Assembly: GCA_043803405.1 (NCBI GenBank)
Contig: JAZDKB010000023.1
Coordinates: 12,863 to 76,862 of the forward strand
Origin: Spirochaetota bacterium
Lineage (GTDB): Bacteria; Spirochaetota; UBA4802; JAFGDQ01
Direction of reading: 5' to 3'
Length of the DNA stretch: 64,000 bases
The first letter of the stretch is position 1. The number at the start of each line of letters is the position of its first letter. The position numbers and the translations under genes are program-made. The notes beneath the pieces are model-generated. The model had not been told where the DNA came from. It did no database searches and saw only the letters and a list, made by a program, of their open reading frames with translations. Below are positions 1-64,000 of the stretch, piece by piece.

Positions 1-799
1 GATGCTTAATATATTCGATAACAGGTTTGCAGGCAGCTATAAATCCGCCGAGCGATGCGAAACTTTTGCTGAATGTGCCCATAATCATATCCGCTTTGTC
101 GTTCAGCCCGAATGATTGTGCTGTGCCCCGGCCGTTTCCGAGCACTCCAAGCCCGTGAGCGTCATCTATCATTATGCGCGCGTTGTATTTTGAAGCTATT
201 CTCGCAAGGTCGGGCAGGTTTACGATGTCCCCCATCATGCTGAAAACGCCGTCTGTTACGATCAGCTTTCCGTAATCTGCAGGAAGCTTAGAAAGCTTAT
301 TTTCGATATCCTTCATGTCGTTATGCCTGTATTTAACCACAGCATCCCTGCCTATTGTCCCCTTAACTATAAGAGCGCCCTGGAATATACTGGAGTGATT
401 TTCCTTGTCGCAAAGCAGAACATCCTTTCGTCCCATAAGCGGCGTTATGGCTCCCTGGTTTGTCTGAAAGCCTGTGCTGAAAAGCAACGCCGCTTCCTTG
501 CCTAGGAAAGCCGCAAGCATTTCCTCAAGTTCAGTATGAATATCGTAACTCCCGTTTAAAAGCCTGGAGCCGGAACAGCCTGTACCGTATCTTGTTATTG
601 CCTGCCTGGCTGCTTCCTTTACGCGCGCGTCGTCCGTAAGCCCCAGATAGTTATTTGAGCCTGCCATAATTACTTTTTTGCCGGCCATTGTCACCACCGG
701 CCCCTGGTTCTCGGATATGCCGCAAAAATACGGGTAACAGCCCATATCCCTTAATTCCTTGTGACGCGCGAAATCTATGCATTTATTAAATATATCCAT
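1..799 (-). CDS. spt: Alpha-oxoamine synthase family PLP enzyme, probable serine palmitoyltransferase (runs off the left edge)
   Basis: Not in the ORF track; manual translation gives MDIFNKC...GSNNYLGL...[10 protein letters not shown]...DGVFSM...DDAHG...GTFSKS (PLP lysine). Neighbours are KDSR-like and bCerS-like genes. Confidence 0.8.
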
Positions 800-879
800 C
801 GGATTTTACCTTGCTTTCTCGGCACAGAAGTCGAGTTATTAAAAAATATTATGACAATCTGCCATATTTTACTTTCAGC

Positions 880-1704
880 TTAAGCTTTTTTTGATAATGA
901 TTTGTTGATTATATGATCCATTATTGGCGGCGTTAGCCGTTTAATAAGGTAAGAAAGTTTTACCTTAAATCCCGGCAGAATAATGAATTGATTTTTTTTA
1001 ATGCCTTTAAGCAGCTTACGGGCAATATATTGAGGCTTTAAAGGTTTTATGTTGCCGGATATAAGCCTTGTTTCTTCAGGTTTCATTAAGTTCTCGGCAT
1101 GAAAACCCGGCGTATCGGTATCGGGCGGGCATAGAACCGACACCCGTATGCCATACTGCTTTACTTCGCTTCTTAATGCTTCGGAAAATCCCATCATGGC
1201 GAATTTGGAAGCGCAGTAATCCGTGTAACCGAATAATCCAAGATATCCTCCCATAGATGACGTATTCACTATATGGCCGCCTTTTTTTTTCATAGCCGGG
1301 AGAAGAGCTGATATGATGTTCCATATCCCGAAAAAGTTCACTTTAAAGGTCTCTTCCAGTTGATGAAATGTAATATTCTCAAAATAATCGGGCAGGGCGC
1401 GCCCTGCGCAGTTTATCAGCAAATCAGGAGCCCCGAATTTAGCTGTCGCCTTTTTCATTACTTTTTTTATCTGAGCGATATCGGTCACATCAAGCTGTAT
1501 GGAAGATACGCGGTTGCTCACAGGGCTTTTCATCCTTCTAATTTCGTTTTCCGCATAAGTTAGCAAACTTTGATTTCTCGCAAAAATAATAACATCAGCT
1601 CCCTTCGATGCCAGCAGCATGGATGCTGCCAGGCCTATTCCGCTTGAACCTCCTGTGACAAACGCCGTTTTTCCGATAAATGAATTCATATATTGATAAA
1701 TCAA
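880..1704 (-). CDS. SDR oxidoreductase, 3-ketodihydrosphingosine reductase (KDSR)-like; ATG at 1689 is an alternative start
   Basis: TGGSSGIG, YCASK, and PPDTDTPGFHAENLMKPEETRLIS, which matches the KDSR/FVT1 signature as recalled. Confidence 0.8.
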   Translation of the reverse strand: MIYQYMNSFIGKTAFVTGGSSGIGLAASMLLASKGADVIIFARNQSLLTYAENEIRRMKSPVSNRVSSIQLDVTDIAQIKKVMKKATAKFGAPDLLINCAGRALPDYFENITFHQLEETFKVNFFGIWNIISALLPAMKKKGGHIVNTSSMGGYLGLFGYTDYCASKFAMMGFSEALRSEVKQYGIRVSVLCPPDTDTPGFHAENLMKPEETRLISGNIKPLKPQYIARKLLKGIKKNQFIILPGFKVKLSYLIKRLTPPIMDHIINKSLSKKA

Positions 1705-1705
1705 T

Positions 1706-1747
1706 TAAGAACCTGTTTCGTTATTAATCCGCCTAAACAGGTGCTTA
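1706..1747. repeat. Short inverted repeat, possibly a collapsed IS-end remnant
   Basis: TAAGAACCTGTTT (1706-1718) / AAACAGGTGCTTA (1735-1747), one mismatch. Confidence 0.4.
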
Positions 1748-1941
1748 CTGATAGAACGCTAATTTAACGACTGATCTATTGATCAGGCTGTAAATAACCG
1801 GTTTTTTAATCGTAAAATATCATGGATGATGATAAAATATTTATTTGGGAATTATAAATATTATGTTTAATAATTAAATATGCTTTGGGTCGTAGTATTA
1901 ATACGATTTCGCTATGGGTTAGACACAAGAGGATGGATCAA

Positions 1942-3099
1942 TCAGCCTATTTTTTTCTCATATAATCTGTAAGTTTTGTATATTTCGCACTTTAAACGTT
2001 TTAACGCGTTTAATAATCTTGTATTGGTTTCAACGACCATGCAGCAATCCGATGATTCATAACCCATTGTCGTTCCGGTCTCAATGGTTTTTAAATAAAA
2101 TACGGTATCGATCATTTTTCTGCGATGTTCCGGTAAAACTCCCATAATTATTGTGCGCAGCCTGTTTGTGGATTTTATCATTTTAAGGACTTTAGGCAGC
2201 TGCCATGGGTACATCCTTCCGTTTAAATATTTCATCGCCGGGCTTGTATCAGGTATGGACACTATAAAGCCGACTGTTTCCCCGTCCTTTTCGGCGAAAA
2301 TAGTAAGCTCAGGGATGATGATCATTGATAATTCTTTAAAAAGTTCGTCAAACTGCCTGTCAGTTAAAGGCAGGTGCCCCCAGTTGCTTTCCCATGCCTT
2401 GTTGAATATTGTTTTTATATCCTGTGCCCGTGTTTTTATCTCGCTTTTTTTTAATGTGGTAAAAGTAACATCTATCTTTTCCATAAGACTGTTCCGGACA
2501 CGGTCAAGGAAGGGTTTGTAGTCTTCTATGTCTTTTACCAGCACGCAATGCCAGTCCGCGCATTTAATGAACCCGCAGGCTGAAACAAAATCCTTGTAAT
2601 AGGGAGCGTAATGACCCAGGCCTGTTACAGGAAGAACGTTTTCGCCGTGAACTTCGAATCCTATCTGGTCATATATGGAAAAGTTCTGCGGGCCGTTTAT
2701 TTTGCTTTTCCCTCTGGATAACAGCCAGTCTTCAGCTGCGGTAAAAAGCGCTCGCGCAACATCAATATCATTAATTGATTCGAAAAATCCGAAAAAACCC
2801 GTTTCCTTGTCGTATTTTTCTTCGTATAATCTGTTGATATGCGCAGAAATTCTTCCTGATGGCTTTCCGTTTTTATAAGCAAGGAAATATACGGCTTCGC
2901 CGATTTCGAAAAAATATCCTTTCTTAGGATCGAGAAATTTTTTCTGTTCTTTGATGATGGGCGGGACCCATGCAGGGTCATTTTCATAAAGACCGGCAGA
3001 CCACGGCAGCATTATGAATTCTTTCAGCATCGATTTTGTGGTAACCTTCTTTACCGTTACGGTTCCCGTATTCCGGATTTTTAAATTATTCTCAAACAT
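1942..3099 (-). CDS. GNAT-fold acyltransferase, YghO/bacterial ceramide synthase (bCerS)-like
   Basis: DPAWVPP...GRISAHIN...GFFGFFES...FNKAWESNWGH...MGVLPEHR motifs; lies beside an spt-like gene. Confidence 0.75.
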   Translation of the reverse strand: MFENNLKIRNTGTVTVKKVTTKSMLKEFIMLPWSAGLYENDPAWVPPIIKEQKKFLDPKKGYFFEIGEAVYFLAYKNGKPSGRISAHINRLYEEKYDKETGFFGFFESINDIDVARALFTAAEDWLLSRGKSKINGPQNFSIYDQIGFEVHGENVLPVTGLGHYAPYYKDFVSACGFIKCADWHCVLVKDIEDYKPFLDRVRNSLMEKIDVTFTTLKKSEIKTRAQDIKTIFNKAWESNWGHLPLTDRQFDELFKELSMIIIPELTIFAEKDGETVGFIVSIPDTSPAMKYLNGRMYPWQLPKVLKMIKSTNRLRTIIMGVLPEHRRKMIDTVFYLKTIETGTTMGYESSDCCMVVETNTRLLNALKRLKCEIYKTYRLYEKKIG

Positions 3100-3240
3100 A
3101 TTAATCCTTTTATTGTTTTTACTCTTAAATTATTATTTTCTGTAAAATTTCTTCTTTCATGTGGAGTGTTCGCACCGCGAAGCAGCCTTTTTTTCTTCCG
3201 GTTTTCAATTGTGCTGTGTATAAGTTTAACATGCATTCTT

Positions 3241-5151
3241 TTAGCGCGAGTCACCTCTGTTTTTGCCTGGCTGTATTTTAAATATTTGTACATCAAAATA
3301 GCCCAGTCCTATAGTTTTAAAAAGACTATCGGGATTAAAATATTGCTTATAATGAGTGAAAATATTTTTTTCAAAAGTAGTTCCCGGGCTTACTGCAAAA
3401 TATACAGGCGCGTCATTTTTATATACGGATAGGCTGCCTTTTTTGTCCGCTGAAACAGGGATTTCTTTTCCGTGGATCAGGTCTTCAAGCAAAGAAGCAT
3501 TGTATCTTAAATCCTTCTGAACTATAATGGCCGGGTTTTTGCTCTCAATGACGAGTCCGGCCGACCAGCTGCCTGCCACAACGGCATTGGGTTCAATCTC
3601 CATGCTCAGCTCTTTTGATATGTTTATCATTTTGTTCTCATGGAATAGCGCCCATTTGCCATATTGAAAAAGCTGTATTATCAAAATAAGTATAATGAGC
3701 GCATAAGGCAGCCTGCTGTAACTTAAAATTTTACGCATGTATTTCTTTTTAAAAATTATATAAATAAGACATGCTGCTGAAATAAAAACGCAGCCGCATA
3801 TAAGTATCAACAGGTAATCCGGGAAACCGGACTCCGCTTCCCTATATATCCAGTGCATTAATGCTTTTTTTGATTTGAATGGAACGACTTGAAATGCCAA
3901 AGTAATTATGACATACACAGACGCGAGTACTGATGTTGCCAGCTTGAAAATACCGAACAGCTTACCCTGTTTATTTAAAATAAAAAGTTTTAATTCATCG
4001 TCTTTTAAGCATGTAACTGACCGGCTGCACAGTATTACGAGCGGTATGCTGATGAGCATATAATAACGGGAAGGATGATATTCCAGCAGGGTCAGCATCA
4101 GGAAGCCGAATATGAGCCACGAGGACAGTATAAAGTCCGTGTTTTTTATTTTTGGATCATTCAAATATTTTTGAAAGGAATAAATCGCATAAATAATTGC
4201 AGTAAAAAAAGTTAAAGGCTGCAGAAAGACAGCTTCAATGAACAGGGCTTTGCCAATCATCAAATAAATAGGATCAAAATCAGGGAATATTTCAATGAGC
4301 GCACTTATAAAAGAGATCTTATTAAGTATTCCTTTATCGAATAATGAATCTACTAATTTGATATGGGCGAAAATAATATAAAATATCCCGAAAATAAGCA
4401 ATATCCTGCTGAATTGTTTTTTCAGTTTTTTAGAACTGTAATGAAAATATTTATTTAAAAATATTATTATCAGGCAGGGTAAAACCGCTGCAACAGCCAG
4501 CAATACGGATTTTTTTATGAAAAAAGCTGAAGCCAGCGTCAGGGTTCCGGTTAAAATAAGAATTATTCTACGGAAAAGAATTTTATTTGTGAGGGATTTT
4601 TTTGAATCCGTATTATCCCTGAAATCTGCAAATGCTTCAGTGAATGCGAAGAGGGCAGCCATTAAATAAAAGTTAAGATGCGTTTCATAAAAACCAATCC
4701 TGTTGTACATTATTAGAAAATAATTCGCAGCATATAGAACCGAAGATAAATTAGCGCAATCTTTACCATAATTTCTCTTAATAAAAAAGTACAACAGCAG
4801 AAGCGTAAACATGGAATAAATAACAGACAATATCCGTATCGAAAAAAAATTTACACCAAGAAGTTTAAAAACAAGCGCGTATGTGTATACTGAAAGCGGG
4901 CTTTGATTCTTCCAGCCAGGATACTCGTCCAGGGGCGTCCATTTCCAGTCCCCAAAAAGTTCAAGGTTCCTTGGCTCGTAGATTTTAAATCCTTCGTCCG
5001 TATATAATGCTGCGGAAAAGCTCATGTCCCCAGGCGGATCTGCATTGATAAAAGCGGTTCTCATCAATGCCGCGATTAAAATTATCGCGAAAATAATATA
5101 AATTTTTTTAAAATATATATTATTAAATATTTTTTCATATAAGGCAGGCAT
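3241..5151 (-). CDS. ArnT/PMT-like (GT-C) multipass membrane glycosyltransferase
   Basis: Early TM followed by a DEG motif, P(L)S..Y, many TM helices, RY motif; 636 aa. Confidence 0.7.
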   Translation of the reverse strand: MPALYEKIFNNIYFKKIYIIFAIILIAALMRTAFINADPPGDMSFSAALYTDEGFKIYEPRNLELFGDWKWTPLDEYPGWKNQSPLSVYTYALVFKLLGVNFFSIRILSVIYSMFTLLLLYFFIKRNYGKDCANLSSVLYAANYFLIMYNRIGFYETHLNFYLMAALFAFTEAFADFRDNTDSKKSLTNKILFRRIILILTGTLTLASAFFIKKSVLLAVAAVLPCLIIIFLNKYFHYSSKKLKKQFSRILLIFGIFYIIFAHIKLVDSLFDKGILNKISFISALIEIFPDFDPIYLMIGKALFIEAVFLQPLTFFTAIIYAIYSFQKYLNDPKIKNTDFILSSWLIFGFLMLTLLEYHPSRYYMLISIPLVILCSRSVTCLKDDELKLFILNKQGKLFGIFKLATSVLASVYVIITLAFQVVPFKSKKALMHWIYREAESGFPDYLLILICGCVFISAACLIYIIFKKKYMRKILSYSRLPYALIILILIIQLFQYGKWALFHENKMINISKELSMEIEPNAVVAGSWSAGLVIESKNPAIIVQKDLRYNASLLEDLIHGKEIPVSADKKGSLSVYKNDAPVYFAVSPGTTFEKNIFTHYKQYFNPDSLFKTIGLGYFDVQIFKIQPGKNRGDSR

Positions 5152-5210
5152 ATAGATTTTATCAGCTCTTTCAGGAATATTAATTGATTAACGATTTTAT
5201 ATTTGCCGGG

Positions 5211-6467
5211 TTATGCGCTTATTGAAAGAGCATCCGCTTCGGTTACATGCTCGCTTCGCAGATTTTTCTTTTCGGTATTTTCTTTGAAAACTTTTATATA
5301 CTCTTTAACCATTTTGTCCCAGGAATAGTTATCGTTGGTGAATTTTTTTGCCTGCTCGCCGAACTTTCTGAACGAGACAGGGTCGGATAACGATTTGGTG
5401 ATAAAGTTTATCCACGCATCTGCGTTGCCGGGCTCCAGCAGAAATCCGTTCCTGCCATTTACGATCGCGTCAGTTATACCTTCCAGTTTAGAAGCGGCAA
5501 CAGGCAGACCGCATACTGCTGCTTCAAGTGCCACAAGCCCGAAACCCTCAGCGTCGCCGCTGACTTTTATGTTCGGCATAACAAACAAATCCGAGTGATG
5601 GAGAATCTGTATCATTGAATCAAAGCCCTGTATACCAAGAAAAAATACCCTTTTTTCGAGGTTTCTTCTTTTAATGGCATCGATTATTTTCGGCTTGTCT
5701 TCTTCAACAGCAAATAAAGATCTGATCTGCCGCGACAGGGATGGAGGTATATATTTCAGAATTGAATGAAGTTTTGAATTATTATGATTTTCAGCTCCTA
5801 TTATCAGGTAAATAATTTCATCATCAAGCACAGTCATTACATTTTCAACAAACCATGAAAAGCCTTTGCGGGTTACAGCCCTCCCTATTGAGACCAGTAT
5901 TTTTTTTTCTTTAAGTGAGATGCCTAGCTGATTCTCCAGTTTTTTTCTGAAATCATCCTGCCTGGCAATATTACCTATATTGCCCTCAACGCCGTTGCGG
6001 ATTGTGAATATTTTTTCAGGATCCATCCCTCTTTTTATGCATTCGATCGCTGTGGAACTGCTCACAGGGATAAGGCCGTCAAAGTTTTTAAATTTGCTCA
6101 CAATATATTTTTGAAAGAGTTTATTAGGGAAAACCACATCAAGACCGTGCAAAGTTACGAATATGGGGATGTCGGTTATTTTCTTTAATAATAAACCCAC
6201 TACAGCCATTAAACCGTCATTTAAATGTATAAAGGAGATGCCGGGATTATCTCTTAATATTTTTTTTACGTTTGGTATTACGGAAAAAAAGAATTTTATC
6301 CTGCTTGTTCTTCCATCGTATATTATTCGTTTTACGTTATATTCCTGCGATATTCCTTCTATCAGTTCATAGCTTTGTTTTTCCATTCCGCCTATTGAAG
6401 GCGGGTATTTATGAGTTATAAATAGTGGCTGCATTTGCGTAACCTTCGGATTCATTTTCTTTTTCAT
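5211..6467 (-). CDS. GT4 glycosyltransferase (start may be 6434)
   Basis: YPPSIGGME N-terminus, GRAVTRKG, EGFGLVALEA. Confidence 0.9.
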   Translation of the reverse strand: MKKKMNPKVTQMQPLFITHKYPPSIGGMEKQSYELIEGISQEYNVKRIIYDGRTSRIKFFFSVIPNVKKILRDNPGISFIHLNDGLMAVVGLLLKKITDIPIFVTLHGLDVVFPNKLFQKYIVSKFKNFDGLIPVSSSTAIECIKRGMDPEKIFTIRNGVEGNIGNIARQDDFRKKLENQLGISLKEKKILVSIGRAVTRKGFSWFVENVMTVLDDEIIYLIIGAENHNNSKLHSILKYIPPSLSRQIRSLFAVEEDKPKIIDAIKRRNLEKRVFFLGIQGFDSMIQILHHSDLFVMPNIKVSGDAEGFGLVALEAAVCGLPVAASKLEGITDAIVNGRNGFLLEPGNADAWINFITKSLSDPVSFRKFGEQAKKFTNDNYSWDKMVKEYIKVFKENTEKKNLRSEHVTEADALSISA

Positions 6468-7503
6468 CTTTTATCTTTAAATTGTGTAACCTTGTAATCA
6501 GTATAAACGGTATCATCCCTAAAAGTATCCAGAATATCTGCCGCGCTCTTTTTATTATTGATACAACGACCCACGCGTATGGTTCGCTGATGTTCGCGAG
6601 CTGGAGCATAAGCTTGTTGGCGTATTCTTCTACGCCGATCTGCCCGGGCACAAAAGAGCCAAGGCTTTTGAATACCATAACGCCGATTTCAATTCCTATG
6701 CATTCAATGAACGATATCCTGATCTTTATGAAATACAGGATCAGGTAAAATTCCGCTGCTCCCGCAATGCGGTGGAAAAGTGAAAGGAAATACGCTGCCC
6801 AGTATTTTGTTTTTTTTTCGTTGTAAAACGCGTTAAGGCATTCGTTTGCTTCGCAAAGTCTGGTATGCGCGTTTGTCATCCATGTCCATTTAAAACCGGA
6901 AATAAGCCTGCAAACCGGATACAGAATCCCTTTTTGATTTTTGAAAAAATAGAACGATATAAGCATAAGTAAAATACTGATAACCGAAATCGCGGTTATA
7001 GTTATAAATGAAGGGAAAAAGTCGAAATATTCGAAAAATATGACAAAAAAAATGACTATCAAATGCAGGCCGGAAATGATTATAAGGAACCTGGACATTG
7101 TTATTGAGCTCAGGCTTTCTGCCGTGGATAATCCGTGTTTTTTCAGGTAATAAAGCTTTAATGTGTCGCCTGCGAGCACATTTGCGGGATTTATCTGCGC
7201 AAAGCTTTCCCCGATTAGCCGTACAAAGAACAATTTAAATACGCTTATTTTATGTTCCGATTCGTGCAGGCACAGTTTCCATGCTATTGAAGCCAGGAAG
7301 TAAGAAAATCCCGTAACGGCTATGATGAACGCGAAACGCCAGTTGATCCTCAGCATTTGTTTTGAGATATTTTCAAGCTCGGAATTGGCTATGAATAAGC
7401 AGACCATCAAAAGGCCGAAACCCAGAAATAATATCTTGAGCAGGCGGGAATTTTTAATTGTGAATATCGGAATTTTACTTTGTTTTTGCTTCATATTGTC
7501 CAT
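6409..7503 (-). CDS. LPG_synthase_TM family flippase-like membrane protein
   Basis: GESFAQINPANVLAGD and VPGQIGVEE motifs, multiple TMs. Confidence 0.8.
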   Translation of the reverse strand: MDNMKQKQSKIPIFTIKNSRLLKILFLGFGLLMVCLFIANSELENISKQMLRINWRFAFIIAVTGFSYFLASIAWKLCLHESEHKISVFKLFFVRLIGESFAQINPANVLAGDTLKLYYLKKHGLSTAESLSSITMSRFLIIISGLHLIVIFFVIFFEYFDFFPSFITITAISVISILLMLISFYFFKNQKGILYPVCRLISGFKWTWMTNAHTRLCEANECLNAFYNEKKTKYWAAYFLSLFHRIAGAAEFYLILYFIKIRISFIECIGIEIGVMVFKSLGSFVPGQIGVEEYANKLMLQLANISEPYAWVVVSIIKRARQIFWILLGMIPFILITRLHNLKIKDEKENESEGYANAATIYNS

Positions 7504-8710
7504 GCGTATAATTCCCGGTCAGCTTGCCGTAGTAGTTCAGCAAATCTTCGGACAGGAACTCCCATCTTTGTTTAAGAGCATATACCCTTGCATTTTTAAC
7601 GATTTTCCTTGCGCGTTCCGGATTATTCAGCAGGTATAGTATTTTTGAACAGAAATCGGCGGCATTTTCCGGCTGAGCGAGCAAGCCTGTTTTCATGTTT
7701 TCTATTATCCCCAAAGGCCCGCCTTTGGCAGCTGCAACGACAGGCAGGCCGGAAGACATTGCTTCAAGGACAACATTTCCGAAAGTCTCGGTAATGGAAG
7801 GGAAAACAAAAATATCGCTGGAAGCGTAAATCCTGGCAAGGTCGTCTTTGATGAGATTCCCGGTAAAAACAGCTCCGGGCATCTTCTTCTTCAGATAGTT
7901 TAGCTTCGGCCCGTCGCCTGTAACGACCAGTACGACATCATTTCTTTCTTTCTTCAGGTAATTATTTATTTCGATAAGGGTTTTTAAGTCTTTTTCCATA
8001 ACAATGCGGCTAACGAATAAAATACTTTTTTTATCTTTGCCGGTGATGCCTTCCATATATCCTGTATCCCGTTTTGCTGGATTATATAACGAGTAATCCA
8101 CACCTCTTCCCCAGATAAAAAGACGCTTTTCATCAATACCGGCGTCAACCATTTCATCTCTAATAGGACGCGTGGGCACTAGGGCGGCATCGCATTGATT
8201 ATAAAACCACAAAATTATTTTCCATACAATAGTTTGAATAAAAGCACTCAACATGAAAGAAAATCTGAAATAATATTTTATATATGCCGCAAAATGAGTG
8301 TGATATGTGCCTATGAGCGGGAGATTATTGAATTTCGCGTATTGTACCGCATACTTTCCGAGAAACGACGGCGTTGTAAAATGGATTAAATCCGGGCTGA
8401 AATTATCGATTTCCTGCTTCAGCGTTTTCGATATTTGCGGCAGGCCAAGACGGTATGTCTTGTTCAAAGGAAAAGTGATATAAGGACACTGTAAAACTTT
8501 ATATCCGAATGAATTCTCCGGCGGATACGGAGTAATAAAAAGAAATTCATAATTACTTCCTTTAATATGTCTAAGGAAGTTAAATATGGTATTGCTTACA
8601 CCGTCAATGTTTTCTTTCAGCACATCGGTAAACATTGCGACTTTAATTTTTTTGTTCTTTGTGTTACTTGTTTTTATAGAGTCAATATTTAATATATTTC
8701 TGATAAACAT
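7475..8710 (-). CDS. GT4 glycosyltransferase, glycolipid synthase-like
   Basis: GVSNT, YHTHF, WGRGVD, ETFGNVVLEAMSSG. Confidence 0.9.
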   Translation of the reverse strand: MFIRNILNIDSIKTSNTKNKKIKVAMFTDVLKENIDGVSNTIFNFLRHIKGSNYEFLFITPYPPENSFGYKVLQCPYITFPLNKTYRLGLPQISKTLKQEIDNFSPDLIHFTTPSFLGKYAVQYAKFNNLPLIGTYHTHFAAYIKYYFRFSFMLSAFIQTIVWKIILWFYNQCDAALVPTRPIRDEMVDAGIDEKRLFIWGRGVDYSLYNPAKRDTGYMEGITGKDKKSILFVSRIVMEKDLKTLIEINNYLKKERNDVVLVVTGDGPKLNYLKKKMPGAVFTGNLIKDDLARIYASSDIFVFPSITETFGNVVLEAMSSGLPVVAAAKGGPLGIIENMKTGLLAQPENAADFCSKILYLLNNPERARKIVKNARVYALKQRWEFLSEDLLNYYGKLTGNYTHGQYEAKTK

Positions 8711-9067
8711 TATTTGCCCGTGATATTTTGTCAGTTATAAATGCCCAACATTATGCCGCCGGTATTGACGGTATTTTTGCGCTGCGGAACTTCCTCAAAG
8801 AATGTTGTTATTTATATTTAGCGTTTTATGTACAGATGGTGAGCTAATACTTTCCAGGTTAAGAAAATGTGTTGTTTTTATTAATTTTGTAAAAATAATT
8901 TAAGACAGCTTGTAAAAAGATTTATTTTTATTAAATATAATACTTATTTAAAATTTATCGGGAATGATTAACTGAATTTCACAGCGGAATGAAAGGACAC
9001 CGGATGTACGTTAAAACGCGCATATCAGATTTACGGCAACTCTATTGTAAACCGGCTGTAAAATTCA

Positions 9068-10756
9068 ATGAAAAAAAAATTAAAATATATAATATTGGTT
9101 TTGCCTTTTCTTTTTATTGCGACAGGTCTGGTTTTAAATTTAATTATTGATTTGCAAACTTATGACGGGTTCCCGCCCGAGAGATTTTCGGTAAAATATG
9201 ATGATAACGATGTTCCGGTAATCGGGAATATTTTTAAACCGAAAAATAAATATGATAAAAAATACCCTGTAATTATTTATTTTTCCGGTTTTATGGCTCA
9301 AAAGGATATTGATCCCAGAATACCTGTTGAATTCTGCAGAAGAGGCTTCCTTGTCCTGACAATAGATATACACGGGCATGGGGAAATGGACGGCTCTTTC
9401 GGCAGTTCAATTATTACGGATGTGAAAAATGCGATACGATATGTAAAGACGAATTTAAAGGAAATTGCGGATGTAAACAGGATATGCATTCTGGGGCATT
9501 CGGCAGGCGGGTACGCAGCGCTGGGAGCGGGAACATCCTCCGTTGCGGCTGCGGCAGTGTGGGCCGCGCCTTCATATTATGATGAGAAAATCATTTATAA
9601 AATGAACAGGCCCCTTAAGCTTTATAACCCGTCAGCCTCAGTGGAATACCTGAAAGAGCTGAATAAAAGCGCCCCGTATTATTCTTTAAGCAAAAATAAT
9701 TCAGACAATCTGTTAATTATTCATCATGAATCCGATCCTGTTGTTTCCATTAAACAGGCGGAATCCATACAGCGTAAAACCGGCGCCAGGCTAATAAAGA
9801 TCGGCAATGAAAAGCGGGCAGGTATATTTGCTTTTATTAATGCTCCATTGCTTAATCATTATTTGATTCACGATTCGGTTTTAATCGATACGATAAACTG
9901 GTTCGAGACAAAACTGGATTTAAAACGCGTGAAGGTTGATGAAAATTATCATTTTTTATATCTTTGCAAGTTTTACTTTATAATAATTTTTTTTACCGGA
10001 TCATTTCTCAGCGTATTCAGCCTGATTTATATTTTAAGCAATAAAAAAATCGCAGAGTCTGTTACAATAGAATCGGATAATATAAATAAATCAACCGGAT
10101 ACAAATACCAGTTTTTATCACTTTTCTCTCCTTTAATATTATTCGGCAGCCTGTTTATGTCTCACCAGTATGTCAGGTCGCTTGAAAAAATAAGATTTAA
10201 TGAATATTTTCTTGTTCCCAGTGCGATCCTTTTAGTATTTATGATTCTTTATCTCGTTTTAAATAAAATTAATATCATAAGTATTTTAGATCTGGAAGAT
10301 ATCGGTAAGTCTTTGACAATAGGCCTTTATTTTATAATAATTAATTTTCTTTTTGTATGGAATTTTAAATTCTTTGTATTATATCCCCATAAATTTTTTT
10401 ATTATTTAGTATCGTTTATTATCACTTTCCCCTGGTTTTTTTTAAGCGGACAGATTATTTTTCAATTTTCCGGCAATCGCATGCTGGAATTTGTCACAGG
10501 GAAAACAGGGATCAATCCGAACAGATTTTTAGTTTTAGGAAATGTAATTCCTGTTGTAACAGGCATAATATATTATTTAATTTTCCTTTTAATAATGCCC
10601 AAGGTAATTGCTGTTATTATAGTTGTTTTTATTCTTCTAATTCTTTTCCTGTATTCCAGTTACATGATTTACAGACGCTATTCGATAACAGGCACGGCTG
10701 TTACGAACAGTATAATAGCATCGTTCTTTTACGGGACATGTTACTGGTTTTTTTAA
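9068..10756 (+). CDS. Alpha/beta hydrolase with C-terminal multipass membrane domain
   Basis: GHGE, GHSAG nucleophile elbow, DPVV; hydrophobic C-terminal half. Confidence 0.8.
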   Translation: MKKKLKYIILVLPFLFIATGLVLNLIIDLQTYDGFPPERFSVKYDDNDVPVIGNIFKPKNKYDKKYPVIIYFSGFMAQKDIDPRIPVEFCRRGFLVLTIDIHGHGEMDGSFGSSIITDVKNAIRYVKTNLKEIADVNRICILGHSAGGYAALGAGTSSVAAAAVWAAPSYYDEKIIYKMNRPLKLYNPSASVEYLKELNKSAPYYSLSKNNSDNLLIIHHESDPVVSIKQAESIQRKTGARLIKIGNEKRAGIFAFINAPLLNHYLIHDSVLIDTINWFETKLDLKRVKVDENYHFLYLCKFYFIIIFFTGSFLSVFSLIYILSNKKIAESVTIESDNINKSTGYKYQFLSLFSPLILFGSLFMSHQYVRSLEKIRFNEYFLVPSAILLVFMILYLVLNKINIISILDLEDIGKSLTIGLYFIIINFLFVWNFKFFVLYPHKFFYYLVSFIITFPWFFLSGQIIFQFSGNRMLEFVTGKTGINPNRFLVLGNVIPVVTGIIYYLIFLLIMPKVIAVIIVVFILLILFLYSSYMIYRRYSITGTAVTNSIIASFFYGTCYWFF

Positions 10757-10794
10757 TTTGACAGCCTGACAGTATTTTTGCAGAAAAAGTTAAA

Positions 10795-11292
10795 ATGATT
10801 AAAAAAATACATACATTGCTTATTTTTGTTTTATTTTTTCAGGCCGGACATTTGTACGCGGAAAAGACAGTGGATGTTTTTGTTATCCGCAGCAATGTGA
10901 TTAAAAGCTGGATACAATATTCAATTAAGCTGACCGGTGATTTTAACTTTATCGGTAATGAACCTGTATTCGGATTCAGAAAAAGGCCGGGCGGGAGCAG
11001 GCGCGAGTTGAGTTATTTTGAAAGCCGATATTATGGAATTGAATCCCAGAGAATAATAAATGACTCGACGATTGAACTGGGATTAAAAGCTTTTCCTTCA
11101 AGGAAGGTAATCATTGAAATTAAAAACAGAACGGTTATTTCATATATAGACATAAACGGAAAGAAATGCGTTTTTATTGAAGCCATGATATATGCTAAAA
11201 AAGGATTGCTTACAAGTTACACCGGATACGCAGATATTATCGGCATGGATATTGAATCAAAAACAAAAGTATACGAGCGAATTAATAAATAA
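10795..11292 (+). CDS. Secreted protein, DUF4833-like
   Basis: Signal peptide; RRELSY..YGI, INGK and G.D....V.ERI patterns recalled for DUF4833. Confidence 0.55.
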   Translation: MIKKIHTLLIFVLFFQAGHLYAEKTVDVFVIRSNVIKSWIQYSIKLTGDFNFIGNEPVFGFRKRPGGSRRELSYFESRYYGIESQRIINDSTIELGLKAFPSRKVIIEIKNRTVISYIDINGKKCVFIEAMIYAKKGLLTSYTGYADIIGMDIESKTKVYERINK

Positions 11293-11309
11293 TAATAATT
11301 ATTTCAAGT

Positions 11310-11525
11310 TTATTCAGTGAATTCGTATCCTTTGAATTCCGTTGTTTTACCCAGGCTTAATTCGTATAAATAATGTTCCAGCTTAACAATTGACAGCATG
11401 TATTTATAGATGAGCCTGGCATATTTTTTTTTGATATTGTTGCGGACGTGCCTGAACAATAATGAATCGAATAAAAATGCTGAAACGGATTTTACGGCAT
11501 TATACATTTCTTTGATAAATACCAT
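11310..11525 (-). CDS. Small hypothetical protein
   Basis: 71-aa ORF in otherwise intergenic space with an AAGGTGA RBS upstream. Confidence 0.45.
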   Translation of the reverse strand: MVFIKEMYNAVKSVSAFLFDSLLFRHVRNNIKKKYARLIYKYMLSIVKLEHYLYELSLGKTTEFKGYEFTE

Positions 11526-11851
11526 TAAAAATCACCTTTGAATTATATCGTCTGAACGATATATTAATTTATTAATTGCTTAGTATGTGAAAATTTATTC
11601 AGAAGAAAAGTAAATGAATAATAAAGAAAAAATTAAATTATAATGAATTTATGAATCTGTATTAAACTGTTCTGCTTGTCTTAATTAAGCTGTCTAGAAA
11701 ATTTTAATCGCCTTCTGCCGGTACATTGTCACATTCGTTTTTTTGCGGTTAATTGCACCAAAATTGGAATACATAATAAAAACATAATATTTTTATCCAA
11801 AATTAATACCGGATGAATATATTATTTATTAGTTAAATTATTTTTAAGGTT

Positions 11852-13132
11852 ATGCCGGGTGATTTTATGCAGAATATTATGTTTAGGGAAGAGGCGACTG
11901 ATGGCATTTTAGAAATAATGACCGGGCAAAATGCTGATGATACTGATCTAAACAGAAGCCGGATTAATATCAAGAAACCGTGCAAGCTGTTTGGGCAAGT
12001 AATCGGGAAAATCGCAAGCAGCCATTATTATACCGGCGGCGACGTAAAGGTTGAAGATATTCTTTCACAATTAAACAACGATGAATCTGTTTCTTCACTC
12101 GGAGTGGTTGATGGCAGTGGCGCTATAATAGGAATCGTCACCCGAAATATGTTTTTTGATATTTTGGGCAGGCCATTCGGATGGGACTTGCATAAAAACA
12201 AGAAGATCAGCACCATTGTTATTGACGCGCGGCGTTATGAATATACGACAAATATATTTTCGATTGCAGATGCTATTACCGGCGATTTAATGTCAAAAAG
12301 CGACATACATTACATTCTGACCGATGAAAATGATCGTTTTTTTGGAATTTTTAATAACAGAGACCTCCTGATGTATCTTTCATACATTACGCAGCGCGAT
12401 ATCGGCTTCGCGAAAAATGTTCAGTCAAGTATAATAAATGAAGAGACCATGTATCAAAACAAATACTGCGAAATTCTTGCCGGCACACGAATGGCCAAGG
12501 ATGTCGGCGGCGATCATTATATAATTAAAAAGCACAATGATACCAACTGGTTCATTTCAGTATGCGATGTTGCCGGGAAGGGAATATCAGCATCACTGGT
12601 GTCGGTTTTACTTAGCGGAATGAATTATATGTATGATTTTAGCCTGGGGATTAAACAATTCGTTTTACGTTTAAATTCTTTCGTCTACTCCTCGTTTAAA
12701 TCGGAAAAGTTCATTACCGGTATATTTGCAGATTTTAACGAAAAAAGCGGCAAAATAACGGTATTTGATGCGGGTCATTCCCATTGTTTCCTGATTAGAA
12801 ATAAAAAGTGCATACCTTTAAAATCGGTTTCCGAAAACATTCCAATCGGAGTGTCGTCCGAATACAGTCCGGCAGGATACAGCTTTACAATGAAAGCGGA
12901 AGATATGCTTGTATTTTTGACTGATGGGATTGAAGAGCAGACTAATCCCGAAGGCGACAGGTACGGACAGGAAGCGCTGATCGGCCACATATTGAAACAG
13001 CGGTCAGCTGAATTAAAAGACCTGAAGAATTTCATATTCAGCGACATACGCGCATTCAGAAAACACCAGACTCAGGATGATGACATGACACTCCTTATGC
13101 TGAAATACACTGGTGGGATTCTTCATGCTTAG
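11852..13132 (+). CDS. CBS-like domain + SpoIIE/PP2C phosphatase
   Basis: VGGDHY, DVAGKG, TDGIEE, QDDDMT; N-terminal CBS-like VVD...IGIVTR. Confidence 0.9.
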   Translation: MPGDFMQNIMFREEATDGILEIMTGQNADDTDLNRSRINIKKPCKLFGQVIGKIASSHYYTGGDVKVEDILSQLNNDESVSSLGVVDGSGAIIGIVTRNMFFDILGRPFGWDLHKNKKISTIVIDARRYEYTTNIFSIADAITGDLMSKSDIHYILTDENDRFFGIFNNRDLLMYLSYITQRDIGFAKNVQSSIINEETMYQNKYCEILAGTRMAKDVGGDHYIIKKHNDTNWFISVCDVAGKGISASLVSVLLSGMNYMYDFSLGIKQFVLRLNSFVYSSFKSEKFITGIFADFNEKSGKITVFDAGHSHCFLIRNKKCIPLKSVSENIPIGVSSEYSPAGYSFTMKAEDMLVFLTDGIEEQTNPEGDRYGQEALIGHILKQRSAELKDLKNFIFSDIRAFRKHQTQDDDMTLLMLKYTGGILHA

Positions 13133-13296
13133 AAGCGATTTGCTTTAGTTCCCCGAACCGGCTGCATTCTCCCGGATTATTAAATATTTATTTATTATAT
13201 CTTTATATATTTCTAACAAGACCCGCTTATTTCTACCTTAATAGTTCAATTAATTAAATTTTTGTCAAATTTTTGTAAATCCGGGAGATATTTGAA

Positions 13297-14358
13297 ATGA
13301 TTAATTTTGCGCTTGTAGGATGCGGCAGGATTGGAAAGCGCCATGTAGATCTGCTGGGGAACAATCAGATAAAAAACGCGCGCCTTGCCGCTGTTTGCGA
13401 CGTAGTGGAAGAACGCGCAAAAGATTTCGGTTCCAGGTACAATGTGCCTTATTATACCGATATGGACCGCATGATGGAAACCGAAAAAAGCATAGATGCC
13501 GTTTCGATCCTGACGCCAAGCGGCCTGCACGCAGGCAATGTTATAAATCTCACAAAATATAAAAAGCATATTCTTGTTGAAAAACCGATGGCTCTCACCT
13601 TAGACGATGCCGATGCCATGATCGCGCAATGTGCGGAAAACAACATTAAGCTGTTTGTCGTAAAGCAAAATCGTTTTAATGTTCCGGTAAGGATGCTGCG
13701 GAACGCGCTTACTGAAGGGCGTTTCGGCAAACTGATATTCGGGACAGTAAGGGTGCGCTGGTGCAGAAGGCAGGACTATTACGATCAGGACTCCTGGCGC
13801 GGCACCTGGGCTTATGACGGAGGCGTATTCGCAAACCAGGCAAGCCATCATATTGATCTGCTTGAATGGATGATGGGCGAGGTGGATTCCGTGTTCGCGA
13901 AAAGCACTACTGCTCTTGTTAATATTGAAACCGAGGACACAGGCGTAGTAATCCTCAGGTTCAGAAACGGCGCCCTGGGAGTTATTGAAGCTACTACAGC
14001 CGCGCGTCCGAAAGACCTTGAAGGTTCCATATCCATACTGGGTGAATACGGTACAGTGGAGATCGGAGGTTTTGCTGTAAACGAAATGAAGGTATGGACA
14101 TTCGTTCCTGAGAGGCCCGAGGATAAGGAAATTTTAACAAAATATTCGGTGAATCCTCCCAATGTATACGGCTTTGGGCATAAAGAATATTACGATGATG
14201 TCGTAGACAGCATAATCAATAATACGAAAGCTCTTGTGGACGGCCTTGAAGGAAGAAAAAGCCTTGAGCTGATTTCGGCAATATATGAATCCGTTGAAAC
14301 CGGCCGCGAAGTATATCTCAGGTTTAAACCTCAGAGATGCAAGCTGGGTATATTATGA
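13297..14358 (+). CDS. Gfo/Idh/MocA nucleotide-sugar 3-dehydrogenase (WbpB/WlbA-like)
   Basis: [24 protein letters not shown]. Confidence 0.9.
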
Positions 14359-14948
14359 TAGCATCGACAGCCTTAGTTTATCCGGATGTAAAGCTGGGGG
14401 AGAACTGCATCATCGAAGATTATTGTATAATAGGAGTGCCTGTTGCAGGGCATAAAAAAGTGGAAACTATCATAGGGGATAATGCCGTTATCCGTTCACA
14501 TACTGTAATATATGCCGGGAATATTATAGGAAACAATTTTATGACCGGTAATAAGGCGAATATCAGGGAGCTCAATGAAATCGGCAATAATGTAAGCATT
14601 GGCACCATGAGCGTAATAGAATATAATACGAAGATATCCGATAATGTAAGGATTCATTCCCATGCTTTTATTCCCGAGTTCACGGTTCTGGGACGCGGTT
14701 GCTGGATCGGGCCAAATGTTGTAATTACTAACGATCGTTATCCCAAATCTCCTGCAGATAAAAAGAAGCTTCAGGCAGTTAATGTAAACGAAAATGCGAA
14801 GATAGGTGCAAACGTAACGATTTTACCGGGAGTTATTATCGGTAAAAATTCGCTTGTTGGCGCAGGAAGCGTTGTGACCCATAATGTAAAAGAAAATTCA
14901 ATTTACTCAGGCAATCCCGCCAGGTTTTTTCGCAATATTCATTATTAA
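14355..14948 (+). CDS. Hexapeptide-repeat N-acetyltransferase (WbpD/WlbB-like)
   Basis: Left-handed beta-helix repeats, [21 protein letters not shown] overlap with the upstream stop. Confidence 0.85.
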
Positions 14949-15077
14949 TAATCAGTCTTAAGTTTGATCTGAAGCGGGTTATGCGCGGAGTTACCGTAGT
15001 ATTCTAATTTAAATATTATAATTACGCAGCCGGATTTCATTGTAAATAAGAATAATATAGAATTTAGAGGATAAGAA

Positions 15078-16178
15078 ATGATACCGTTCGTTGATTTAAA
15101 CAGGCAATATAATGAGATAAAGAACGAAGTGCAAAGTAAGATTGGCGAAGTGCTTGCTTCAAAGGCGTTTGTCCAGGGGAAGCATGCGAATCTGTTTGAA
15201 AAAGAATACGCGAAAGCGCATAAGCTCCCGTATTTTTTCGGATGTTCAAGCGGGAGCTGCGCTTTGCTTATCGCAGCCACTGCGCTGGGTTTATCCGAAG
15301 GTGATGAAGTAATTACAACGCCGCACACATTCATTGCAACTGCAGAGCCGATTTATCATCTTAAAGCCAAACCTGTGTTTGCGGATATTGATCCTGTAAC
15401 ATATAACATAGACCCGGCGAAAATTGAAAAAGCGATCACAAAAAAAACCAAAGCCATTCTGCCGGTGCATCTTTACGGAAATCCGGCGGACATGGACGCG
15501 ATTATGGAGATAGCCCGCGAGCATAATTTGCTTGTGCTGGAAGACTGCGCTCATGCACACTTCGCAGTTTATAAAGACCGCTATGTGGGAACATTCGGGG
15601 ACATAAGCGCTTTCAGTTTTAATCCTGGCAAAAACATGGGCGCGTACGGTGACGCGGGCGGAGTGGCGTCCACGCGCGAAGATCTGATAAAAAGGGCGCA
15701 AAAAATATTCGATCACGGCCGCCTTGATAATTACCTGCACGACATGATAGGATATAATTTTCGTCTGGATGGGATACAGGGCGCAGTGTTGTCAGTGAAA
15801 CTTAAATATATTCCGGAATGGACAAAGAAACGCGTGGAAAATGCAGAGCTGTATAATAATTTATTTAAAGATCATACGAACATTATTACGCCCAGGGCAA
15901 TGGAAGGCTGCGGGCATGTTTATCATTTATACGTTATACAGGTGAAAAACAGGGATCTCGTTATAAAACATCTGAAAGATAAAGGCATTGATGTCCGCAA
16001 TCATTATCCTGTGCCGCTGCATCTTCAGCCGGCTTTTAATTATCTCGGATACGGAAAAGGGGATTTCCCTGTTACCGAAGAAGTAGCGAACAGGGTTGTC
16101 AGCCTTCCGATTTTTCCGGAACTGACGGGTGATGAGATTTCTTTTATTGCAAACGAAGTGATTAGTGTTGCTGAATAA
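15078..16178 (+). CDS. DegT/DnrJ/EryC1/StrS aminotransferase (WbpE/WlbC-like)
   Basis: MIPFVDL, PVHLYG, EDCAHA, SFNPGKNMGAYGDAG. Confidence 0.92.
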   Translation: MIPFVDLNRQYNEIKNEVQSKIGEVLASKAFVQGKHANLFEKEYAKAHKLPYFFGCSSGSCALLIAATALGLSEGDEVITTPHTFIATAEPIYHLKAKPVFADIDPVTYNIDPAKIEKAITKKTKAILPVHLYGNPADMDAIMEIAREHNLLVLEDCAHAHFAVYKDRYVGTFGDISAFSFNPGKNMGAYGDAGGVASTREDLIKRAQKIFDHGRLDNYLHDMIGYNFRLDGIQGAVLSVKLKYIPEWTKKRVENAELYNNLFKDHTNIITPRAMEGCGHVYHLYVIQVKNRDLVIKHLKDKGIDVRNHYPVPLHLQPAFNYLGYGKGDFPVTEEVANRVVSLPIFPELTGDEISFIANEVISVAE

Positions 16179-16198
16179 TATAATGAAGAGATATTTTT

Positions 16199-17155
16199 AT
16201 GTACAGAAAGAAGAAGATATCGCTGGTAATTCCTGCGTACAATGAAGCAAAACTGATAAAGCCTACGCTTGATGGAGTGCCGAAGCTGGTAGACCGCATT
16301 TATGTTGTCGACGATAAAAGCACGGACAACCAGAATAAAGTTATCCTGGATTGCGCGAAAAAAGACAAAAGAATAGTGCTGCTTAAACACGATGTTAATA
16401 CAGGCTGCGGGGGCGCAATTATTACAGGATATCTCAGGTCCAGCATGGATGGCTACGACATTATTCTTGTAGTCGGGGGCGATAATCAAATGCCTCTTGC
16501 CGAGGCGGCCAATCTTCTTGACCCGCTTATAGACGGGAAAGCCGATTACGCCAAGGGCAACCGTTTTATGCTTTCTCAGTTTAAAAAAACAGTTTCTAAA
16601 ATGCCACGTCTCAGGTTTTTCGCGAACTGGATTTTAACCGCTCTTACCAAGATATGCTCTGGATACTACAAAACATCTGATGTTGTGGACGGATATACTG
16701 CAATAAGTAAAAAAGCAATTGATACTATCAATTGGTCGAAAGCGTGGAAAGCGTACGGTTACCCGATAGATTTCCTGACCCGTTTAAACGCGTACGGTTT
16801 TAAGGTGATTGATGTGCCCCGTACGGCAATTTACCTTGATGGCCAGGTGCAGTCCCAGATTAAAGGCCTGAACTATTTTATTAAAGTTTCGCCGATGATA
16901 CTTCGCAATTTTTTCTGGCGCCTTAATTTTAAATATCTGTATCTTGACTTTCATCCTCTCGTATTTTTCTATTATTTTTCCATTATTTTAATACCCTTAG
17001 GCCTTGCGCTCGGCATTTATCTGGTGCTGGATAAATTCTTCCTGGGAGATACTCATGTAACGCCATCAATGAGCATTCTCACTGCCCTCCTTCTTGTGAG
17101 CGGATTTCAGTTTCTGCTGTTCGCGATGTTTTTCGATATGCAGGAAGGAGTGTAG
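16199..17155 (+). CDS. GT2 glycosyltransferase, polyprenol-phosphate sugar synthase-like, with two C-terminal TMs
   Basis: IPAYNE, VDDKSTD, KGNRF, C-terminal TM pair. Confidence 0.85.
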   Translation: MYRKKKISLVIPAYNEAKLIKPTLDGVPKLVDRIYVVDDKSTDNQNKVILDCAKKDKRIVLLKHDVNTGCGGAIITGYLRSSMDGYDIILVVGGDNQMPLAEAANLLDPLIDGKADYAKGNRFMLSQFKKTVSKMPRLRFFANWILTALTKICSGYYKTSDVVDGYTAISKKAIDTINWSKAWKAYGYPIDFLTRLNAYGFKVIDVPRTAIYLDGQVQSQIKGLNYFIKVSPMILRNFFWRLNFKYLYLDFHPLVFFYYFSIILIPLGLALGIYLVLDKFFLGDTHVTPSMSILTALLLVSGFQFLLFAMFFDMQEGV

Positions 17156-17172
17156 TTCTGGCAGGGTTAACA

Positions 17173-18183
17173 ATGCGTATTCCCGCGAATCTGGGTGAAC
17201 ATTGCCGTATAATAACGGAAGAAGCAATAGATATTGACAGATGCTTCAGGGATTTTTCCGTTGCCGCAGGAGAAAAGCTTCTCAGGTATTATATGGCTCC
17301 GGTTTTAAAATATATGCCTACAGGCCTGCGGTATGCAGTAACTGATATTGCCAAGCGCTTACGCAATCCTTCGCGAAAGGTTAACTTGAATTATCCGATG
17401 GATTTTATTGAAAACAGAAAAATCGTCAGAAGATTAAAAAATGATCTCAGGCCATGGTGGGGTAAAAAAGCCGTAGTCTCTATTTCTCACGATGTGGACA
17501 ACGACAGGGGCTATGCCTTTGTCTCAAGAATGGCGGAAATGGACCATAAAGCAGGGATCATGTCCGCGTTTAATTTTCTTACGCATGATAATTATGTTCC
17601 GGATAAAAGCGTGCTTGAGCATCTTAAAGGCATGGGGATGGAAATAGGACTTCACGGATATACGCATGACCAGGGATTTGCTTTTCGCAGCCGCGTGAAT
17701 ATGGCAAAGCAGCTCGCTGCCGCGCTTTCGGCCCTTGAAGGATTGGGTATAACCGGCATAAGAACTCCGGCATTGTCGAAGAGCCGGGCATACTTCGCTG
17801 CAATACGGGAAGCAGGATTAAAATATGATTCTTCAATGCAGATAGGGTCCGGCATATATCAGGGCGTAAGGCTGCCTTACCCGTATTATTTTGAAGAGTT
17901 CGGTATATGGGAGATACCGCTAATGATACAGGATGATAATTATCTCAGGGATTCAGCCACAAACGAGAAAGACATGCTTTCATCTATCATACGTTTTATT
18001 GAAGAGACCATTGCACTTAACGGCGTTATGGTGCTGAACATGCATCCTCACCTGATGTGCGACAGAAGCAGCCTGTATCTTAAGGTTCTTGACGCTCTTT
18101 CGGACTACAAAAAAGAAGTCAGCTTTACAGCAACAGGCATGATTTATGAATACGCGGAACAGCAAAGAAAAGAGAATGTTTAA
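17173..18183 (+). CDS. Polysaccharide deacetylase family protein
   Basis: SHDVD, EIGLHGYTH, YDSS, WEIP, NMHPH. Confidence 0.85.
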   Translation: MRIPANLGEHCRIITEEAIDIDRCFRDFSVAAGEKLLRYYMAPVLKYMPTGLRYAVTDIAKRLRNPSRKVNLNYPMDFIENRKIVRRLKNDLRPWWGKKAVVSISHDVDNDRGYAFVSRMAEMDHKAGIMSAFNFLTHDNYVPDKSVLEHLKGMGMEIGLHGYTHDQGFAFRSRVNMAKQLAAALSALEGLGITGIRTPALSKSRAYFAAIREAGLKYDSSMQIGSGIYQGVRLPYPYYFEEFGIWEIPLMIQDDNYLRDSATNEKDMLSSIIRFIEETIALNGVMVLNMHPHLMCDRSSLYLKVLDALSDYKKEVSFTATGMIYEYAEQQRKENV

Positions 18184-19898
18184 TGAATAAACATCATAAA
18201 AATACCGGATATCCGGTAATATATAAATATATTGCTTTATGTATAATTATTGCTTCCGTCGCTTACGCTGTTCATTATTTTAATTACATGGCGACACCTA
18301 CTGAAGATTTTATATCCAATTTTCGCCAGAAAGTCCTGGATATTCACGCGGGTAAATATCCGGGCGCAAGTTATAATATTATGCCTGTGTTTCCCATTGT
18401 CCTCGCATTTTTAACGAAGATAAATCCGTTTCATTTTACGCACGACTCAATCTACGATACCGCAATTCTCCTTAATATTCTGCTTTTTATACCGTATATG
18501 TTTCTTGTATACGATATATTCCGGAGATTCCTTGAACCCCGGTTAAGCCTTGCGGCATTGCTTTTGCTTTCTGTCAATATAAATACTGCATACACCGCGG
18601 TAAATGCCGAGCTTGAAATGCTTATGACGCTTTTAATAGTATTTGCGATATGGCTGTCAGTCAGGGATTCGAAGTTTGCATACATCCCGGCATTTTTTGC
18701 GTCAGGAATAAAATATGATTCAGTGTTTATTATTCCGGCTGTCATGTTCCGTGATTTTTTTTTAAAGCGGCAAAGGATAATAACGCTTGTGCTGGGGGCT
18801 TTGTCTTCTGCAGGGGTTTGCCTCTGGCTGTTTCTTTCCGTAAAATACGGCAATTCATACGTTTCCGAAATTGCCAGCCGCGGCCCGAATATTTACATGT
18901 TCCCGATAGACTGCATTCTGACCGCTGCCGGTTTTGTGCCATGGACGGCAATGCATGGGTACGAATCTTCCGAACATTATTTTAAGATACCGCTTTATGC
19001 GGTTTCAGCGATATTCACATTGTTTGTGCTTGTCATCCTGGTCAGAGGCGTCATATTTTTATTCAGGCAGAAACGGAAAGAAGCTGTTTCCATACTGGTG
19101 TTCTTTTCCGGATTTGTTCTGATTCACATGATATACCAGAATACGAAAACAAGGTACGTGCTGCCCATACTTTGCTTTATGTACCTGTTCATGTTTTACG
19201 GCCTTCCGGGTGTGTCGTCTTTGCTGCGCCGGCTGCCGGTAGTGAAAATATCCGCTGAAACTTCGCGGATGATTACGCGGATATTTGCTTTCATTGCCGG
19301 AGCCGCATTTATCGCAGGTACGGTCGTAATACTCTTTAATTTACCGGCCACGCTTGTTATTTTTAGTTTTGTATTTACTGCGCTTCTTAGCATAATAATA
19401 TTCGCTGACGGGAATAAGGAAAGGAAACGTAATAAAATAATGCTCGCTCTTTGCGGCTGTGTAATAATTAATCTGTCGCTTTTTTACGGCGTCAGGACAA
19501 TGGATCATTACAGTTACAGGCGCGTGGAGTTTAAAGAGGCTGCCTTATGGTATTCTGCTCATTCCGCTAACAGCGACCGCATGCTCATAAGCATCACAGA
19601 TATGCCGATGTATTACACTGGCCTTCCGGCAAAGAGGTTTATCGGCGCAACGCAATTGAGAAGCACAACACTTGACGATCTTATCAAGGAACTTCACGAT
19701 GAAAAAGTGACCCATGTATTTGTTGATGATTTTTACATACGTCGTTACAGGATAAAAGATCCGAATTCCATTGAGAAAAAAGCATGGCTTTTTAAGGATA
19801 TAAGGGATAAAGGCGAGGCAACGAAGCGCTTTAAGCAGGTTGCGGCATTCGAGCCCAGGGCCGGAATTAAAAGCTATATGTACAGATTCATTCCGTGA
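18183..19898 (+). CDS. Multipass membrane protein, probable GT-C glycosyltransferase
   Basis: D in the first loop, PVFP, RYVLP, many TMs, soluble C-terminal domain. Confidence 0.6.
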   Translation: MNKHHKNTGYPVIYKYIALCIIIASVAYAVHYFNYMATPTEDFISNFRQKVLDIHAGKYPGASYNIMPVFPIVLAFLTKINPFHFTHDSIYDTAILLNILLFIPYMFLVYDIFRRFLEPRLSLAALLLLSVNINTAYTAVNAELEMLMTLLIVFAIWLSVRDSKFAYIPAFFASGIKYDSVFIIPAVMFRDFFLKRQRIITLVLGALSSAGVCLWLFLSVKYGNSYVSEIASRGPNIYMFPIDCILTAAGFVPWTAMHGYESSEHYFKIPLYAVSAIFTLFVLVILVRGVIFLFRQKRKEAVSILVFFSGFVLIHMIYQNTKTRYVLPILCFMYLFMFYGLPGVSSLLRRLPVVKISAETSRMITRIFAFIAGAAFIAGTVVILFNLPATLVIFSFVFTALLSIIIFADGNKERKRNKIMLALCGCVIINLSLFYGVRTMDHYSYRRVEFKEAALWYSAHSANSDRMLISITDMPMYYTGLPAKRFIGATQLRSTTLDDLIKELHDEKVTHVFVDDFYIRRYRIKDPNSIEKKAWLFKDIRDKGEATKRFKQVAAFEPRAGIKSYMYRFIP

Positions 19899-20035
19899 GC
19901 AGGTTTCCGTCTCCGGAAACTGCGTTAGAACCTTTATTGTTATATAATGTATTTCATCAGGAAATTGTGAGACTAAAGTTCATTGGTTTTGGGATGCCCT
20001 CTTAATATATATTAAAAAAAATTATGAGTTAAGGT

Positions 20036-21082
20036 ATGGAAAAAAGGAATAAATCAGGCAATCCTGAAGCTGTCAAAACCCGGAAAAAAAGCGAAATTCT
20101 GACTATTCGTTCATTTGTTATGCTGGCGTTTTCGATTGCGCTGGCAGTATTTCTTTTTCATCAGATTAATATAACAGAAACACTGCGCGCATTCAGCAGC
20201 GCGGATCTGGTTCCGGTTACAGCTGCCTGCTGCATATATTTTATTTCGAACTATTTCAAATCAATACGCTATAACGCGATCCTGAAAAAGTATTCAATCG
20301 GAGCTTTCAATATATTCGCGATTACTGCTTATCAGAATTTTTTTAATCAGTTGTTACCCGCGCGCGCAGGCGAGTTAACATTGATTTATTACATGAAGAA
20401 AATTGCGGGGGCAGATGTTTCCAGCGGGTTCCATGTCCTTTTAGTGACCAGAATATATGATTTTATAGTTGTAGCCGCTTTTTTTATTATTTCACTGGTA
20501 ATTTATAGCGGTCACAATATGCCATATTTCCTTATGATCGGGACAGGGTTATTTGTCGTCTCCATAATATTTTTATTCAGCATAAAGCGGATCGTCCATA
20601 TTGCGCAGGCGCTTTATAACCGGGCAATCGTTCGTTTTGGATTACTAGAAAAACCGGCAGCCATGAAACTAAAAAGCGGACTGGAAAAACTTGATACGGA
20701 ATTTTCGGATTATGATATAGCACGACAGGCTCCTGTTCTGGTGCTTACCAGTATTTTTGTATGGATAACGCAGTATCTTCTGGCGTACCTGGTTATTATC
20801 TCATTTGGAGTGAATCTAGGTATAGCTCAGTCAGTCGCAGGTTCAACAGGCCAGGTAATTGCCAATGTGCTGCCTGTGAACAGTTTCGGAAGTTTCGGCA
20901 CACTTGAAGCCGGCTGGACAGGGGGCTATGTGCTCGCCGGAATGAGTGCTCAGGACGCGATAACAACCGGCCTGGCATATCATTTCATAACACTGGCTGC
21001 GGCCATAATGCTTGCTTTCGTCTGTTATGGAAGCAGAAAAATCATCGAAAGCAGGCGATCCGCTTTAACGTTTCGTTCATAA
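20036..21082 (+). CDS. LPG_synthase_TM family flippase-like membrane protein
   Basis: NQLLPARAGE, RIYD, GSFGTLEAGW. Confidence 0.85.
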   Translation: MEKRNKSGNPEAVKTRKKSEILTIRSFVMLAFSIALAVFLFHQINITETLRAFSSADLVPVTAACCIYFISNYFKSIRYNAILKKYSIGAFNIFAITAYQNFFNQLLPARAGELTLIYYMKKIAGADVSSGFHVLLVTRIYDFIVVAAFFIISLVIYSGHNMPYFLMIGTGLFVVSIIFLFSIKRIVHIAQALYNRAIVRFGLLEKPAAMKLKSGLEKLDTEFSDYDIARQAPVLVLTSIFVWITQYLLAYLVIISFGVNLGIAQSVAGSTGQVIANVLPVNSFGSFGTLEAGWTGGYVLAGMSAQDAITTGLAYHFITLAAAIMLAFVCYGSRKIIESRRSALTFRS

Positions 21083-21189
21083 CAAATTCAATTTATTTCC
21101 CTTCGGCGCTTATCTTAACAAATAAATTATAATTCATTAACCGGAATTTATATAATTATAATTATTTATTTATGAAAATATATTTATTA

Positions 21190-21206
21190 TGTCACTTGGA
21201 TTTCAC
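21190..21206 (+). promoter_or_regulatory. Pho-box-like direct repeat
   Basis: TGTCAC-TTGGA-TTTCAC, 11-bp period, about 70 bp upstream of a phosphoesterase. Confidence 0.4.
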
Positions 21207-21276
21207 TCCTGCATCTTATTCGTGTTTTGTGTTTATTATTTAAAGAACAAATTTATTTTAAAGGACTATTGTCTCC

Positions 21277-22341
21277 ATGTTGCGGGTAAAATATATATTC
21301 AGAGTATTGTTTTCGATCTGCATTTACGGCGGCTTTGCTTTCAGTGCACTGGCAGATGAAGCTCCGAAAACAGGGACGCTTAAGTTTAAAACGGACGGTA
21401 CTTTTAAAATAGTTCAGTTTACAGATATCCATAACGATAAAAACACGGATCGCAGAACGGCCGCTCTTATTGAATCTGTATGCGATGATCAACAGCCCGA
21501 TGTCGTAATACTGACCGGCGATAATATTACAGGTAAAATAAGCAGCGCAGGCAGCGTGAAAAAAGCTATAAACGGTTTCGCCAGCCTCATTAACTCGCGT
21601 AAAATACCGTGGTTTATAGCATTCGGCAATCACGATGACGACCACGCGTCCGTTACAGGCATGACTAAGGATGCCCAGCTTGAGTATTATATGTCGTTCA
21701 GTCATAACATCAACATAGACATAGAGGATAACATAACGGGCGCCGGCAATATGTTTATCAATGTATATCATTCGGATGGATATCAGACAATAGTAAAGGA
21801 CGAGCCAGCGTTTATTTTATGGGCGCTCGATTCCGGGACTTATGCTCATAAGGTTATATCCGGCCAGCCGACTGAGGGATTGCCGAAATGGGACTGGATT
21901 CGTTATGACCAGATCGAATGGTATGTTAAAAATTCAAAATCCATTGAAGCGAAATACGGAAAAGTGCCTGGGTTTATGTTTTTTCATATTCCGATATTTG
22001 AATTTTCCCTGATGTGGGATCAAAAGGAAAAGCATGGGGTCACGGGAGAGAAAAATGAAAATATCAGCTGCGGTCCTTTTAACGGAGGCCTGTTCTCGGC
22101 AATTCTTGAACGTGGCGACATTAAAGGCGTATTTTGTGGGCACGATCATGTTAATAATTACATCGGAAATTATTATGGCGTATACCTGGGGTACGCGGCC
22201 AGCGCCGGTTTCGGGCCTTATGGCCTTGGCGGAAGCGGCAGGAACAGGCTTAGAGGCGCCCGCGTATTCATTTTAAATGAGAACAATCCGGAAAACTTCG
22301 AGAGCTATATGGTTTATGCTCATGATTACGGGATCCGGTAA
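21277..22341 (+). CDS. Secreted calcineurin-like metallophosphoesterase (DCR2-like)
   Basis: FTDIH, TGDN, GNHD, FFHIP, GHDH.N; signal peptide. Confidence 0.9.
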   Translation: MLRVKYIFRVLFSICIYGGFAFSALADEAPKTGTLKFKTDGTFKIVQFTDIHNDKNTDRRTAALIESVCDDQQPDVVILTGDNITGKISSAGSVKKAINGFASLINSRKIPWFIAFGNHDDDHASVTGMTKDAQLEYYMSFSHNINIDIEDNITGAGNMFINVYHSDGYQTIVKDEPAFILWALDSGTYAHKVISGQPTEGLPKWDWIRYDQIEWYVKNSKSIEAKYGKVPGFMFFHIPIFEFSLMWDQKEKHGVTGEKNENISCGPFNGGLFSAILERGDIKGVFCGHDHVNNYIGNYYGVYLGYAASAGFGPYGLGGSGRNRLRGARVFILNENNPENFESYMVYAHDYGIR

Positions 22342-22374
22342 CAATTAAAATTTTTATACTTATATAAAAAAAAT

Positions 22375-22824
22375 ATGAGACGTATATGCTCCATATTCTT
22401 TATAGCCCTATTTTTTGTAATTATAAACTGTAATACAAATGCAAATGAATACTTTGTTGCCGAGCTGGAAGAGCTGTGCGCACTAAGACAAAAAAATAAT
22501 GAAAAAGAAAAAGAATTAAAATATCAATATCACAAATTTAATCCATCAGCAGATTTTTTTAATGATAATAAATTATTCTGCAGTACTGACATTATTCCGA
22601 AAGACTACGAGGTGGAAACTCTTTTTAAATCCGGCAATCCGCTTAATCAAAAATTGGCAAAATGGATGCTTCTCTACAGAGATGAGAATGTAAGGTCAGT
22701 TATACGGACGTGGTACGTTATTAAATCCGCGTTATCTTTCAATAAAAACCAATGCTCGATAAGATTCGATTATGAACAGGAATGCCTGCAATTACAGGCC
22801 GAGCTTTTACTGGAATTTAAATAA
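22375..22824 (+). CDS. Hypothetical exported protein/lipoprotein
   Basis: Signal peptide ending IINC. Confidence 0.55.
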   Translation: MRRICSIFFIALFFVIINCNTNANEYFVAELEELCALRQKNNEKEKELKYQYHKFNPSADFFNDNKLFCSTDIIPKDYEVETLFKSGNPLNQKLAKWMLLYRDENVRSVIRTWYVIKSALSFNKNQCSIRFDYEQECLQLQAELLLEFK

Positions 22825-22859
22825 GAGAATTATTAAATTTACCGGAAATAACTTTTATC

Positions 22860-24197
22860 ATGAGTAATTTATTCAATAGTATAGTTTTACTTTTATTGAT
22901 TTATTACGGTTGTGATAAAAGTAATTATAATTTATTAAACAAGACATTAATAGAAAATGTGAATTCAAATTCACTGTTCAGCATTTCTTCCGAAAGATTT
23001 TCCGGCGGAAGAATGGAGAATGAAATAAGCGCTGATAAATTGGCACACTACTGGGCGCCTGTTCATTACCAGGCATTTGAAGAAGCGGGAAGCGATTGCG
23101 CAAGACCGGATTTTATAACCCGGATCGACAGGGATTTGCCGGGCCGTTCCGGAGGGCTGTGGGATTTAGCTGAAAACTGGGATAAAGGTTTATCTTATCC
23201 ATTAAGAGCTTATGTATATTATTCGGTAGTCGTATCGGAATCACATTTTTTTATAACTTACAGTTTTTATCATCCATGGGATACCGAGGTCCTGGGTTTT
23301 AACGAAACAGGATCGGGTATATTTCTCAGGGCAAGAGTTGACTGGAACAGGAACGATATGGAAGGGGTCTTGTTCGTCGTCAAAAGAAACGGAAGTTACG
23401 GCACCCTGGATTGTGTTTTTACGCAGGGGCACGGATATTTGCACACATATTTCCCAATGGGTTCTCAGGACTTTTTTTTCGCAAAAGGAGAAGGCTCAAG
23501 AAGAAGGCGCCCTTTCCCTTTGCAGTTTATTGATATCGGTGATGGAATACCAAGAGTTAAAACAAGCCAGGAAGCCGGTGGGCACGGCGCCGGATGCCTG
23601 CCGGACTGGGGATCGCCGTCGCCTGGCAGGCCAGACTACAACATATATAAGCAAGGCCGGCCGACGGCCGGAACAGGTAAATACATTGTTTATTATCCGG
23701 GCAAAAAACCTGCGGAAGAACCGGATATAAAAAGTAAACGAATATGCAGATATAATCTGATAGACATATTTGATCCCGAACATGGTCTCTGGAAGCAGCG
23801 AGGCAATGTGAAAATTTTTGAAGAACATTCAGCCTCCTTCATTGGCGATCATTCTTGCGCTCCATGGTCGTGGCGAGGCGATAAGGAAACCGTCAATGAA
23901 AGCGATATTCCGGGATTTTTAAAGCATTTCAATAAATTGTGTAATACATGTACTGGAATGACGCTTATTGAAATTGCAAATAACGGAGCAGGCAGACTAA
24001 ACCTTGTTTATGCTGAAAAGAATATGGTTGTAAAAGATAAACAGCCCTGGACACACCGGCCTGCGGATCTGTGCAGGGTATATATCCGGAATTTAAATCC
24101 AGGCATGGAACCGGTTTCTTATTTTTCAAATAAATATTCAGTAAATAAATACCTTGCAGATGATATAAAAATCTGTATTAGGAAGGATAAAAATTAA
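22860..24197 (+). CDS. Hypothetical lipoprotein
   Basis: 445 aa; signal ending YYGC; AHYWAP, YYSVV, FYHPWD, NDMEG motifs. Confidence 0.7.
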   Translation: MSNLFNSIVLLLLIYYGCDKSNYNLLNKTLIENVNSNSLFSISSERFSGGRMENEISADKLAHYWAPVHYQAFEEAGSDCARPDFITRIDRDLPGRSGGLWDLAENWDKGLSYPLRAYVYYSVVVSESHFFITYSFYHPWDTEVLGFNETGSGIFLRARVDWNRNDMEGVLFVVKRNGSYGTLDCVFTQGHGYLHTYFPMGSQDFFFAKGEGSRRRRPFPLQFIDIGDGIPRVKTSQEAGGHGAGCLPDWGSPSPGRPDYNIYKQGRPTAGTGKYIVYYPGKKPAEEPDIKSKRICRYNLIDIFDPEHGLWKQRGNVKIFEEHSASFIGDHSCAPWSWRGDKETVNESDIPGFLKHFNKLCNTCTGMTLIEIANNGAGRLNLVYAEKNMVVKDKQPWTHRPADLCRVYIRNLNPGMEPVSYFSNKYSVNKYLADDIKICIRKDKN

Positions 24198-25333
24198 TCC
24201 GAATTGTTTTCTTTGTCTTTGGTTCGTTTTTGTCTGTACAGAATTCCTGCAACAAGTACGGTAAAAGGCGCCACTGTAATTACTCCGAAACTGCCTACAA
24301 GAATATTCAGCACCTCTGCCGCGACAAATGGAGCGTTAAGCAGGTTTTCCGCAGGCAATCCCTTTCCGAGGAAAATCATGAACATTGTTATGTGGCTGCC
24401 AGAATAAGCAAGAAGCAGGGTGGTGGTCATTGTACCGGTAACCGCCCTGCCGACGCGCAAGCCGGATTTCATGTGCTCAACAAAACCGATATCGGGATTC
24501 TGTAATTTCAGCTCGTGCATTGTAGCGGCAATATCCATGGACAGGTCCATTATGGCTCCCGAGCATGCGATGAACACGCTAGCAATAAAAATATCGGTTA
24601 AATTCAGCTCGTAAAAGCCTGAGTAAAGCAGCATCTCGGCGAACGGCCGCACCGCACCGTGCATGTGGAACATGCTGTTAAACCACGCGGCTAGCCCGCA
24701 CGTAACAACTACTCCCAGCATGGAACCGATAAATGTTATAAGTCCGCGTTTATTAAGCCCGCCTACCGAAAAGCAGATCACAGCCATAAGAATTGCTACA
24801 ATTCCAAGTCCTGCCGGTATTGGCGAATAACCCTGTAGCAGCAGGGGAAAGTACAGTTTCCATAAAATCATGGCTGAAAATATGAACGAGAGAGCGGCTT
24901 TTAGTCCGGTTACACCGGCCACTGCGAAAAGAAGCAAAGTAAAAAGACATATAAGTACAAATTGCAGCCTGAGTCGGTAATAACCCCGCGCAATCGCATT
25001 ATATGGTTTTCCGTCGCGTATATTATATTCAACAAGAATGGTACCGCCTTTTTCGTAAAACTCGTCCAGTTCGAGTTTGCCTGTAAGCATATTAACGACC
25101 TGAATATATTCTCCTTCGTGCGGACCATTCAGAAGATTTACCGTAAGGAACTGTGCATTCGTTTTTATTATCAGGTTTATTCTGACACGGCTGTTGTCCA
25201 CATCCGTAATCAGAGCGCGGCATCGAACGCCGCTCCGGGCAGGCGGTATTTCCCCCAGATCGATAAATGCGAGCGCAATGCACAGACATATAATTATAAA
25301 AGAAAAAAGCCATTCGCGGCGAATATTTATCAT
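24194..25333 (-). CDS. YibE/F family membrane protein
   Basis: GAIMDLSMDIA, GTMTTTLLLAYSG. Confidence 0.85.
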   Translation of the reverse strand: MINIRREWLFSFIIICLCIALAFIDLGEIPPARSGVRCRALITDVDNSRVRINLIIKTNAQFLTVNLLNGPHEGEYIQVVNMLTGKLELDEFYEKGGTILVEYNIRDGKPYNAIARGYYRLRLQFVLICLFTLLLFAVAGVTGLKAALSFIFSAMILWKLYFPLLLQGYSPIPAGLGIVAILMAVICFSVGGLNKRGLITFIGSMLGVVVTCGLAAWFNSMFHMHGAVRPFAEMLLYSGFYELNLTDIFIASVFIACSGAIMDLSMDIAATMHELKLQNPDIGFVEHMKSGLRVGRAVTGTMTTTLLLAYSGSHITMFMIFLGKGLPAENLLNAPFVAAEVLNILVGSFGVITVAPFTVLVAGILYRQKRTKDKENNSD

Positions 25334-25430
25334 TGCAGACCCTTGCTGTAGTTAAATGTTTTACTTGTAAAATCAAATGCGGAAAACGAAATAAAGAAGC
25401 GCCGGATTTTAATTAGAACCGGATTAACGT

Positions 25431-25465
25431 AAGCCTGCGCCGATGATAAGGTTCGGCGCAGGCTT
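25431..25465. terminator. GC-rich hairpin downstream of alkaline phosphatase
   Basis: AAGCCTGCGCCGA / TCGGCGCAGGCTT, 13-bp stem. Confidence 0.55.
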
Positions 25466-25501
25466 GTTTATATTTCCGATGTCAGTTTGCCTTAAAAATT
25501 T

Positions 25502-27031
25502 TTATTTTTCAACAGGCAGTGAGAACCAGATATTCATTGATTTTGCCAGTTTTTTTGCGATATCCGTATTGTCGTAAAATCCATTAAACAGTTTTGAATC
25601 CGTGCCTATTGAATATACAGGCACAGGCACTCCCGTATGCGAATACGTTGTCCATCCTATACTGGCCCTTTCGTTCAGAATATGCGTAATTGTCACTATT
25701 ATCGGTTCATAGGTTCCATACAGAAGCGCGTTCTCCGAAGAGCTGTTGCTGTTCGATCCGCACATGGATTTATCGTACGCGTCTTCCAGTTTCTTTTTCT
25801 GATAATCGTTAAGAGTAGTATAATCAAGGCCGAAAAGGTCGTTCATAAGAGCGGTCATTTCAGGGTTTGTTGCCAGGTTATCGGATTGAGTGTAATTATA
25901 GCCTGAACTGTAATTGTATTTGTGCTCTTTCCACTGGTTTGCCGCGAAGTACTGGAAACTGCATTTCTGGTTGAGCAGCCGGTCGTAATATGCACTATAA
26001 GCAGTAGTGGCGTGTCCAATTGTCATGCCGCCTGTTTCATGGTCACCTGTAATAACGATGAGAGTTTCGTGAGGGTGCTTTTTATAAAACTCGAGAGCTG
26101 CACCGATCGCGTTATCGAAGTCCAGCATATCGCCAATTGTAGCCATTGCGTCGTTCGCGTGGCATGCCCAGTCAATTTTCCCGCCTTCAACCATCAGGAA
26201 GAAACCCTGCTTGCCTTTGCACCTGGAGTTGTAAAGAGACGCGATTGCAACTTCGGTCATTTCCTTTAAAGAAAGATTGGTGTCCGGACGGTCGATCTCG
26301 TACGGCATCGCGGCCGAATCCTGTAGCCATGGATTGATGCAGACGACCTTGTTCTTCGGACTCTTCTTCAGAGCCATTATGGAAGCGCGGTCGTTTAATA
26401 CAGTATAACCTTTCTGGTTCAGCAAATTCCAGATGTTATTGCTTGTGTCGCCTGTACGGGCAGGTCCCGTGGGAGAAGCAAATCCGCCGCCGCCAAAGAA
26501 CTCGTAACCAGTTTCGGTCAGTTGTGTGGCTATGTTGTTCATGTAGCCCCTGTTTGCCACGCTTGCGTAATACGAAGCTGGTGTCGCGTGGTCAAGCGAA
26601 ACGCTGGTGATTATTCCGACTTTCATGCCTCTTTCGGATGCCAGCTCCGCGATACTCTTGTATTTTCTTGTTGCGGTTTCGTCCATGCCGATAACTCCGC
26701 TCATGGTTTTAGTGCCGCAGGCGAACGCTGTTCCGGCAGATGCAGAATCCGTCATCAGCGCGTGCGCATCATAGGTTGTCTGCATTCCCTGAACCGGCAG
26801 TTTTGACATGTTAAGACGGTTTTTCTGCTTCAGAAGATCGGAAGCTAAAGTTGCCGACCCGCCGTTCATGGTAGTTAAATATGCCTCAGTAGCCTGGATT
26901 TGCGCGCTAGCCATACCGTCGCCCAGGAAAAAGAAAACATACTTCGGCACCCCGCCCGCAACAGCCATCCCGGCCGAGAAGACGATTAAAACGCTCACAA
27001 CGAAAAGCCTGAACAGGATTTTTCGTTTCAT
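25502..27031 (-). CDS. phoA: Alkaline phosphatase
   Basis: GDGM, TDSASAGTA (catalytic Ser), HATPA, VEGGKID.ACH.ND, GDHETGG. Confidence 0.93.
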   Translation of the reverse strand: MKRKILFRLFVVSVLIVFSAGMAVAGGVPKYVFFFLGDGMASAQIQATEAYLTTMNGGSATLASDLLKQKNRLNMSKLPVQGMQTTYDAHALMTDSASAGTAFACGTKTMSGVIGMDETATRKYKSIAELASERGMKVGIITSVSLDHATPASYYASVANRGYMNNIATQLTETGYEFFGGGGFASPTGPARTGDTSNNIWNLLNQKGYTVLNDRASIMALKKSPKNKVVCINPWLQDSAAMPYEIDRPDTNLSLKEMTEVAIASLYNSRCKGKQGFFLMVEGGKIDWACHANDAMATIGDMLDFDNAIGAALEFYKKHPHETLIVITGDHETGGMTIGHATTAYSAYYDRLLNQKCSFQYFAANQWKEHKYNYSSGYNYTQSDNLATNPEMTALMNDLFGLDYTTLNDYQKKKLEDAYDKSMCGSNSNSSSENALLYGTYEPIIVTITHILNERASIGWTTYSHTGVPVPVYSIGTDSKLFNGFYDNTDIAKKLAKSMNIWFSLPVEK

Positions 27032-27117
27032 TTTATTTTACCTCCCTTTAATTTGTGATTATTGTGAGTAATCAAGGCAGGCTGAAATGAAATAATTATA
27101 AAAATAATATATTTTTA

Positions 27118-27133
27118 ATGAAAATATTATGAC
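27118..27133 (-). promoter_or_regulatory. Pho-box-like direct repeat upstream of phoA
   Basis: Minus strand GTCAT-AATATT-TTCAT, 11-bp period. Confidence 0.5.
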
Positions 27134-27181
27134 TCATCTCAAAATTAAGTTTTATATTCGATAAAAAAAGGGAGGTTTAAC

Positions 27182-28819
27182 TCAGAATTTTTTTATCAGC
27201 AGCACCTGGTTGCCGGTATCATTGTATTTAATTTCGTTAAAGATATCTTTTGACATTAAAATGCCTCTTCCATGCTGGCTGTCGTTTGCATTTTCAAGAG
27301 ATACTTCCTTGTTTAACGCGCTTTTGTGATCAAATCCGTTTCCCTGATCGGCAATTTTGAATACAGCTTTATCCGGATCAATCTGGTATTCGATTACGAC
27401 TTTTTTATTCGCGATTACGGGATCGTTTCTCCGGTCTTCAATTAATTTGCGGTATGTATCGTTTATCAATGCTTCGCTTTTTTCCTCATACGTTATGCCA
27501 AGGTTCCCGTGCTCTATTGCGTTTAAAATCATTTCACGCAGTCCGAGACGTAAAAGCTGTATTTCCTGCGGCTCCATATATTTTTTTAAATGCTTTATCA
27601 TGTTATAGGTTACATCATCCACCAGGGTTAAATAATTTTCGATCTCAAATTTTTGCTTTTCCGAAATAAAATATTTTGACAGCGTATCTTCAATAAGGGG
27701 AGAGATGATGCCGTGGATTTCGTTTCTTCCTTCTATTTCAATAAATTCCATTTTTACGTTCATTTCCCTGGGTTCTGATGCAAAGGATGATGTAAACTGT
27801 GCAATAAAATTTACTGGCTTCATTTCTCTTAAGAAGTTTTCGAGTTTTTCTTTTATTAATAAATTGGAAGATGTCCTGCCGTTGGACCCCATGTTCAATA
27901 AACTTAAGAAGTTCAGCGATTTGACCTTCTCCTGGCTTATTTTTAAATGAGTGCGTATGGCTTTGTTTACAGTGATGAAATTCCAGTCTTCACTTAAGGA
28001 AAAAATAATATCATTCGAATTTTCTACTAAAAGCCTGTATTTTTTTTCCGAAAGGCTGATCTGTATATTTGCTTCATTAAGCAATTCCTCTGCCTTTATT
28101 CTTTCCAGAATTTCCGTTTTTAAATCCGAGTTGGCCTTTGTTAATTCGCTTGTCCTTTCCTGTATGCGTTTTTCCAGTTCCTTGTGAATCATTAATATTC
28201 TTTTTGCAAGGTAAGCTCCCATTAATATTACAGATAATGAAATTAAAATTAAAGAGAACAGAACAAGTGTAAAATACCGGTTATTTATGTATTTTATTTT
28301 ATCTCCGGCCGCGTTTTCTATTTTAATTACCAGTTCATCCATTTGCGAAAGGGCTGAATCGTTTTTTCCTTTGGATATCGACAGAACTTCCCGCTTATTT
28401 TTAAAATTCGAATCAACCAGCTTTTCAGTAAGAATCAGATATTCTAATGTAATTTCTTTATGCCGTGACCGAAATGTGTCTATATCGCCGGGTATGGACT
28501 GGAAATCGCTGCATAAAAGTTTAAGATTAAATAAAGCATCCTGCACTTTATCCGCAAAAACAGTAAAGGAATGATAATTCTTTTTGTATTCCGGGAAATC
28601 TTCACCCTGAAGCACCATAATAGTCCATAAATGAAACTGGTTTTGAAAATATATTTGCGACTCGCGTGCCAGGTTAACCGCTTCGATGTAATATGAAGTC
28701 TGTTTATAGGAATTTTTAAGAGTATAAAGTCCTGAAAGACCGCTTACGAGAAGCAGCAGCAGGAATACCGAAATGCCGGTAATTAATAATTTCGTCGTTA
28801 GTTTAGTTTTTGTTTCCAT
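27182..28819 (-). CDS. Membrane sensor with PAS and RsbW-like HATPase output domain
   Basis: Two TMs, ENSNDII PAS start, REMILNAIEHGN, DQGNGF, HGRGI. Confidence 0.85.
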   Translation of the reverse strand: METKTKLTTKLLITGISVFLLLLLVSGLSGLYTLKNSYKQTSYYIEAVNLARESQIYFQNQFHLWTIMVLQGEDFPEYKKNYHSFTVFADKVQDALFNLKLLCSDFQSIPGDIDTFRSRHKEITLEYLILTEKLVDSNFKNKREVLSISKGKNDSALSQMDELVIKIENAAGDKIKYINNRYFTLVLFSLILISLSVILMGAYLAKRILMIHKELEKRIQERTSELTKANSDLKTEILERIKAEELLNEANIQISLSEKKYRLLVENSNDIIFSLSEDWNFITVNKAIRTHLKISQEKVKSLNFLSLLNMGSNGRTSSNLLIKEKLENFLREMKPVNFIAQFTSSFASEPREMNVKMEFIEIEGRNEIHGIISPLIEDTLSKYFISEKQKFEIENYLTLVDDVTYNMIKHLKKYMEPQEIQLLRLGLREMILNAIEHGNLGITYEEKSEALINDTYRKLIEDRRNDPVIANKKVVIEYQIDPDKAVFKIADQGNGFDHKSALNKEVSLENANDSQHGRGILMSKDIFNEIKYNDTGNQVLLIKKF

Positions 28820-29041
28820 TCTAGTTCGATGCTAATCGCTAATTACAAAAAAATTTTACAGGTAATAATATCCATATAAGGTGATATAGAAAGGGGAATG
28901 AATTATGAGAGGATATTCTTATAAAAATATGAAGATTTTTTATTCAAAAAGTTAAAAAGATATGAATTTATATTTTTTGGGTGAGTTGCAGTACACCGGC
29001 ACATTTGTTTTTTTTGTTAATAGTGCCCAAAATTTTCTGCC

Positions 29042-31303
29042 TTATTTTAAATGCCGGTTTAAAAGTTCGGAGAGTTCGCTTTTTCTGAACGGCTTGGTTA
29101 TGCTGTCTGTAAATCCGTATTCCACAGGTTGCGACATTACCGGATCTTCCGAATATCCGCTTGTCGCAAATACAGGCATCTCCGCGCCATTGCTGCGGAG
29201 TACGGCTATTGTTTCCAGTCCTCCCATTCCAGCGCTGTTTGTAAGATCAAGAAGCATTGCTTTTATATGTATATTATTTTTAACTGATGATAAATACTGA
29301 TCCAGTGTTTCATTCCCATTACTCGTTTTTATAACCATATATCCCATTTCTTTAAGCATTTCTTCAGTGACATCGCGCATGTTGTCTTTATCGTCCATAA
29401 TAATTAGTGTGCCGCTACCGCTGTGAACTGATCTGCTCCGCGATATAGAATCCGCCAGATTTCCGGCGGAAGCCGGAAGAAATATATGGAATGTTGTTCC
29501 ATGCCCGGGTTCGGATTCAACCCGGATGAAACCTTCGTGTTTTTGGATGATGGAATAGGACGTTGCAAGGCCAAGCCCTGTGCCTTCTTTTTTAGTAGTA
29601 AAAAACGGATCAAATATTTTTGGCAATATGTCGGCGGGTATACCTGTGCCGGTATCCGCAATTGATATTTTTATAAATCTGCAGTTATTGGTGTTGCTGC
29701 TTTTTTGCATCCGGATGAGTTCGTTTCTTTCAGTGTTTTTTGCAGTAATAGTAATTTTCCCCCTGCCGGGCATTGCCTGCTTTGCATTTATAAGTAAGTT
29801 ATTTATAACCTGGCCCAGTTGATTTTCGTCAAAATCGCATAGCCACAGATCTTCAGAAATATTTAGATCGCAGGAAACATTCGCGCCGCTTAAAGCGAAT
29901 TTAGAACATTCCATAAGAATGGATTTTAACTCGCCTGTTTTACGCACAGGTAATCCGCCTTTAGCAAATGTTAAAAGCTGATGCGTAAGGTCTTTTGCTT
30001 TATTAAAACTCTGGAGGGCAGTCTCGAGATATTCCTTATAATCTGCATCGCCAGGGCCGGCATCCTTTGAAAGTTCTATATAACCATAAATAACGCTCAG
30101 GAGGTTATTAAAGTCATGAGCTATGCCTCCGGCAAGTATACCGAGCGACTCCAGTTTGTCTGCTCGTTGCAGGTTTTCCTTTATAGCCTGCTTTTCAGTG
30201 ATATCACTGAAAACAAGCACTACGCCGATTGTTTTACTGTTCTTATCATTTATGGGCGCGCCGCTTTCAGTAATTACTTTTTCCGATCCGTCGCGCGATA
30301 TCAGAAGTGTGTGGTTTGATAGTTCAATAACATTGCCTGTGGAAAGAACGCGTTCTACCGGGTTCTGACCTGGTTTGCGGGTTAATTCATTTATAATGCG
30401 GAAAATATCAGCCAGGTCTTTGCCTTTTGCCTCGTTCAATGTCCATCCCGTCAGCTTTTCCGCGACTTTATTCATTATCATTATTTTGCCTAAAAGGTCT
30501 GTCGTAATAACTCCGTCGCCTATACTTCGGAGGGTAACAGCAAGAAGTTCCTTTTCCCCGGCAAGATTTTCCTCTGTCTTTATCCTTTCTGAAATTTCTT
30601 TTTTTAAATCCGCATTGGCCTTTGTTAATTCATTTGTTCTTTCTTTTATGCGGATTTCCAGTTGATCCTGTATCGTCAATATTTTCTTTGCAAAATATAA
30701 GCCCAATAGAATAGCGTATACAGAAAGAATTATAAGCATGGTAAGCGTCAGCGAAAAATAAAAATTATTAATGCGTTCTATTTCCTTATCAGCTGCGTCT
30801 TCTATTTTTGCAACTATGTAATCCATTTCCGAGACTGCAATTTCGTCTTTTCCTTTTGATAACCCGATAATTTCTTTTTTTGTTTTAAAATTGGATTCAA
30901 CAAGTTTTTCGATAAGGGACATATAGTCCATGGTGATTTGTTTATGCGTAAGGCGCAATTCCGCTATCTCATCCGGTATATCTTTAAAATTACTGCACAA
31001 TAGCTTAAGATTAAACAGTGTATCCTGAACTTTATCCGAAAATCGTGTAAACGAATGATAATTAGCCTGGTATTCTGAAAAATTTTCTCCCTGGAAAATA
31101 ATATTATTCCATGAATATAATTGATTTTGGAAATATACCTGGGATTCCCGCGCGAGATTGACAGCTTGAATGTAATGAACTGTTTCCGTATACGAATTTT
31201 TTATTATGTAAAGCCCTATAAAACCGCTTAGTAAAATAAGAATTAAAAAAGTCGAAATTACAGAAATTAATAATTTTTTAGTACGTTTGGTTATCGGTCT
31301 CAT
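29042..31303 (-). CDS. Hybrid sensor histidine kinase (TM sensor, PAS, HisKA, HATPase, REC)
   Basis: IAHDFNN, NAKQA, DTGTGI, FFTTK, GTGLGL, C-terminal receiver. Confidence 0.93.
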
Positions 31304-31363
31304 GTTTTAATTTTTTTATAATGAATTATTCACCGGCAGCTAATTATGCAGAATATTAAAAGA

Positions 31364-31397
31364 AACTGCCCGGCTGACGCGGTGTCTCCGGGCAGTT
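31364..31397 (-). terminator. Probable intrinsic terminator after the MCP gene
   Basis: AACTGCCCGG / CCGGGCAGTT stem followed by T-rich sequence on the minus strand. Confidence 0.55.
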
Positions 31398-31498
31398 GGT
31401 GGTAACTAGTGAGGTTACAAAAGAAATATTCTCATATCGAATATAGGAAAAAGATATTGGGATAATTTGTGAAAATTATAAATTAAATATAAATCGTT

Positions 31499-33214
31499 TT
31501 AAAATTTAAAATAATTTACTTCGTTATTAAGATTAACGGCCATTTCTTTTAACGAATCGATATTCCCGGTAATTTCTTCAATGCCTGCGGCGCTCTCCTG
31601 CAGCAATATATTAATATTATTGATCGCGGAAGCTATTTCGTTAATTGCATTTTCCTGTTCTTTAATAGAGATTTTTATTTCATTGTCGCTGGCTATTACC
31701 TGTTCAGTTGCTTTATTAACCGTTTCATTTATCTGCGATTGCTGGTGCATTGATTCGGATACTGCCTTCATCATTGATCCGATTTTCTCGACACTCGATA
31801 TGATTTTTTTTATTCTGTCGGTTGTTTCATTGACGTTTTTTATGCCTTTGGCTGTTTCATTTACATTATTGTTTATCAGGTTGTTAATTCCCTTTACGCT
31901 GTTTGCGGTTTCATCCGCCAGTTTGGTTATTTCGTCAGCTACAACGGCAAATCCCCTGCCGGATTCGCCCGCGCGCGCAGCTTCGATGGCCGCATTTAAA
32001 GCTAGAAGGTTTATCTTATCCGAAATATCGTTTATTATTTTTATAATGTTTGTGATCTCATTTGAGCTTTCCCCGATGCTCAGCATGCTTCTGTTCATAT
32101 TAGTGAGAAGCGCTTCGCCTTGTTTTGCTTCCTTCGAAATGAGGCTGCTTTCCTCAACAGATTCAATTACCTGCTGATTCATTTCAGTTATTAAATACGA
32201 CATTTTATTTATTATTTCGAGTAATGACGAAAGACATTTCGACTGGTTTTCGGCAGATGCGACAATCTTTACCATGCCTGCAACAATATTCTCTGTTATT
32301 GCATTTATTTCTTCTGCGGATGAAGCCTGGTTTTGAATATTTATATTAAAGGAATTAATAACATCGCTCATTCCTGCGGATGACCCTGACAGCTGGTTTG
32401 CCTGCATTTTAACATCCTTAATTATTGTTTGAATTTTACCTAAAAAATCATTAAAGTGAAATGAAAGCACACTGTATTCATCCTTTGTTATAATGTTGAG
32501 CCGCGTTGACAGATCTCCGCCGGAAATATTATTTAATGCAATTTTATACAGCTTCATATTTGCCAGCATTGATCGGATGATCCCCATAATTAAAAAAATT
32601 ATTACACCGATGATAAGCAGGCTGCCTGCCGCTTCCGTAATTGTTAAAGTCCTGGTATATTTATTATATTTATCAGTTTTTATTTTTAAAATATTATTAT
32701 TCAGTTCAATAAAACCGGATAAAAGAGAACTCATTTCTTTGAGATTATTTTTCGTTACCTGGTTATATATATTGATTTTTTCTGCCTGTGATTCATCGTA
32801 CATCATCCTGGCAGAGTTATAAAGATTAAGATTAACCGGCCCCATGTTATCGAATATTTTTCTTCTTTTGTCATCCATATCCCAGTATTCCTTTGTCCCG
32901 GAAAATGAATAATACCATTTCGCAAAATCGGTCTCATTATGATTCAGTTGCCCGGCAAATGCTTTATTCGTAGCGATTGATTCCAGGAGGCCTACGCTCC
33001 AAGTCAAATGATCCGAGTACTTTTCCCTTAAAAACTGATTATTGCTGTTGATAATATTCAATTCCTTTAAGACGTATCCCCTTTTTATATCGATTATGAT
33101 AGTAAAAAGATTTTGAGCAAATACCATGATGATTATCGTAATAAGCGAGATCTGTAACTTTTTCTCCTTAATCCAAGCGGAGCTTAATTTAATTTTCATT
33201 TCAATGTGCGCCAT
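31499..33214 (-). CDS. Methyl-accepting chemotaxis protein with degenerate CZB-like sensor
   Basis: [38 protein letters not shown]...FAKWYY. Confidence 0.93.
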
Positions 33215-33421
33215 ACCTTCTAAATTTATCTTTTTGATTGAACCGGTGTAATATTATAAAAATAATATTTATTAATTGTAAGATGTATTTAAAGATATTA
33301 TGAATTTTGTCTTCCCTCCTGTTTTACTTTTTTTTAATTTTTTACAAATTCACACAAACTTAATAATATATTAACCCTTTATTCCTATATTGGTTGCAAA
33401 ATTGGCAGGGAGGAAAAGTTT

Positions 33422-33736
33422 ATGGAATACAAAATATCAAAAATTACCGATTCTATAGTAATTAAAGTGATGGGGCCTTTTAATAAAAATGCGGTTCACT
33501 CGGTAAGCACTTTTCTTAAGCCGTTCCTGAACGGGAATTCAACCGACATAACGCTGGATATTGATAATCTTGAAGATGAAAGAGAAATTGTGTTTCATAT
33601 AGGGCTTGTAAATGCTTTTAAAAAAGCGATAGAACAGGTCGGCGGCAAACTGAGCGTAAGGGCCGAGCGTTCTTCCGTAAGAAAATATCTGAGCAATACC
33701 GGGATCGACAGGATATTTTATTTAATAAATTCGTAA
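33422..33736 (+). CDS. STAS-like protein
   Basis: 104 aa, GGKL...VRKYL..TGIDRIF; strong RBS. Confidence 0.6.
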   Translation: MEYKISKITDSIVIKVMGPFNKNAVHSVSTFLKPFLNGNSTDITLDIDNLEDEREIVFHIGLVNAFKKAIEQVGGKLSVRAERSSVRKYLSNTGIDRIFYLINS

Positions 33737-33746
33737 ATGGTTTATT

Positions 33747-34484
33747 GTGAATAAAGAGAAAATAACTGAGGTTCAGAATAATATATTCCTGATAGCCGGA
33801 ACAGGCAACAGCAGCCACAGCTATGTAATAAAAGGCGACAGGCTTAATTTGCTTATCGATTCCGGGCTTGACGCAAATTTTCCGCTACTACAGGAAAGTC
33901 TTTTAAAAACAGGATTAAAAGTAAGGGATATTGATATTGTAATAAACACGCACGAGCACTTCGATCATATAGGAGCCAACAGGTATTTTCAGGAACATAC
34001 CATCATTGCTGCCCATCGTTTTGCTGCGACAAAAATTTCAATGAACGACAGGTATGTGACGCTTTATAAATCCGGAGATTCGAATGAGCTTTCGCAGTAT
34101 GTGCATGTCTGGCTGGAGAGCAAAAGCAGGTTCGATCTCGGAAATTATACTCTCGATGTTATACACACTCCAGGGCATACTTCGGGTTCAATATGCATAT
34201 ACGAGCCTGTTAAAAAATTTCTTTTTACAGGTGATATGCTTTTTGCCGGGGGCACGCTTTCGTACATTGCTGAATCCGGAAGCGTAGGGGATTATATAAA
34301 TTCAATCATGTCGTTAAATACCAGGCAAATTCAGGAAATATATCCGGGCCACGGCGAAATATCCGTAAATCCGGACGAAGACATGAAAGCCGCAGTGGAG
34401 AACGCGAAACAATTTTTAAGCAGCAATAATGAAGTGAAAATATCATACGAAAACGGGATGACAGGTAAGGAAACCGGGATTTGA
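33747..34484 (+). CDS. MBL-fold metallo-hydrolase
   Basis: THEHFDHIG, HTPGHTSG, TGD, PGHG. Confidence 0.92.
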   Translation: MNKEKITEVQNNIFLIAGTGNSSHSYVIKGDRLNLLIDSGLDANFPLLQESLLKTGLKVRDIDIVINTHEHFDHIGANRYFQEHTIIAAHRFAATKISMNDRYVTLYKSGDSNELSQYVHVWLESKSRFDLGNYTLDVIHTPGHTSGSICIYEPVKKFLFTGDMLFAGGTLSYIAESGSVGDYINSIMSLNTRQIQEIYPGHGEISVNPDEDMKAAVENAKQFLSSNNEVKISYENGMTGKETGI

Positions 34485-34592
34485 AATATTTTTTCTTATG
34501 ATATTTAAATTTATTGCAATAATCATAAAAATATAATAGGTCTATATCCTTATAGTTATAAATATCCCGATCCATCGGTTCTGAAAAAGAAA

Positions 34593-35105
34593 ATGCCGTT
34601 ACAAAAGAACAGCAGGAATATTAAAAAGCTTGCCCCTCAATTAGTTAAACTTGCTGTTTTAATGCTGGCAGGCATGACTTTATATGAGGTTTCTAAACAG
34701 ATTGTTCATCCGGATATCACAATCTGGCAGTCGCATATAATTACAATAATATTTGCTACTTTATGCGCAACTGTTGCCGGATATTTTTTTTTACGAAAAC
34801 ATCTTGAATTAAATGAAACCCTGATTGCAAAAAACACAGAAAGCGAGAATTTGCACAAAGAGCTAAAAAAAACAGTTAAAGAATTAAAACTGGCGCTTTC
34901 CGAGGTAAAAACATTAAGCGGCTTGCTGCCTATATGCTCTTCATGTAAAAAAATAAGAGATGATAAAGGAAACTGGACTCAAATTGAGAAATATATTCAG
35001 GAACATTCTGATGCCGATTTTACTCATAGTTTGTGCAGCGAATGCATAAAAAAATTATATCCTGATTATTATGAAAAAATGAATTCAGAAAAGAAGAAAT
35101 CATAA
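34593..35105 (+). CDS. Two-TM protein with coiled coil and C-terminal Cys-rich motif
   Basis: LPICSSCKKIRDD.G.W...FTHSLCSEC. Confidence 0.8.
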   Translation: MPLQKNSRNIKKLAPQLVKLAVLMLAGMTLYEVSKQIVHPDITIWQSHIITIIFATLCATVAGYFFLRKHLELNETLIAKNTESENLHKELKKTVKELKLALSEVKTLSGLLPICSSCKKIRDDKGNWTQIEKYIQEHSDADFTHSLCSECIKKLYPDYYEKMNSEKKKS

Positions 35106-36707
35106 CTCGCCGATTTTCTCTATTATTGTTGCTTCGAACGGGTACAGCTTATAATGAAGATGGGTGAAATGTTCGCGTGAAGAACGGTGCGTTGAAAATA
35201 CAACCTTCCATTGTCCTTTGTGTCCTGCGTTTAATGAGACGGATTTTCGCGTGAAATTCAACGCTATGCAAAGGGTCTCTTTTTTATATTCGCGTATATA
35301 TGCGAATATTCCATGCATCCCTTTTGAAGCTATTCTTGATGTTCCGTGCGTAAGCGCTTTCTTTTTTTTCCTTATATTTATCAGCTTTCTGTAAAAATTC
35401 AATAATGAATATTCATCCTTTGACTGGATTTCTACATTTTTGTTTTTGTAATCCATGTCCACAGGAAGCCAAAGCCTGCCTTTGCTGAACCCTGCATTTG
35501 TTTCGGGCGACCATTGCATGGGAGTGCGGCTGCAGTCCCGGCCGGTGTATATTGGCCAGAATTTTTTGCCGGCCGGGTCCGCCAGTTTGGCGCGCGGTAT
35601 TCTGAAATTTTTCATGCCGATCTCTTCTCCGTAATACATAAACGGAGTGCCGCGCAGAGTGAGCAGCATTACCGCAGCGACCCTTGCGCGTTTTTCCGAA
35701 TCCGCATTATTGTTAAACCTGTTATAATTTCTCGGCTGGTCGTGATTGGAAAGAACATTACACGGCCACCCTTTATCCGGAATGTGCGAATACCAGTGCT
35801 TAATGCAATGATAAAATTTTCTGGCATCCCACGGCCTATACATCATGGAAAAATCGAAAGATAAATGAAGCTCGTCTTCTCCGTTCCCCAGATAGCTTGC
35901 TGAAAGCTGCGGATCACCGGGCGGGTAGCTGAACACCTCTCCCACAAGCATCCGGTCATCGTATTCATTTACAAGTCCGCGCATCTCTTTTACAATCGCG
36001 TGCGTCTCCGGCCTGTTGCGGTTGTATTTTTCAACCTGATTGGTCAGAGGTTTAAGTGAAAAAGGATTTCTGCGGAAGCGGCTGTCTTTAATGAACCAGT
36101 TGATCACATCGAGCCTGAAGCCGTCTATTCCGCGGTCCAGCCAGAAGCGGAGCTCGCCGAACATCGCTTTTTTTAACTCAGGATTTCTCCAGTTTACGTC
36201 CGGCTGTTCCCTTAAAAACGAATGCAGGTAAAACTCCCCGGTAGCTTCGTGCCATTCCCATGCGCTGCCCAGAAAAGCTGAGCGCCAGTTATTCGGAGGC
36301 CTCCCGTTTTTGCCGTCGTGCCAGATGTACCAGTCGCGTTTTTCGTTATTGCGCGAACTGGCTGATTCAATAAACCAGGGATGAAGATACGATGTATGAT
36401 TCAGGGCAAGATCCATTATTATTCTGATGTTTCTTTTATGCGCCTCATGGATAAAATTCTCGAAATCCCTGAATGTTCCGAAAACAGGATCAATGCCGCG
36501 ATAGTCGCGTATATCGTATCCGAAGTCGTGCATTGGCGATGTATTGACAGGCGAGAGCCACACAGCGTCGATGCCAAGTCCGGATAAATAATCCAGCTTA
36601 TGAATTATGCCCGGGATATCGCCGACGCCGTCTCCGTTGGAATCATAAAAACTGCGCGGATATATCTGGTATATAACGCCGTGTTTCCACCATGTGAATT
36701 TGCTCAT
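35100..36707 (-). CDS. GH13 alpha-glucosidase
   Basis: YQIYPRSF, DGFRLDV, VGE, SNHD, YYGEEIGM. Confidence 0.93.
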   Translation of the reverse strand: MSKFTWWKHGVIYQIYPRSFYDSNGDGVGDIPGIIHKLDYLSGLGIDAVWLSPVNTSPMHDFGYDIRDYRGIDPVFGTFRDFENFIHEAHKRNIRIIMDLALNHTSYLHPWFIESASSRNNEKRDWYIWHDGKNGRPPNNWRSAFLGSAWEWHEATGEFYLHSFLREQPDVNWRNPELKKAMFGELRFWLDRGIDGFRLDVINWFIKDSRFRRNPFSLKPLTNQVEKYNRNRPETHAIVKEMRGLVNEYDDRMLVGEVFSYPPGDPQLSASYLGNGEDELHLSFDFSMMYRPWDARKFYHCIKHWYSHIPDKGWPCNVLSNHDQPRNYNRFNNNADSEKRARVAAVMLLTLRGTPFMYYGEEIGMKNFRIPRAKLADPAGKKFWPIYTGRDCSRTPMQWSPETNAGFSKGRLWLPVDMDYKNKNVEIQSKDEYSLLNFYRKLINIRKKKKALTHGTSRIASKGMHGIFAYIREYKKETLCIALNFTRKSVSLNAGHKGQWKVVFSTHRSSREHFTHLHYKLYPFEATIIEKIGEL

Positions 36708-39355
36708 GCAGCACTGCTTAGGTCGTGCATAAAGCGCGATATTATTTTTCCCGGGTCGTAGTCTCTGGCGCGTTTAAGGGATTCGTTTTTAAATCTAAGG
36801 CGGAGTTTTTTATTGCCCAGAAACTCGATAATCCTTTCAGCCATTTCCGTCCTGTTTTTTACAAGATATCCGTTTAGTCCGTCAATAATAATATCCTTCG
36901 GGCCTTTTGTATTGTAAGCAATAACAGGCAGTCCGCATGAAAGCGCTTCGAGCACAACGCAGCCGAATGTATCGAACTTGGAAGGAAGTATAAGCATGTC
37001 CGCTGCCGAATAAATTTCCGGCAGTTTGTCGTGATCCACCCATCCGAGGTAAATGCCGTCCGGCATTGCCGCTTTAAGATCTTTTTCTTTTGGGCCCATA
37101 CCTGCAAAGGCTATTTTAACATCCGGAAATGAAGCCCGCAATTTTTCCATTATATGAGGTATTTCCATAACGCCTTTTTCATCGGAAATACGTCCTGCAA
37201 AGAGGATCACCGGTTCATTGCCGGAAACGCCGAATATTCTTTTTTTATCTGCTGTTCTGGGGGAGAAACCGTCATCCGCCCAGTGTGCTGTGAGAAATAC
37301 TTTTATCGGATCGAAACCCATGTCTTTTCCTGTGAGCCATTTTTGCTGATCTTTGTTTAGCACAAACAGGCCGTCGAATTGCCTATAAAAAGCCCTGAGC
37401 AAACGGCGCAGCCTGCTTTTATTATGCTCTTCCAGATGCAGTACCTTGTCGCTGAACATCATCCAGTCCGTATGAACGTAAAAATACGCAGGAACAGAAT
37501 AGGCGTACTTCAGATACACAGCAGCGAGACCCATTGGTCCCTCGGTTGAGCAGATAATTCTGCTGTATTCGCCTTCTTTAAACAGCTTGTGTAATTCCAG
37601 CATATTGGGAATCCGTATTGGCTGCTGTTCGTAAAACGGCAGTTTGAATTCCGCAGCAGGTTTTACGGCTATAAAGTGATCGCCGGATTTGAGCGTATTG
37701 CTTGCAGCAAGAATATCGATCGGAAGATCTCTTCTTCGTATTTCGCTCAACATCGATTTTAGCACCATCGCCACACCGTTCGAATCTTCAAACGTGTCCG
37801 TTATCCATAAAGTGCGTTCGGGATGTTTCAGGGTTCCATAAGTTTCCGCAAACTCATTGAGCAGGCGGCGCGATTTATACATTACCCTTGCGCTTGTGTA
37901 AAAAGCAGCAAGTATAACGGCTGATGCAAGGAAAGGGAAAGAAAGCCCGTCCAGAAATCCGGACAGGTTAAATGATTTAATGCCTTTATTTTTTGAAGCA
38001 TAATTATTGTCAAAGAATGCCCGGAAGTGGCCGGGCAGTTCAATGCTGCTGATTATATCTTCAACATTGATAGAGGATAGATCATGTTCACGGTTCAGCA
38101 TTTCGAGTTTTTTTTCTGTTCTTGATATAAGCAGCCTGCAAAGTATTTCGTATATTTTAGAAATCGAGTTATCGAATCCTGCCATAGATTTTTCCGGATC
38201 GTCGCGTTTAATTGCCGCCATATTTGAAGCGAGGCTGAAGACTTCCTTATAAGCTTTTGGTATAATAAAACGTCTGGAGCGCCCCGGAACTTTTCCCGCG
38301 AAACAATCCTTGAAAACCTTAAGGAAATTGAATGTTGTTTTATGGCGCTTAAGCTCCATGAAACCGTTGGCAGCTGCATACGCAAGGATTTTATCCTTTG
38401 TTTCCCCCTTGTGAAGAAGTATCCTTAAAAGGCCGGGGTCCTTCATGTTTATTCCAATCTGGCAGAAATAATCCATGAACGTGACTGCCATTTTTTCAGT
38501 GTCATTATGAGAACCGAACGGAGCCATCCTTCCTTTTTTTATGGCTTCAAGTGCAAGCCCGGAATTCTTTTTCCCGCTAATGTTGTTTAATCCCGGGATG
38601 TAAAGTTTTGTGCCCGTAAGGCCGGTGAATATACCCATGTGGCTGTCAGAACCGCCGGACATTGCTTTCAGATAAGGATCGCGGACATACCTTTCAGTAG
38701 AGATTTTAAATTTTCTGCCGATCTGGTCTATCTTTTCCTTTTTAAGCGATTCAATCCATGTCCTGACAAGCATGTTTTGCCAGGAATCTCTCTGTCCGTT
38801 AACAACTTCGAATCGTTCGAAAAGAAGCGACATTTTTTCAAAAAATTCCATAGGCGGCAGGCCGTTGGATTTATAGTGATATAGCGGGTGCGCCCATATC
38901 GTAGGTATATCGTTGTCCTTTGTGTATTCCTGGAATTTGTAAATATCGTTTCTTAATTTATTGAGTTTCTTTTCCTGCTCAGGAGTAAAGCCGTAAGTAA
39001 GAACATGAATTCCTGTTTTGTAATCCGGGACCATGCAGCTCCATTCCGCTCCAACCAGAATGTCCTTGCCTTTTTCTATAAGGTCCCAGCACGATCTGGC
39101 GTTGTTGTGATTTGTTATTGTAAAGGAGTCACAGCCGCGTGATTTCAGTATGTTTAAAAGTTCTTCGCTATCAAGCCAAGTTTCGGGCATATTCAGCATT
39201 CGCGCAAGCAGTTCGTCAGGCACATCGCTGTTGCGGTCGTGGCAATGAAGGTCAATCGTGAGTATTTCATCCTGCGGAAAGCGAAGCTCCTGTTCCTTTA
39301 GAAATGAATCCAGTATTCCGGCAACTTCGTTATTAAAGGTCTTTGACTCATTCAT
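36704..39355 (-). CDS. PHP-domain / GT4 glycosyltransferase fusion
   Basis: DLHCHD, TNHN, WAHP, GGSDSH; C-terminal NGVA, GRISDEKG, DTFGCVVLEA. Confidence 0.88.
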   Translation of the reverse strand: MNESKTFNNEVAGILDSFLKEQELRFPQDEILTIDLHCHDRNSDVPDELLARMLNMPETWLDSEELLNILKSRGCDSFTITNHNNARSCWDLIEKGKDILVGAEWSCMVPDYKTGIHVLTYGFTPEQEKKLNKLRNDIYKFQEYTKDNDIPTIWAHPLYHYKSNGLPPMEFFEKMSLLFERFEVVNGQRDSWQNMLVRTWIESLKKEKIDQIGRKFKISTERYVRDPYLKAMSGGSDSHMGIFTGLTGTKLYIPGLNNISGKKNSGLALEAIKKGRMAPFGSHNDTEKMAVTFMDYFCQIGINMKDPGLLRILLHKGETKDKILAYAAANGFMELKRHKTTFNFLKVFKDCFAGKVPGRSRRFIIPKAYKEVFSLASNMAAIKRDDPEKSMAGFDNSISKIYEILCRLLISRTEKKLEMLNREHDLSSINVEDIISSIELPGHFRAFFDNNYASKNKGIKSFNLSGFLDGLSFPFLASAVILAAFYTSARVMYKSRRLLNEFAETYGTLKHPERTLWITDTFEDSNGVAMVLKSMLSEIRRRDLPIDILAASNTLKSGDHFIAVKPAAEFKLPFYEQQPIRIPNMLELHKLFKEGEYSRIICSTEGPMGLAAVYLKYAYSVPAYFYVHTDWMMFSDKVLHLEEHNKSRLRRLLRAFYRQFDGLFVLNKDQQKWLTGKDMGFDPIKVFLTAHWADDGFSPRTADKKRIFGVSGNEPVILFAGRISDEKGVMEIPHIMEKLRASFPDVKIAFAGMGPKEKDLKAAMPDGIYLGWVDHDKLPEIYSAADMLILPSKFDTFGCVVLEALSCGLPVIAYNTKGPKDIIIDGLNGYLVKNRTEMAERIIEFLGNKKLRLRFKNESLKRARDYDPGKIISRFMHDLSSAA

Positions 39356-39418
39356 ATTATCTTCCGTGCATATTTAATTCGAATTAAAAATTATTTCTTT
39401 TCATAACTAATGTGATAA

Positions 39419-39462
39419 TGTTGTATTAATTCTGTATGAAGTTTTAATGAATTTATTATGAA
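39419..39462 (-). promoter_or_regulatory. Four tandem 11-bp Pho/OmpR-type repeats
   Basis: Minus strand TTCATAATAAA TTCATTAAAAC TTCATACAGAA TTAATACAACA. Confidence 0.55.
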
Positions 39463-39650
39463 GAAAAGCTTATTGGAATTACTGCAAATCTGCTGTGGTA
39501 TTTAAATAGAATTGAGAATTCTAATAAGAATTAAGAGTTTTTATTCCGCAACGTTCCTTGAAATGACTATTTTGCAACAAGTCAATTGTTGATTCGCATT
39601 CAGGAATAAAATCAGGATAAAGAATATATATATGTTGATTTAATTCAGAC

Positions 39651-39686
39651 TTGACGGCAGTAAATTATTTTAGTACAATTGTACAC
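39651..39686 (+). promoter_or_regulatory. Sigma70-type promoter with overlapping palindromic TA operator
   Basis: TTGACG (39651)-17 bp-TACAAT (39674); palindrome GTACAATTGTAC at 39673-39684. Confidence 0.65.
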
Positions 39687-40076
39687 ATGAAGATTGTAGC
39701 AGATACAAATATATTTCTGGCTGTTGTTTTAAATGCGCCTGAAAAAGAATGGATTATCAGGATTACGGAAGGGCATAATTTAGCTGCGCCTGATGTTTTA
39801 CCCTTTGAAATAGGTAATGCCCTGACAGCAATGATGAGAAAACGGATACTTAATGCAGATAATCTTACAAAGGTCTGGGATATTGTGCAAAAAATACCTG
39901 TTGAATTGCGATCAATTGATATACGTGCGTCTATTGAGAAGGCTTCCAGATTAAATATTTATGCTTATGATGCTTATTTTATAGAGTGTGCTTTAAACCT
40001 TCGCTCTCCTTTAATAACGCTTGATCAGCGGTTGAAAAAGATAGCTGGTAATGAAGGCATATCAATTTTGGAGTGA
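39687..40076 (+). CDS. vapC: PIN/VapC toxin
   Basis: MKIVADTN, EIGNAL, YAYDAYF, LITLD. Confidence 0.88.
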   Translation: MKIVADTNIFLAVVLNAPEKEWIIRITEGHNLAAPDVLPFEIGNALTAMMRKRILNADNLTKVWDIVQKIPVELRSIDIRASIEKASRLNIYAYDAYFIECALNLRSPLITLDQRLKKIAGNEGISILE

Positions 40077-40080
40077 ATTT

Positions 40081-40305
40081 ATGAAAGTATATACATATTC
40101 AGAAGCGCGACAGAGACTTTCTGAAGTGCTTGATATTGCTCTTAAAGAAGAAGTAATAGTTAAAAGAAGAGGTGGTGAAACATTCTCCATTGTTTATAAA
40201 AAAAATAAAAAATCAGCTTTAGATGTGCCGGGAATTAATTTAAATGTCAGCACAAAAGACATTCTTGATGCGGTTAAGGAATCAAGATCAGAAGAAAACG
40301 TTTAA
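40081..40305 (+). CDS. Phd/YefM-type antitoxin
   Basis: MKVYTYSEARQRLSEVLD...VIVKRRGG. Confidence 0.85.
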   Translation: MKVYTYSEARQRLSEVLDIALKEEVIVKRRGGETFSIVYKKNKKSALDVPGINLNVSTKDILDAVKESRSEENV

Positions 40306-40387
40306 ATAATTACTGCTTACCGCTAAACAAAATCCGCTAACAATTCTTTTATAAAACCTGTAGATTCAACTCTTAATATAAAAAAAA

Positions 40388-40415
40388 TTAACAAAATCTT
40401 TACATTTATGTTATA
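40388..40415 (+). promoter_or_regulatory. Pho-box-like repeats upstream of pstB
   Basis: TTAACA-AAATC-TTTACA-TTTAT-GTTATA, 11-bp period. Confidence 0.5.
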
Positions 40416-40568
40416 ATTACTTTAAAATATTATTATCATTTGCAAACAAAGTATAATAAATAAGATCGGTTTTATTATTTTAAGGCAAATAACCGGGTTT
40501 TCTGCCCGCAGACAGCAATGTAAAACCGGTTTTAACAATTATAGAATAATTAACCGGCTGGACAGAAA

Positions 40569-41324
40569 ATGAACGGCAAACTTGAAATCAACAATCTTAG
40601 TTTTTTTTACGGGGATAATGTTGCAGTAAAAAACGTTACTATTGCAGTTAAGGAAAACTCGGTGCTTGCGCTTATAGGGCCTTCGGGCTGCGGAAAGTCG
40701 ACGCTGCTCCGCTGTATTAACAGGATGAACGATATAATACCTGGGGCAAGAACGGAAGGGGACATTGTTCTTGACGGTGAGTCGATTTATAACAATAAAT
40801 ATGATGTTACCGACCTTCGAAGAAGAGTGGGCATGGTGTTTCAGAAGTCGAACCCTTTTCCTAAAACCATATTCGAAAACATTGCTTACGGCCTGAAGAT
40901 AAACGGAATAAAAAACAGGTACGATATTGAAACGAAGGTGGAAAAATCACTAAAGGGATCGGCACTGTGGGATGAGGTCAAAGACAGGCTGGACGATTCA
41001 GCCCTTAGCCTTTCAGGCGGCCAGCAGCAGAGGCTGTGCATCGCAAGAACGATAGCCATTGAGCCGGAAGTAATTCTGATGGACGAACCGGCATCCGCGC
41101 TTGATCCGATCTCGACGCAGAAGATCGAAGAGCTTATTCAGGATTTGAAATCGAAATATACAATAGTGATCGTAACACATAACATGCAGCAGGCAGCACG
41201 CATAAGCGATTTTACTGCGTTTATGTATATGGGGAACCTGATCGAAATAAATAACACAGAAGCCATATTCACGAAACCTGAACTTGAAATGACGGAAAAT
41301 TATATAACAGGCAAATTCGGTTAG
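40569..41324 (+). CDS. pstB: Phosphate ABC transporter ATPase
   Basis: [38 protein letters not shown]. Confidence 0.97.
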
Positions 41325-41330
41325 AGCTTT

Positions 41331-41427
41331 GCCACCGAGGAACATTGAGCATGGGAAGATAAATATCAGTAAAATATTTTTTATTTCCTTATGTGATCTT
41401 TGCTTCTTCTCCGTGACTCTGTGGTTA
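41331..41427. repeat. Degenerate REP-like intergenic element (CACxGAG / CTCxGTG type)
   Basis: gccaccgag...ctccgtgactctgtggtt; related to gccacggagacacagagtctccgtg near 59317. Confidence 0.35.
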
Positions 41428-41447
41428 ATATTAAGTAGAGGCAAAAC

Positions 41448-42104
41448 ATGAAAACACATCTTGAGCAGGAACTTGAAAACACAAGGGCTAAGATATTCGA
41501 AATGGCAGACCTTGTAATTGAATCTGTAATTAAGGCTGTCGAATCCCTGAGAAATTCAGATTCCATTCTTGCGCAAAAAGTAATTGATGAAGATTCAAAG
41601 CTGGATGAGCTTGAAAATATTATAGATGAAATGTGCGTTAAAATATTAGTCACAAAACAGCCTGCGGCTGTGCATCTGCGGCTTGTTCTCGCGATGCTGA
41701 AGATAAACACTGATCTTGAAAGAATTGGCGATCTTGCATCGAATATTGCCAAAGAAGCAAAGAAATTCGAAGGCAGGACATTGTTTAAAAATCCTATTGA
41801 TATTTTAAGAATGACATCAATCGCGATTGAGATGATTAAAGGATCTTTTCTTTCCATAAGCGGGAAGAACGCGGACATTGCAAAGAATATAATTGAAAGA
41901 GATAATGAAATCGATGATCTGAATATGCAGGTTTACAGGGAGCTTTATTCATATATGGCAGAAAATCCGAAAATTATTTCCGACGCTTTAAGTATGATAA
42001 TGGTAGCCAAGGCGCTTGAAAGAATAGGCGACCATGCGACAAATATTGCCGAAAGGGCTATTTATTATATTCAGGGAGTAGATGTCAGGCACACTGATGT
42101 ATAA
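41448..42104 (+). CDS. phoU: Phosphate signalling protein PhoU
   Basis: DLERIGD, ALERIGDHATNIAE. Confidence 0.96.
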   Translation: MKTHLEQELENTRAKIFEMADLVIESVIKAVESLRNSDSILAQKVIDEDSKLDELENIIDEMCVKILVTKQPAAVHLRLVLAMLKINTDLERIGDLASNIAKEAKKFEGRTLFKNPIDILRMTSIAIEMIKGSFLSISGKNADIAKNIIERDNEIDDLNMQVYRELYSYMAENPKIISDALSMIMVAKALERIGDHATNIAERAIYYIQGVDVRHTDV

Positions 42105-42155
42105 CAAAATGTTTGCTCAGGTCATGTATTTATAAGCTTTACGGACAAATGCATT

Positions 42156-42842
42156 ATGAAGAAAAAGATTTTTGTCATAGATGATGAAAAGGACTTGCAG
42201 GAGATTTTGCAGGTAAATTTCGTTAAGGAAGGATATGATGTCAGGACTTTCTCTTCGGCAGAGGAAGCTCTGGAGGCAATTGAGAGCGACAGGCCGGATC
42301 TGATACTGCTCGATATAATGATGCAGGGAATGGACGGTTATGACTTCTGCAAAAAGATACGTACATCTGCCGATTGTAAAACAATCCCGATCATTTTTCT
42401 TTCGGCAAAGTCCGAGGAGTTCGACAAGGTTCTGGGCCTGGAACTCGGAGGCGATGATTATGTGACCAAGCCTTTCGGGCTGAAAGAGCTTATGTCGAGG
42501 GTCAAGGCAGTATTTAGGCGCAGTGAAGCACATCCCGAAAATACGGACATTTCTGTTTTAAAATATGAAGGGATAGAACTTTATCCAGAGAAATATCTTC
42601 TCAGGGTTGACGGTAAAAATATTAAGGTTACTAAAACAGAATTCAATCTGCTTTACCTTTTCATGAAGCATCCGGGAAAGGTGTTCACAAGGGACAATAT
42701 TATAAACAGCGTAAAAGGCGAGGATATTTACGTGATCGACAGAACAATAGATGTTCATATTATGAACCTAAGAAAAAAGCTGGGCAAGTATAAGAATCTT
42801 ATTTCGACTTTTTCCGGGGTCGGTTACGGGTTAAAGGCATAA
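42156..42842 (+). CDS. phoB: OmpR-family response regulator, PhoB-like
   Basis: REC (DLILLDIMM, KPF) + winged helix (RTIDVHI..LRKKL); pst context. Confidence 0.88.
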   Translation: MKKKIFVIDDEKDLQEILQVNFVKEGYDVRTFSSAEEALEAIESDRPDLILLDIMMQGMDGYDFCKKIRTSADCKTIPIIFLSAKSEEFDKVLGLELGGDDYVTKPFGLKELMSRVKAVFRRSEAHPENTDISVLKYEGIELYPEKYLLRVDGKNIKVTKTEFNLLYLFMKHPGKVFTRDNIINSVKGEDIYVIDRTIDVHIMNLRKKLGKYKNLISTFSGVGYGLKA

Positions 42843-42847
42843 GTACA

Positions 42848-43738
42848 ATGAAACATTTAACCAGAAAAAATCTGTATGATTTAATATTGAGTAAGTTTTT
42901 CCTTATCGTAGGTTTGTCATGTCTTTTTATATTATTCCTGATAATGCTTTTTCTGTTTATGGAAGGCATTCCTGTCTTAATGGATGTAAATGTAATCGAC
43001 TTTATTTTCGGTACAAGCTGGTACCCTACAAGCGATCACCCCCGCTTCGGAATATTCCCTCTTATCGTTGCTTCCGTTGCAGTGACAATTCTGGCTTCGC
43101 TTATTGCTGTGCCGTTCAGCCTTGCCATTGCCGTGTATCTTTCCGAACTGGCTCACTCTGTTGTAAGAGAAATTATAAAGCCGGTAGTTGAAATTATTGC
43201 CTCCATACCTTCGGTCATCATCGGTTTTTTCGGGATGGTTGTGGCAGCTCCGTTTCTTCAGAACACGTTTGATCTTGACACAGGGCTCAATCTTTTTAAC
43301 GCGGCTCTTATGCTTGCCTTTATGGCTGTGCCCACGATCGCGAGTATATGCGAGGACGCGATTTCTTCAGTTCCTTCGTCGCTTAAAGAAGCGTCATACG
43401 CGCTCGGAGCAAACAGGTGGCAGACTATTTATCATATTACAATACCTGCAGCGCTCTCAGGCATCTGGACTGCGATCATACTCGGCATATCAAGGGTCAT
43501 AGGGGAAACCATGGTTGTGCTGATGGTGGCAGGCGGAGCGGCAATTATACCCGAATCGCTTTTCGATCCGGTGAGGCCGCTTACATCGAACATAGCTGCG
43601 GAAATGGCAGAGGCGCCGGTTGGCAGTGTTCATTATCATGCATTGTTTGCAATAGGCATAATACTTTTTATTATAACATTTGTTTTTAACATTATAGCCG
43701 ACTATTTGTCGGGAAAATATAAGTTTAAGGAAGGGTAA
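42848..43738 (+). CDS. pstC: Phosphate ABC permease PstC
   Basis: IPSVIIG, EASYALGA, SRVIGETMVV. Confidence 0.95.
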   Translation: MKHLTRKNLYDLILSKFFLIVGLSCLFILFLIMLFLFMEGIPVLMDVNVIDFIFGTSWYPTSDHPRFGIFPLIVASVAVTILASLIAVPFSLAIAVYLSELAHSVVREIIKPVVEIIASIPSVIIGFFGMVVAAPFLQNTFDLDTGLNLFNAALMLAFMAVPTIASICEDAISSVPSSLKEASYALGANRWQTIYHITIPAALSGIWTAIILGISRVIGETMVVLMVAGGAAIIPESLFDPVRPLTSNIAAEMAEAPVGSVHYHALFAIGIILFIITFVFNIIADYLSGKYKFKEG

Positions 43739-43789
43739 ACAAAATCAACTTCAAATCTTTCTCTGTAAAGGATAAGGCTGCATTATACA

Positions 43790-43890
43790 GCCCCCTAAAT
43801 CCCCCTAGAGGGGGACTTAAAAACGGAAAAAGTATTAACCTTTCTCTTTGGAAAAAGCTAAAAGTCCCCCTCTAGGGGGATTTAGGGGGC
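43790..43890. repeat. REP/MITE-like element with perfect 29-bp inverted repeats between pstC and pstA
   Basis: GCCCCCTAAATCCCCCTAGAGGGGGACTT (43790-43818) and its reverse complement (43862-43890). Confidence 0.85.
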
Positions 43891-44010
43891 CGGGAGTAGA
43901 AAAGCTAGGTATTATTATTTATATACTTTTAGCATGAGACAGTCCCTTGCTTTGAGAAGAACTTAAGGGAGATTATTCAGGATCAGGAGGATAAGTTAAA
44001 AAATACTACC

Positions 44011-44871
44011 ATGAAAACAAAGCCGGATTTTATTCAAAACATAGTTTTTATTGTAATAAGAGTGCTGTCTTATAGCGTCATAATTTTTCTTTTCTTTATG
44101 CTCGGCTATATTATTAAAATGGGCGCAGAAGCGTTATCGTGGGAATTTATATCTGCGTTCCCCGAAGACAGCATGACCAAAGGCGGAATAATGCCTGCCT
44201 TAGTAGGCACACTTTATCTTATTCTGGGGTCCTCGGTAGTCTCAATACCAGTCGGTATTGCAACAGCAGTTTATCTGACTGAATATGCATCAAGCGATAA
44301 AATGGTTCGTATAATCAGGCTCGGAGTCAGCAATCTTGCCGGTGTACCCTCGGTCGTTTTCGGACTTTTCGGTTTAAGTTTGTTTGTAATATTTTTGAAT
44401 TTCGGGACATCGGTCCTGGCAGGCTCCCTTACCCTGGGAGTTCTGAACCTTCCGGTAATTATACGTTCCACTGAAGAAGCTTTAATGACTGTACCGAAAA
44501 CATTCAGGGAAGCTTCCCTGTCCCTGGGGGCAACGCGCTGGCAGACTATTTACAGGATAGTGCTCCCAGGCGCGCTTCCCGGAATACTTACCGGCATTAT
44601 GCTTTCGCTCGGAAGAGCTGCTGGCGAGACCGCGCCGATAATGTTCACGGCAGCAGCTTTCTTTACCCCGGATCTGCCGACATCGCCCTTCCACCAGGTT
44701 ATGGCTCTTCCTTATCATATCTATGTTCTCGCAACAGCCGGAACACGCATACAGGAGACAAGACACCTTCAATACGGTACAGCCATTATACTGATATTCC
44801 TTGTGCTCCTGCTTAACATGGCCGGACTTGTTTTCAGGTACAGGTTTAGGAAAAAGCTAAGAGGGAGATAA
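44011..44871 (+). CDS. pstA: Phosphate ABC permease PstA
   Basis: GVPSVVFGLFG, GRAAGETAP. Confidence 0.95.
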   Translation: MKTKPDFIQNIVFIVIRVLSYSVIIFLFFMLGYIIKMGAEALSWEFISAFPEDSMTKGGIMPALVGTLYLILGSSVVSIPVGIATAVYLTEYASSDKMVRIIRLGVSNLAGVPSVVFGLFGLSLFVIFLNFGTSVLAGSLTLGVLNLPVIIRSTEEALMTVPKTFREASLSLGATRWQTIYRIVLPGALPGILTGIMLSLGRAAGETAPIMFTAAAFFTPDLPTSPFHQVMALPYHIYVLATAGTRIQETRHLQYGTAIILIFLVLLLNMAGLVFRYRFRKKLRGR

Positions 44872-46604
44872 TGAAAAAGATCCGCAATAAAATACTGGTG
44901 CCGATTGCCTTCCTCATGATCCTTCTGATCTCGGTCCTGGGCATTTTTTTTAATTCTCTGTTAAAAGAGACCTACCTTAATATTATCAAGCAGGAAATGA
45001 AAGAAAAAATAGAGTTTATTAATATTATAATCAGGGATACTCCGGGATTATATACAGGAAGGGTAACTGAATTTTTTTCAGGAAAGATTAAAAGCATTTC
45101 ATCTGTCATTAATATGAGAATAACGGTAGTCGACCATACCGGAAAGGTAATTGCCGATACCGATCATGATCCAGCCGGTATGGATAATCACAAATACAGG
45201 ATCGAGATCAAGGACTCCATTGAAAAAAAGACAGGCGAAAGCATACGCTACAGTAATACGCTGAACACGGATATGTTGTATTATGCAATAAGTTATAATA
45301 ATTATATAATAAGACTGGCCAAACCCTTGCTTGTAATTGACGCCGCATTAACCAAGCTTACTAAAACAATATTTCTGGCCGGCCTCACAGTAGTTATTGC
45401 GGCAGTAGTTATTATTTTATTAATATCAAATAAAATAACCATTCCAATACGTGAAACAAGGGATTTTGCAATATCATTCTCCGGTGGGGATTATACCAGG
45501 AGGATACAGGATTTTAGCGGTGATGAAATAGGCATTCTCCAAAGAACGCTTAACAGGATGGCGGAAAGTATTGTGTATGAGATGAACCTGCTGGAACTGG
45601 AGCAGAATAAATTAAAAGTGACGCTTAACAGCATTAGCGACGGCATAGCTGTTGTAGATAATAATAAAAACATAGTAATTGCCAACAGGGCCTTTTTCTC
45701 TTTTCTTGGAATTCAGAATGAAATGCTCAATAAAATTTATTATGAAGTAATAAGGGGCAGTTCGTTTAATAAAAAAATAGAATATTCATTATCGCACGGG
45801 GAAGCAGCTGATTTCCGGGAAAAATTTTATCCGGACAGATTATGCGAGATTTCAATTATTCCCATTAAGGAAAAAACGGAAATCGAGGGAATATTAATTG
45901 TAATGCACGATGTTACCGAAAAAGTGAAAATGGATCAGCTTAAGACCGATCTTGTCGGCAATCTTTCACACGAACTTAAAACTCCAGTGGCTATACTGAA
46001 AGGCTATCTCGAAACAATTCAGGATAATTTAACCGATATAAACTTATGCTCGGATTTTATTAAAAAGGCTATTTTAAATCTGAACAGGCAGGATTCTATA
46101 ATTAATGACATGCTTAAGCTGAACATGCTGGAGACAATGACCGGCATTCCCTTTGAACCTATTAATCTGAAAGAAATAATTAATAACAGTATTGAAATAT
46201 TAAACATAAAAGCGAATGCAAAGGAAATTGAAATAAATTCCGATATTGACATACTGAACAGAAATATTCAGGGGAATAAGTTTTTAGCTGAAGAAATATT
46301 TTTTAATATTATAATTAACGCGATTAATTATACAAATCCTAAAGGCAGCATTAATGTAAAAGCATTCGAGGATAACGGTAAAACAGTTATATCAATAGCC
46401 GATTCCGGCATAGGTATCCCCGAAGAATCTCTCGGCAGAATATTCGAGAGGTTTTACCGTGTCGATAAAAGCCGCTCGCGTGCCACCGGCGGCACAGGGC
46501 TGGGACTCTCCATAGTAAAGCATGCTGTCGAAATACTGAACTGGGAGATCGGCGTTGAGTCCGGCGGAAACGGCACTGTTTTTTTTATTAATATTAATAG
46601 TTAG
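44871..46604 (+). CDS. phoR: Sensor histidine kinase, PhoR-like
   Basis: HAMP, PAS, SHELKTP, FERFYRVDKSRSR, GTGLGL. Confidence 0.9.
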   Translation: MKKIRNKILVPIAFLMILLISVLGIFFNSLLKETYLNIIKQEMKEKIEFINIIIRDTPGLYTGRVTEFFSGKIKSISSVINMRITVVDHTGKVIADTDHDPAGMDNHKYRIEIKDSIEKKTGESIRYSNTLNTDMLYYAISYNNYIIRLAKPLLVIDAALTKLTKTIFLAGLTVVIAAVVIILLISNKITIPIRETRDFAISFSGGDYTRRIQDFSGDEIGILQRTLNRMAESIVYEMNLLELEQNKLKVTLNSISDGIAVVDNNKNIVIANRAFFSFLGIQNEMLNKIYYEVIRGSSFNKKIEYSLSHGEAADFREKFYPDRLCEISIIPIKEKTEIEGILIVMHDVTEKVKMDQLKTDLVGNLSHELKTPVAILKGYLETIQDNLTDINLCSDFIKKAILNLNRQDSIINDMLKLNMLETMTGIPFEPINLKEIINNSIEILNIKANAKEIEINSDIDILNRNIQGNKFLAEEIFFNIIINAINYTNPKGSINVKAFEDNGKTVISIADSGIGIPEESLGRIFERFYRVDKSRSRATGGTGLGLSIVKHAVEILNWEIGVESGGNGTVFFININS

Positions 46605-46734
46605 AATTCATTCCAGTATTTTTGAAATATATTTTGGGACACATCAGTAATTAATAAAGTTTTCCTTTGGACAAAAGACAAACAGCTTTCAATTATATAT
46701 TTCGAAATAATTACAAATAAAAATATTTTTTAAA

Positions 46735-46833
46735 ATGCAATTTATCGGCGTTCTGCCGGAAAGTGAAATTGTTGACGCTCAAAGAGAAGTTTGCAGTATC
46801 ATCGGTAAACTTATAGAGGAGGATGTGATTTAA
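46735..46833 (+). pseudogene. 32-codon fragment resembling a FliG C-terminal domain
   Basis: MQFIGVLPESEIVDAQREVCSIIGKLIEEDVI*; upstream frames are broken. Confidence 0.3.
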
Positions 46834-46970
46834 TCTTCTGGTCTTGTGCTGGCATATTGTATGTCAGCCCACACTGCTTTGATGCTGTCTGACAAATTAT
46901 TAAATTATTTCAACTCCATTATTCATTATCTTTGAGGGTATTAAATACGCTTTTTGATATTTGTTGCTAT

Positions 46971-47015
46971 GTTAGGTTCCTGTTTCATAACATACAGTCG
47001 AATAATATGTTAGGA
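46971..47015 (+). repeat. Collapsed attC-like site, remnant of the array repeat 3' end
   Basis: CAGTCGAATAATATGTTAGG matches the repeat end; TCATAACATA / TATGTTAGGA hairpin; extra GTTAGGT at 46971. Confidence 0.55.
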
Positions 47016-47044
47016 TCGAAAAATTTACTTGATTTTTATTTCAT

Positions 47045-47075
47045 TGACGTATTTATTTAACATAAATATACGTCA
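47045..47075. promoter_or_regulatory. Probable TA operator inverted repeat
   Basis: TGACGTAT-N15-ATACGTCA overlapping TTGACG, just before the AGGAG RBS. Confidence 0.55.
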
Positions 47076-47085
47076 GGAGTTACAA

Positions 47086-47331
47086 ATGAATACTAAATTA
47101 ACTTTAAGATTAAGCAATGAATTAATTAATGAGGCAAAGAATTATGCTAAAAAAGAAGGCAAATCTTTATCTCAACTTGTTAGCGACTTTTTTGTTGCAA
47201 TAAGTTCGAAAAAAGTTTCTACTCAAAAACCTTATTTAAAGCCAAAAACTTCTAAATTATATGGATCACTAAAAGGTAAATTAGTTTCGAAAGAAGACTA
47301 CAATAAGCATATTGAGAAAAAATATCTATGA
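47086..47331 (+). CDS. RHH antitoxin (DUF6364-like)
   Basis: MNTKLTLRL..ELI..AK.YAK..GKSLSQLV; RBS supports the 47086 start. Confidence 0.85.
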   Translation: MNTKLTLRLSNELINEAKNYAKKEGKSLSQLVSDFFVAISSKKVSTQKPYLKPKTSKLYGSLKGKLVSKEDYNKHIEKKYL

Positions 47332-47750
47332 TGAATATCCTTTTTGATATCAATGTCATTCTAGATTCTTTATTAGACAGAAAACCTTATGGACATATTG
47401 CTGCATTATTAATTAATGCAGTTGAGGAATCAATAATAAATGGTTTTTTATCTGCTGATTCAGTTACTACTCTTTTTTATTTAATTCAAAAAGTAAAGAA
47501 TAAGAACCAGGCTAAAGAAACAATTAAATTATTATTAGATATTTTCGAAATTTCTCCAGTCAATCGTAATATTCTGCAAGAAGCTATTAACATAGATTTC
47601 AATGATTTTGAAGATGCAGTTGTTTATCAATCTGCTTTTTTAAGCAATTGCAATGGAATCGTAACAAGTAATACTAAAGATTTTAAAAAATCAAAAATTC
47701 ACATTTACAATCCAAAAGAATTATTAAACGCAATAACATATAAAAGTTAA
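47328..47750 (+). CDS. PIN-domain toxin
   Basis: ILFDINVILD, DFEDAV, IVT.N.KDF. Confidence 0.88.
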   Translation: MMNILFDINVILDSLLDRKPYGHIAALLINAVEESIINGFLSADSVTTLFYLIQKVKNKNQAKETIKLLLDIFEISPVNRNILQEAINIDFNDFEDAVVYQSAFLSNCNGIVTSNTKDFKKSKIHIYNPKELLNAITYKS

Positions 47751-47771
47751 TTCAATTATACTTATTAAACA

Positions 47772-48167
47772 AGAATCAAACTTACAATTAAGTGTGCTTC
47801 TCCACGCCGTTTTTTTGCAGCAGTTTGATTTGGCAGTCGAGATGTATTCGGTTTGTTGACAGAGTCGGCGTCGCGGGTCGAATATTACAAAATATTCTGT
47901 TGATATTAACAAGCAAAGCAAATCCGATTATCAATTAAACAAGCACACGAATATTTTAAAGCCGCAGAACATGTAACTGTTGCTACAAAACCTCTTTTAA
48001 TCCTGATATAATTTCTGCATTTGCTTTCCTGTGGCACACATTTACTAAAGTTAAAGAACAGTAAAAGCTGAGTAATTTTATAAATTATTCTTGAAATACT
48101 GGAGATAAGATTTCCTATATAGGAAAAACATTTCTGACTGCGTATGCAGTCTAATAATATGTTAGGC
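47772..48167 (+). repeat. Array repeat copy 1 (~396 bp)
   Basis: Aligns by eye with copies 2-4; ends GACTGCGTATGCAGTCTAATAATATGTTAGGC. Confidence 0.95.
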
Positions 48168-48229
48168 AATGAAAGTTACAGTAAAAAAACATTCTTTACA
48201 TCAATTTCACTACTACAAAGACATCTTCA

Positions 48230-48811
48230 ATGCTATTCAATGAATATATAAATTTAATTGGTGATACTTCAATTTCTGGATGGACTATAACAATTGCATA
48301 TTTTTCTACGGCATTCCTATGTTTGAGTGTCATTCAAATCGAGAAAAAATTTTTTTTGGGTATCAAAGATATAAAGAGTTATTATATATGGCTAGCATTG
48401 TTCATCATGATGTTTCTCCTTGGGTTAAACAAGCAGCTGGATTTTCAAACATTATTTAGACTTATTATCCGTTATGTAGTAAAAATTGATTCCTCGTATA
48501 TAATATGGCGTTGGTTTTTCCAGAAACTAGTTGCCGGATTGGCTGGGCTATTCGGATTGTGTAGTATAGTAGGATTACTGTGGTGGTTAAGAGGGAGAGT
48601 TAAGGAATTTAAACTGGTAATTCTTGGTCTGGTATTTTTATTTACGTTTCTGGTGATTCGTATTGTTTCCATTAATCATGTTGGCCATCTTCTAGGCAAC
48701 TGGAAGATAAACTACCCTTTCTGGATAAATCATATTGTTGAGCTAGGAGGAATTGTGCTGATCGGAGCAGAAGCGGTAATTCGTTTAAACTCCATGAGGC
48801 AAAAAACCTGA
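48230..48811 (+). CDS. Hypothetical multipass membrane protein (cargo)
   Basis: IGD...GW.ITIAY, LGLNKQLDFQ, VELGG; about 5 TMs. Confidence 0.8.
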   Translation: MLFNEYINLIGDTSISGWTITIAYFSTAFLCLSVIQIEKKFFLGIKDIKSYYIWLALFIMMFLLGLNKQLDFQTLFRLIIRYVVKIDSSYIIWRWFFQKLVAGLAGLFGLCSIVGLLWWLRGRVKEFKLVILGLVFLFTFLVIRIVSINHVGHLLGNWKINYPFWINHIVELGGIVLIGAEAVIRLNSMRQKT

Positions 48812-48900
48812 GATATACCTTTTATCTATTGGTGTTAGATGAGATAAGTGGATGACAGAATACTAATGAATAAACTATAAAGAAAAATACAGCATGCGTT

Positions 48901-48929
48901 GTTTAGTAGTTCGTAAAATGCTACTAAAC
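48901..48929. terminator. Hairpin after the cargo gene
   Basis: GTTTAGTAG / CTACTAAAC. Confidence 0.4.
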
Positions 48930-48933
48930 GAGC

Positions 48934-49338
48934 GCCTAATAAGTGCCAAACTTACAATTAAGTCTGCTGCTCCCCGCCGTATTTGTGGCAATTTAATTTG
49001 GCAGTCGAGATTTAATTGATTTGCTAAAAGAGTCTGCATCGTGGGTCGAATATTTCAAAATATTCTGTTGATATTAACAAACAAGCAAAGCAAATCCGAT
49101 TATCAATTAAACAAGCACACGAATATTTTAAAGCCGCAGAACATGTAACTGCTGCTATAAAACCTCTTTTAATCCTGATACAATTTTTGCATTTGCCTTT
49201 CTGTGGCACTGTTCATTAAAGTTAAGGAATAGTAAAGGCTGAATAATTTCATAAATTATTCTTGAAATACTGGAGATAAGATTTTTTATATAGGAAAAAC
49301 ATATCTGACTGCGTATGCAGTCTAATAATATGTTAGGT
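48934..49338 (+). repeat. Array repeat copy 2 (~405 bp including GCCTAAT)
   Basis: Begins GCCTAAT, ends GTTAGGT; aligns with the other copies. Confidence 0.95.
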
Positions 49339-49460
49339 ATTATATAGACTGGCGAGAATCATTTTGCATATTGATATATTTTGGAAATGTATGGCATGAT
49401 CCTTAGTGAACGCTATAAAAACATAAAAAAATAAATTTATTTCTCCACGAAATTAATTCA

Positions 49461-50237
49461 ATGATGACATTATTTTTTTTCCATGGTTACGCCTTATTCA
49501 TAAGCAATGCCATTGAACCGGATTTCCATCAGCATCATCTGATGGAACTGTTTATTTCACTTGATAAACCTTTAACAATAAAAATGAGTAAGGAATTTTA
49601 TAAAGCAAAGAATTTTATTATTGAGTCTGACGAACTACACCGAATAGAAAGCAACAGTACTGCCTATGCAGTAATTCTATTGGATAGTGAGTCAAAAATT
49701 GCCCAGCAATTCAGGAAAATATTTCTTTATAAAAAGGAAATCTCCATTCTTTCGGATTCTTTGTTGTCATTATACCTGGAAGATATTAAGATGCTGTTCA
49801 ACAATGATTGCAAAATAGAAAGAGCAAAAATTATCTGTGATAATATTATAGCCCATATTATTGGTGAAGAATCTATTGAAATAAGTATTATTGATCATAG
49901 AATTGAAAAAATTCTTAACATGTTCACTTTGTTTCCTGATAAAAAAGTTAAAATAAAAGAGCTTTCCGAAAGAGTTGATTTATCTGAAAGCCGTTTAATT
50001 CATCTCTTTACCAAACAAGTCGGAATACCTATCCGCCATTATCTGCTTTGGCTTAGACTAATAGATGCAATAAAGCTGATCGTAAAAGGCAGCTCTTTTA
50101 CTGATGCGGCATATGAAGCTGGATTCTCTGATTCTGCACATTTAAGCAGGACTTTTAAAAAAATGTTTGGATTAAAATTGCTGGAAGTATTTAAAAATTA
50201 TAAAGATAGCGGATTCGTTCAAGTCATAACAGAATAG
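49461..50237 (+). CDS. AraC-family transcriptional regulator
   Basis: LSESRLIHLF, AAYEAGFSDSAHLSRTFKKMFG. Confidence 0.92.
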   Translation: MMTLFFFHGYALFISNAIEPDFHQHHLMELFISLDKPLTIKMSKEFYKAKNFIIESDELHRIESNSTAYAVILLDSESKIAQQFRKIFLYKKEISILSDSLLSLYLEDIKMLFNNDCKIERAKIICDNIIAHIIGEESIEISIIDHRIEKILNMFTLFPDKKVKIKELSERVDLSESRLIHLFTKQVGIPIRHYLLWLRLIDAIKLIVKGSSFTDAAYEAGFSDSAHLSRTFKKMFGLKLLEVFKNYKDSGFVQVITE

Positions 50238-50277
50238 TTTTATTATAATTATCCTGTATAGAGACAGGAGGAAATAT

Positions 50278-50886
50278 ATGAAGCTTAATCTGTTCGAATA
50301 CTGTATGATGAATAATCCCTTGAGAGCATTTATTCAAACAAAATATGAATTCCCGATACTGCAAAGAATGGTACAAACTAAAAATCTGAAAAAAGTATTG
50401 GAAATCGGATGCGGGAATGGCCATGGAACGACTTTAATAAAAAAACTTTTTAATCCTGAACACATTGTTGCAATTGATTTAGATGAAAGGATGATTAATA
50501 AAGCAGTAAAAAGAGAATTGTCTAATGTAACTTTTAAAGTTATGGATGCTTCAAAACTCGATTTTGAAGATAATGAATTTGATGCTGTTTTTGATTTTGG
50601 AATCATCCATCATATCCCTAATTGGAAAGATTGTATCTTTGAATTGAAAAGGGTATTAAAAAATAATAGTGAAATAATTCTTGAAGATTTATCAAAGGAT
50701 ACTTTTAATACTATTTTTGGCAAATTTTTGAAGGTTATTTCCGATCATCCTTATGCCGACATGTACTCAACAGATGAATTTATACATTGTTTAAAACGAT
50801 CTGGTTTCAAGCTTTTGCATTACAAGGAGTCATATCCATTAAAAACAATTAAATTTTTTTCCTTGAGTGCGGTTGCGAATAAATGA
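50278..50886 (+). CDS. Class I SAM-dependent methyltransferase
   Basis: VLEIGCGNG, AIDLD, DAS.LDF, IIHHI. Confidence 0.92.
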   Translation: MKLNLFEYCMMNNPLRAFIQTKYEFPILQRMVQTKNLKKVLEIGCGNGHGTTLIKKLFNPEHIVAIDLDERMINKAVKRELSNVTFKVMDASKLDFEDNEFDAVFDFGIIHHIPNWKDCIFELKRVLKNNSEIILEDLSKDTFNTIFGKFLKVISDHPYADMYSTDEFIHCLKRSGFKLLHYKESYPLKTIKFFSLSAVANK

Positions 50887-50929
50887 TATAAATATTTTTT
50901 GTTCTTGAAAGAAAGTGCTGCTAAAAAGT

Positions 50930-51214
50930 GCCTAATATTCTGTTGATATTTACAAACAAGCAAAGCAAATTCGATTATCAATTAAACAAAGCACAAGAAT
51001 ATTTTAAAGCCGCAGAACATGTAACTGCTGCTACAAAACCTCTTTTAATCCTGATACAATTTCTGCATTTGCCTTTCTGTGGCACACATTCATTAAAGTT
51101 AAAAACTAGAAAAGGCTGAATAATTTCATAAATTATTCTTGAAATACTGGAGATATCTTTTCCTATATAGGAAAAGATATCTGACTGCGTATGCAGGCTA
51201 ATAATATATTAAGC
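50930..51214 (+). repeat. Array repeat copy 3 (5'-truncated, ~285 bp)
   Basis: GCCTAA joined to TATTCTGTTGATAT; ends ATTAAGC; contains a perfect 32-bp palindrome. Confidence 0.93.
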
Positions 51215-51399
51215 TCAATTAAATTGGAGAATGATATATATGAAATTAAACTCCGGGAAGAAGATGAACAATTAAAAAACAGGGAATATCTCATAACAAA
51301 GAAAGAAGCCAGTGATTAAGTATGATGAAAACTAAAAAAAGAATTGAAGTTTTTCTTTTTAAGAATAAGAATATATAAAAAAGTAAAAGGAATTGTTTT

Positions 51400-51612
51400 A
51401 TGAAATATCAGGATATCGGATCAAAAATTGAAAGATTGCCGGAACAAGTGATTCCGGAAATTAATGATTTTATAGATTATTTATTGAATAAATATGGCGA
51501 GAAAAAATCCCGGAAAGAAAAGTTTAAATTTGATTGGGAAGGTGGACTGGCAAATTTAAAGAATGAATACACTTCGGTAGAATTACAGCACAAAGCGTCA
51601 GAGTGGCGATAA
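51400..51612 (+). CDS. DUF2281-like antitoxin
   Basis: LPEQ...EI.DFIDYL, FDWEGGL, SVELQHKA.EWR. Confidence 0.85.
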   Translation: MKYQDIGSKIERLPEQVIPEINDFIDYLLNKYGEKKSRKEKFKFDWEGGLANLKNEYTSVELQHKASEWR

Positions 51613-51989
51613 TGTATTTAATCGATACGAACATATTTTTAGAAATACTTCTGAAGCAGGATAAAAGTAAAGATTGTAAAACATTTCTTGATAAGAATAT
51701 AGGCAAACTGAATATTTCCGATTTTTCCCTTCATTCAATCGGCGTTATTCTTTTAAGGAATAACAACGAAAATATTTTCAATAAATTTATTTTGGATATT
51801 TTGCCGAAATTAAATCTTCTTAGTCTCCCCAAGCCTGAGTATAAAGAAATCATAAACATAAAAAAGAAAAACAAGCTGGATTTTGACGATTCCTACCAGT
51901 ACAGTATCTGCATGAATTATAAATTAACTCTAATTACGTTAGATCAGGATTTTAAAAAAGTAAAAGGTATTGCAGTTCAGTTTGTATAA
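51612..51989 (+). CDS. PIN-domain toxin
   Basis: MYLIDTNIFLE, LDFDDSYQY, TLDQDF; TAATG coupling with the antitoxin. Confidence 0.88.
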   Translation: MYLIDTNIFLEILLKQDKSKDCKTFLDKNIGKLNISDFSLHSIGVILLRNNNENIFNKFILDILPKLNLLSLPKPEYKEIINIKKKNKLDFDDSYQYSICMNYKLTLITLDQDFKKVKGIAVQFV

Positions 51990-52250
51990 AATCTCCTTTA
52001 GAATGTCTGTCAATTAACTCTGCCCGGTTGTGCCGGTTATCTTGTTTGACAATACTGTCAATGTAAGCGGGTTTATTAATGAATATTTTTTGTTGATTAT
52101 TGTTATATTGTGCATATTATATGCTTTACTATTAATGCAGCGAATTTTTTAGAATTAATTTCGATTTTAGTAATCTTTTACTCGAAACTAAAGTTTAATT
52201 ATTTTAAATTAGTTTGTTCTGGCTTTATTAGTTTTATTAAACTAATTAAC

Positions 52251-52645
52251 AGAATCAAACATGCAATTAAATCTGCTGCTCCCCGCCGTCTTTTTGCAGC
52301 AGTTTGATTGTGCAGTCGGGATTTAATTGATTTGCTAAAAGAGTCTGCATCGCGCGTCGAATATTTCAAAATATTCTGTTGATATTAACAAGCAAAGTAA
52401 ATCCGATTATCAATTTAACAAGCACACGAATATTTTAAAGCTGCAGAACATGTAACTGTTGCTGCAAAACCTCTTTTAATCCTGATACAATTTCTGCATT
52501 TGCCTTCCTATGGCACACATTCATTAAAGTTAAAAACTAGAAAAGGCTGAATAATTTCATAAATTATTCTTGAAATACTGGAGATAAGATTTCCTATATA
52601 GGAAAAGATATCTGACTGCGTATGCAGTCTAATAATATGCTAGGC
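52251..52645 (+). repeat. Array repeat copy 4 (~395 bp)
   Basis: Aligns with copies 1-3; ends GCTAGGC. Confidence 0.95.
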
Positions 52646-52863
52646 TGGCAATCCCAAAAAAATAGCATATTCTCGAATATGATTATTCCTTAAGATTAAA
52701 ACTCTACTAAAATTTAATTTTTATAATTCTTTCTATATCAGAGATATATTTATAATTTTTATTGCTTTTATTTTTTTGTTGACGATATTTAAACTGTGGT
52801 ATATATTTACTACATAGTAGTAAAATACCACAAATATAAACATATTTAAAAAAGGAGTAAGTT

Positions 52864-53229
52864 ATGAAATCTTTCGGGTTTTTTGTGAAAGATGCAAGAG
52901 TAGAACGAGGAATTACATTACGTGAGTTTTGTAGGATCAATAAATTGGATCCAAGTAATTGGAGCAAAATCGAACGGGGGGTTCTCCCTCCACCAAAAAG
53001 CAGGGAGGTGCTAAATGAAATCGCAAAGTCATTAAAACTGAAGACAGATTCTGAAGAGTATAATACTCTTTTCGATTTAGCTGCAATCAGCTACATTCCA
53101 AAAGAATTATTAACCAATCAGGAAGCATTAGATAAACTTCCAGTATTCTTCAGGACTTTACGTGGCGAGAAGCCAACAAGAAGTGAGCTAGAACAAATAT
53201 TAAAAATTATAAAAGATGATCATTCCTAA
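52864..53229 (+). CDS. XRE-family HTH regulator
   Basis: FG.FVK.AR...ITLREF...DPSNWSKIERG; RBS AAGGAG. Confidence 0.88.
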   Translation: MKSFGFFVKDARVERGITLREFCRINKLDPSNWSKIERGVLPPPKSREVLNEIAKSLKLKTDSEEYNTLFDLAAISYIPKELLTNQEALDKLPVFFRTLRGEKPTRSELEQILKIIKDDHS

Positions 53230-53243
53230 ACAGGAGGTAGTTA

Positions 53244-53864
53244 TTGTACAAGATTAAACCAAGAAAATTAAATTACCAATATATTAGAGAACAAGCAGAA
53301 AAATTCAGGCAAGAATACGTAGTCCCTACGAAAAAAATACCCGTCCCAATTATTGATATTGTAGAAATACAATTAAAAATAACACCTATCCCTATTCCAG
53401 GTCTCCTTCGCCTAATAGATGTCGATGGTTTTTTATCTAACGATTTAGAAAGCATTTATATTGATCAAAGTATTTATGAAGATTACAGGTATGAAAATAG
53501 ACTGAGATTTACTTATGCTCATGAGGTGGGTCATTTAATCCTGCACAAACAAGAAATACAACAGTGTAAATTTCGGAATGCCGATGAATGGATATCTTTT
53601 AGAGAAGATATGGACGAAGAAGATTTGTTTTTCTTTGAACAACAAGCATATGAATTTGCTGGAAGATTACTTGTACCTATAGATATTTTAACAAATGAAA
53701 TATCTTCCATGAAAGATAAAATTGATTTATTTCGTTCGAATTTTGATCATACAAATGGCGATGAAATGATAAAAGAAGCAATTTCGAGAATAATTTGCAA
53801 AAAATTTAATGTTTCTGAAAGCGTAATTTCAAAACGTATAAGAAACGAAAAAATTATAATTTAA
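53244..53864 (+). CDS. ImmA/IrrE-family metallopeptidase
   Basis: RLRFTYAHEVGH, EQQA.EFAGRLLVP. Confidence 0.9.
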   Translation: MYKIKPRKLNYQYIREQAEKFRQEYVVPTKKIPVPIIDIVEIQLKITPIPIPGLLRLIDVDGFLSNDLESIYIDQSIYEDYRYENRLRFTYAHEVGHLILHKQEIQQCKFRNADEWISFREDMDEEDLFFFEQQAYEFAGRLLVPIDILTNEISSMKDKIDLFRSNFDHTNGDEMIKEAISRIICKKFNVSESVISKRIRNEKIII

Positions 53865-53879
53865 TTAAGGGAGACGTAA

Positions 53880-54017
53880 ATGCCTAAAAAAGTTACAAGT
53901 AGCAAAGTTGCGAAAACTGCATCCAAAATTTTAAGAGATGGTAGAACTAGTAAAAGTTCGAAGTCTGTGGCTGCGAGTGCTTTATCTCAAAGAGAAAAAA
54001 GCAGAAGAAAGAAATAA
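53880..54017 (+). CDS. 45-aa basic small protein (below the ORF-track cutoff)
   Basis: MPKKVTSSKVAKTASKILRDGRTSKSSKSVAASALSQREKSRRKK*; RBS AAGGGAG. Confidence 0.7.
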   Translation: MPKKVTSSKVAKTASKILRDGRTSKSSKSVAASALSQREKSRRKK

Positions 54018-54041
54018 GTTTTTGTTACAAAAATTATATTA

Positions 54042-54091
54042 TCTAAAAAACATCTTAATCATTCTAACTATTCGGTTAAGATGTTTTTAGA
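54042..54091 (+). terminator. Hairpin after the HTH-ImmA-small ORF operon
   Basis: TCTAAAAAACATCTTAA / TTAAGATGTTTTTAGA followed by a T run. Confidence 0.55.
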
Positions 54092-54338
54092 TTTTTAAAT
54101 GATTTTCAGCACACAATTGAGCTTGTAAATGGAGATAATAAATAAATGCAAATGCCATCTACTATTCACCCCAAGACTTTCATTATAAATGGTTATGGTT
54201 TCAAAGTTATATCATATGCAAAACTTACAGATAGACAAGCTACGGAATGTTGTTGCCAGTACACGCAAGGCCGGTTGTACATATCGAAAGGCTTGAAATG
54301 GAAATATAGTAATTACTTACACGTAAATATTTATTTTT

Positions 54339-57300
54339 TTATAAAGTGCCTTCTATTACTTCGATTTCTTTCTTATCAAGTCCATAGAGTTTATAAACCA
54401 GTTCATCAATTTTTTTATCCGTATATTCAATGCGGTTTTTAAGCTGTTCCTGTTCTTGAGGGAGTTTACTATTCTGTAATTCTTTATTAAGTGAAAGCAT
54501 AGATTCAACTAGTTTAACAATATCATTATGAATTGACTTTTCAATTGGATTAGAAAAATCAATTGTCTTTATCGGAAATGGAGATAAATAATCAGTAGTA
54601 AATGTATAGTATCCACCACGTAAGACATACCCTGTTTTTTTTATGAAATACCACATTATTTTTGAATTAAATAATGCTAACCAAAAATATTTATTTTCTT
54701 CTCTGTCTTCATTAGGAATAAGGCTATATACTTTAGTATTATGGTAAATTCCTGCAGGGCAAATAGTCATATTACAACCTAAACTTGCATATGGTGTTAT
54801 AATTCTTTCTTGTTCAAATATATTCATGTCTCGGCTACGATGGCAAGAATACCAATATTTAGAATTTGTTTTTTGTCTTTCTCTTATTTCGAATTGTTCT
54901 TTTTTAAATTCATGCAAATATTTATAACCCTTAGGAAATAATGTTGCTAATTCATTCTCTTCAAGAATAACGGTTTTTTCTTTCTCAACTTTATATGGAT
55001 AAATAATATAATTATCATATACTGGTTCCTGGAACCTTTTTACATTATTACCCATCGCAAGAGGTTTTACTAATTTTTTCTCAATTATTATTTCTTTTTG
55101 TATTTTGTCAGAAAATAATTTAATGTACTTATTATCAATATCATCAATAAACCCCAGAATATGTACTTCATCAATACCTGATTGTATACCAACCATAATA
55201 GTTCCAAAAATATCTTTTAAAGTATATGGCATATTTATTTTATCGAGAATACTTTTTGAACGCGATGAAGTTAATATCCAAGCCGATGTGGTAAAATTAT
55301 TTAAATTATAAGTAGCGAAATCATTATCGGTAAGTTTATATAATTGATTCGGTAATTCAGTTTTATAATCTTCTGTGAACTCATAGTAATTGAATTCTTC
55401 ATTTTTTTCTTTTGTTAAAAATAATAATCCTGTATAAGTTGAAGCTTGTTCAAAAACTAGATTATGACCTAAATTGATTAATTTCTTTATGGCTTTATTA
55501 CTTAATAAAAATTTTCTTATCCCAGAACCAAAATCAGAATTAATGAATTTATGCGGACAGATATATCCGAGTAAACCTTCATTTTTTATAAGTTTAAAAC
55601 CTTTTTCAATAAATAATAGATACAAATCATATCTTTTAACTGCACTTGTATATTTCTGTTCAAAATATTCTAACTGGTTATTATAATTCTCTTGGAGTCC
55701 CTGAATTCTTAAATACGGCGGATTCCCGATCACAACATCAAATCCGCCCTGCCTGAATACTTCAGGAAATGATTGCTCCCAGTTAAAAGGCTTTATCTTC
55801 TTATCTTCATTTGGCTCAAAATCAAGTTGCCCCTCATAAAAATCAAAATCAATCAGCGAATTCCCGCATTTTATGTTATCTTCAAGATTCGGCAAAACCC
55901 TTTCTTTAAACAAAGTCATCTGCTCATTAACAGAAGCTTCCGTTTCTCCCTCAAGACACTTTAAAAGCAAGCTAAGCTTAGTGACCTCAACAGCCTGCGT
56001 GTCAATGTCTACGCCGAATATATTATTCGTAAGGATCCTTTTCTTCTCTGCTGTGGTTAATTTCCCGTCAGGTGTTAAAGGGCTTTTTTTATTTTTCTTA
56101 TTATCGTTATTAGCAATGTAGTAATAAAGATGGTAATTCAACAAATACTGATAAGCCCCAAGAAGAAAAGAACCGCTTCCGCACGCAGGGTCAAGAATCC
56201 TGATTTTAGATATTTGTTCCGGCGTTTTGTTTTCAATCAGCTTGCCGACGGTGTTCTTAACTATATATTCAACAATGTATTGAGGCGTATAGTAAACACC
56301 TCCTGCCTTGCGTACTTCAGGTTTAACTTCAACCTTTGCATGGTGTCCGCTTGTGAGACGTATTACGCTGCCAAGAAATTGCTCATAAGAATTTCCAAGA
56401 ATCTCAACAGGAATAACGGAAAATTCATACGGACTTTCCGGATAGTACATTTCCGAAATCATGGACTTCAGTATTTTATCGTCTATGGCAATCGAGTTGG
56501 ATAATTTATCTTTATTGAAGTCAAAAAGGCCGGAATTATATTTGTCATCTGCATACTGGAAATACCGGAAAAGCTTTTCGTAAATTGAGCCTGTATTTAT
56601 TAAATTTTTCAAATAGCCGTAAGGTTCAATCTTTCTGTCTTCACAGATACGAAGAAAAATGAGCCTGTCAATAGTCTGCTGCACAGTAAAATTTATCTCA
56701 TCCTCCTTGAGTTTGTCATTACGTATAGCAATATTGAGAGCAAGCGATTTGCGCCACTCTTCCATTGATTTCAGGAATTCACTGTCAACGGATGACGTCC
56801 CTTTTTTATTTAAATCTGATACTGCAAATTTATCAAATCTGCCCTTTAAAATATTATCTTTTGCAAACGTGTCGTATAGAAAATCAAGTTCCCGGATATA
56901 TTCCTTATAAGTAATGTATTTTATCCTGGCAACGGAGGCTTTATCTGTCAGGTTTGGCTTTTTTGTGCAGTCGTAAATCGCGAATTCGTGGAAATCGGTA
57001 ATTATGGAGATAGGCAGTTTCGCGCTCCAGCCGTATCTGCGTATCTGGTAAGCGGGAGCAGCAGATTCTTTTATTTCCACGCTTGGTTTTTTCGCTTCAA
57101 CGTAAAACTTTTTTTGCCCGTATATAGTAAAACAATAATCAGGCGCTTTTATGCTTTCATCTATTCTTATTTTATCCTCATGAATTACTTCGCGGTAAGC
57201 TTCAGCAAGGCTTTGTTCATTATCAATGTCCCAGCCCAGCGCTTTAAAAAACGGGTCAATGAAATCCCTGCGGGTTTTAGTCTCGTTATATTCGGAGTTT

Positions 57301-57374
57301 GTGTACGACTCTTTATGTTCTTCAAAACGATTTACTAATTCAGTTATTTTCTCTAATGCAATCTCTTTGCTCAT
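54339..57374 (-). CDS. Type IIG restriction-modification enzyme (nuclease + N6-adenine MTase + TRD)
   Basis: PDY...VEAKK nuclease motif, GVYYTP, DPACGSG, GNPPY; 1011 aa. Confidence 0.92.
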   Translation of the reverse strand: MSKEIALEKITELVNRFEEHKESYTNSEYNETKTRRDFIDPFFKALGWDIDNEQSLAEAYREVIHEDKIRIDESIKAPDYCFTIYGQKKFYVEAKKPSVEIKESAAPAYQIRRYGWSAKLPISIITDFHEFAIYDCTKKPNLTDKASVARIKYITYKEYIRELDFLYDTFAKDNILKGRFDKFAVSDLNKKGTSSVDSEFLKSMEEWRKSLALNIAIRNDKLKEDEINFTVQQTIDRLIFLRICEDRKIEPYGYLKNLINTGSIYEKLFRYFQYADDKYNSGLFDFNKDKLSNSIAIDDKILKSMISEMYYPESPYEFSVIPVEILGNSYEQFLGSVIRLTSGHHAKVEVKPEVRKAGGVYYTPQYIVEYIVKNTVGKLIENKTPEQISKIRILDPACGSGSFLLGAYQYLLNYHLYYYIANNDNKKNKKSPLTPDGKLTTAEKKRILTNNIFGVDIDTQAVEVTKLSLLLKCLEGETEASVNEQMTLFKERVLPNLEDNIKCGNSLIDFDFYEGQLDFEPNEDKKIKPFNWEQSFPEVFRQGGFDVVIGNPPYLRIQGLQENYNNQLEYFEQKYTSAVKRYDLYLLFIEKGFKLIKNEGLLGYICPHKFINSDFGSGIRKFLLSNKAIKKLINLGHNLVFEQASTYTGLLFLTKEKNEEFNYYEFTEDYKTELPNQLYKLTDNDFATYNLNNFTTSAWILTSSRSKSILDKINMPYTLKDIFGTIMVGIQSGIDEVHILGFIDDIDNKYIKLFSDKIQKEIIIEKKLVKPLAMGNNVKRFQEPVYDNYIIYPYKVEKEKTVILEENELATLFPKGYKYLHEFKKEQFEIRERQKTNSKYWYSCHRSRDMNIFEQERIITPYASLGCNMTICPAGIYHNTKVYSLIPNEDREENKYFWLALFNSKIMWYFIKKTGYVLRGGYYTFTTDYLSPFPIKTIDFSNPIEKSIHNDIVKLVESMLSLNKELQNSKLPQEQEQLKNRIEYTDKKIDELVYKLYGLDKKEIEVIEGTL

Positions 57375-57504
57375 AGTATGTCCGTTTCGATTGACAATAT
57401 AGTTCCTGTATTTGTATTGTTTGTTTTAACTAAACTCAATAAAAGGAAATAAAGCGTTGTTTAATTTAAAAAAGCAATGAAAATAATTTTCTTTAAACGC
57501 CTTT

Positions 57505-57581
57505 ATTGTTTCCCCTTCCAAGCCGGTGCCCCCTTTGGGGGATAGGGGGTTAAATGCAAAAGGCTTAACTTAATGACATTG
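57505..57581 (-). mobile_element. 77-bp IS-end/MITE-like segment, inverted copy of 63848-63924
   Basis: 76/77 identical to the reverse complement of 63848-63924; terminus CTTAACTTAATGACATTG. Confidence 0.8.
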
Positions 57582-57686
57582 CCCTAACCCCGTGCGAAGC
57601 CTCCCGTGGGACTCTCTGCTTCGCAAAGAGGGGGCTTTTTACCCCCTTCTCTCATTTTTAAGAGAAGGGGGATAGGGGGATGAGTT
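57582..57686. repeat. REP-like palindromic element (CCCCCTTCTCT / AGAGAAGGGGG type)
   Basis: cccccttctct...agagaagggggatagggggatgagtt; its end recurs inverted at 63831-63848. Confidence 0.7.
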
Positions 57687-57780
57687 TAAAAATTGTTGCC
57701 GGAAATAAAAATTTGTTTAATGTAATGACATTGGGATTGATCCAGGCAATTCATGCAAGTCATGTGCTGCAACCGATGAA

Positions 57781-57845
57781 GTAGGGGGCAGACCCATGTG
57801 TCTGCCCATTTTTATATTGCTGACACACAGAGGCGTCTGCCCCAT
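57781..57845. repeat. GTAG-family REP-like sequence
   Basis: GTAGGGGGCAGACCCATGTGTCTGCCC with a degenerate partner downstream. Confidence 0.65.
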
Positions 57846-57894
57846 TTTTTTAAAGTTTTGATGACATTAAAAGTAAAAAGTCAATTGTAACAGC

Positions 57895-59241
57895 TTATCT
57901 TTGAATCAGGTTCTGCGCAGCTGCAAGCACGGAATCCCATACAGGCGAGAACGGAGGCGCATAGCCCAGATCCAGGTAAGCAAAGTCCTCTATTTTCATC
58001 TTAGCAGCAATGGCTGTTGCCGCTATGTTCGTTCTCAAAGCTGATCCGTCCTCTCCTGCTGTCTGGCAGCCTATAAGCTCGCGCGTGTCTGTGTTTATAG
58101 TCAGCTTAACGAAAATTTTTTTTACTCCCGGATAATAGTCTGCTCTAGAACGTCCTTCAACGCCGGACGATTTTGCGTTAATTCCGCTTCTCTTCGCATC
58201 AGCTTCCGAAAGCCCTGTTTTTCCCAGTTCAAGATCGAATACTTTAATAAGCTGGCTTCCTACAACGCCTTTAAATTTTTCTGTGCGTATTCCGGCAGCC
58301 TGTAAACCTGCAACCCGCCCCTGTTTGTTGGATGTGTTCCCGAGCGGGATATAAACATCCTCATTAAGAATAAGATGCTTTACTGTAGCGCAGTCTCCTG
58401 CCGAGTAGACATCGGGAATATTTGTTTCCGATCTTTCATTGATTATTATCGCGCCGCGCTCAGTCATTTTAAGACCGGTTCCTTTCAGAAAGTCGGTATT
58501 CGGTCTTATTCCTACTGACGCGATTATAAAGTCAGCCTGCACAGATTCATTATCCAGATGAACTATAAGCCTGCCGTTATCATAAGTGATCTCATTCAGG
58601 TTTACTTTTGTTTTAACAGTAACGCTGTTTTTCTTTAATTCCTGTTTAACGAGGTCGCGTATTTCCTGGTCAAAGGCAAGGGCAATATCATCCATCTTTT
58701 CCAGCATTACGGTTTCAATGCCCAGGGTCCTGAGCGATTCTGCCATTTCAAGCCCTATTGCTCCTCCGCCAATTATAACTCCTTTAGCAGGTTTGTTTGC
58801 CAGAATATAATTTTTTATCGCAAGGCCTTCGTTCAGGTTGCGGAGCGGAAAAATATTCGGATTATTAATTCCTTTAATCGGCGGTATAACAGCCATTGCC
58901 CCTGTCGCAATTACAAGCTTGTTATATGTATATGTTTCGCTGCGGTCTTTGTGTTTTACTTCCACCTGTTTTTTATCGAACAATACTTTTTCAACAGACG
59001 ACTCTGTAAATATCTGAATGTTGCGATCCTTTGCAAATTCATCTTTATTTATTGCCAGAAGTTTTTTCTGATCTGTTATTAAGTCGCTAATATAATATGG
59101 CATGCCGCAAGCGGCGTAAGAAACAAAACTATTCCTTTCGAATACACCTATGGATATATCTTTTTTTATTCTGCGCGCCTGCGAGGCTGCGCTCATGCCT
59201 GCGGCAACGCCGCCTACTATTAAAAGGTCAAAGTGTTGCAT
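57895..59241 (-). CDS. CoA-disulfide reductase / NADH oxidase family flavoprotein
   Basis: GGVAAG, SYAACG (redox Cys), GGGAIGLE, AGDC, YAPPFS. Confidence 0.92.
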   Translation of the reverse strand: MQHFDLLIVGGVAAGMSAASQARRIKKDISIGVFERNSFVSYAACGMPYYISDLITDQKKLLAINKDEFAKDRNIQIFTESSVEKVLFDKKQVEVKHKDRSETYTYNKLVIATGAMAVIPPIKGINNPNIFPLRNLNEGLAIKNYILANKPAKGVIIGGGAIGLEMAESLRTLGIETVMLEKMDDIALAFDQEIRDLVKQELKKNSVTVKTKVNLNEITYDNGRLIVHLDNESVQADFIIASVGIRPNTDFLKGTGLKMTERGAIIINERSETNIPDVYSAGDCATVKHLILNEDVYIPLGNTSNKQGRVAGLQAAGIRTEKFKGVVGSQLIKVFDLELGKTGLSEADAKRSGINAKSSGVEGRSRADYYPGVKKIFVKLTINTDTRELIGCQTAGEDGSALRTNIAATAIAAKMKIEDFAYLDLGYAPPFSPVWDSVLAAAQNLIQR

Positions 59242-59393
59242 CTTCCGCCCCGTTATGTTAAAATATTTTTTTTGTTTTACATGTCATAAAGTTGATGGGG
59301 TTTTCTCAAAAGAATGCCACGGAGACACAGAGTCTCCGTGTCTTAGCGGCAAATTTTTTATTATGAGACGCCCCCATTATTGTGCCGGATAAA

Positions 59394-59690
59394 TCAGTCG
59401 GCTCTTCCCTTTCTCTGCCTTGGGCCTTTTGAGCAAAATTCTTCTTTCGAAAGAAATCCGTCTTTATCAGTGTCCTTTGCTTTGAAAACATCCTCTGCAT
59501 TGCCGCGCGGATGTTTTACAGTCATAAACTCTTTCAAACTCACTTTGCCGTCTTTATCGGCATCCATACTTGCGAAGTTCTCTTCGCATTTCATCATAGG
59601 CCTGGATCGCTGCTGGGCAGATACGTAGCTGATACTGCAAATAAATGCAGCAATAAATGCGATCCCAAAAAGTATTCTCAGGTAGTTCAT
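59394..59690 (-). CDS. Secreted EF-hand protein
   Basis: DADKDGKVSLKE and DTDKDGFLSKEE; signal peptide. Confidence 0.85.
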   Translation of the reverse strand: MNYLRILFGIAFIAAFICSISYVSAQQRSRPMMKCEENFASMDADKDGKVSLKEFMTVKHPRGNAEDVFKAKDTDKDGFLSKEEFCSKGPRQRKGRAD

Positions 59691-59795
59691 AATTATCCCT
59701 CCAAAAATTAATTATATGATAGAACCATGGCGCTGCTTGATTAACAATAGAAATGATACGATATATATTTTATAAAGTAAAATAAAATTTTATTT

Positions 59796-60899
59796 TTATC
59801 GCTGGGACCTTTTCCCTGATCTTATATTATTGCGCATCTCTTTTTGAATCTGTCTATTTTCATTTCGGATTTCTGTTTTGCTTTGTTTGACCTCATCTGA
59901 TTTTTGTTTATCCTGTGATGAGATATTATTATCCGATGTGTTTTCTTTATAATCCTGATCCTGATTATTAATCATTTCAGTGGATTTATTTTTTACATCG
60001 TTCATTAACTTTATCTCATTTGCTTTGTTAAACAGAATATTAAACTGCTTTAGTTCGTTTTCGGAACTGATATTTATTTTTTGCAAAGTAGTATCTGCAA
60101 TGCAGCCTTCGCCTTTTGTCAGCACGATACTTTTTTCTTCTGCTTTTAATGTTGCGCGTACTGTCCCGTCCAGTACAGACAGCTTTGATGTTATATTATC
60201 CGATGAAATTATAAAGCCGGTGCCAAGCGCCTCGTAAACAGCGTGTTTTGTTGTTATAGTAAACTTTTTACTCACATTATGCACGGATTCCGCAAATACA
60301 GTGCCGCTTCTCATGTCAATGGAAATAATATACCTTGTACTGTCAATTCCGGTGTTTTCACGAGCTTCTTTAATATCCAGCTCAGTGTTTTCAGCTATCT
60401 TTATTGATAAAACTGTGTCAATGCCAAGCGCAGCAGAAGAAAACTCTTTTGTTTTAATAATGCCGGAATTAATAAATATATTATCTTTTTGTAATGGCGC
60501 ATCGTTATGCAGAGTGATGCCGTTATGCTGTGTAAGCGCAAGCATTACGTCTTTCGAAACTGTCTGCGGTTTTTGGATTATGTAGATAATTGCTGAAAGT
60601 ACGATTATTAAAGAAACAGATACGAACATAACAGGACGCGTAAGAATTGATCTGAATGAAAACCGGCCGCGCATTTTATTTTCTGCTTCGGTCGCTAAAC
60701 TAATAACGCGGCTTTTAATATGCGGAGAAGGCGCGAGCGCGGAATTATCCGACATTTTCAGAATGACATTCAGAGATCTGACTGTGCCTTTGCACTCTTC
60801 ACATCCGATTATGTGAGCAGCAACAGCTTCAGTATCTTTTTCATTTAAAGCATGTAAAGAAAAATCGATAAGCTGTTTTTTGTCAGGATGATTCTTCAT
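59796..60899 (-). CDS. Anti-sigma factor (zf-HC2 + TM + FecR-like)
   Basis: HIIGCEEC, TM helix, ALGT.F, VLDGTV. Confidence 0.85.
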   Translation of the reverse strand: MKNHPDKKQLIDFSLHALNEKDTEAVAAHIIGCEECKGTVRSLNVILKMSDNSALAPSPHIKSRVISLATEAENKMRGRFSFRSILTRPVMFVSVSLIIVLSAIIYIIQKPQTVSKDVMLALTQHNGITLHNDAPLQKDNIFINSGIIKTKEFSSAALGIDTVLSIKIAENTELDIKEARENTGIDSTRYIISIDMRSGTVFAESVHNVSKKFTITTKHAVYEALGTGFIISSDNITSKLSVLDGTVRATLKAEEKSIVLTKGEGCIADTTLQKINISSENELKQFNILFNKANEIKLMNDVKNKSTEMINNQDQDYKENTSDNNISSQDKQKSDEVKQSKTEIRNENRQIQKEMRNNIRSGKRSQR

Positions 60900-60922
60900 A
60901 TTAATAAATATCCTTCATTTAC

Positions 60923-61480
60923 TTATACAATCGGGTAAGCAATCTGTGACACTTTTATCAGTATAAATAATAAAATAAAACCGCTTTCTTTAAGAGCAGC
61001 ATGCAGATACGAAAGCGCCTTTTGCATTTTTCTTCTGACTGTTCTTTCGGATTTGCCTGTGCTTTCCGCAATCTCGTCAATATTCATATTGTTTTCTTTT
61101 TTCATAATAAAGATTGATCTTGTCAGCGGGTCCAGCTTTTCAAGAAGATCGTATATTTTTTTTTCAAGTTCGCAGGCTTGAATTTCGTCAGCATTGTTAT
61201 TTACCGCTGAGGTATGCGGATCTTGTTCTGCCTGCACAAAAGTTATGTGCGATTCTTTTTTCCTGTAATTAATGCAGAGATTATGAGCTGTCCTGTATAA
61301 AAATGCCCTTACCCTGTTTTTGTCGATCTCATGTTTTTGTGAGTAGATTATCAGATTATGAAAGGTATCCTGTAAAATATCCTCGGACGCTTCATCGGAG
61401 CGGGTATATCTATTAATATAAATATAGAGTTCTTTGCTATACAGTTCATATAATTCTGTAATTAATTTTTCTGATGTCAT
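60923..61480 (-). CDS. ECF RNA polymerase sigma factor (start trimmed to 61480)
   Basis: SEDILQDTF, FLYRTAHN, EIAE..G.SERTV; the longer start overlaps the divergent gene. Confidence 0.9.
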   Translation of the reverse strand: MTSEKLITELYELYSKELYIYINRYTRSDEASEDILQDTFHNLIIYSQKHEIDKNRVRAFLYRTAHNLCINYRKKESHITFVQAEQDPHTSAVNNNADEIQACELEKKIYDLLEKLDPLTRSIFIMKKENNMNIDEIAESTGKSERTVRRKMQKALSYLHAALKESGFILLFILIKVSQIAYPIV

Positions 61481-61566
61481 AAAAAATGTGACCGGATTGT
61501 CAAACTGGATTGTATTACATGATGTCGTGAGAGACAACAAATATAATACTTTCAAGGAGGCAGTCA

Positions 61567-61929
61567 ATGAAAAAATATTTATCATTGATAGTTGTTCTTT
61601 TTTTCAGTTTATCTGTTGCGGCTTATTCCCAGGACAAGGATAAAGTTCAGGATAAGTTAAAAGAAAAAGATCAGTTTAAAAAGCAGGATCAACTTAAGGA
61701 GAAGGACCAGTTAAAAGAACAGGACAGGCTAAGGGAGCGTGATCGTTTAAAAGAAAAGGATCAGCTTAAAAAACAGGAGAAAAAGCAGATAAAAGCTCAG
61801 GATAAGACTCAGAGTAAAGAACAGAAACGCGAGCAGCTTAAGGAGCAGAAAGAAACAAAAAAAGAATTGAAACAGCAGGTTAAAGATCAGAAGCGTGATC
61901 AGCAAAAAGAGATTAGCGGAAAAAAATAA
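61567..61929 (+). CDS. Secreted low-complexity protein with 6-aa repeats
   Basis: Signal peptide then (K/Q/R)D(Q/R/K)L(K/R)E-type repeats; RBS AAGGAGG. Confidence 0.8.
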   Translation: MKKYLSLIVVLFFSLSVAAYSQDKDKVQDKLKEKDQFKKQDQLKEKDQLKEQDRLRERDRLKEKDQLKKQEKKQIKAQDKTQSKEQKREQLKEQKETKKELKQQVKDQKRDQQKEISGKK

Positions 61930-61992
61930 ATATTGTATACAAATGAAAATCAGCAGGATAAAGTAATGCTGATAAACAAATTTTCTTTTGCG

Positions 61993-62021
61993 AAGGGGCG
62001 AACAAACGGATTCGCCCTTTC
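61993..62021. terminator. Hairpin downstream of the repeat-protein gene
   Basis: GAAGGGGCGAA / TTCGCCCTTTC. Confidence 0.4.
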
Positions 62022-62156
62022 GGGGTTTCCGGTTGTGGTTCTGATTATGAGAAACGAAGATATCAGGTTTGGTTCTAAAACTTTTTTTTGTTTCATTTAT
62101 AAATACATACTTAAATTGTTTTTGAAAATATGAGAGATGCATAAAAGATAGTTAAT

Positions 62157-63095
62157 ATGAAAAAAATATTTATCGGTATTTTATCGCTTTTGTTTTTTTT
62201 TGCAGTCGTTGGCGCTAATGCCGAAGACACGGAAGAAGCGGATAATAATACAATCAGATTTTTCGGGTCTCTTGGAACAAAGGGCGTGTATTCTTCGGGA
62301 GTATCCGACTCATATACATACAACAGGACTGATGCCAAAGCAGGTTTTAAATCAGAGTATGTTGACCTTTCAGCATATATTCGCAGGTATTTTAACTATC
62401 AGATAGCGGATGGTAACGGGTTTTTCGAATATCGTGCTTTTAATGAAGCAGGCCTGTCACTTACAGCACATATGTTTGGTTTTATAGATCTTTCGGGCGA
62501 ATATAGCCATGCTGATAACTTTGATGATTTAAGCAGGAATACATACTACGGTAACATTGAACTGGAATTTACGCACGTGATATTGTCGGGCGATTATACG
62601 CGCGAGGATTTCGGGTACACGATCGATTCAAATACAATCAACACAGAGAAGCGGAATTATTCATTTACAATTGAGCTAAAGTTCACGGAGTCATTCAGCA
62701 TGGATGCGAGCTATAAGCACGATAATATTTATTTTAATTCACTTGGCTATGATTATTATAAAAATATTTTCCGCGGAGGGATCAGTATAATGCCTGCGGA
62801 TTACTTCTTTTTAATAGCAGGGGCTGGCGGCGGTAAAGATTCCGAGGATTATAATATTTACAGCGCAGATTGCGGCGTCACGTTTGTAATTTATTCACGT
62901 TTTAAATTATATTGTTTATATAGCTACAGTTATTATGATCCGGCCGGGACATATACGACAAGCAGTTCCGGAGGAGGCGGCGGCAGCGGGCATGGTCATG
63001 GTTCGGGCGGTTCTAACCCATATCTTTCTTCAGATAAAATCGGAGAGTCTTATTCCTCACATGTGCTATCTTTCGGGATGTCGGTTTCTTTTTAA
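62157..63095 (+). CDS. Probable outer-membrane beta-barrel protein
   Basis: Signal peptide, alternating aromatic strands, C-terminal Phe, Gly/His-rich loop. Confidence 0.7.
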   Translation: MKKIFIGILSLLFFFAVVGANAEDTEEADNNTIRFFGSLGTKGVYSSGVSDSYTYNRTDAKAGFKSEYVDLSAYIRRYFNYQIADGNGFFEYRAFNEAGLSLTAHMFGFIDLSGEYSHADNFDDLSRNTYYGNIELEFTHVILSGDYTREDFGYTIDSNTINTEKRNYSFTIELKFTESFSMDASYKHDNIYFNSLGYDYYKNIFRGGISIMPADYFFLIAGAGGGKDSEDYNIYSADCGVTFVIYSRFKLYCLYSYSYYDPAGTYTTSSSGGGGGSGHGHGSGGSNPYLSSDKIGESYSSHVLSFGMSVSF

Positions 63096-63242
63096 AATAA
63101 TCCTTTTTTTTTGCTTGGTAATTTTATTGACTTTTAAAAAATTTCGCATATAATATTTCTATAGTTATTTATTGGGCTTTTTTGTTTACTTCATTAACTC
63201 CTGAATGCCCGGATATTCTTATATAAAGACAAGGAGGCTTTC

Positions 63243-63689
63243 ATGGAAATCCCTAAAAATATTCTTTTCCCGACCGATTTTTCAAAATCATCAGATAAAG
63301 CTTTGGAAGGCGCACTGATGCTTGCTCAGCAGTTTAAGGCACAGTTGTATGTATTGCATGTGGTTGAGGATATCAAGCAATGTGCTGCAGATTATTGTCT
63401 GCCAGAAGAAATGCTTATTCAGTATCAAAAGGAGAGCGTCAGCGGTGCAAAGAAAAAAATCGAGGAAGAGATTAAAAAAATTCCTGATGCAAAAAATGTA
63501 AAGATAATTTCGGATGTGAAAACTGGAATTGCTTATGATAAAATTCTTAAGGAAGCAGACGAGAAAAAAATCGATTTTATTGTAATCGCGACTCACGGAA
63601 AAAGCGGGCTGCTGCATCATCCTCTCGGCAGCATAGCAGAACGCGTAGCCCGTGGCGCAAAATGCCCTGTAATGCTGCTAAGACTTTAA
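63243..63689 (+). CDS. Universal stress protein
   Basis: ILFPTDFS, LHVV, IATHGKSG, GSIAERV.R.AKCPV. Confidence 0.93.
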   Translation: MEIPKNILFPTDFSKSSDKALEGALMLAQQFKAQLYVLHVVEDIKQCAADYCLPEEMLIQYQKESVSGAKKKIEEEIKKIPDAKNVKIISDVKTGIAYDKILKEADEKKIDFIVIATHGKSGLLHHPLGSIAERVARGAKCPVMLLRL

Positions 63690-63715
63690 GTGTTAAACCG
63701 GTTTATCTTCCTCAT

Positions 63716-63766
63716 TATATCAAGGCGTTATTAATTTATTGATTAAACTGATAACGCCTTGATATA
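63716..63766. repeat. 16-bp perfect inverted repeat after the USP gene
   Basis: TATATCAAGGCGTTAT / ATAACGCCTTGATATA. Confidence 0.7.
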
Positions 63767-63800
63767 TAATACCTTGGCTTTCGCGTCAGCTGACGCCAGA

Positions 63801-63924
63801 GGCTGTCTCATTCTAAAAGCAAGCTCGTTGAACTCATCCCCCTATCCCAATGTCATTAAGTTAAGGCTTTTGCATTTAACCCCCTATCCCCCAAAGGGGG
63901 CACCGGCTTGGAAGGGGAAACAAT
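63801..63924 (+). mobile_element. Nested IS-end/REP/MITE composite
   Basis: GGCTGTCTCA end (16/17 inverted match to 43926-43942), REP start at 63831, then the CAATGTCATTAAGTTAAG segment at 63848. Confidence 0.7.
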
Positions 63925-64000
63925 ATCTTTTGATATTAAATATAGATTATGTGCTAATCCATTGTGAAAATGAGAATTTATTCAATAAAAAATTTTTATG

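Follow-up and report, generated by a model that had tools for sequence, protein, structure and literature searches.

A predicted reductase of the KDSR clade encoded between ceramide synthase and serine palmitoyltransferase homologues in a Spirochaetota genome

Ceramide synthesis in Caulobacter crescentus and the Bacteroidota proceeds through Spt, bCerS and CerR (PMC11087976, PMC11324152, PMC11334938). For Caulobacter, the proposed order is acylation of the keto base by bCerS followed by reduction by CerR (PMC11087976, PMC11765627), and the order of the last two bacterial steps is disputed (PMC11087976, PMC11324152). Apart from Spt, the enzymes of the eukaryotic route are said to have no homologues in bacteria (PMC11087976). 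The locus described here lies at one end of a 64,000-nucleotide stretch from the genome of an uncultured Spirochaetota bacterium (the window), and it raises the question of how a ceramide might be completed where a classical short-chain dehydrogenase/reductase (SDR) resembling eukaryotic KDSR sits between bCerS and Spt homologues.

Layout of the locus

The open reading frames of the GNAT, the SDR and the PLP enzyme are co-oriented on the minus strand (Table 1), at the position and with the broad identities that the initial annotation gave them. Its suggestion of a spirochaete-like organism is likewise supported, the closest relatives being records titled Spirochaetes or Spirochaetota. The SDR has 274 residues when read from a TTG and 269 in the database call (P0001), which starts from the ATG of residue 6. 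The GNAT and SDR genes are separated by about 240-250 bp, and the SDR and Spt genes by 80 bp. In a sister genome (G002) the trio occurs in the same gene order with gaps of 27 and 31 bp, respectively, and with proteins 60-74% identical to those described here, which argues against a chance neighbourhood. Among the genomes examined, the contiguous trio is present only in these two. A promoter and terminator scan gave signals at chance level.

Table 1. Features of the locus; positions are those of the window, except for the whole Spt-like gene, which is given in the coordinates of the source genome (G000).
Feature	Position	Strand	Length	Basis and assignment
Spt-like alpha-oxoamine synthase, N-terminal part	1..799	-	266 of 412 aa	PDB, NF047600, tree, GTFSKS
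Whole Spt-like gene	G000:C23:12423-13661		412 aa	runs 439 bases past the window's left edge
KDSR-clade classical SDR	880..1704	-	269-274 aa	adh_short, motifs, clade; predicted 3-ketosphinganine reductase
bCerS/YghO-family tandem GNAT acyltransferase	1942..3099	-	385 aa	homology, fold; predicted ceramide synthase
GT-C (PMT_2-like) membrane glycosyltransferase	3241..5151	-		PF13231; likely part of head-group module
GT4 glycosyltransferase	5211..6467	-		PF00534/PF13439
LPG_synthase_TM (flippase-like) membrane protein	6409..7503	-		PF03706; TIGR00374 over cut-off
Second GT4 glycosyltransferase	7475..8710	-		PF00534; first gene of co-oriented run

The predicted condensing and acylating enzymes

By sequence, the PLP enzyme is a member of the bacterial Spt family, and it is predicted to condense serine with an acyl thioester. 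The top match in a PDB sequence search is serine palmitoyltransferase 3A2B/8GUH at 398 bits, against 248 bits for the best BioF/Kbl structure. NF047600 (CFB-group Spt), a model restricted to one phylum, is the best-scoring family at 502 bits, under its cut-off of 640; the bioF and Kbl models give 358 and 340 bits. In the tree, the enzyme falls inside the Spt clade (95/95), together with Spt proteins encoded in clusters of five lineages, and the genome's own BioF lies outside; it thereby groups with known Spt and not with BioF, Kbl or ALAS, and the earlier assignment depended on this grouping. Its sisters (98/94) are Bacteroidota Spt from cerR-spt-bCerS clusters. The PLP lysine motif GTFSKS occupies residues 241-246.

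The GNAT is a predicted N-acylating ceramide synthase of the bCerS/YghO family, in agreement with the annotation. It is homologous over its full length, at 28-33% identity, to GNATs of spt-acp-cerR clusters (Sphingomonas, E. coli, Rubrobacter), references that were chosen by cluster position and record annotation and do not include the tested Caulobacter protein. Neither a PDB sequence search nor the NCBIfam models returned a match; the predicted structure (pLDDT 85.5) has tandem GNATs as its best fold matches. The gene is single-copy in the genome. A profile of its family matches in 74 of 81 Bacteroidota genomes, at up to 337 bits, and a match lies within 5 kb of CerR in 26 of the 58 that bear CerR.

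The predicted reductase

The SDR contains PPDTDTPGFHAENLMKPEETRLISG, the motif that had been read as a KDSR/FVT1 signature, and an alignment matches it position by position to tunicate proteins named as KDSRs. Conserved features are TGGSSGIG, an S/Y/K triad (S145, Y158xxxK162) and, beyond the catalytic residues, PPDTDTPGF..EN..KPEET. The protein is the genome's best match to an animal-KDSR profile (252 bits; next, 88 bits) and its only KDSR-clade gene. It groups inside one clade with animal KDSRs, and not outside it, at 96/96 under LG+G4 (54 rows) and at 96/86 under a mixture model (39 rows); in a FastTree of 138 rows, support for the clade is weak (0.39). The eukaryotic KDSRs in these trees are animal only, human, fungal, plant and protist sequences having been left out, and the alignments also omit the tested bCerS and CerR, TSC10 and BT_0972.

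With its near kin, the SDR forms a long-branched subclade of its own (100/99). Many bacterial proteins share 50-71% identity with it, whereas the figure for animal KDSRs is 37-42%. The description "eukaryote-type" is thus apt for clade membership and not for origin; acquisition from a eukaryote is unsupported, since bacterial sequences surround the protein in trees that do not resolve the clade's base. The N-terminal hydrophobic segment that anchors animal KDSR in the membrane is absent by alignment and hydropathy, the maximum of which is 1.64, below the values of 3.42 and 2.09 obtained for two animal KDSRs. By score and by tree the protein is not a KdsR of the BT_0972 type: it reaches 111 bits with NF049977, whose cut-off is 400, and NF049977-like proteins, which served as its proxies, form a separate clade outside that of KDSR.

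Fold comparison could not tell KDSR apart from other members of the SDR superfamily. HSD17B13 came first in the fold search and TSC10 (8JAT) was not among the top 50, whose Z scores differ little (29.9-32.4); in a sequence comparison, HSD17B13 and 8JAT score equally. Against Atlas models, TM scores were 0.91-0.94 for clusters of eukaryotic KDSR and 0.89 for one unrelated SDR cluster. An SDR-family profile run against the PDB at E 1e-45 matched only a two-domain hydroxyacyl-CoA dehydrogenase and was uninformative. Arg38, after the second strand, presumably indicates NADP(H) use. The SDR is a putative NADPH-dependent 3-ketosphinganine reductase, a prediction that derives from its motifs and its place in the tree.

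CerR and the distribution of the genes

The initial annotation saw no CerR in the window, and a search of the remainder extends that absence to the whole assembly, which is 94% complete: the best match to a CerR profile reaches 49 bits, against 190-305 for held-out CerR controls, and neither this genome nor G002 has a match at E 1e-22. An extended SDR without an assignment, at G000:C35:25766-26836, scores 47 bits and tempers that absence. By our own reading of their sequences, the genome's best CerR-profile matches resemble nucleotide-sugar enzymes. A 41-kb Phocaeicola stretch contained no CerR usable as a control, and a Bacteroidota sample served instead; there, 58 of 81 genomes carry CerR with scores of at least 194 bits, and two carry a KDSR-like gene, both without a CerR-level match.

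In 122 genomes of the class, which are related and not independent counts, bCerS is found in 56 and a KDSR-like gene in 64, with both in 50 and neither in 52. A KDSR-like gene accompanies this Spt clade in 24 of 25 genomes. All three genes occur together in 21 of the 122, none of which reaches 150 bits for CerR, and two genomes of the same genus lack all three together.

The SDR family as a whole is not specific to sphingolipid makers. Within 10 kb of its best 80 loci in GTDB genomes, Spt occurs at four, bCerS at one and an extended SDR at 32; this last gene was considered as a CerR and ruled out (70-121 bits, against 190-305 for the controls). Around 78 metagenome loci, just 41 of them longer than 8 kb, Spt or bCerS is found at none and the extended SDR at 31. 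Of 50 KDSR-bearing genomes, 13 have bCerS (37 lack it) and 11 an Spt-level match (at least 367 bits). Members of the clade are nevertheless found beside Spt (L070, L082, L083), beside FAAL-AOS-bCerS, where AOS is an alpha-oxoamine synthase (L119, L120), and behind PKS-AOS (L268, L269). Some are fused to an AOS (P0258, P0260, P0263), with AOS halves in fusions of this type lying outside the supported Spt clade; a metagenome scan with an Spt-like/SDR fusion as query found no match. Others are fused to the extended SDR (P0253, P0254).

A proposed pathway and its alternatives

We lean towards the view that the trio constitutes a complete dihydroceramide pathway, with the KDSR-clade enzyme predicted to do the work of CerR and most likely to act before acylation. 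Spt, assigned by its clade, would join L-serine and a long-chain acyl thioester to give 3-ketosphinganine; acyl-CoA is the presumed donor because the enzyme is kin to Bacteroidota Spt and the cluster has no acp gene. The soluble SDR would then use NADPH to convert 3-ketosphinganine to sphinganine, and bCerS, placed by family, may N-acylate sphinganine to dihydroceramide. Its action on the reduced base is an assumption, because the substrate proposed for the Caulobacter enzyme is the keto base. For the hybrid Spt, KDSR and bCerS route of the initial annotation, the two clade placements and the CerR search hold up, and reduction before acylation is a prediction.

The same enzymes could make the same product in the bacterial order, bCerS acylating 3-ketosphinganine and the SDR, in the role of a CerR to which it is not homologous, reducing 3-keto-dihydroceramide; alternatively, the two orders could operate side by side. 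We consider this rather unlikely. All of the genomic evidence fits it equally well, bCerS of Caulobacter is modelled as acting before the reductase (PMC11087976, PMC11765627), and keto bases are described as open to acylation when reduction lags (PMC11765627). Against it, tested members of the KDSR clade use the free keto base, which is also the natural substrate where the clade clusters or fuses with an AOS and no bCerS is nearby. It is improbable, in turn, that the SDR reduces a wider set of lipid ketones, acting in salvage, epimerisation or on another amino-ketone or steroid-like substrate, with the ceramide reduced by an unrecognised enzyme or left in the keto form. Such a role would suit a family of which most members adjoin, and some are fused to, an extended SDR away from Spt and bCerS, and most carriers of which lack bCerS; moreover, overexpression of several SDRs that are not related to one another leads to reduction of keto long-chain bases (PMC11211663), so activity and role can part. 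Yet in two genera this gene is flanked on its two sides by bCerS and Spt, at close spacing in G002, it is the sole KDSR-clade gene of its genome, its subclade has lost the extended-SDR partner (best match in this genome, 73 bits), and the trio is absent as a whole from the two same-genus genomes.

There is an equally small chance that the chemistry is the same and the amino acid is not, alanine or glycine yielding 1-deoxy bases or cysteate a sulfonolipid. The sub-threshold NF047600 score would allow this, and 1-deoxy- and sulfono-ceramides are reported as abundant in anoxic water (PMC11334938). The tested Spt structure is, however, a far better match than cysteate acyltransferase 28EH (186 bits), the enzyme is sister to Spt from Bacteroidota cerR-spt-bCerS clusters, and the neighbouring glycosyltransferases suggest a C1 hydroxyl available for glycosylation. 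Returning to reduction before acylation, it may be, though we hold this as a doubtful extension, that this entire class of uncultured Spirochaetota makes glycosylated ceramides in the eukaryotic step order, with a GNAT acting on sphinganine and a reductase from a KDSR clade that is ancient in bacteria, has come to be paired with or fused to Spt-like enzymes several times, and is ancestral to eukaryotic KDSR.

Relation to known systems

The locus shares clustered Spt and bCerS/YghO tandem GNAT genes with the Spt-bCerS-CerR pathway, but a KDSR-clade classical SDR lies between the two and no CerR was found; the cluster is also without acp or acyl-ACP synthetase, and has a GT4/flippase/GT-C block upstream. 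Its SDR resembles eukaryotic KDSR/FVT1/TSC10 in clade, identity, S/Y/K residues and the motif PPDTDTPGF..E...KPEET.LIS, but lacks the N-terminal anchor (269 vs about 330 aa) and is closer to bacterial relatives in a tree without fungal, plant or human sequences; its acyltransferase partner is a GNAT rather than a TLC-domain CerS.

The route is less novel than the initial annotation supposed, since reduction first has already been proposed in bacteria. In Bacteroides thetaiotaomicron it was put forward for BT_0972 (PMC9278070), which, like the sulfonolipid reductases CapC/KCR (PMC11211663), is proposed to reduce a free keto base alongside a bacterial ceramide synthase. BT_0972 is of a different lineage and lies apart from spt in its genome, and CerR is retained in most of the Bacteroidota sampled. 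In Pseudomonas fluorescens MYb115, PfSgaC, a KDSR-homologous SDR clustered with Spt in PfSgaABC, is proposed to reduce 3-ketosphinganine (PMC12134224). SDRs of PKS-AOS-SDR clusters share the KDSR clade, PfSgaC itself having been left out of the tree. That system differs in that an iterative PKS makes the acyl chain and the products described are free sphinganines and PG-sphingolipids, in a passage of PMC12134224 that names no bCerS. What remains distinctive is the pairing of a KDSR-clade enzyme with bCerS in CerR's place, of which no earlier description was found in the literature searched.

If the proposal is right, it would account for the genomes, overlooked by three-gene screens, that have Spt and bCerS and no CerR, and a class of the Spirochaetota would join the bacteria predicted to make sphingolipids. 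The SDR would provide a soluble model of human KDSR, and would bear on the origin of eukaryotic KDSR. A compact operon of three soluble enzymes, in which bCerS is joined by a KDSR relative, makes the use of sphinganine by bCerS directly testable.

The conserved neighbourhood suggests that the upstream GT4, flippase-like, GT4 and GT-C genes may add sugar head groups, and that a downstream MacB-like permease may help in export. Ceramide as a replacement for LPS was considered; lpxC is present in the genome. Both GT4 genes and that of the LPG_synthase_TM protein are kept in the same block in three other genomes (G002, G033 and G073), and a GT-C homologue immediately precedes bCerS in G002 and G073, and Spt in G033.

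Organization of the locus

The locus is a real, coherent sphingolipid cluster. The window covers G000:C23:12863-76862 in a 3.98 Mb, 94% complete assembly. Seven co-oriented minus-strand genes begin at position 8710, and they include the set described in the initial annotation, a bCerS-like GNAT, an SDR and an SPT-like PLP enzyme in one orientation. For both the SDR and the GNAT, the closest relatives with a name come from records titled Spirochaetes or Spirochaetota.

Genes of the cluster, listed from the first gene of the run
Gene	Position in window	Strand	Remarks
GT4	7475-8710	-	first of the seven-gene run
LPG_synthase_TM	6409-7503	-	in run
GT4	5211-6467	-	in run
GT-C/PMT_2-like	3241-5151	-	in run
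GNAT (bCerS-like)	1942-3099	-	in run
SDR (KDSR-like)	880-1704	-	in run
PLP enzyme	799 to past window edge	-	412 aa complete
MacB-like ABC permease	outside window		after PLP enzyme gene

A sister genome of the same family, G002, keeps the whole order from the first GT4 through the permease, plus a 193-aa gene past the permease, at 51-74% identity (its locus L006 and stretch L122 contain the same proteins and were counted once). In two other genomes, the glycosyltransferase block lies directly before bCerS (G073) or directly before Spt (G033), and thus travels with either core gene. All three core genes are absent from both same-genus genomes (90% and 93% complete). Among 30 class loci with a 1.5 kb cut, 16 share a neighbour family represented by PAP2_3; the PAP2_3 family includes inositol phosphorylceramide synthase.

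Elsewhere in the window, a second glycosylation block (13297-22341), comprising a GFO/IDH/MocA oxidoreductase, a DegT aminotransferase, a GT2 and another LPG_synthase_TM, could be an amino-sugar source. A 1011-aa Eco57I/MmeI-like restriction-modification enzyme is encoded at 54339-57374.

Identity of the core enzymes

The top PDB match of the PLP enzyme is serine palmitoyltransferase 3A2B (398 bits); BioF/Kbl entries reach at most 248 bits, and a cysteate acyltransferase scores 186. The best NCBIfam model is NF047600, at 502 bits, with its cut-off of 640 not reached. In a 39-row tree, the enzyme falls inside the clade of cluster-resident Spt (branch supports 95/95), sister to Bacteroidota Spt of cerR-spt-bCerS clusters (98/94), and the genome's own BioF, flanked by genes read as bioA- and bioD-like, lies outside. 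A grouping with BioF/Kbl, which would have refuted the initial annotation, is thus not seen. A second alpha-oxoamine synthase (AOS) of this genome (L086:8255-10952, contig C33; 446 aa, 400 bits on NF047600) is followed by a FemAB-like GNAT and possibly represents another amino-ketone lipid pathway.

When longer relatives of the C-terminal 178 residues of the SDR were sought, 38 proteins matched, and five of these are named animal KDSRs (39-47% identity). The SDR and these KDSRs have PPDTDTPGF..EN..KPEET.LIS in common, and one NF049977-like protein lacks it. The KDSR profile comprised nine sequences, four named tunicate and five unnamed, the latter assigned to animals on the strength of an N-terminal extension and their clade; it gives the SDR 252 bits, the next SDR of the genome 88 and 21 other SDRs 82-137. 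An IQ-TREE analysis of 54 rows picked from 138 groups the SDR with eight animal KDSRs and other bacterial relatives (96/96), LG+C20 on 39 rows recovers the clade again (96/86), and FastTree on all 138 rows does so with weak support; in these trees BT_0972 was represented by proxies scoring 219-281 bits on NF049977, below cut-off. The placement initially suggested is therefore sustained, and clade membership makes the SDR a predicted 3-ketosphinganine reductase. Animal KDSRs have an N-terminal anchor that is absent from the SDR. Comparison with solved structures did not tell KDSR and other SDRs apart.

The GNAT has a predicted tandem GNAT structure and is matched over 84-94% of its length in 45 plasmid records (40 among the matches listed), annotated as YghO, 'dATP pyrophosphohydrolase' or N-acetyltransferase. 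These homologues, known by cluster position and annotation, served as references. In five of eight records inspected (Sphingomonas, E. coli, Rubrobacter, Streptomyces and Pseudomonas), spt and a CerR-type reductase lie beside the homologue; the other three have no such neighbours within the fetched stretch or are unannotated. A profile of the GNAT's close family has matches in 74/81 Bacteroidota genomes; 58 genomes have a match at CerR level, and in 26 of them it lies within 5 kb of the GNAT-family match.

Search for CerR and co-occurrence

The initial annotation saw no CerR-like gene in the window, and this extends to the whole assembly: with a profile of five cluster-resident CerRs, the best six-frame match scores 49 bits, against 190-305 for held-out members. 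No class genome (0/122) reaches 190 bits, and five, one a bCerS carrier, score 150-188; 58/81 Bacteroidota genomes score at least 194. Within the class, where counts include kin that are not independent, bCerS occurs in 56 genomes, a KDSR-like gene in 64 and both in 50 of 122. Spt clade, bCerS and KDSR-like gene occur together in 21, none with CerR at 150 bits, and many of these also have extended SDRs at 110-140 bits. The core genes are scattered in most of the 21; the trio is rare as an operon and apparently class-wide as a gene set.

Among weak CerR-profile matches in this genome, the sole non-sugar candidate is an extended SDR (L149:7791-8837; G000:C35:25766-26836; 47 bits) whose neighbours are not lipid genes. 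Two Bacteroidota loci (L070, L083), from a phylum mostly with CerR, have two tandem KDSR-like genes near Spt, with best CerR scores of only 113-115 bits.

Predicted pathway

The KDSR-like family is large: scoring 8000 candidates at E 1e-30 gave 3262 matches, other SDRs included. Around the best 80 of 524 relatives in genomes, Spt is nearby in four loci, bCerS in one and an extended SDR in 32; none of 78 metagenome loci contains Spt or bCerS. Among 50 of 79 carrier genomes searched, bCerS occurs in 13 and Spt-level matches in 11, two of them outside the Spt clade. The family thus lies mostly away from sphingolipid genes, and the motif alone does not predict ceramide synthesis. The case at this locus rests on position, co-occurrence and the missing CerR.

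Dihydroceramide is probably made here by Spt, the SDR and the GNAT, in either order of steps, and we lean slightly towards reduction before acylation. Published work describes the order of bacterial ceramide steps as disputed and CerR as periplasmic (PMC11087976), BT_0972 as reducing 3-ketosphinganine from a gene not clustered with spt (PMC9278070), and PfSgaC, in a PKS-Spt cluster, as a proposed eukaryote-like KDSR (PMC12134224); further background comes from PMC11324152, PMC11765627, PMC10865984, PMC11334938 and PMC11211663. The pathway itself is known, and the form with a KDSR-clade SDR is a new variant. In a literature search thin on subscription journals, neither spirochaete sphingolipids nor a cluster of bCerS and Spt with a KDSR-clade gene turned up as the subject of any paper; published supplementary lists may name genomes like this one. 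The predicted three-enzyme pathway is easy to test.

Other settings of the KDSR clade

The clade is tied to AOS enzymes in at least five further settings, which suggests that keto-base reduction is its old function. Three 740-aa proteins (P0258, P0260, P0263) fuse an AOS, outside the supported Spt clade, to a KDSR-clade SDR. In a second arrangement within the same class (L119:8393-14384, L120:6898-12916), FAAL, AOS and bCerS genes face away from the KDSR-like gene in divergent orientation, and the AOS is of a different lineage. A 335-aa extended SDR (3Beta_HSD/epimerase) and a KDSR-like SDR form a conserved pair (e.g. L009, L012, L033, L050, L132, among the 32 of 80 loci above) and are fused in P0253 and P0254. 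The pair is seen in Dehalococcoidia, Chitinophagales, Smithella and Spirochaetota, and its host genomes often lack Spt or bCerS. PKS-AOS-SDR trios also lie within capsule clusters of Shinella and Sinorhizobium (L268:1202-10804, L269:1-8789), hinting at a sphingoid-type capsule anchor.

Follow-up and report, generated by a model that had tools for sequence, protein, structure and literature searches.

Delta-attI cassettes, called 'unusual', in which part of attI replaces attC after R'', are reported from clinical integrons of classes 1 and 2 in PMC12901181 (Partridge 2000 and 2009 cited therein), the Discussion of which states that their origin is largely unknown. According to the same paper, IntI1 excises and inserts delta-attI cassettes, one of which has a 244-nt part of attI2, and its excision of attI1-aadB-attI1 is complete. 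Recombination between two attI sites is efficient (PMC4792948). CALINs are cassette arrays without a nearby intI (Cury et al. 2016, PMC4889954), and the locus described here shares with them an IntI encoded elsewhere in the genome. The locus lies in a window of 64,000 nucleotides, the whole stretch of DNA analysed (contig JAZDKB010000023.1, positions 12,863 to 76,862, of GenBank assembly GCA_043803405.1), from a Spirochaetota bacterium. It shows the replacement of attC by part of attI after R'' that is described for delta-attI cassettes.

Layout of the locus

The initial annotation had reported four direct copies of a repeat, ending in GTTAGGC, GTTAGGT, ATTAAGC and GCTAGGC, and five unrelated cargo units. 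The copies were found at their positions, in one orientation and 88-93 % identical pairwise, and their termini read as reported for copies 1, 2, 3 and 4, respectively; copy 3 lacks the first ~125 bp of the repeat. All features given below are on the forward strand, in window coordinates. A blastn search of the repeat against the 54 contigs of the genome, a check proposed with the annotation, returned full-length matches only at this locus; the remaining matches were of 94 nt at 72 % (an attC on contig C45), 25 nt and 34 nt. Although the draft state of the assembly (54 contigs) gives some room for an artefact, a misassembly or a MITE is barely credible: the repeat occupies a single locus in a single orientation, none of the features of a MITE was found (terminal inverted repeats, target duplication in the flanks, dispersal in both orientations), and copies that have diverged by 7-12 % and have unique flanks would not be expected from collapse or expansion errors. 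Minus-strand ORFs within the copies are not conserved among them and were taken as chance.

At the left edge, the leftmost GTTAGGT and a collapsed cassette of 21 bp lie at 46971..46991, the cassette having the R''-like end TCATAAC and a start/end complementarity of 5/7; since it is not attI-like (rank 4444 with the attI matrix below), it is possibly a chromosomal secondary site. Directly 3' of an R'' follows a short delta-attI, r0 (46992..47015), with an L box (46997-47003), a 5-bp spacer and an R box (47009-47015). The remnant reported earlier is this short attI piece. Further left, 46642..46736 matches the end of an ORF at C3:54894-54988 (82 % over 95 nt), which reads from its sequence as a PIN toxin; this 3'-end remnant of a PIN-type toxin gene is probably a further decayed cassette. 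At the right edge, R''-like and R'-like heptamers 6 bp apart within a hairpin (54062..54081; attI score 1.0, not attI) represent either a collapsed attC or a terminator, and 54229..54270 is an internal piece of another attC of the genome's family (model 68-109 of 131, E 3.5e-4 at the locus and 0.12 genome-wide).

Pfam confirmed the contents of the five cargo units. Cargo 1 (47086..47750) encodes a DUF6364 antitoxin and a PIN_3 toxin (E 2e-19, 3e-19), and cargo 4 (51400..51989) a DUF2281 antitoxin and a PIN toxin (E 3e-16, 3e-15). Cargo 2 (48230..48811) encodes a hydrophobic protein of 193 amino acids without a Pfam or NCBIfam family, the 13 homologs of which are unnamed or hypothetical; its single weak match in metagenomes looks like chance. 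Cargo 3 (49461..50886) carries an AraC regulator and a class I SAM methyltransferase, four homologs of which are located outside cassettes. Cargo 5 (52864..54017) consists of an HTH protein, an IrrE/ImmA-like metallopeptidase (Peptidase_M78) and, in addition to the earlier description, a basic ORF of 45 amino acids placed by its ORF coordinates. None of the cargos was found elsewhere as a canonical attC cassette. The cassette-type start/end complementarity noticed earlier in cargos 2 and 3 was measured as 6/7 and 5/7; it is 4/7 in each of cargos 4 and 5, 3-4/7 in cargo 1, and 7/7, 7/7 and 6/7 in three intact cassettes on contig C9. The form of a delta-attI cassette, a TTRRRY start, an R'' end and then part of attI instead of a full attC, was recognised, clearly so for cargo 2, cargo 3 and the 21-bp collapsed cassette and with a degenerate R'' for cargos 1 and 4. 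Unlike in the plain form, other DNA separates R'' from the attI piece.

Composition of the repeat

Each full copy is very probably a chimera of ~105 bp of attC, ~125 bp of yaaC, a middle segment of ~105 bp and an attI end, this degree of confidence applying to the anatomy as a whole. In copy 1, a truncated attC without L' and R' (47764..47880, nhmmer model match) is followed by the yaaC fragment (47881..48002), an AT-rich middle that may be distal attI region (48003..48110) and the attI end (48111..48167). Copy 2 (48934..49338) begins with the R'' GCCTAAT (48934-48940) and continues with a truncated attC to 49048, the yaaC fragment (49049-49174), the middle and the attI end. In copy 3 (50930..51214) the attC half is missing and the R'' GCCTAAT is fused directly to the yaaC fragment, whereas copy 4 (52244..52645) has the truncated attC to 52359, the yaaC fragment (52360-52481), the middle and the attI end.

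Profiles built without the copies were used in the attC search because a rule-based scan of our own recovered two of the family sites in 35 rows, besides numerous unrelated hairpins. With nhmmer the attC half of copy 1 matched model positions 11-105 of ~132 (E 6e-4), more weakly with a larger model (5-105 of 131, E 0.024, locus), and that of copy 2 matched positions 2-104 of 131 (E 3e-7, locus). The profiles align collinearly with the copies from R'' and end ~27 positions early, before L' and R', and the normal attC sites on C45 and C9 diverge from the copies past the truncation point. The left end is a truncated member of the ordinary ~130-bp attC family of this genome.

In an attC site, 57-141 bp separate R'' (RYYYAAC) from R' (GTTRRRY), and the two pair in the folded bottom strand; no segment of the window has this pairing, and the whole repeat is ~400 bp. 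No L''/L' pairing with extrahelical bases was found, the family's L' and R' being missing from the copies. End-to-end folding was seen in none of six left-end segments against five of six intact genome attC sites, with z-scores that overlap between the groups. The opening hairpin, earlier called attC-like, does have a stem of 8 bp in both copy 1 and copy 4, but its R'' pairs with no R'. GTTGATA within the repeat was rejected as an R' site, as it falls inside the yaaC frame and does not pair.

The central ~125 bp are a fragment of a dead yaaC gene. The genome has four PF14175 matches, all of them in the four copies. In copy 2 the fragment is in frame and lacks a start codon (E 9e-4), and its peptide matches residues ~40-85 of three proteins, all PF14175 above the cut-off, at 49-62 %. 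The piece is frameshifted in three of the four copies, in copy 1 by a 4-bp loss (E 0.0105, six-frame genome search). No source gene was found in the own genome (tblastn and word search) or by a search for homologous proteins, and among 300 further genomes from the phylum a single one gave a match. For the ~105-bp middle there was no meaningful match in the own genome or in the comparison loci; it was rejected as a second attC piece, as no profile matched it.

The attI end

The last 25 nt of the repeat have their best genome-wide matches in the copies, in r0 (4 mismatches in 25 to the end of copy 1) and in the site behind intI on C9. A simple attI site, with L box, ~5-bp spacer and R box GTTRRRY (7-5-7), is intact in copies 1 and 2 and in r0; attI1 likewise has an L box, 5 bp and an R box (PMC12901181). 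In copy 1 the L box is GTCTAAT (48149-48155) and the R box GTTAGGC (48161-48167), with a predicted G|TT crossover at 48161, and the R box of copy 2 is GTTAGGT (49332-49338). The R boxes of copies 3 (ATT for GTT) and 4 (52639-52645, GCT for GTT) each have one change in GTT in an otherwise present simple site.

With a matrix from 47 foreign attI sites, copies 1, 2, 4, 3 and r0 ranked 1, 2, 5, 8 and 11 of 1.21 million positions, the C9 attI ranked 6 and attC ends scored at most 10.9 bits, ranks that depend on a model seeded with a window-shaped pattern and on training sites with intI within 2.2 kb in just 24 of 40 checked. An unseeded, fixed-width and noisy matrix (22 sites) gave copies 1, 2 and r0 10-12 bits (r0 11.7), on a par with the C9 attI (12.2), and copies 3 and 4 3.8 and 7.0 bits, and 28 other genome positions outscored copies 1, 2 and r0. 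Foreign attI sites are preceded by a palindrome, most often at 49-52 bp. Copies 1 (48111-48126), 3 and 4 have such an accessory palindrome at -50 (8-9 bits; background 0.0005); it is decayed in copy 2 and absent in r0, and the C9 attI has four accessory palindromes. The closing hairpin, also described as attC-like, is real (6-bp stem, z -4 to -7) but is too short for attC, lies inside the attI-like end and is lacking in the C9 attI. On these matches the right end is taken as an attI end like those beside integron integrases of related genomes, and the claim of attC-like ends gives way to a truncated attC without end-to-end fold on the left and an attI-like end on the right. Sigma-70 promoter matches, counted for a cassette promoter Pc, were not in excess (32 sites, 43.7 expected). 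Two more orphan attI-like sites occur in the genome (C19, C39), heading lone toxin-antitoxin cassettes.

The earlier inference of an ordinary CALIN, with one gene-less attC cassette inserted between all cargos, could appeal to the hairpins at both repeat ends, to the GTTRRRY termini and to the existence of gene-less cassettes. Separate insertions would, however, leave a complete attC before each copy, whereas copies 1, 2 and 4 share one truncation; the GTT past the attC half sits within the yaaC frame, there is no end-to-end fold, and an attC-end matrix gives the copy ends -11 to +2 bits against 15-32 for nine of 11 real attC ends. The shared truncation, the yaaC middle and the attI right end contradict it, and it is very improbable.

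Integrase and occurrence elsewhere

An integron-cassette array without a neighbouring integrase, as first proposed, was borne out for the window (tblastn for IntI, best E 0.10) and for its contig, which has none of the five tyrosine recombinases. For the genome the label integrase-less does not hold: an intact IntI is encoded at C9:269679-270623 (TIGR02249, 453 bits, cut-off 265), with its own attI and attC array after it. The copies are unlike this C9 attI upstream of the core, so they probably derive from another integron, and the C9 IntI may not use them.

No full-length match to the repeat was found in 60 other genomes; matches in G003, inside a coding region, and in G051 were taken as chance. 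Exact patterns for three parts of the repeat (attI end, yaaC core, attC half) had no match in genome and metagenome contig collections, and the attI pattern with three mismatches had none in six family genomes, though G001 and G002 each carry a comparable site that contains an indel. A word search of sequencing runs gave three runs with 6-10 % of the words, which was not counted as evidence.

The other earlier suggestion, a long recombination or gene-capture element not yet described, which would here have an enzyme of its own, could appeal to the unusual length, the ~105 bp without assignment and the lack of an Rfam match (three, all far under gathering scores). Against it, three of the four segments derive from known parts of integrons or genes, the yaaC piece is frameshifted in most copies, the contig has no recombinase and the element is absent from the other genomes searched; it is highly improbable, the unit being instead a long hybrid delta-attI junction.

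Formation and propagation of the array

In the 5' part, five informative columns (3 events) set copies 1 and 4 against 2 and 3; in the 3' part, five set copies 1 and 2 against 3 and 4, and the third grouping is absent. Divergence is greatest in the attC half (81-86 %, yaaC 91-98 %). From this pattern the copies appear mosaic through recombination among themselves. The attC|yaaC breakpoint is identical in copies 1, 2 and 4, which argues for a single origin of the chimera.

The locus is probably an array of delta-attI-type integron cassettes, integrase-less and decayed in part, that would have been propagated by the following route, which itself is only slightly favoured. The chimera would have arisen once, by deletions joining a cassette attC, the adjoining yaaC gene and an attI region. 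Its attI end would have captured ordinary attC cassettes, IntI acting in trans. The newcomer's own attC would then cross over with the attC half of the chimera upstream, to which it is homologous, either in a RecA-type event or through IntI at R''. This would free a circle of cargo and chimera, and attI x attI recombination would bring the circle in again at a different copy, so that every round adds one cargo followed by an identical junction. The broken GTT cores of copies 3 and 4 and the two toxin-antitoxin cargos would now hold the array. Copies 1 and 2, as well as r0, may still serve as recombination substrates, and one distant enzyme may insert or excise genes at several points of the array. 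It counts against this explanation that cargo 2 should be unstable if excision between direct attI pairs is as ready here as in PMC12901181.

The same anatomy could have a passive history, in which a cargo and junction unit was tandem-amplified by host homologous recombination, cargos were swapped piecemeal and the attI ends are dead relics. The mosaic copies, the GTT core broken in two of four, the upstream attI sequence unlike that of the resident C9 integron and the lack of promoter enrichment agree with this. Yet the cargos are wholly unrelated and each starts exactly at an R box, which, with the complementarity of 5-6/7 in cargos 2 and 3, requires IntI-type insertion at least once per copy, and a 31-bp core is 97 % identical in two of the three pairs among copies 1, 2 and 4; this history is unlikely. 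Beyond the proposed route, a tentative and rather doubtful reading takes the junction as a self-propagating converter: any ordinary cassette landing in it could shed its own attC and depart with a copy of the junction, and the array would lengthen into a string of attI entry points on which a remote integrase acts in trans. If this were true, attI-based building and spread of arrays, with the C19 and C39 sites, would be invisible to attC-based surveys.

Comparison with known systems

The delta-attI type is now seen in an environmental chromosome, several times consecutively, and since the yaaC fossil would trace all junctions back to a single event, how a cassette exchanges attC for attI can be put to a direct test. 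Arrays can exist without any complete attC, which bears on counts based on attC models; the scope is one genome and a partly decayed array known from sequence alone. In the literature searched, which included few subscription papers, no array was found that lacks an integrase and has one hybrid attI junction at all its joins.

The absence of a nearby intI agrees with the definition of a CALIN, but in place of two or more attC sites the profile search found only truncated pieces, and an attC-based search would probably miss or under-call the array because it has no complete attC. With an attG/SALIN insertion (bioRxiv 2022.09.11.507474) the locus shares its position away from intI and its being empty in five relatives. 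Integrons in which attI comes after intI and a small ORF, downstream of both (the own C9; G001, G002, G005), share the attI core, the -50 palindrome and the attC family; unlike the multi-attI array here, they have no second attI-like site of at least 17 bits in 133 kb downstream of foreign attI sites (16 loci, partly non-array).

Among delta-attI cassettes as given in PMC12901181, r0 corresponds to the short form (about 18 nt) and the copies to the long form, as with the 244-nt attI2 piece, and two class 1 integrons also have more than one delta-attI site per array. Unlike the clinical cassettes, whose junctions of this kind are rare, the array lies in an environmental chromosome without adjoining intI, every internal junction is of delta-attI type, the junction, itself copied four times, also holds a yaaC fragment and a truncated attC, and its attI belongs with those that follow a small conserved ORF instead of with attI1 or attI2. 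The array is of the delta-attI type, four or five in a row, integrase-less and sharing one long hybrid junction.

Structure and setting of the array

The window array is a real feature, composed of delta-attI-type cassettes (attC replaced by part of attI) of a new variant, in a CALIN-like setting. Four direct copies of a ~400-bp repeat (window 47772-48167, 48934-49338, 50930-51214 and 52251-52645) were confirmed where the initial annotation had placed them; they are co-oriented versions of one sequence, 88-93% identical, and in copy 3 the initial ~125 bp are missing. The cargo which it had named (TA, membrane protein, AraC and MTase, TA, HTH and ImmA) was confirmed as well. Very probably, the repeat consists of a truncated attC, a yaaC fragment, a middle part and an attI end.

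A blastn search of all 54 contigs of the assembly (3.98 Mb) gave full-length repeat matches only at this locus. No full-length match was found in 60 other genomes, nor was the repeat found by exact pattern in genome and metagenome collections. The GC content of the locus is 0.28-0.33, compared with 0.39 for the genome. The upstream gene encodes a histidine kinase, which is followed by other genes in five relatives, without any attC match after it; the contig of a sixth relative stops there. Judging by how near hits are labelled, the host is probably a spirochaete.

Several further features were observed in the window. A 1011-aa fused, Eco57I-like restriction-modification protein (54339-57374, minus strand) converges on the right end of the array, and a lysine/serine-rich 45-aa ORF matching no family (53880-54017) follows the HTH and metallopeptidase pair. 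A 78-nt inverted pair, 99% complementary (57504-57581 and 63848-63925), belongs to a family of dispersed repeats for which blastn gave 16 genomic matches; interpretation of the pair as a composite transposon was not supported as far as tested. A direct repeat at 28085-28242 and 30569-30726 has two copies, 75-80% alike, and no other genomic match.

Left and central parts of the repeat

An attC profile built from five intact sites, leaving the copies out (length about 132), matched copy 2 at positions 11-104 (E 1e-6), copy 4 at 3-104 (E 2e-5) and copy 1 at 11-105 (E 6e-4). With a 13-site profile of 131 positions, copy 2 matched at 2-104 and copy 4 at 3-94, and copy 1 weakly at 5-105. Intact attC sites run 16 nt further to GTT, and copies 1, 2 and 4 diverge at the identical base. 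Two R''-like heptamers lie in the first ~20 nt of the repeat. The opening end had been called attC-like in its folding, which was not upheld: none of six left-end segments paired R'' with R' in the fold test, whereas five of six intact sites folded end to end.

Across the genome, PF14175 was matched in copies 1-4 and nowhere else (E 0.01-0.12, below the cut-off); the copy-2 peptide alone gave E 9e-4. This peptide had three relatives among 1.84 billion representatives, with 49-62% identity over residues ~40-85, and these, together with a 406-aa protein from another genome (G015), are all YaaC, above the cut-off. The match stops just short of the YYG motif, and the frame is shifted in copies 1, 3 and 4. 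The ~105 bp after the fragment matched neither the attC profiles nor any other sequence compared.

The right end of the repeat

When the 3'-terminal 25 nt of copy 1 were compared across the genome, the nearest sites were the ends of copies 2 and 4 (1 mismatch) and copy 3 (3), followed by r0, a short piece left of cargo 1 (window 46992-47015), and the site behind intI on contig C9 (4 each), C19:188728 (5) and C39:22141 (6). The copy-1 end also aligns with sites behind intI in three other genomes (G001, G002 and G005).

An attI matrix was trained starting from 61 loci that carry the small ORF linked to intI; about ten, too short or siteless, were removed by eye and three added, and 53 regions yielded 47 sites. 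With this matrix, which was seeded with a pattern modelled on the window, copies 1, 2, 4, 3 and r0 ranked 1, 2, 5, 8 and 11 among 1.21 million positions, and the C39, C19 and C9 sites 3, 4 and 6; attC ends (n=8) scored -6 to 10.9 bits. An intI lay within 2.2 kb of 24 of 40 training sites checked (14 on the same strand, 10 on the opposite). In an unseeded control of fixed width, with sites chosen solely by distance from the upstream palindrome (22 of 24 regions) and several picks visibly wrong, copies 1, 2 and r0 scored 10-12 bits, inside the leave-one-out range and similar to the C9 site (12.2); copy 4 scored 7.0 and copy 3 3.8, and 28 genome positions reached at least 14 bits. Under an attC-end matrix, the window sites scored -11 to +2, compared with 15-32 for 9 of 11 real attC ends.

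A 16-bp palindrome, derived from 37 foreign regions, is most commonly situated 49-52 bp ahead of the crossover; copies 1, 3 and 4 have it at -50. The core is arranged as L box, 5 bp, R box, which is the attI1 layout described in PMC12901181. Together, the core matches, matrices, palindrome and layout argue that the right end is, by its sequence, attI-like, not attC-like.

The C19 and C39 cores (C19:188700-189490, plus strand; C39:21245-22165, minus strand) lack the upstream palindrome; each heads a lone two-gene TA-like cassette (genes read by eye) terminating in a decayed attC.

The resident integron

The description of the array as integrase-less holds for its neighbourhood but not for the genome, which has an intact IntI gene at C9:269679-270623 (TIGR02249, 453 bits; cut-off 265). 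IntI was found in five of six other genomes of the family and in 1 of 74 others, and the ~130-bp family attC occurs on C1, C2, C9, C10, C21, C39 and C45. On the same strand, 3' of the C9 gene, a 127-aa ORF comes first, then AT-rich sequence, a GTTAGGC site and an attC array. The small ORF (C9:270634-271017; L006:2456-2836) is conserved at 110-127 aa, has no Pfam or NCBIfam family and is located ahead of attI at about 60 loci from many phyla, some with intI on either strand and others with none within 2.2 kb. It is followed by 3-5 copies of the 16-bp palindrome, which its product may bind.

The first attC of this integron is split by an insert of about 2.2 kb (C9:276948-279255) whose 483-aa ORF is reverse-transcriptase-like and lies on the cassette strand (read by eye), probably a group II intron; IIC-attC introns have the opposite orientation. 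Contig C2 begins with a related piece. As C9 and C10 have a terminal sequence in common, which lies after an R'' (C9:282123-282264 and C10:1-140), the arrays on these two contigs and on C2 and C45 could belong to a single array split at a repeat. On C45, an attC is followed by 150 bp of non-coding sequence with inverted ends of 12 bp (C45:934-1075), which may be a small insertion element or a cassette without a gene. In another genome, two genes for integron integrases stand back to back (G002:C33:33360-35958; L115, L119).

Proposed origin and propagation

Identity between copies is 81-86% in the attC half, 91-98% in yaaC, 87-96% in the middle and 87-97% in the core. Along the repeat, informative columns group copies 1+4 against 2+3, then 1+2 against 3+4, a switch which, on few events, is taken to indicate that copies have recombined with one another. 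Compared with regard to a possible origin from different donor alleles, the three attC halves did not separate clearly: copies 2 and 4 were closest to the C45 site (scores 63 and 61; copy 1, 45), and for the first C9 site copy 1 scored only a little higher (37; copies 2 and 4, 28 and 29). No second attI-like site was found downstream of foreign attI sites in 133 kb.

Since the breakpoint is common to copies 1, 2 and 4, the chimera would have arisen once, and since unrelated cargos begin at the R box, an IntI-type insertion at each copy is suggested. A cassette would insert at the attI end of the chimera, a crossover would then take place at R'' or inside the attC half held in common, and the unit would re-insert through attI x attI. 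We lean towards this as the simplest route uniting a single origin with IntI-type insertion. Efficient attI x attI recombination has been demonstrated (PMC4792948), and delta-attI cassettes are reported to be excised and inserted by IntI1, with an L-box x R'' crossover cited as their proposed origin (PMC12901181).
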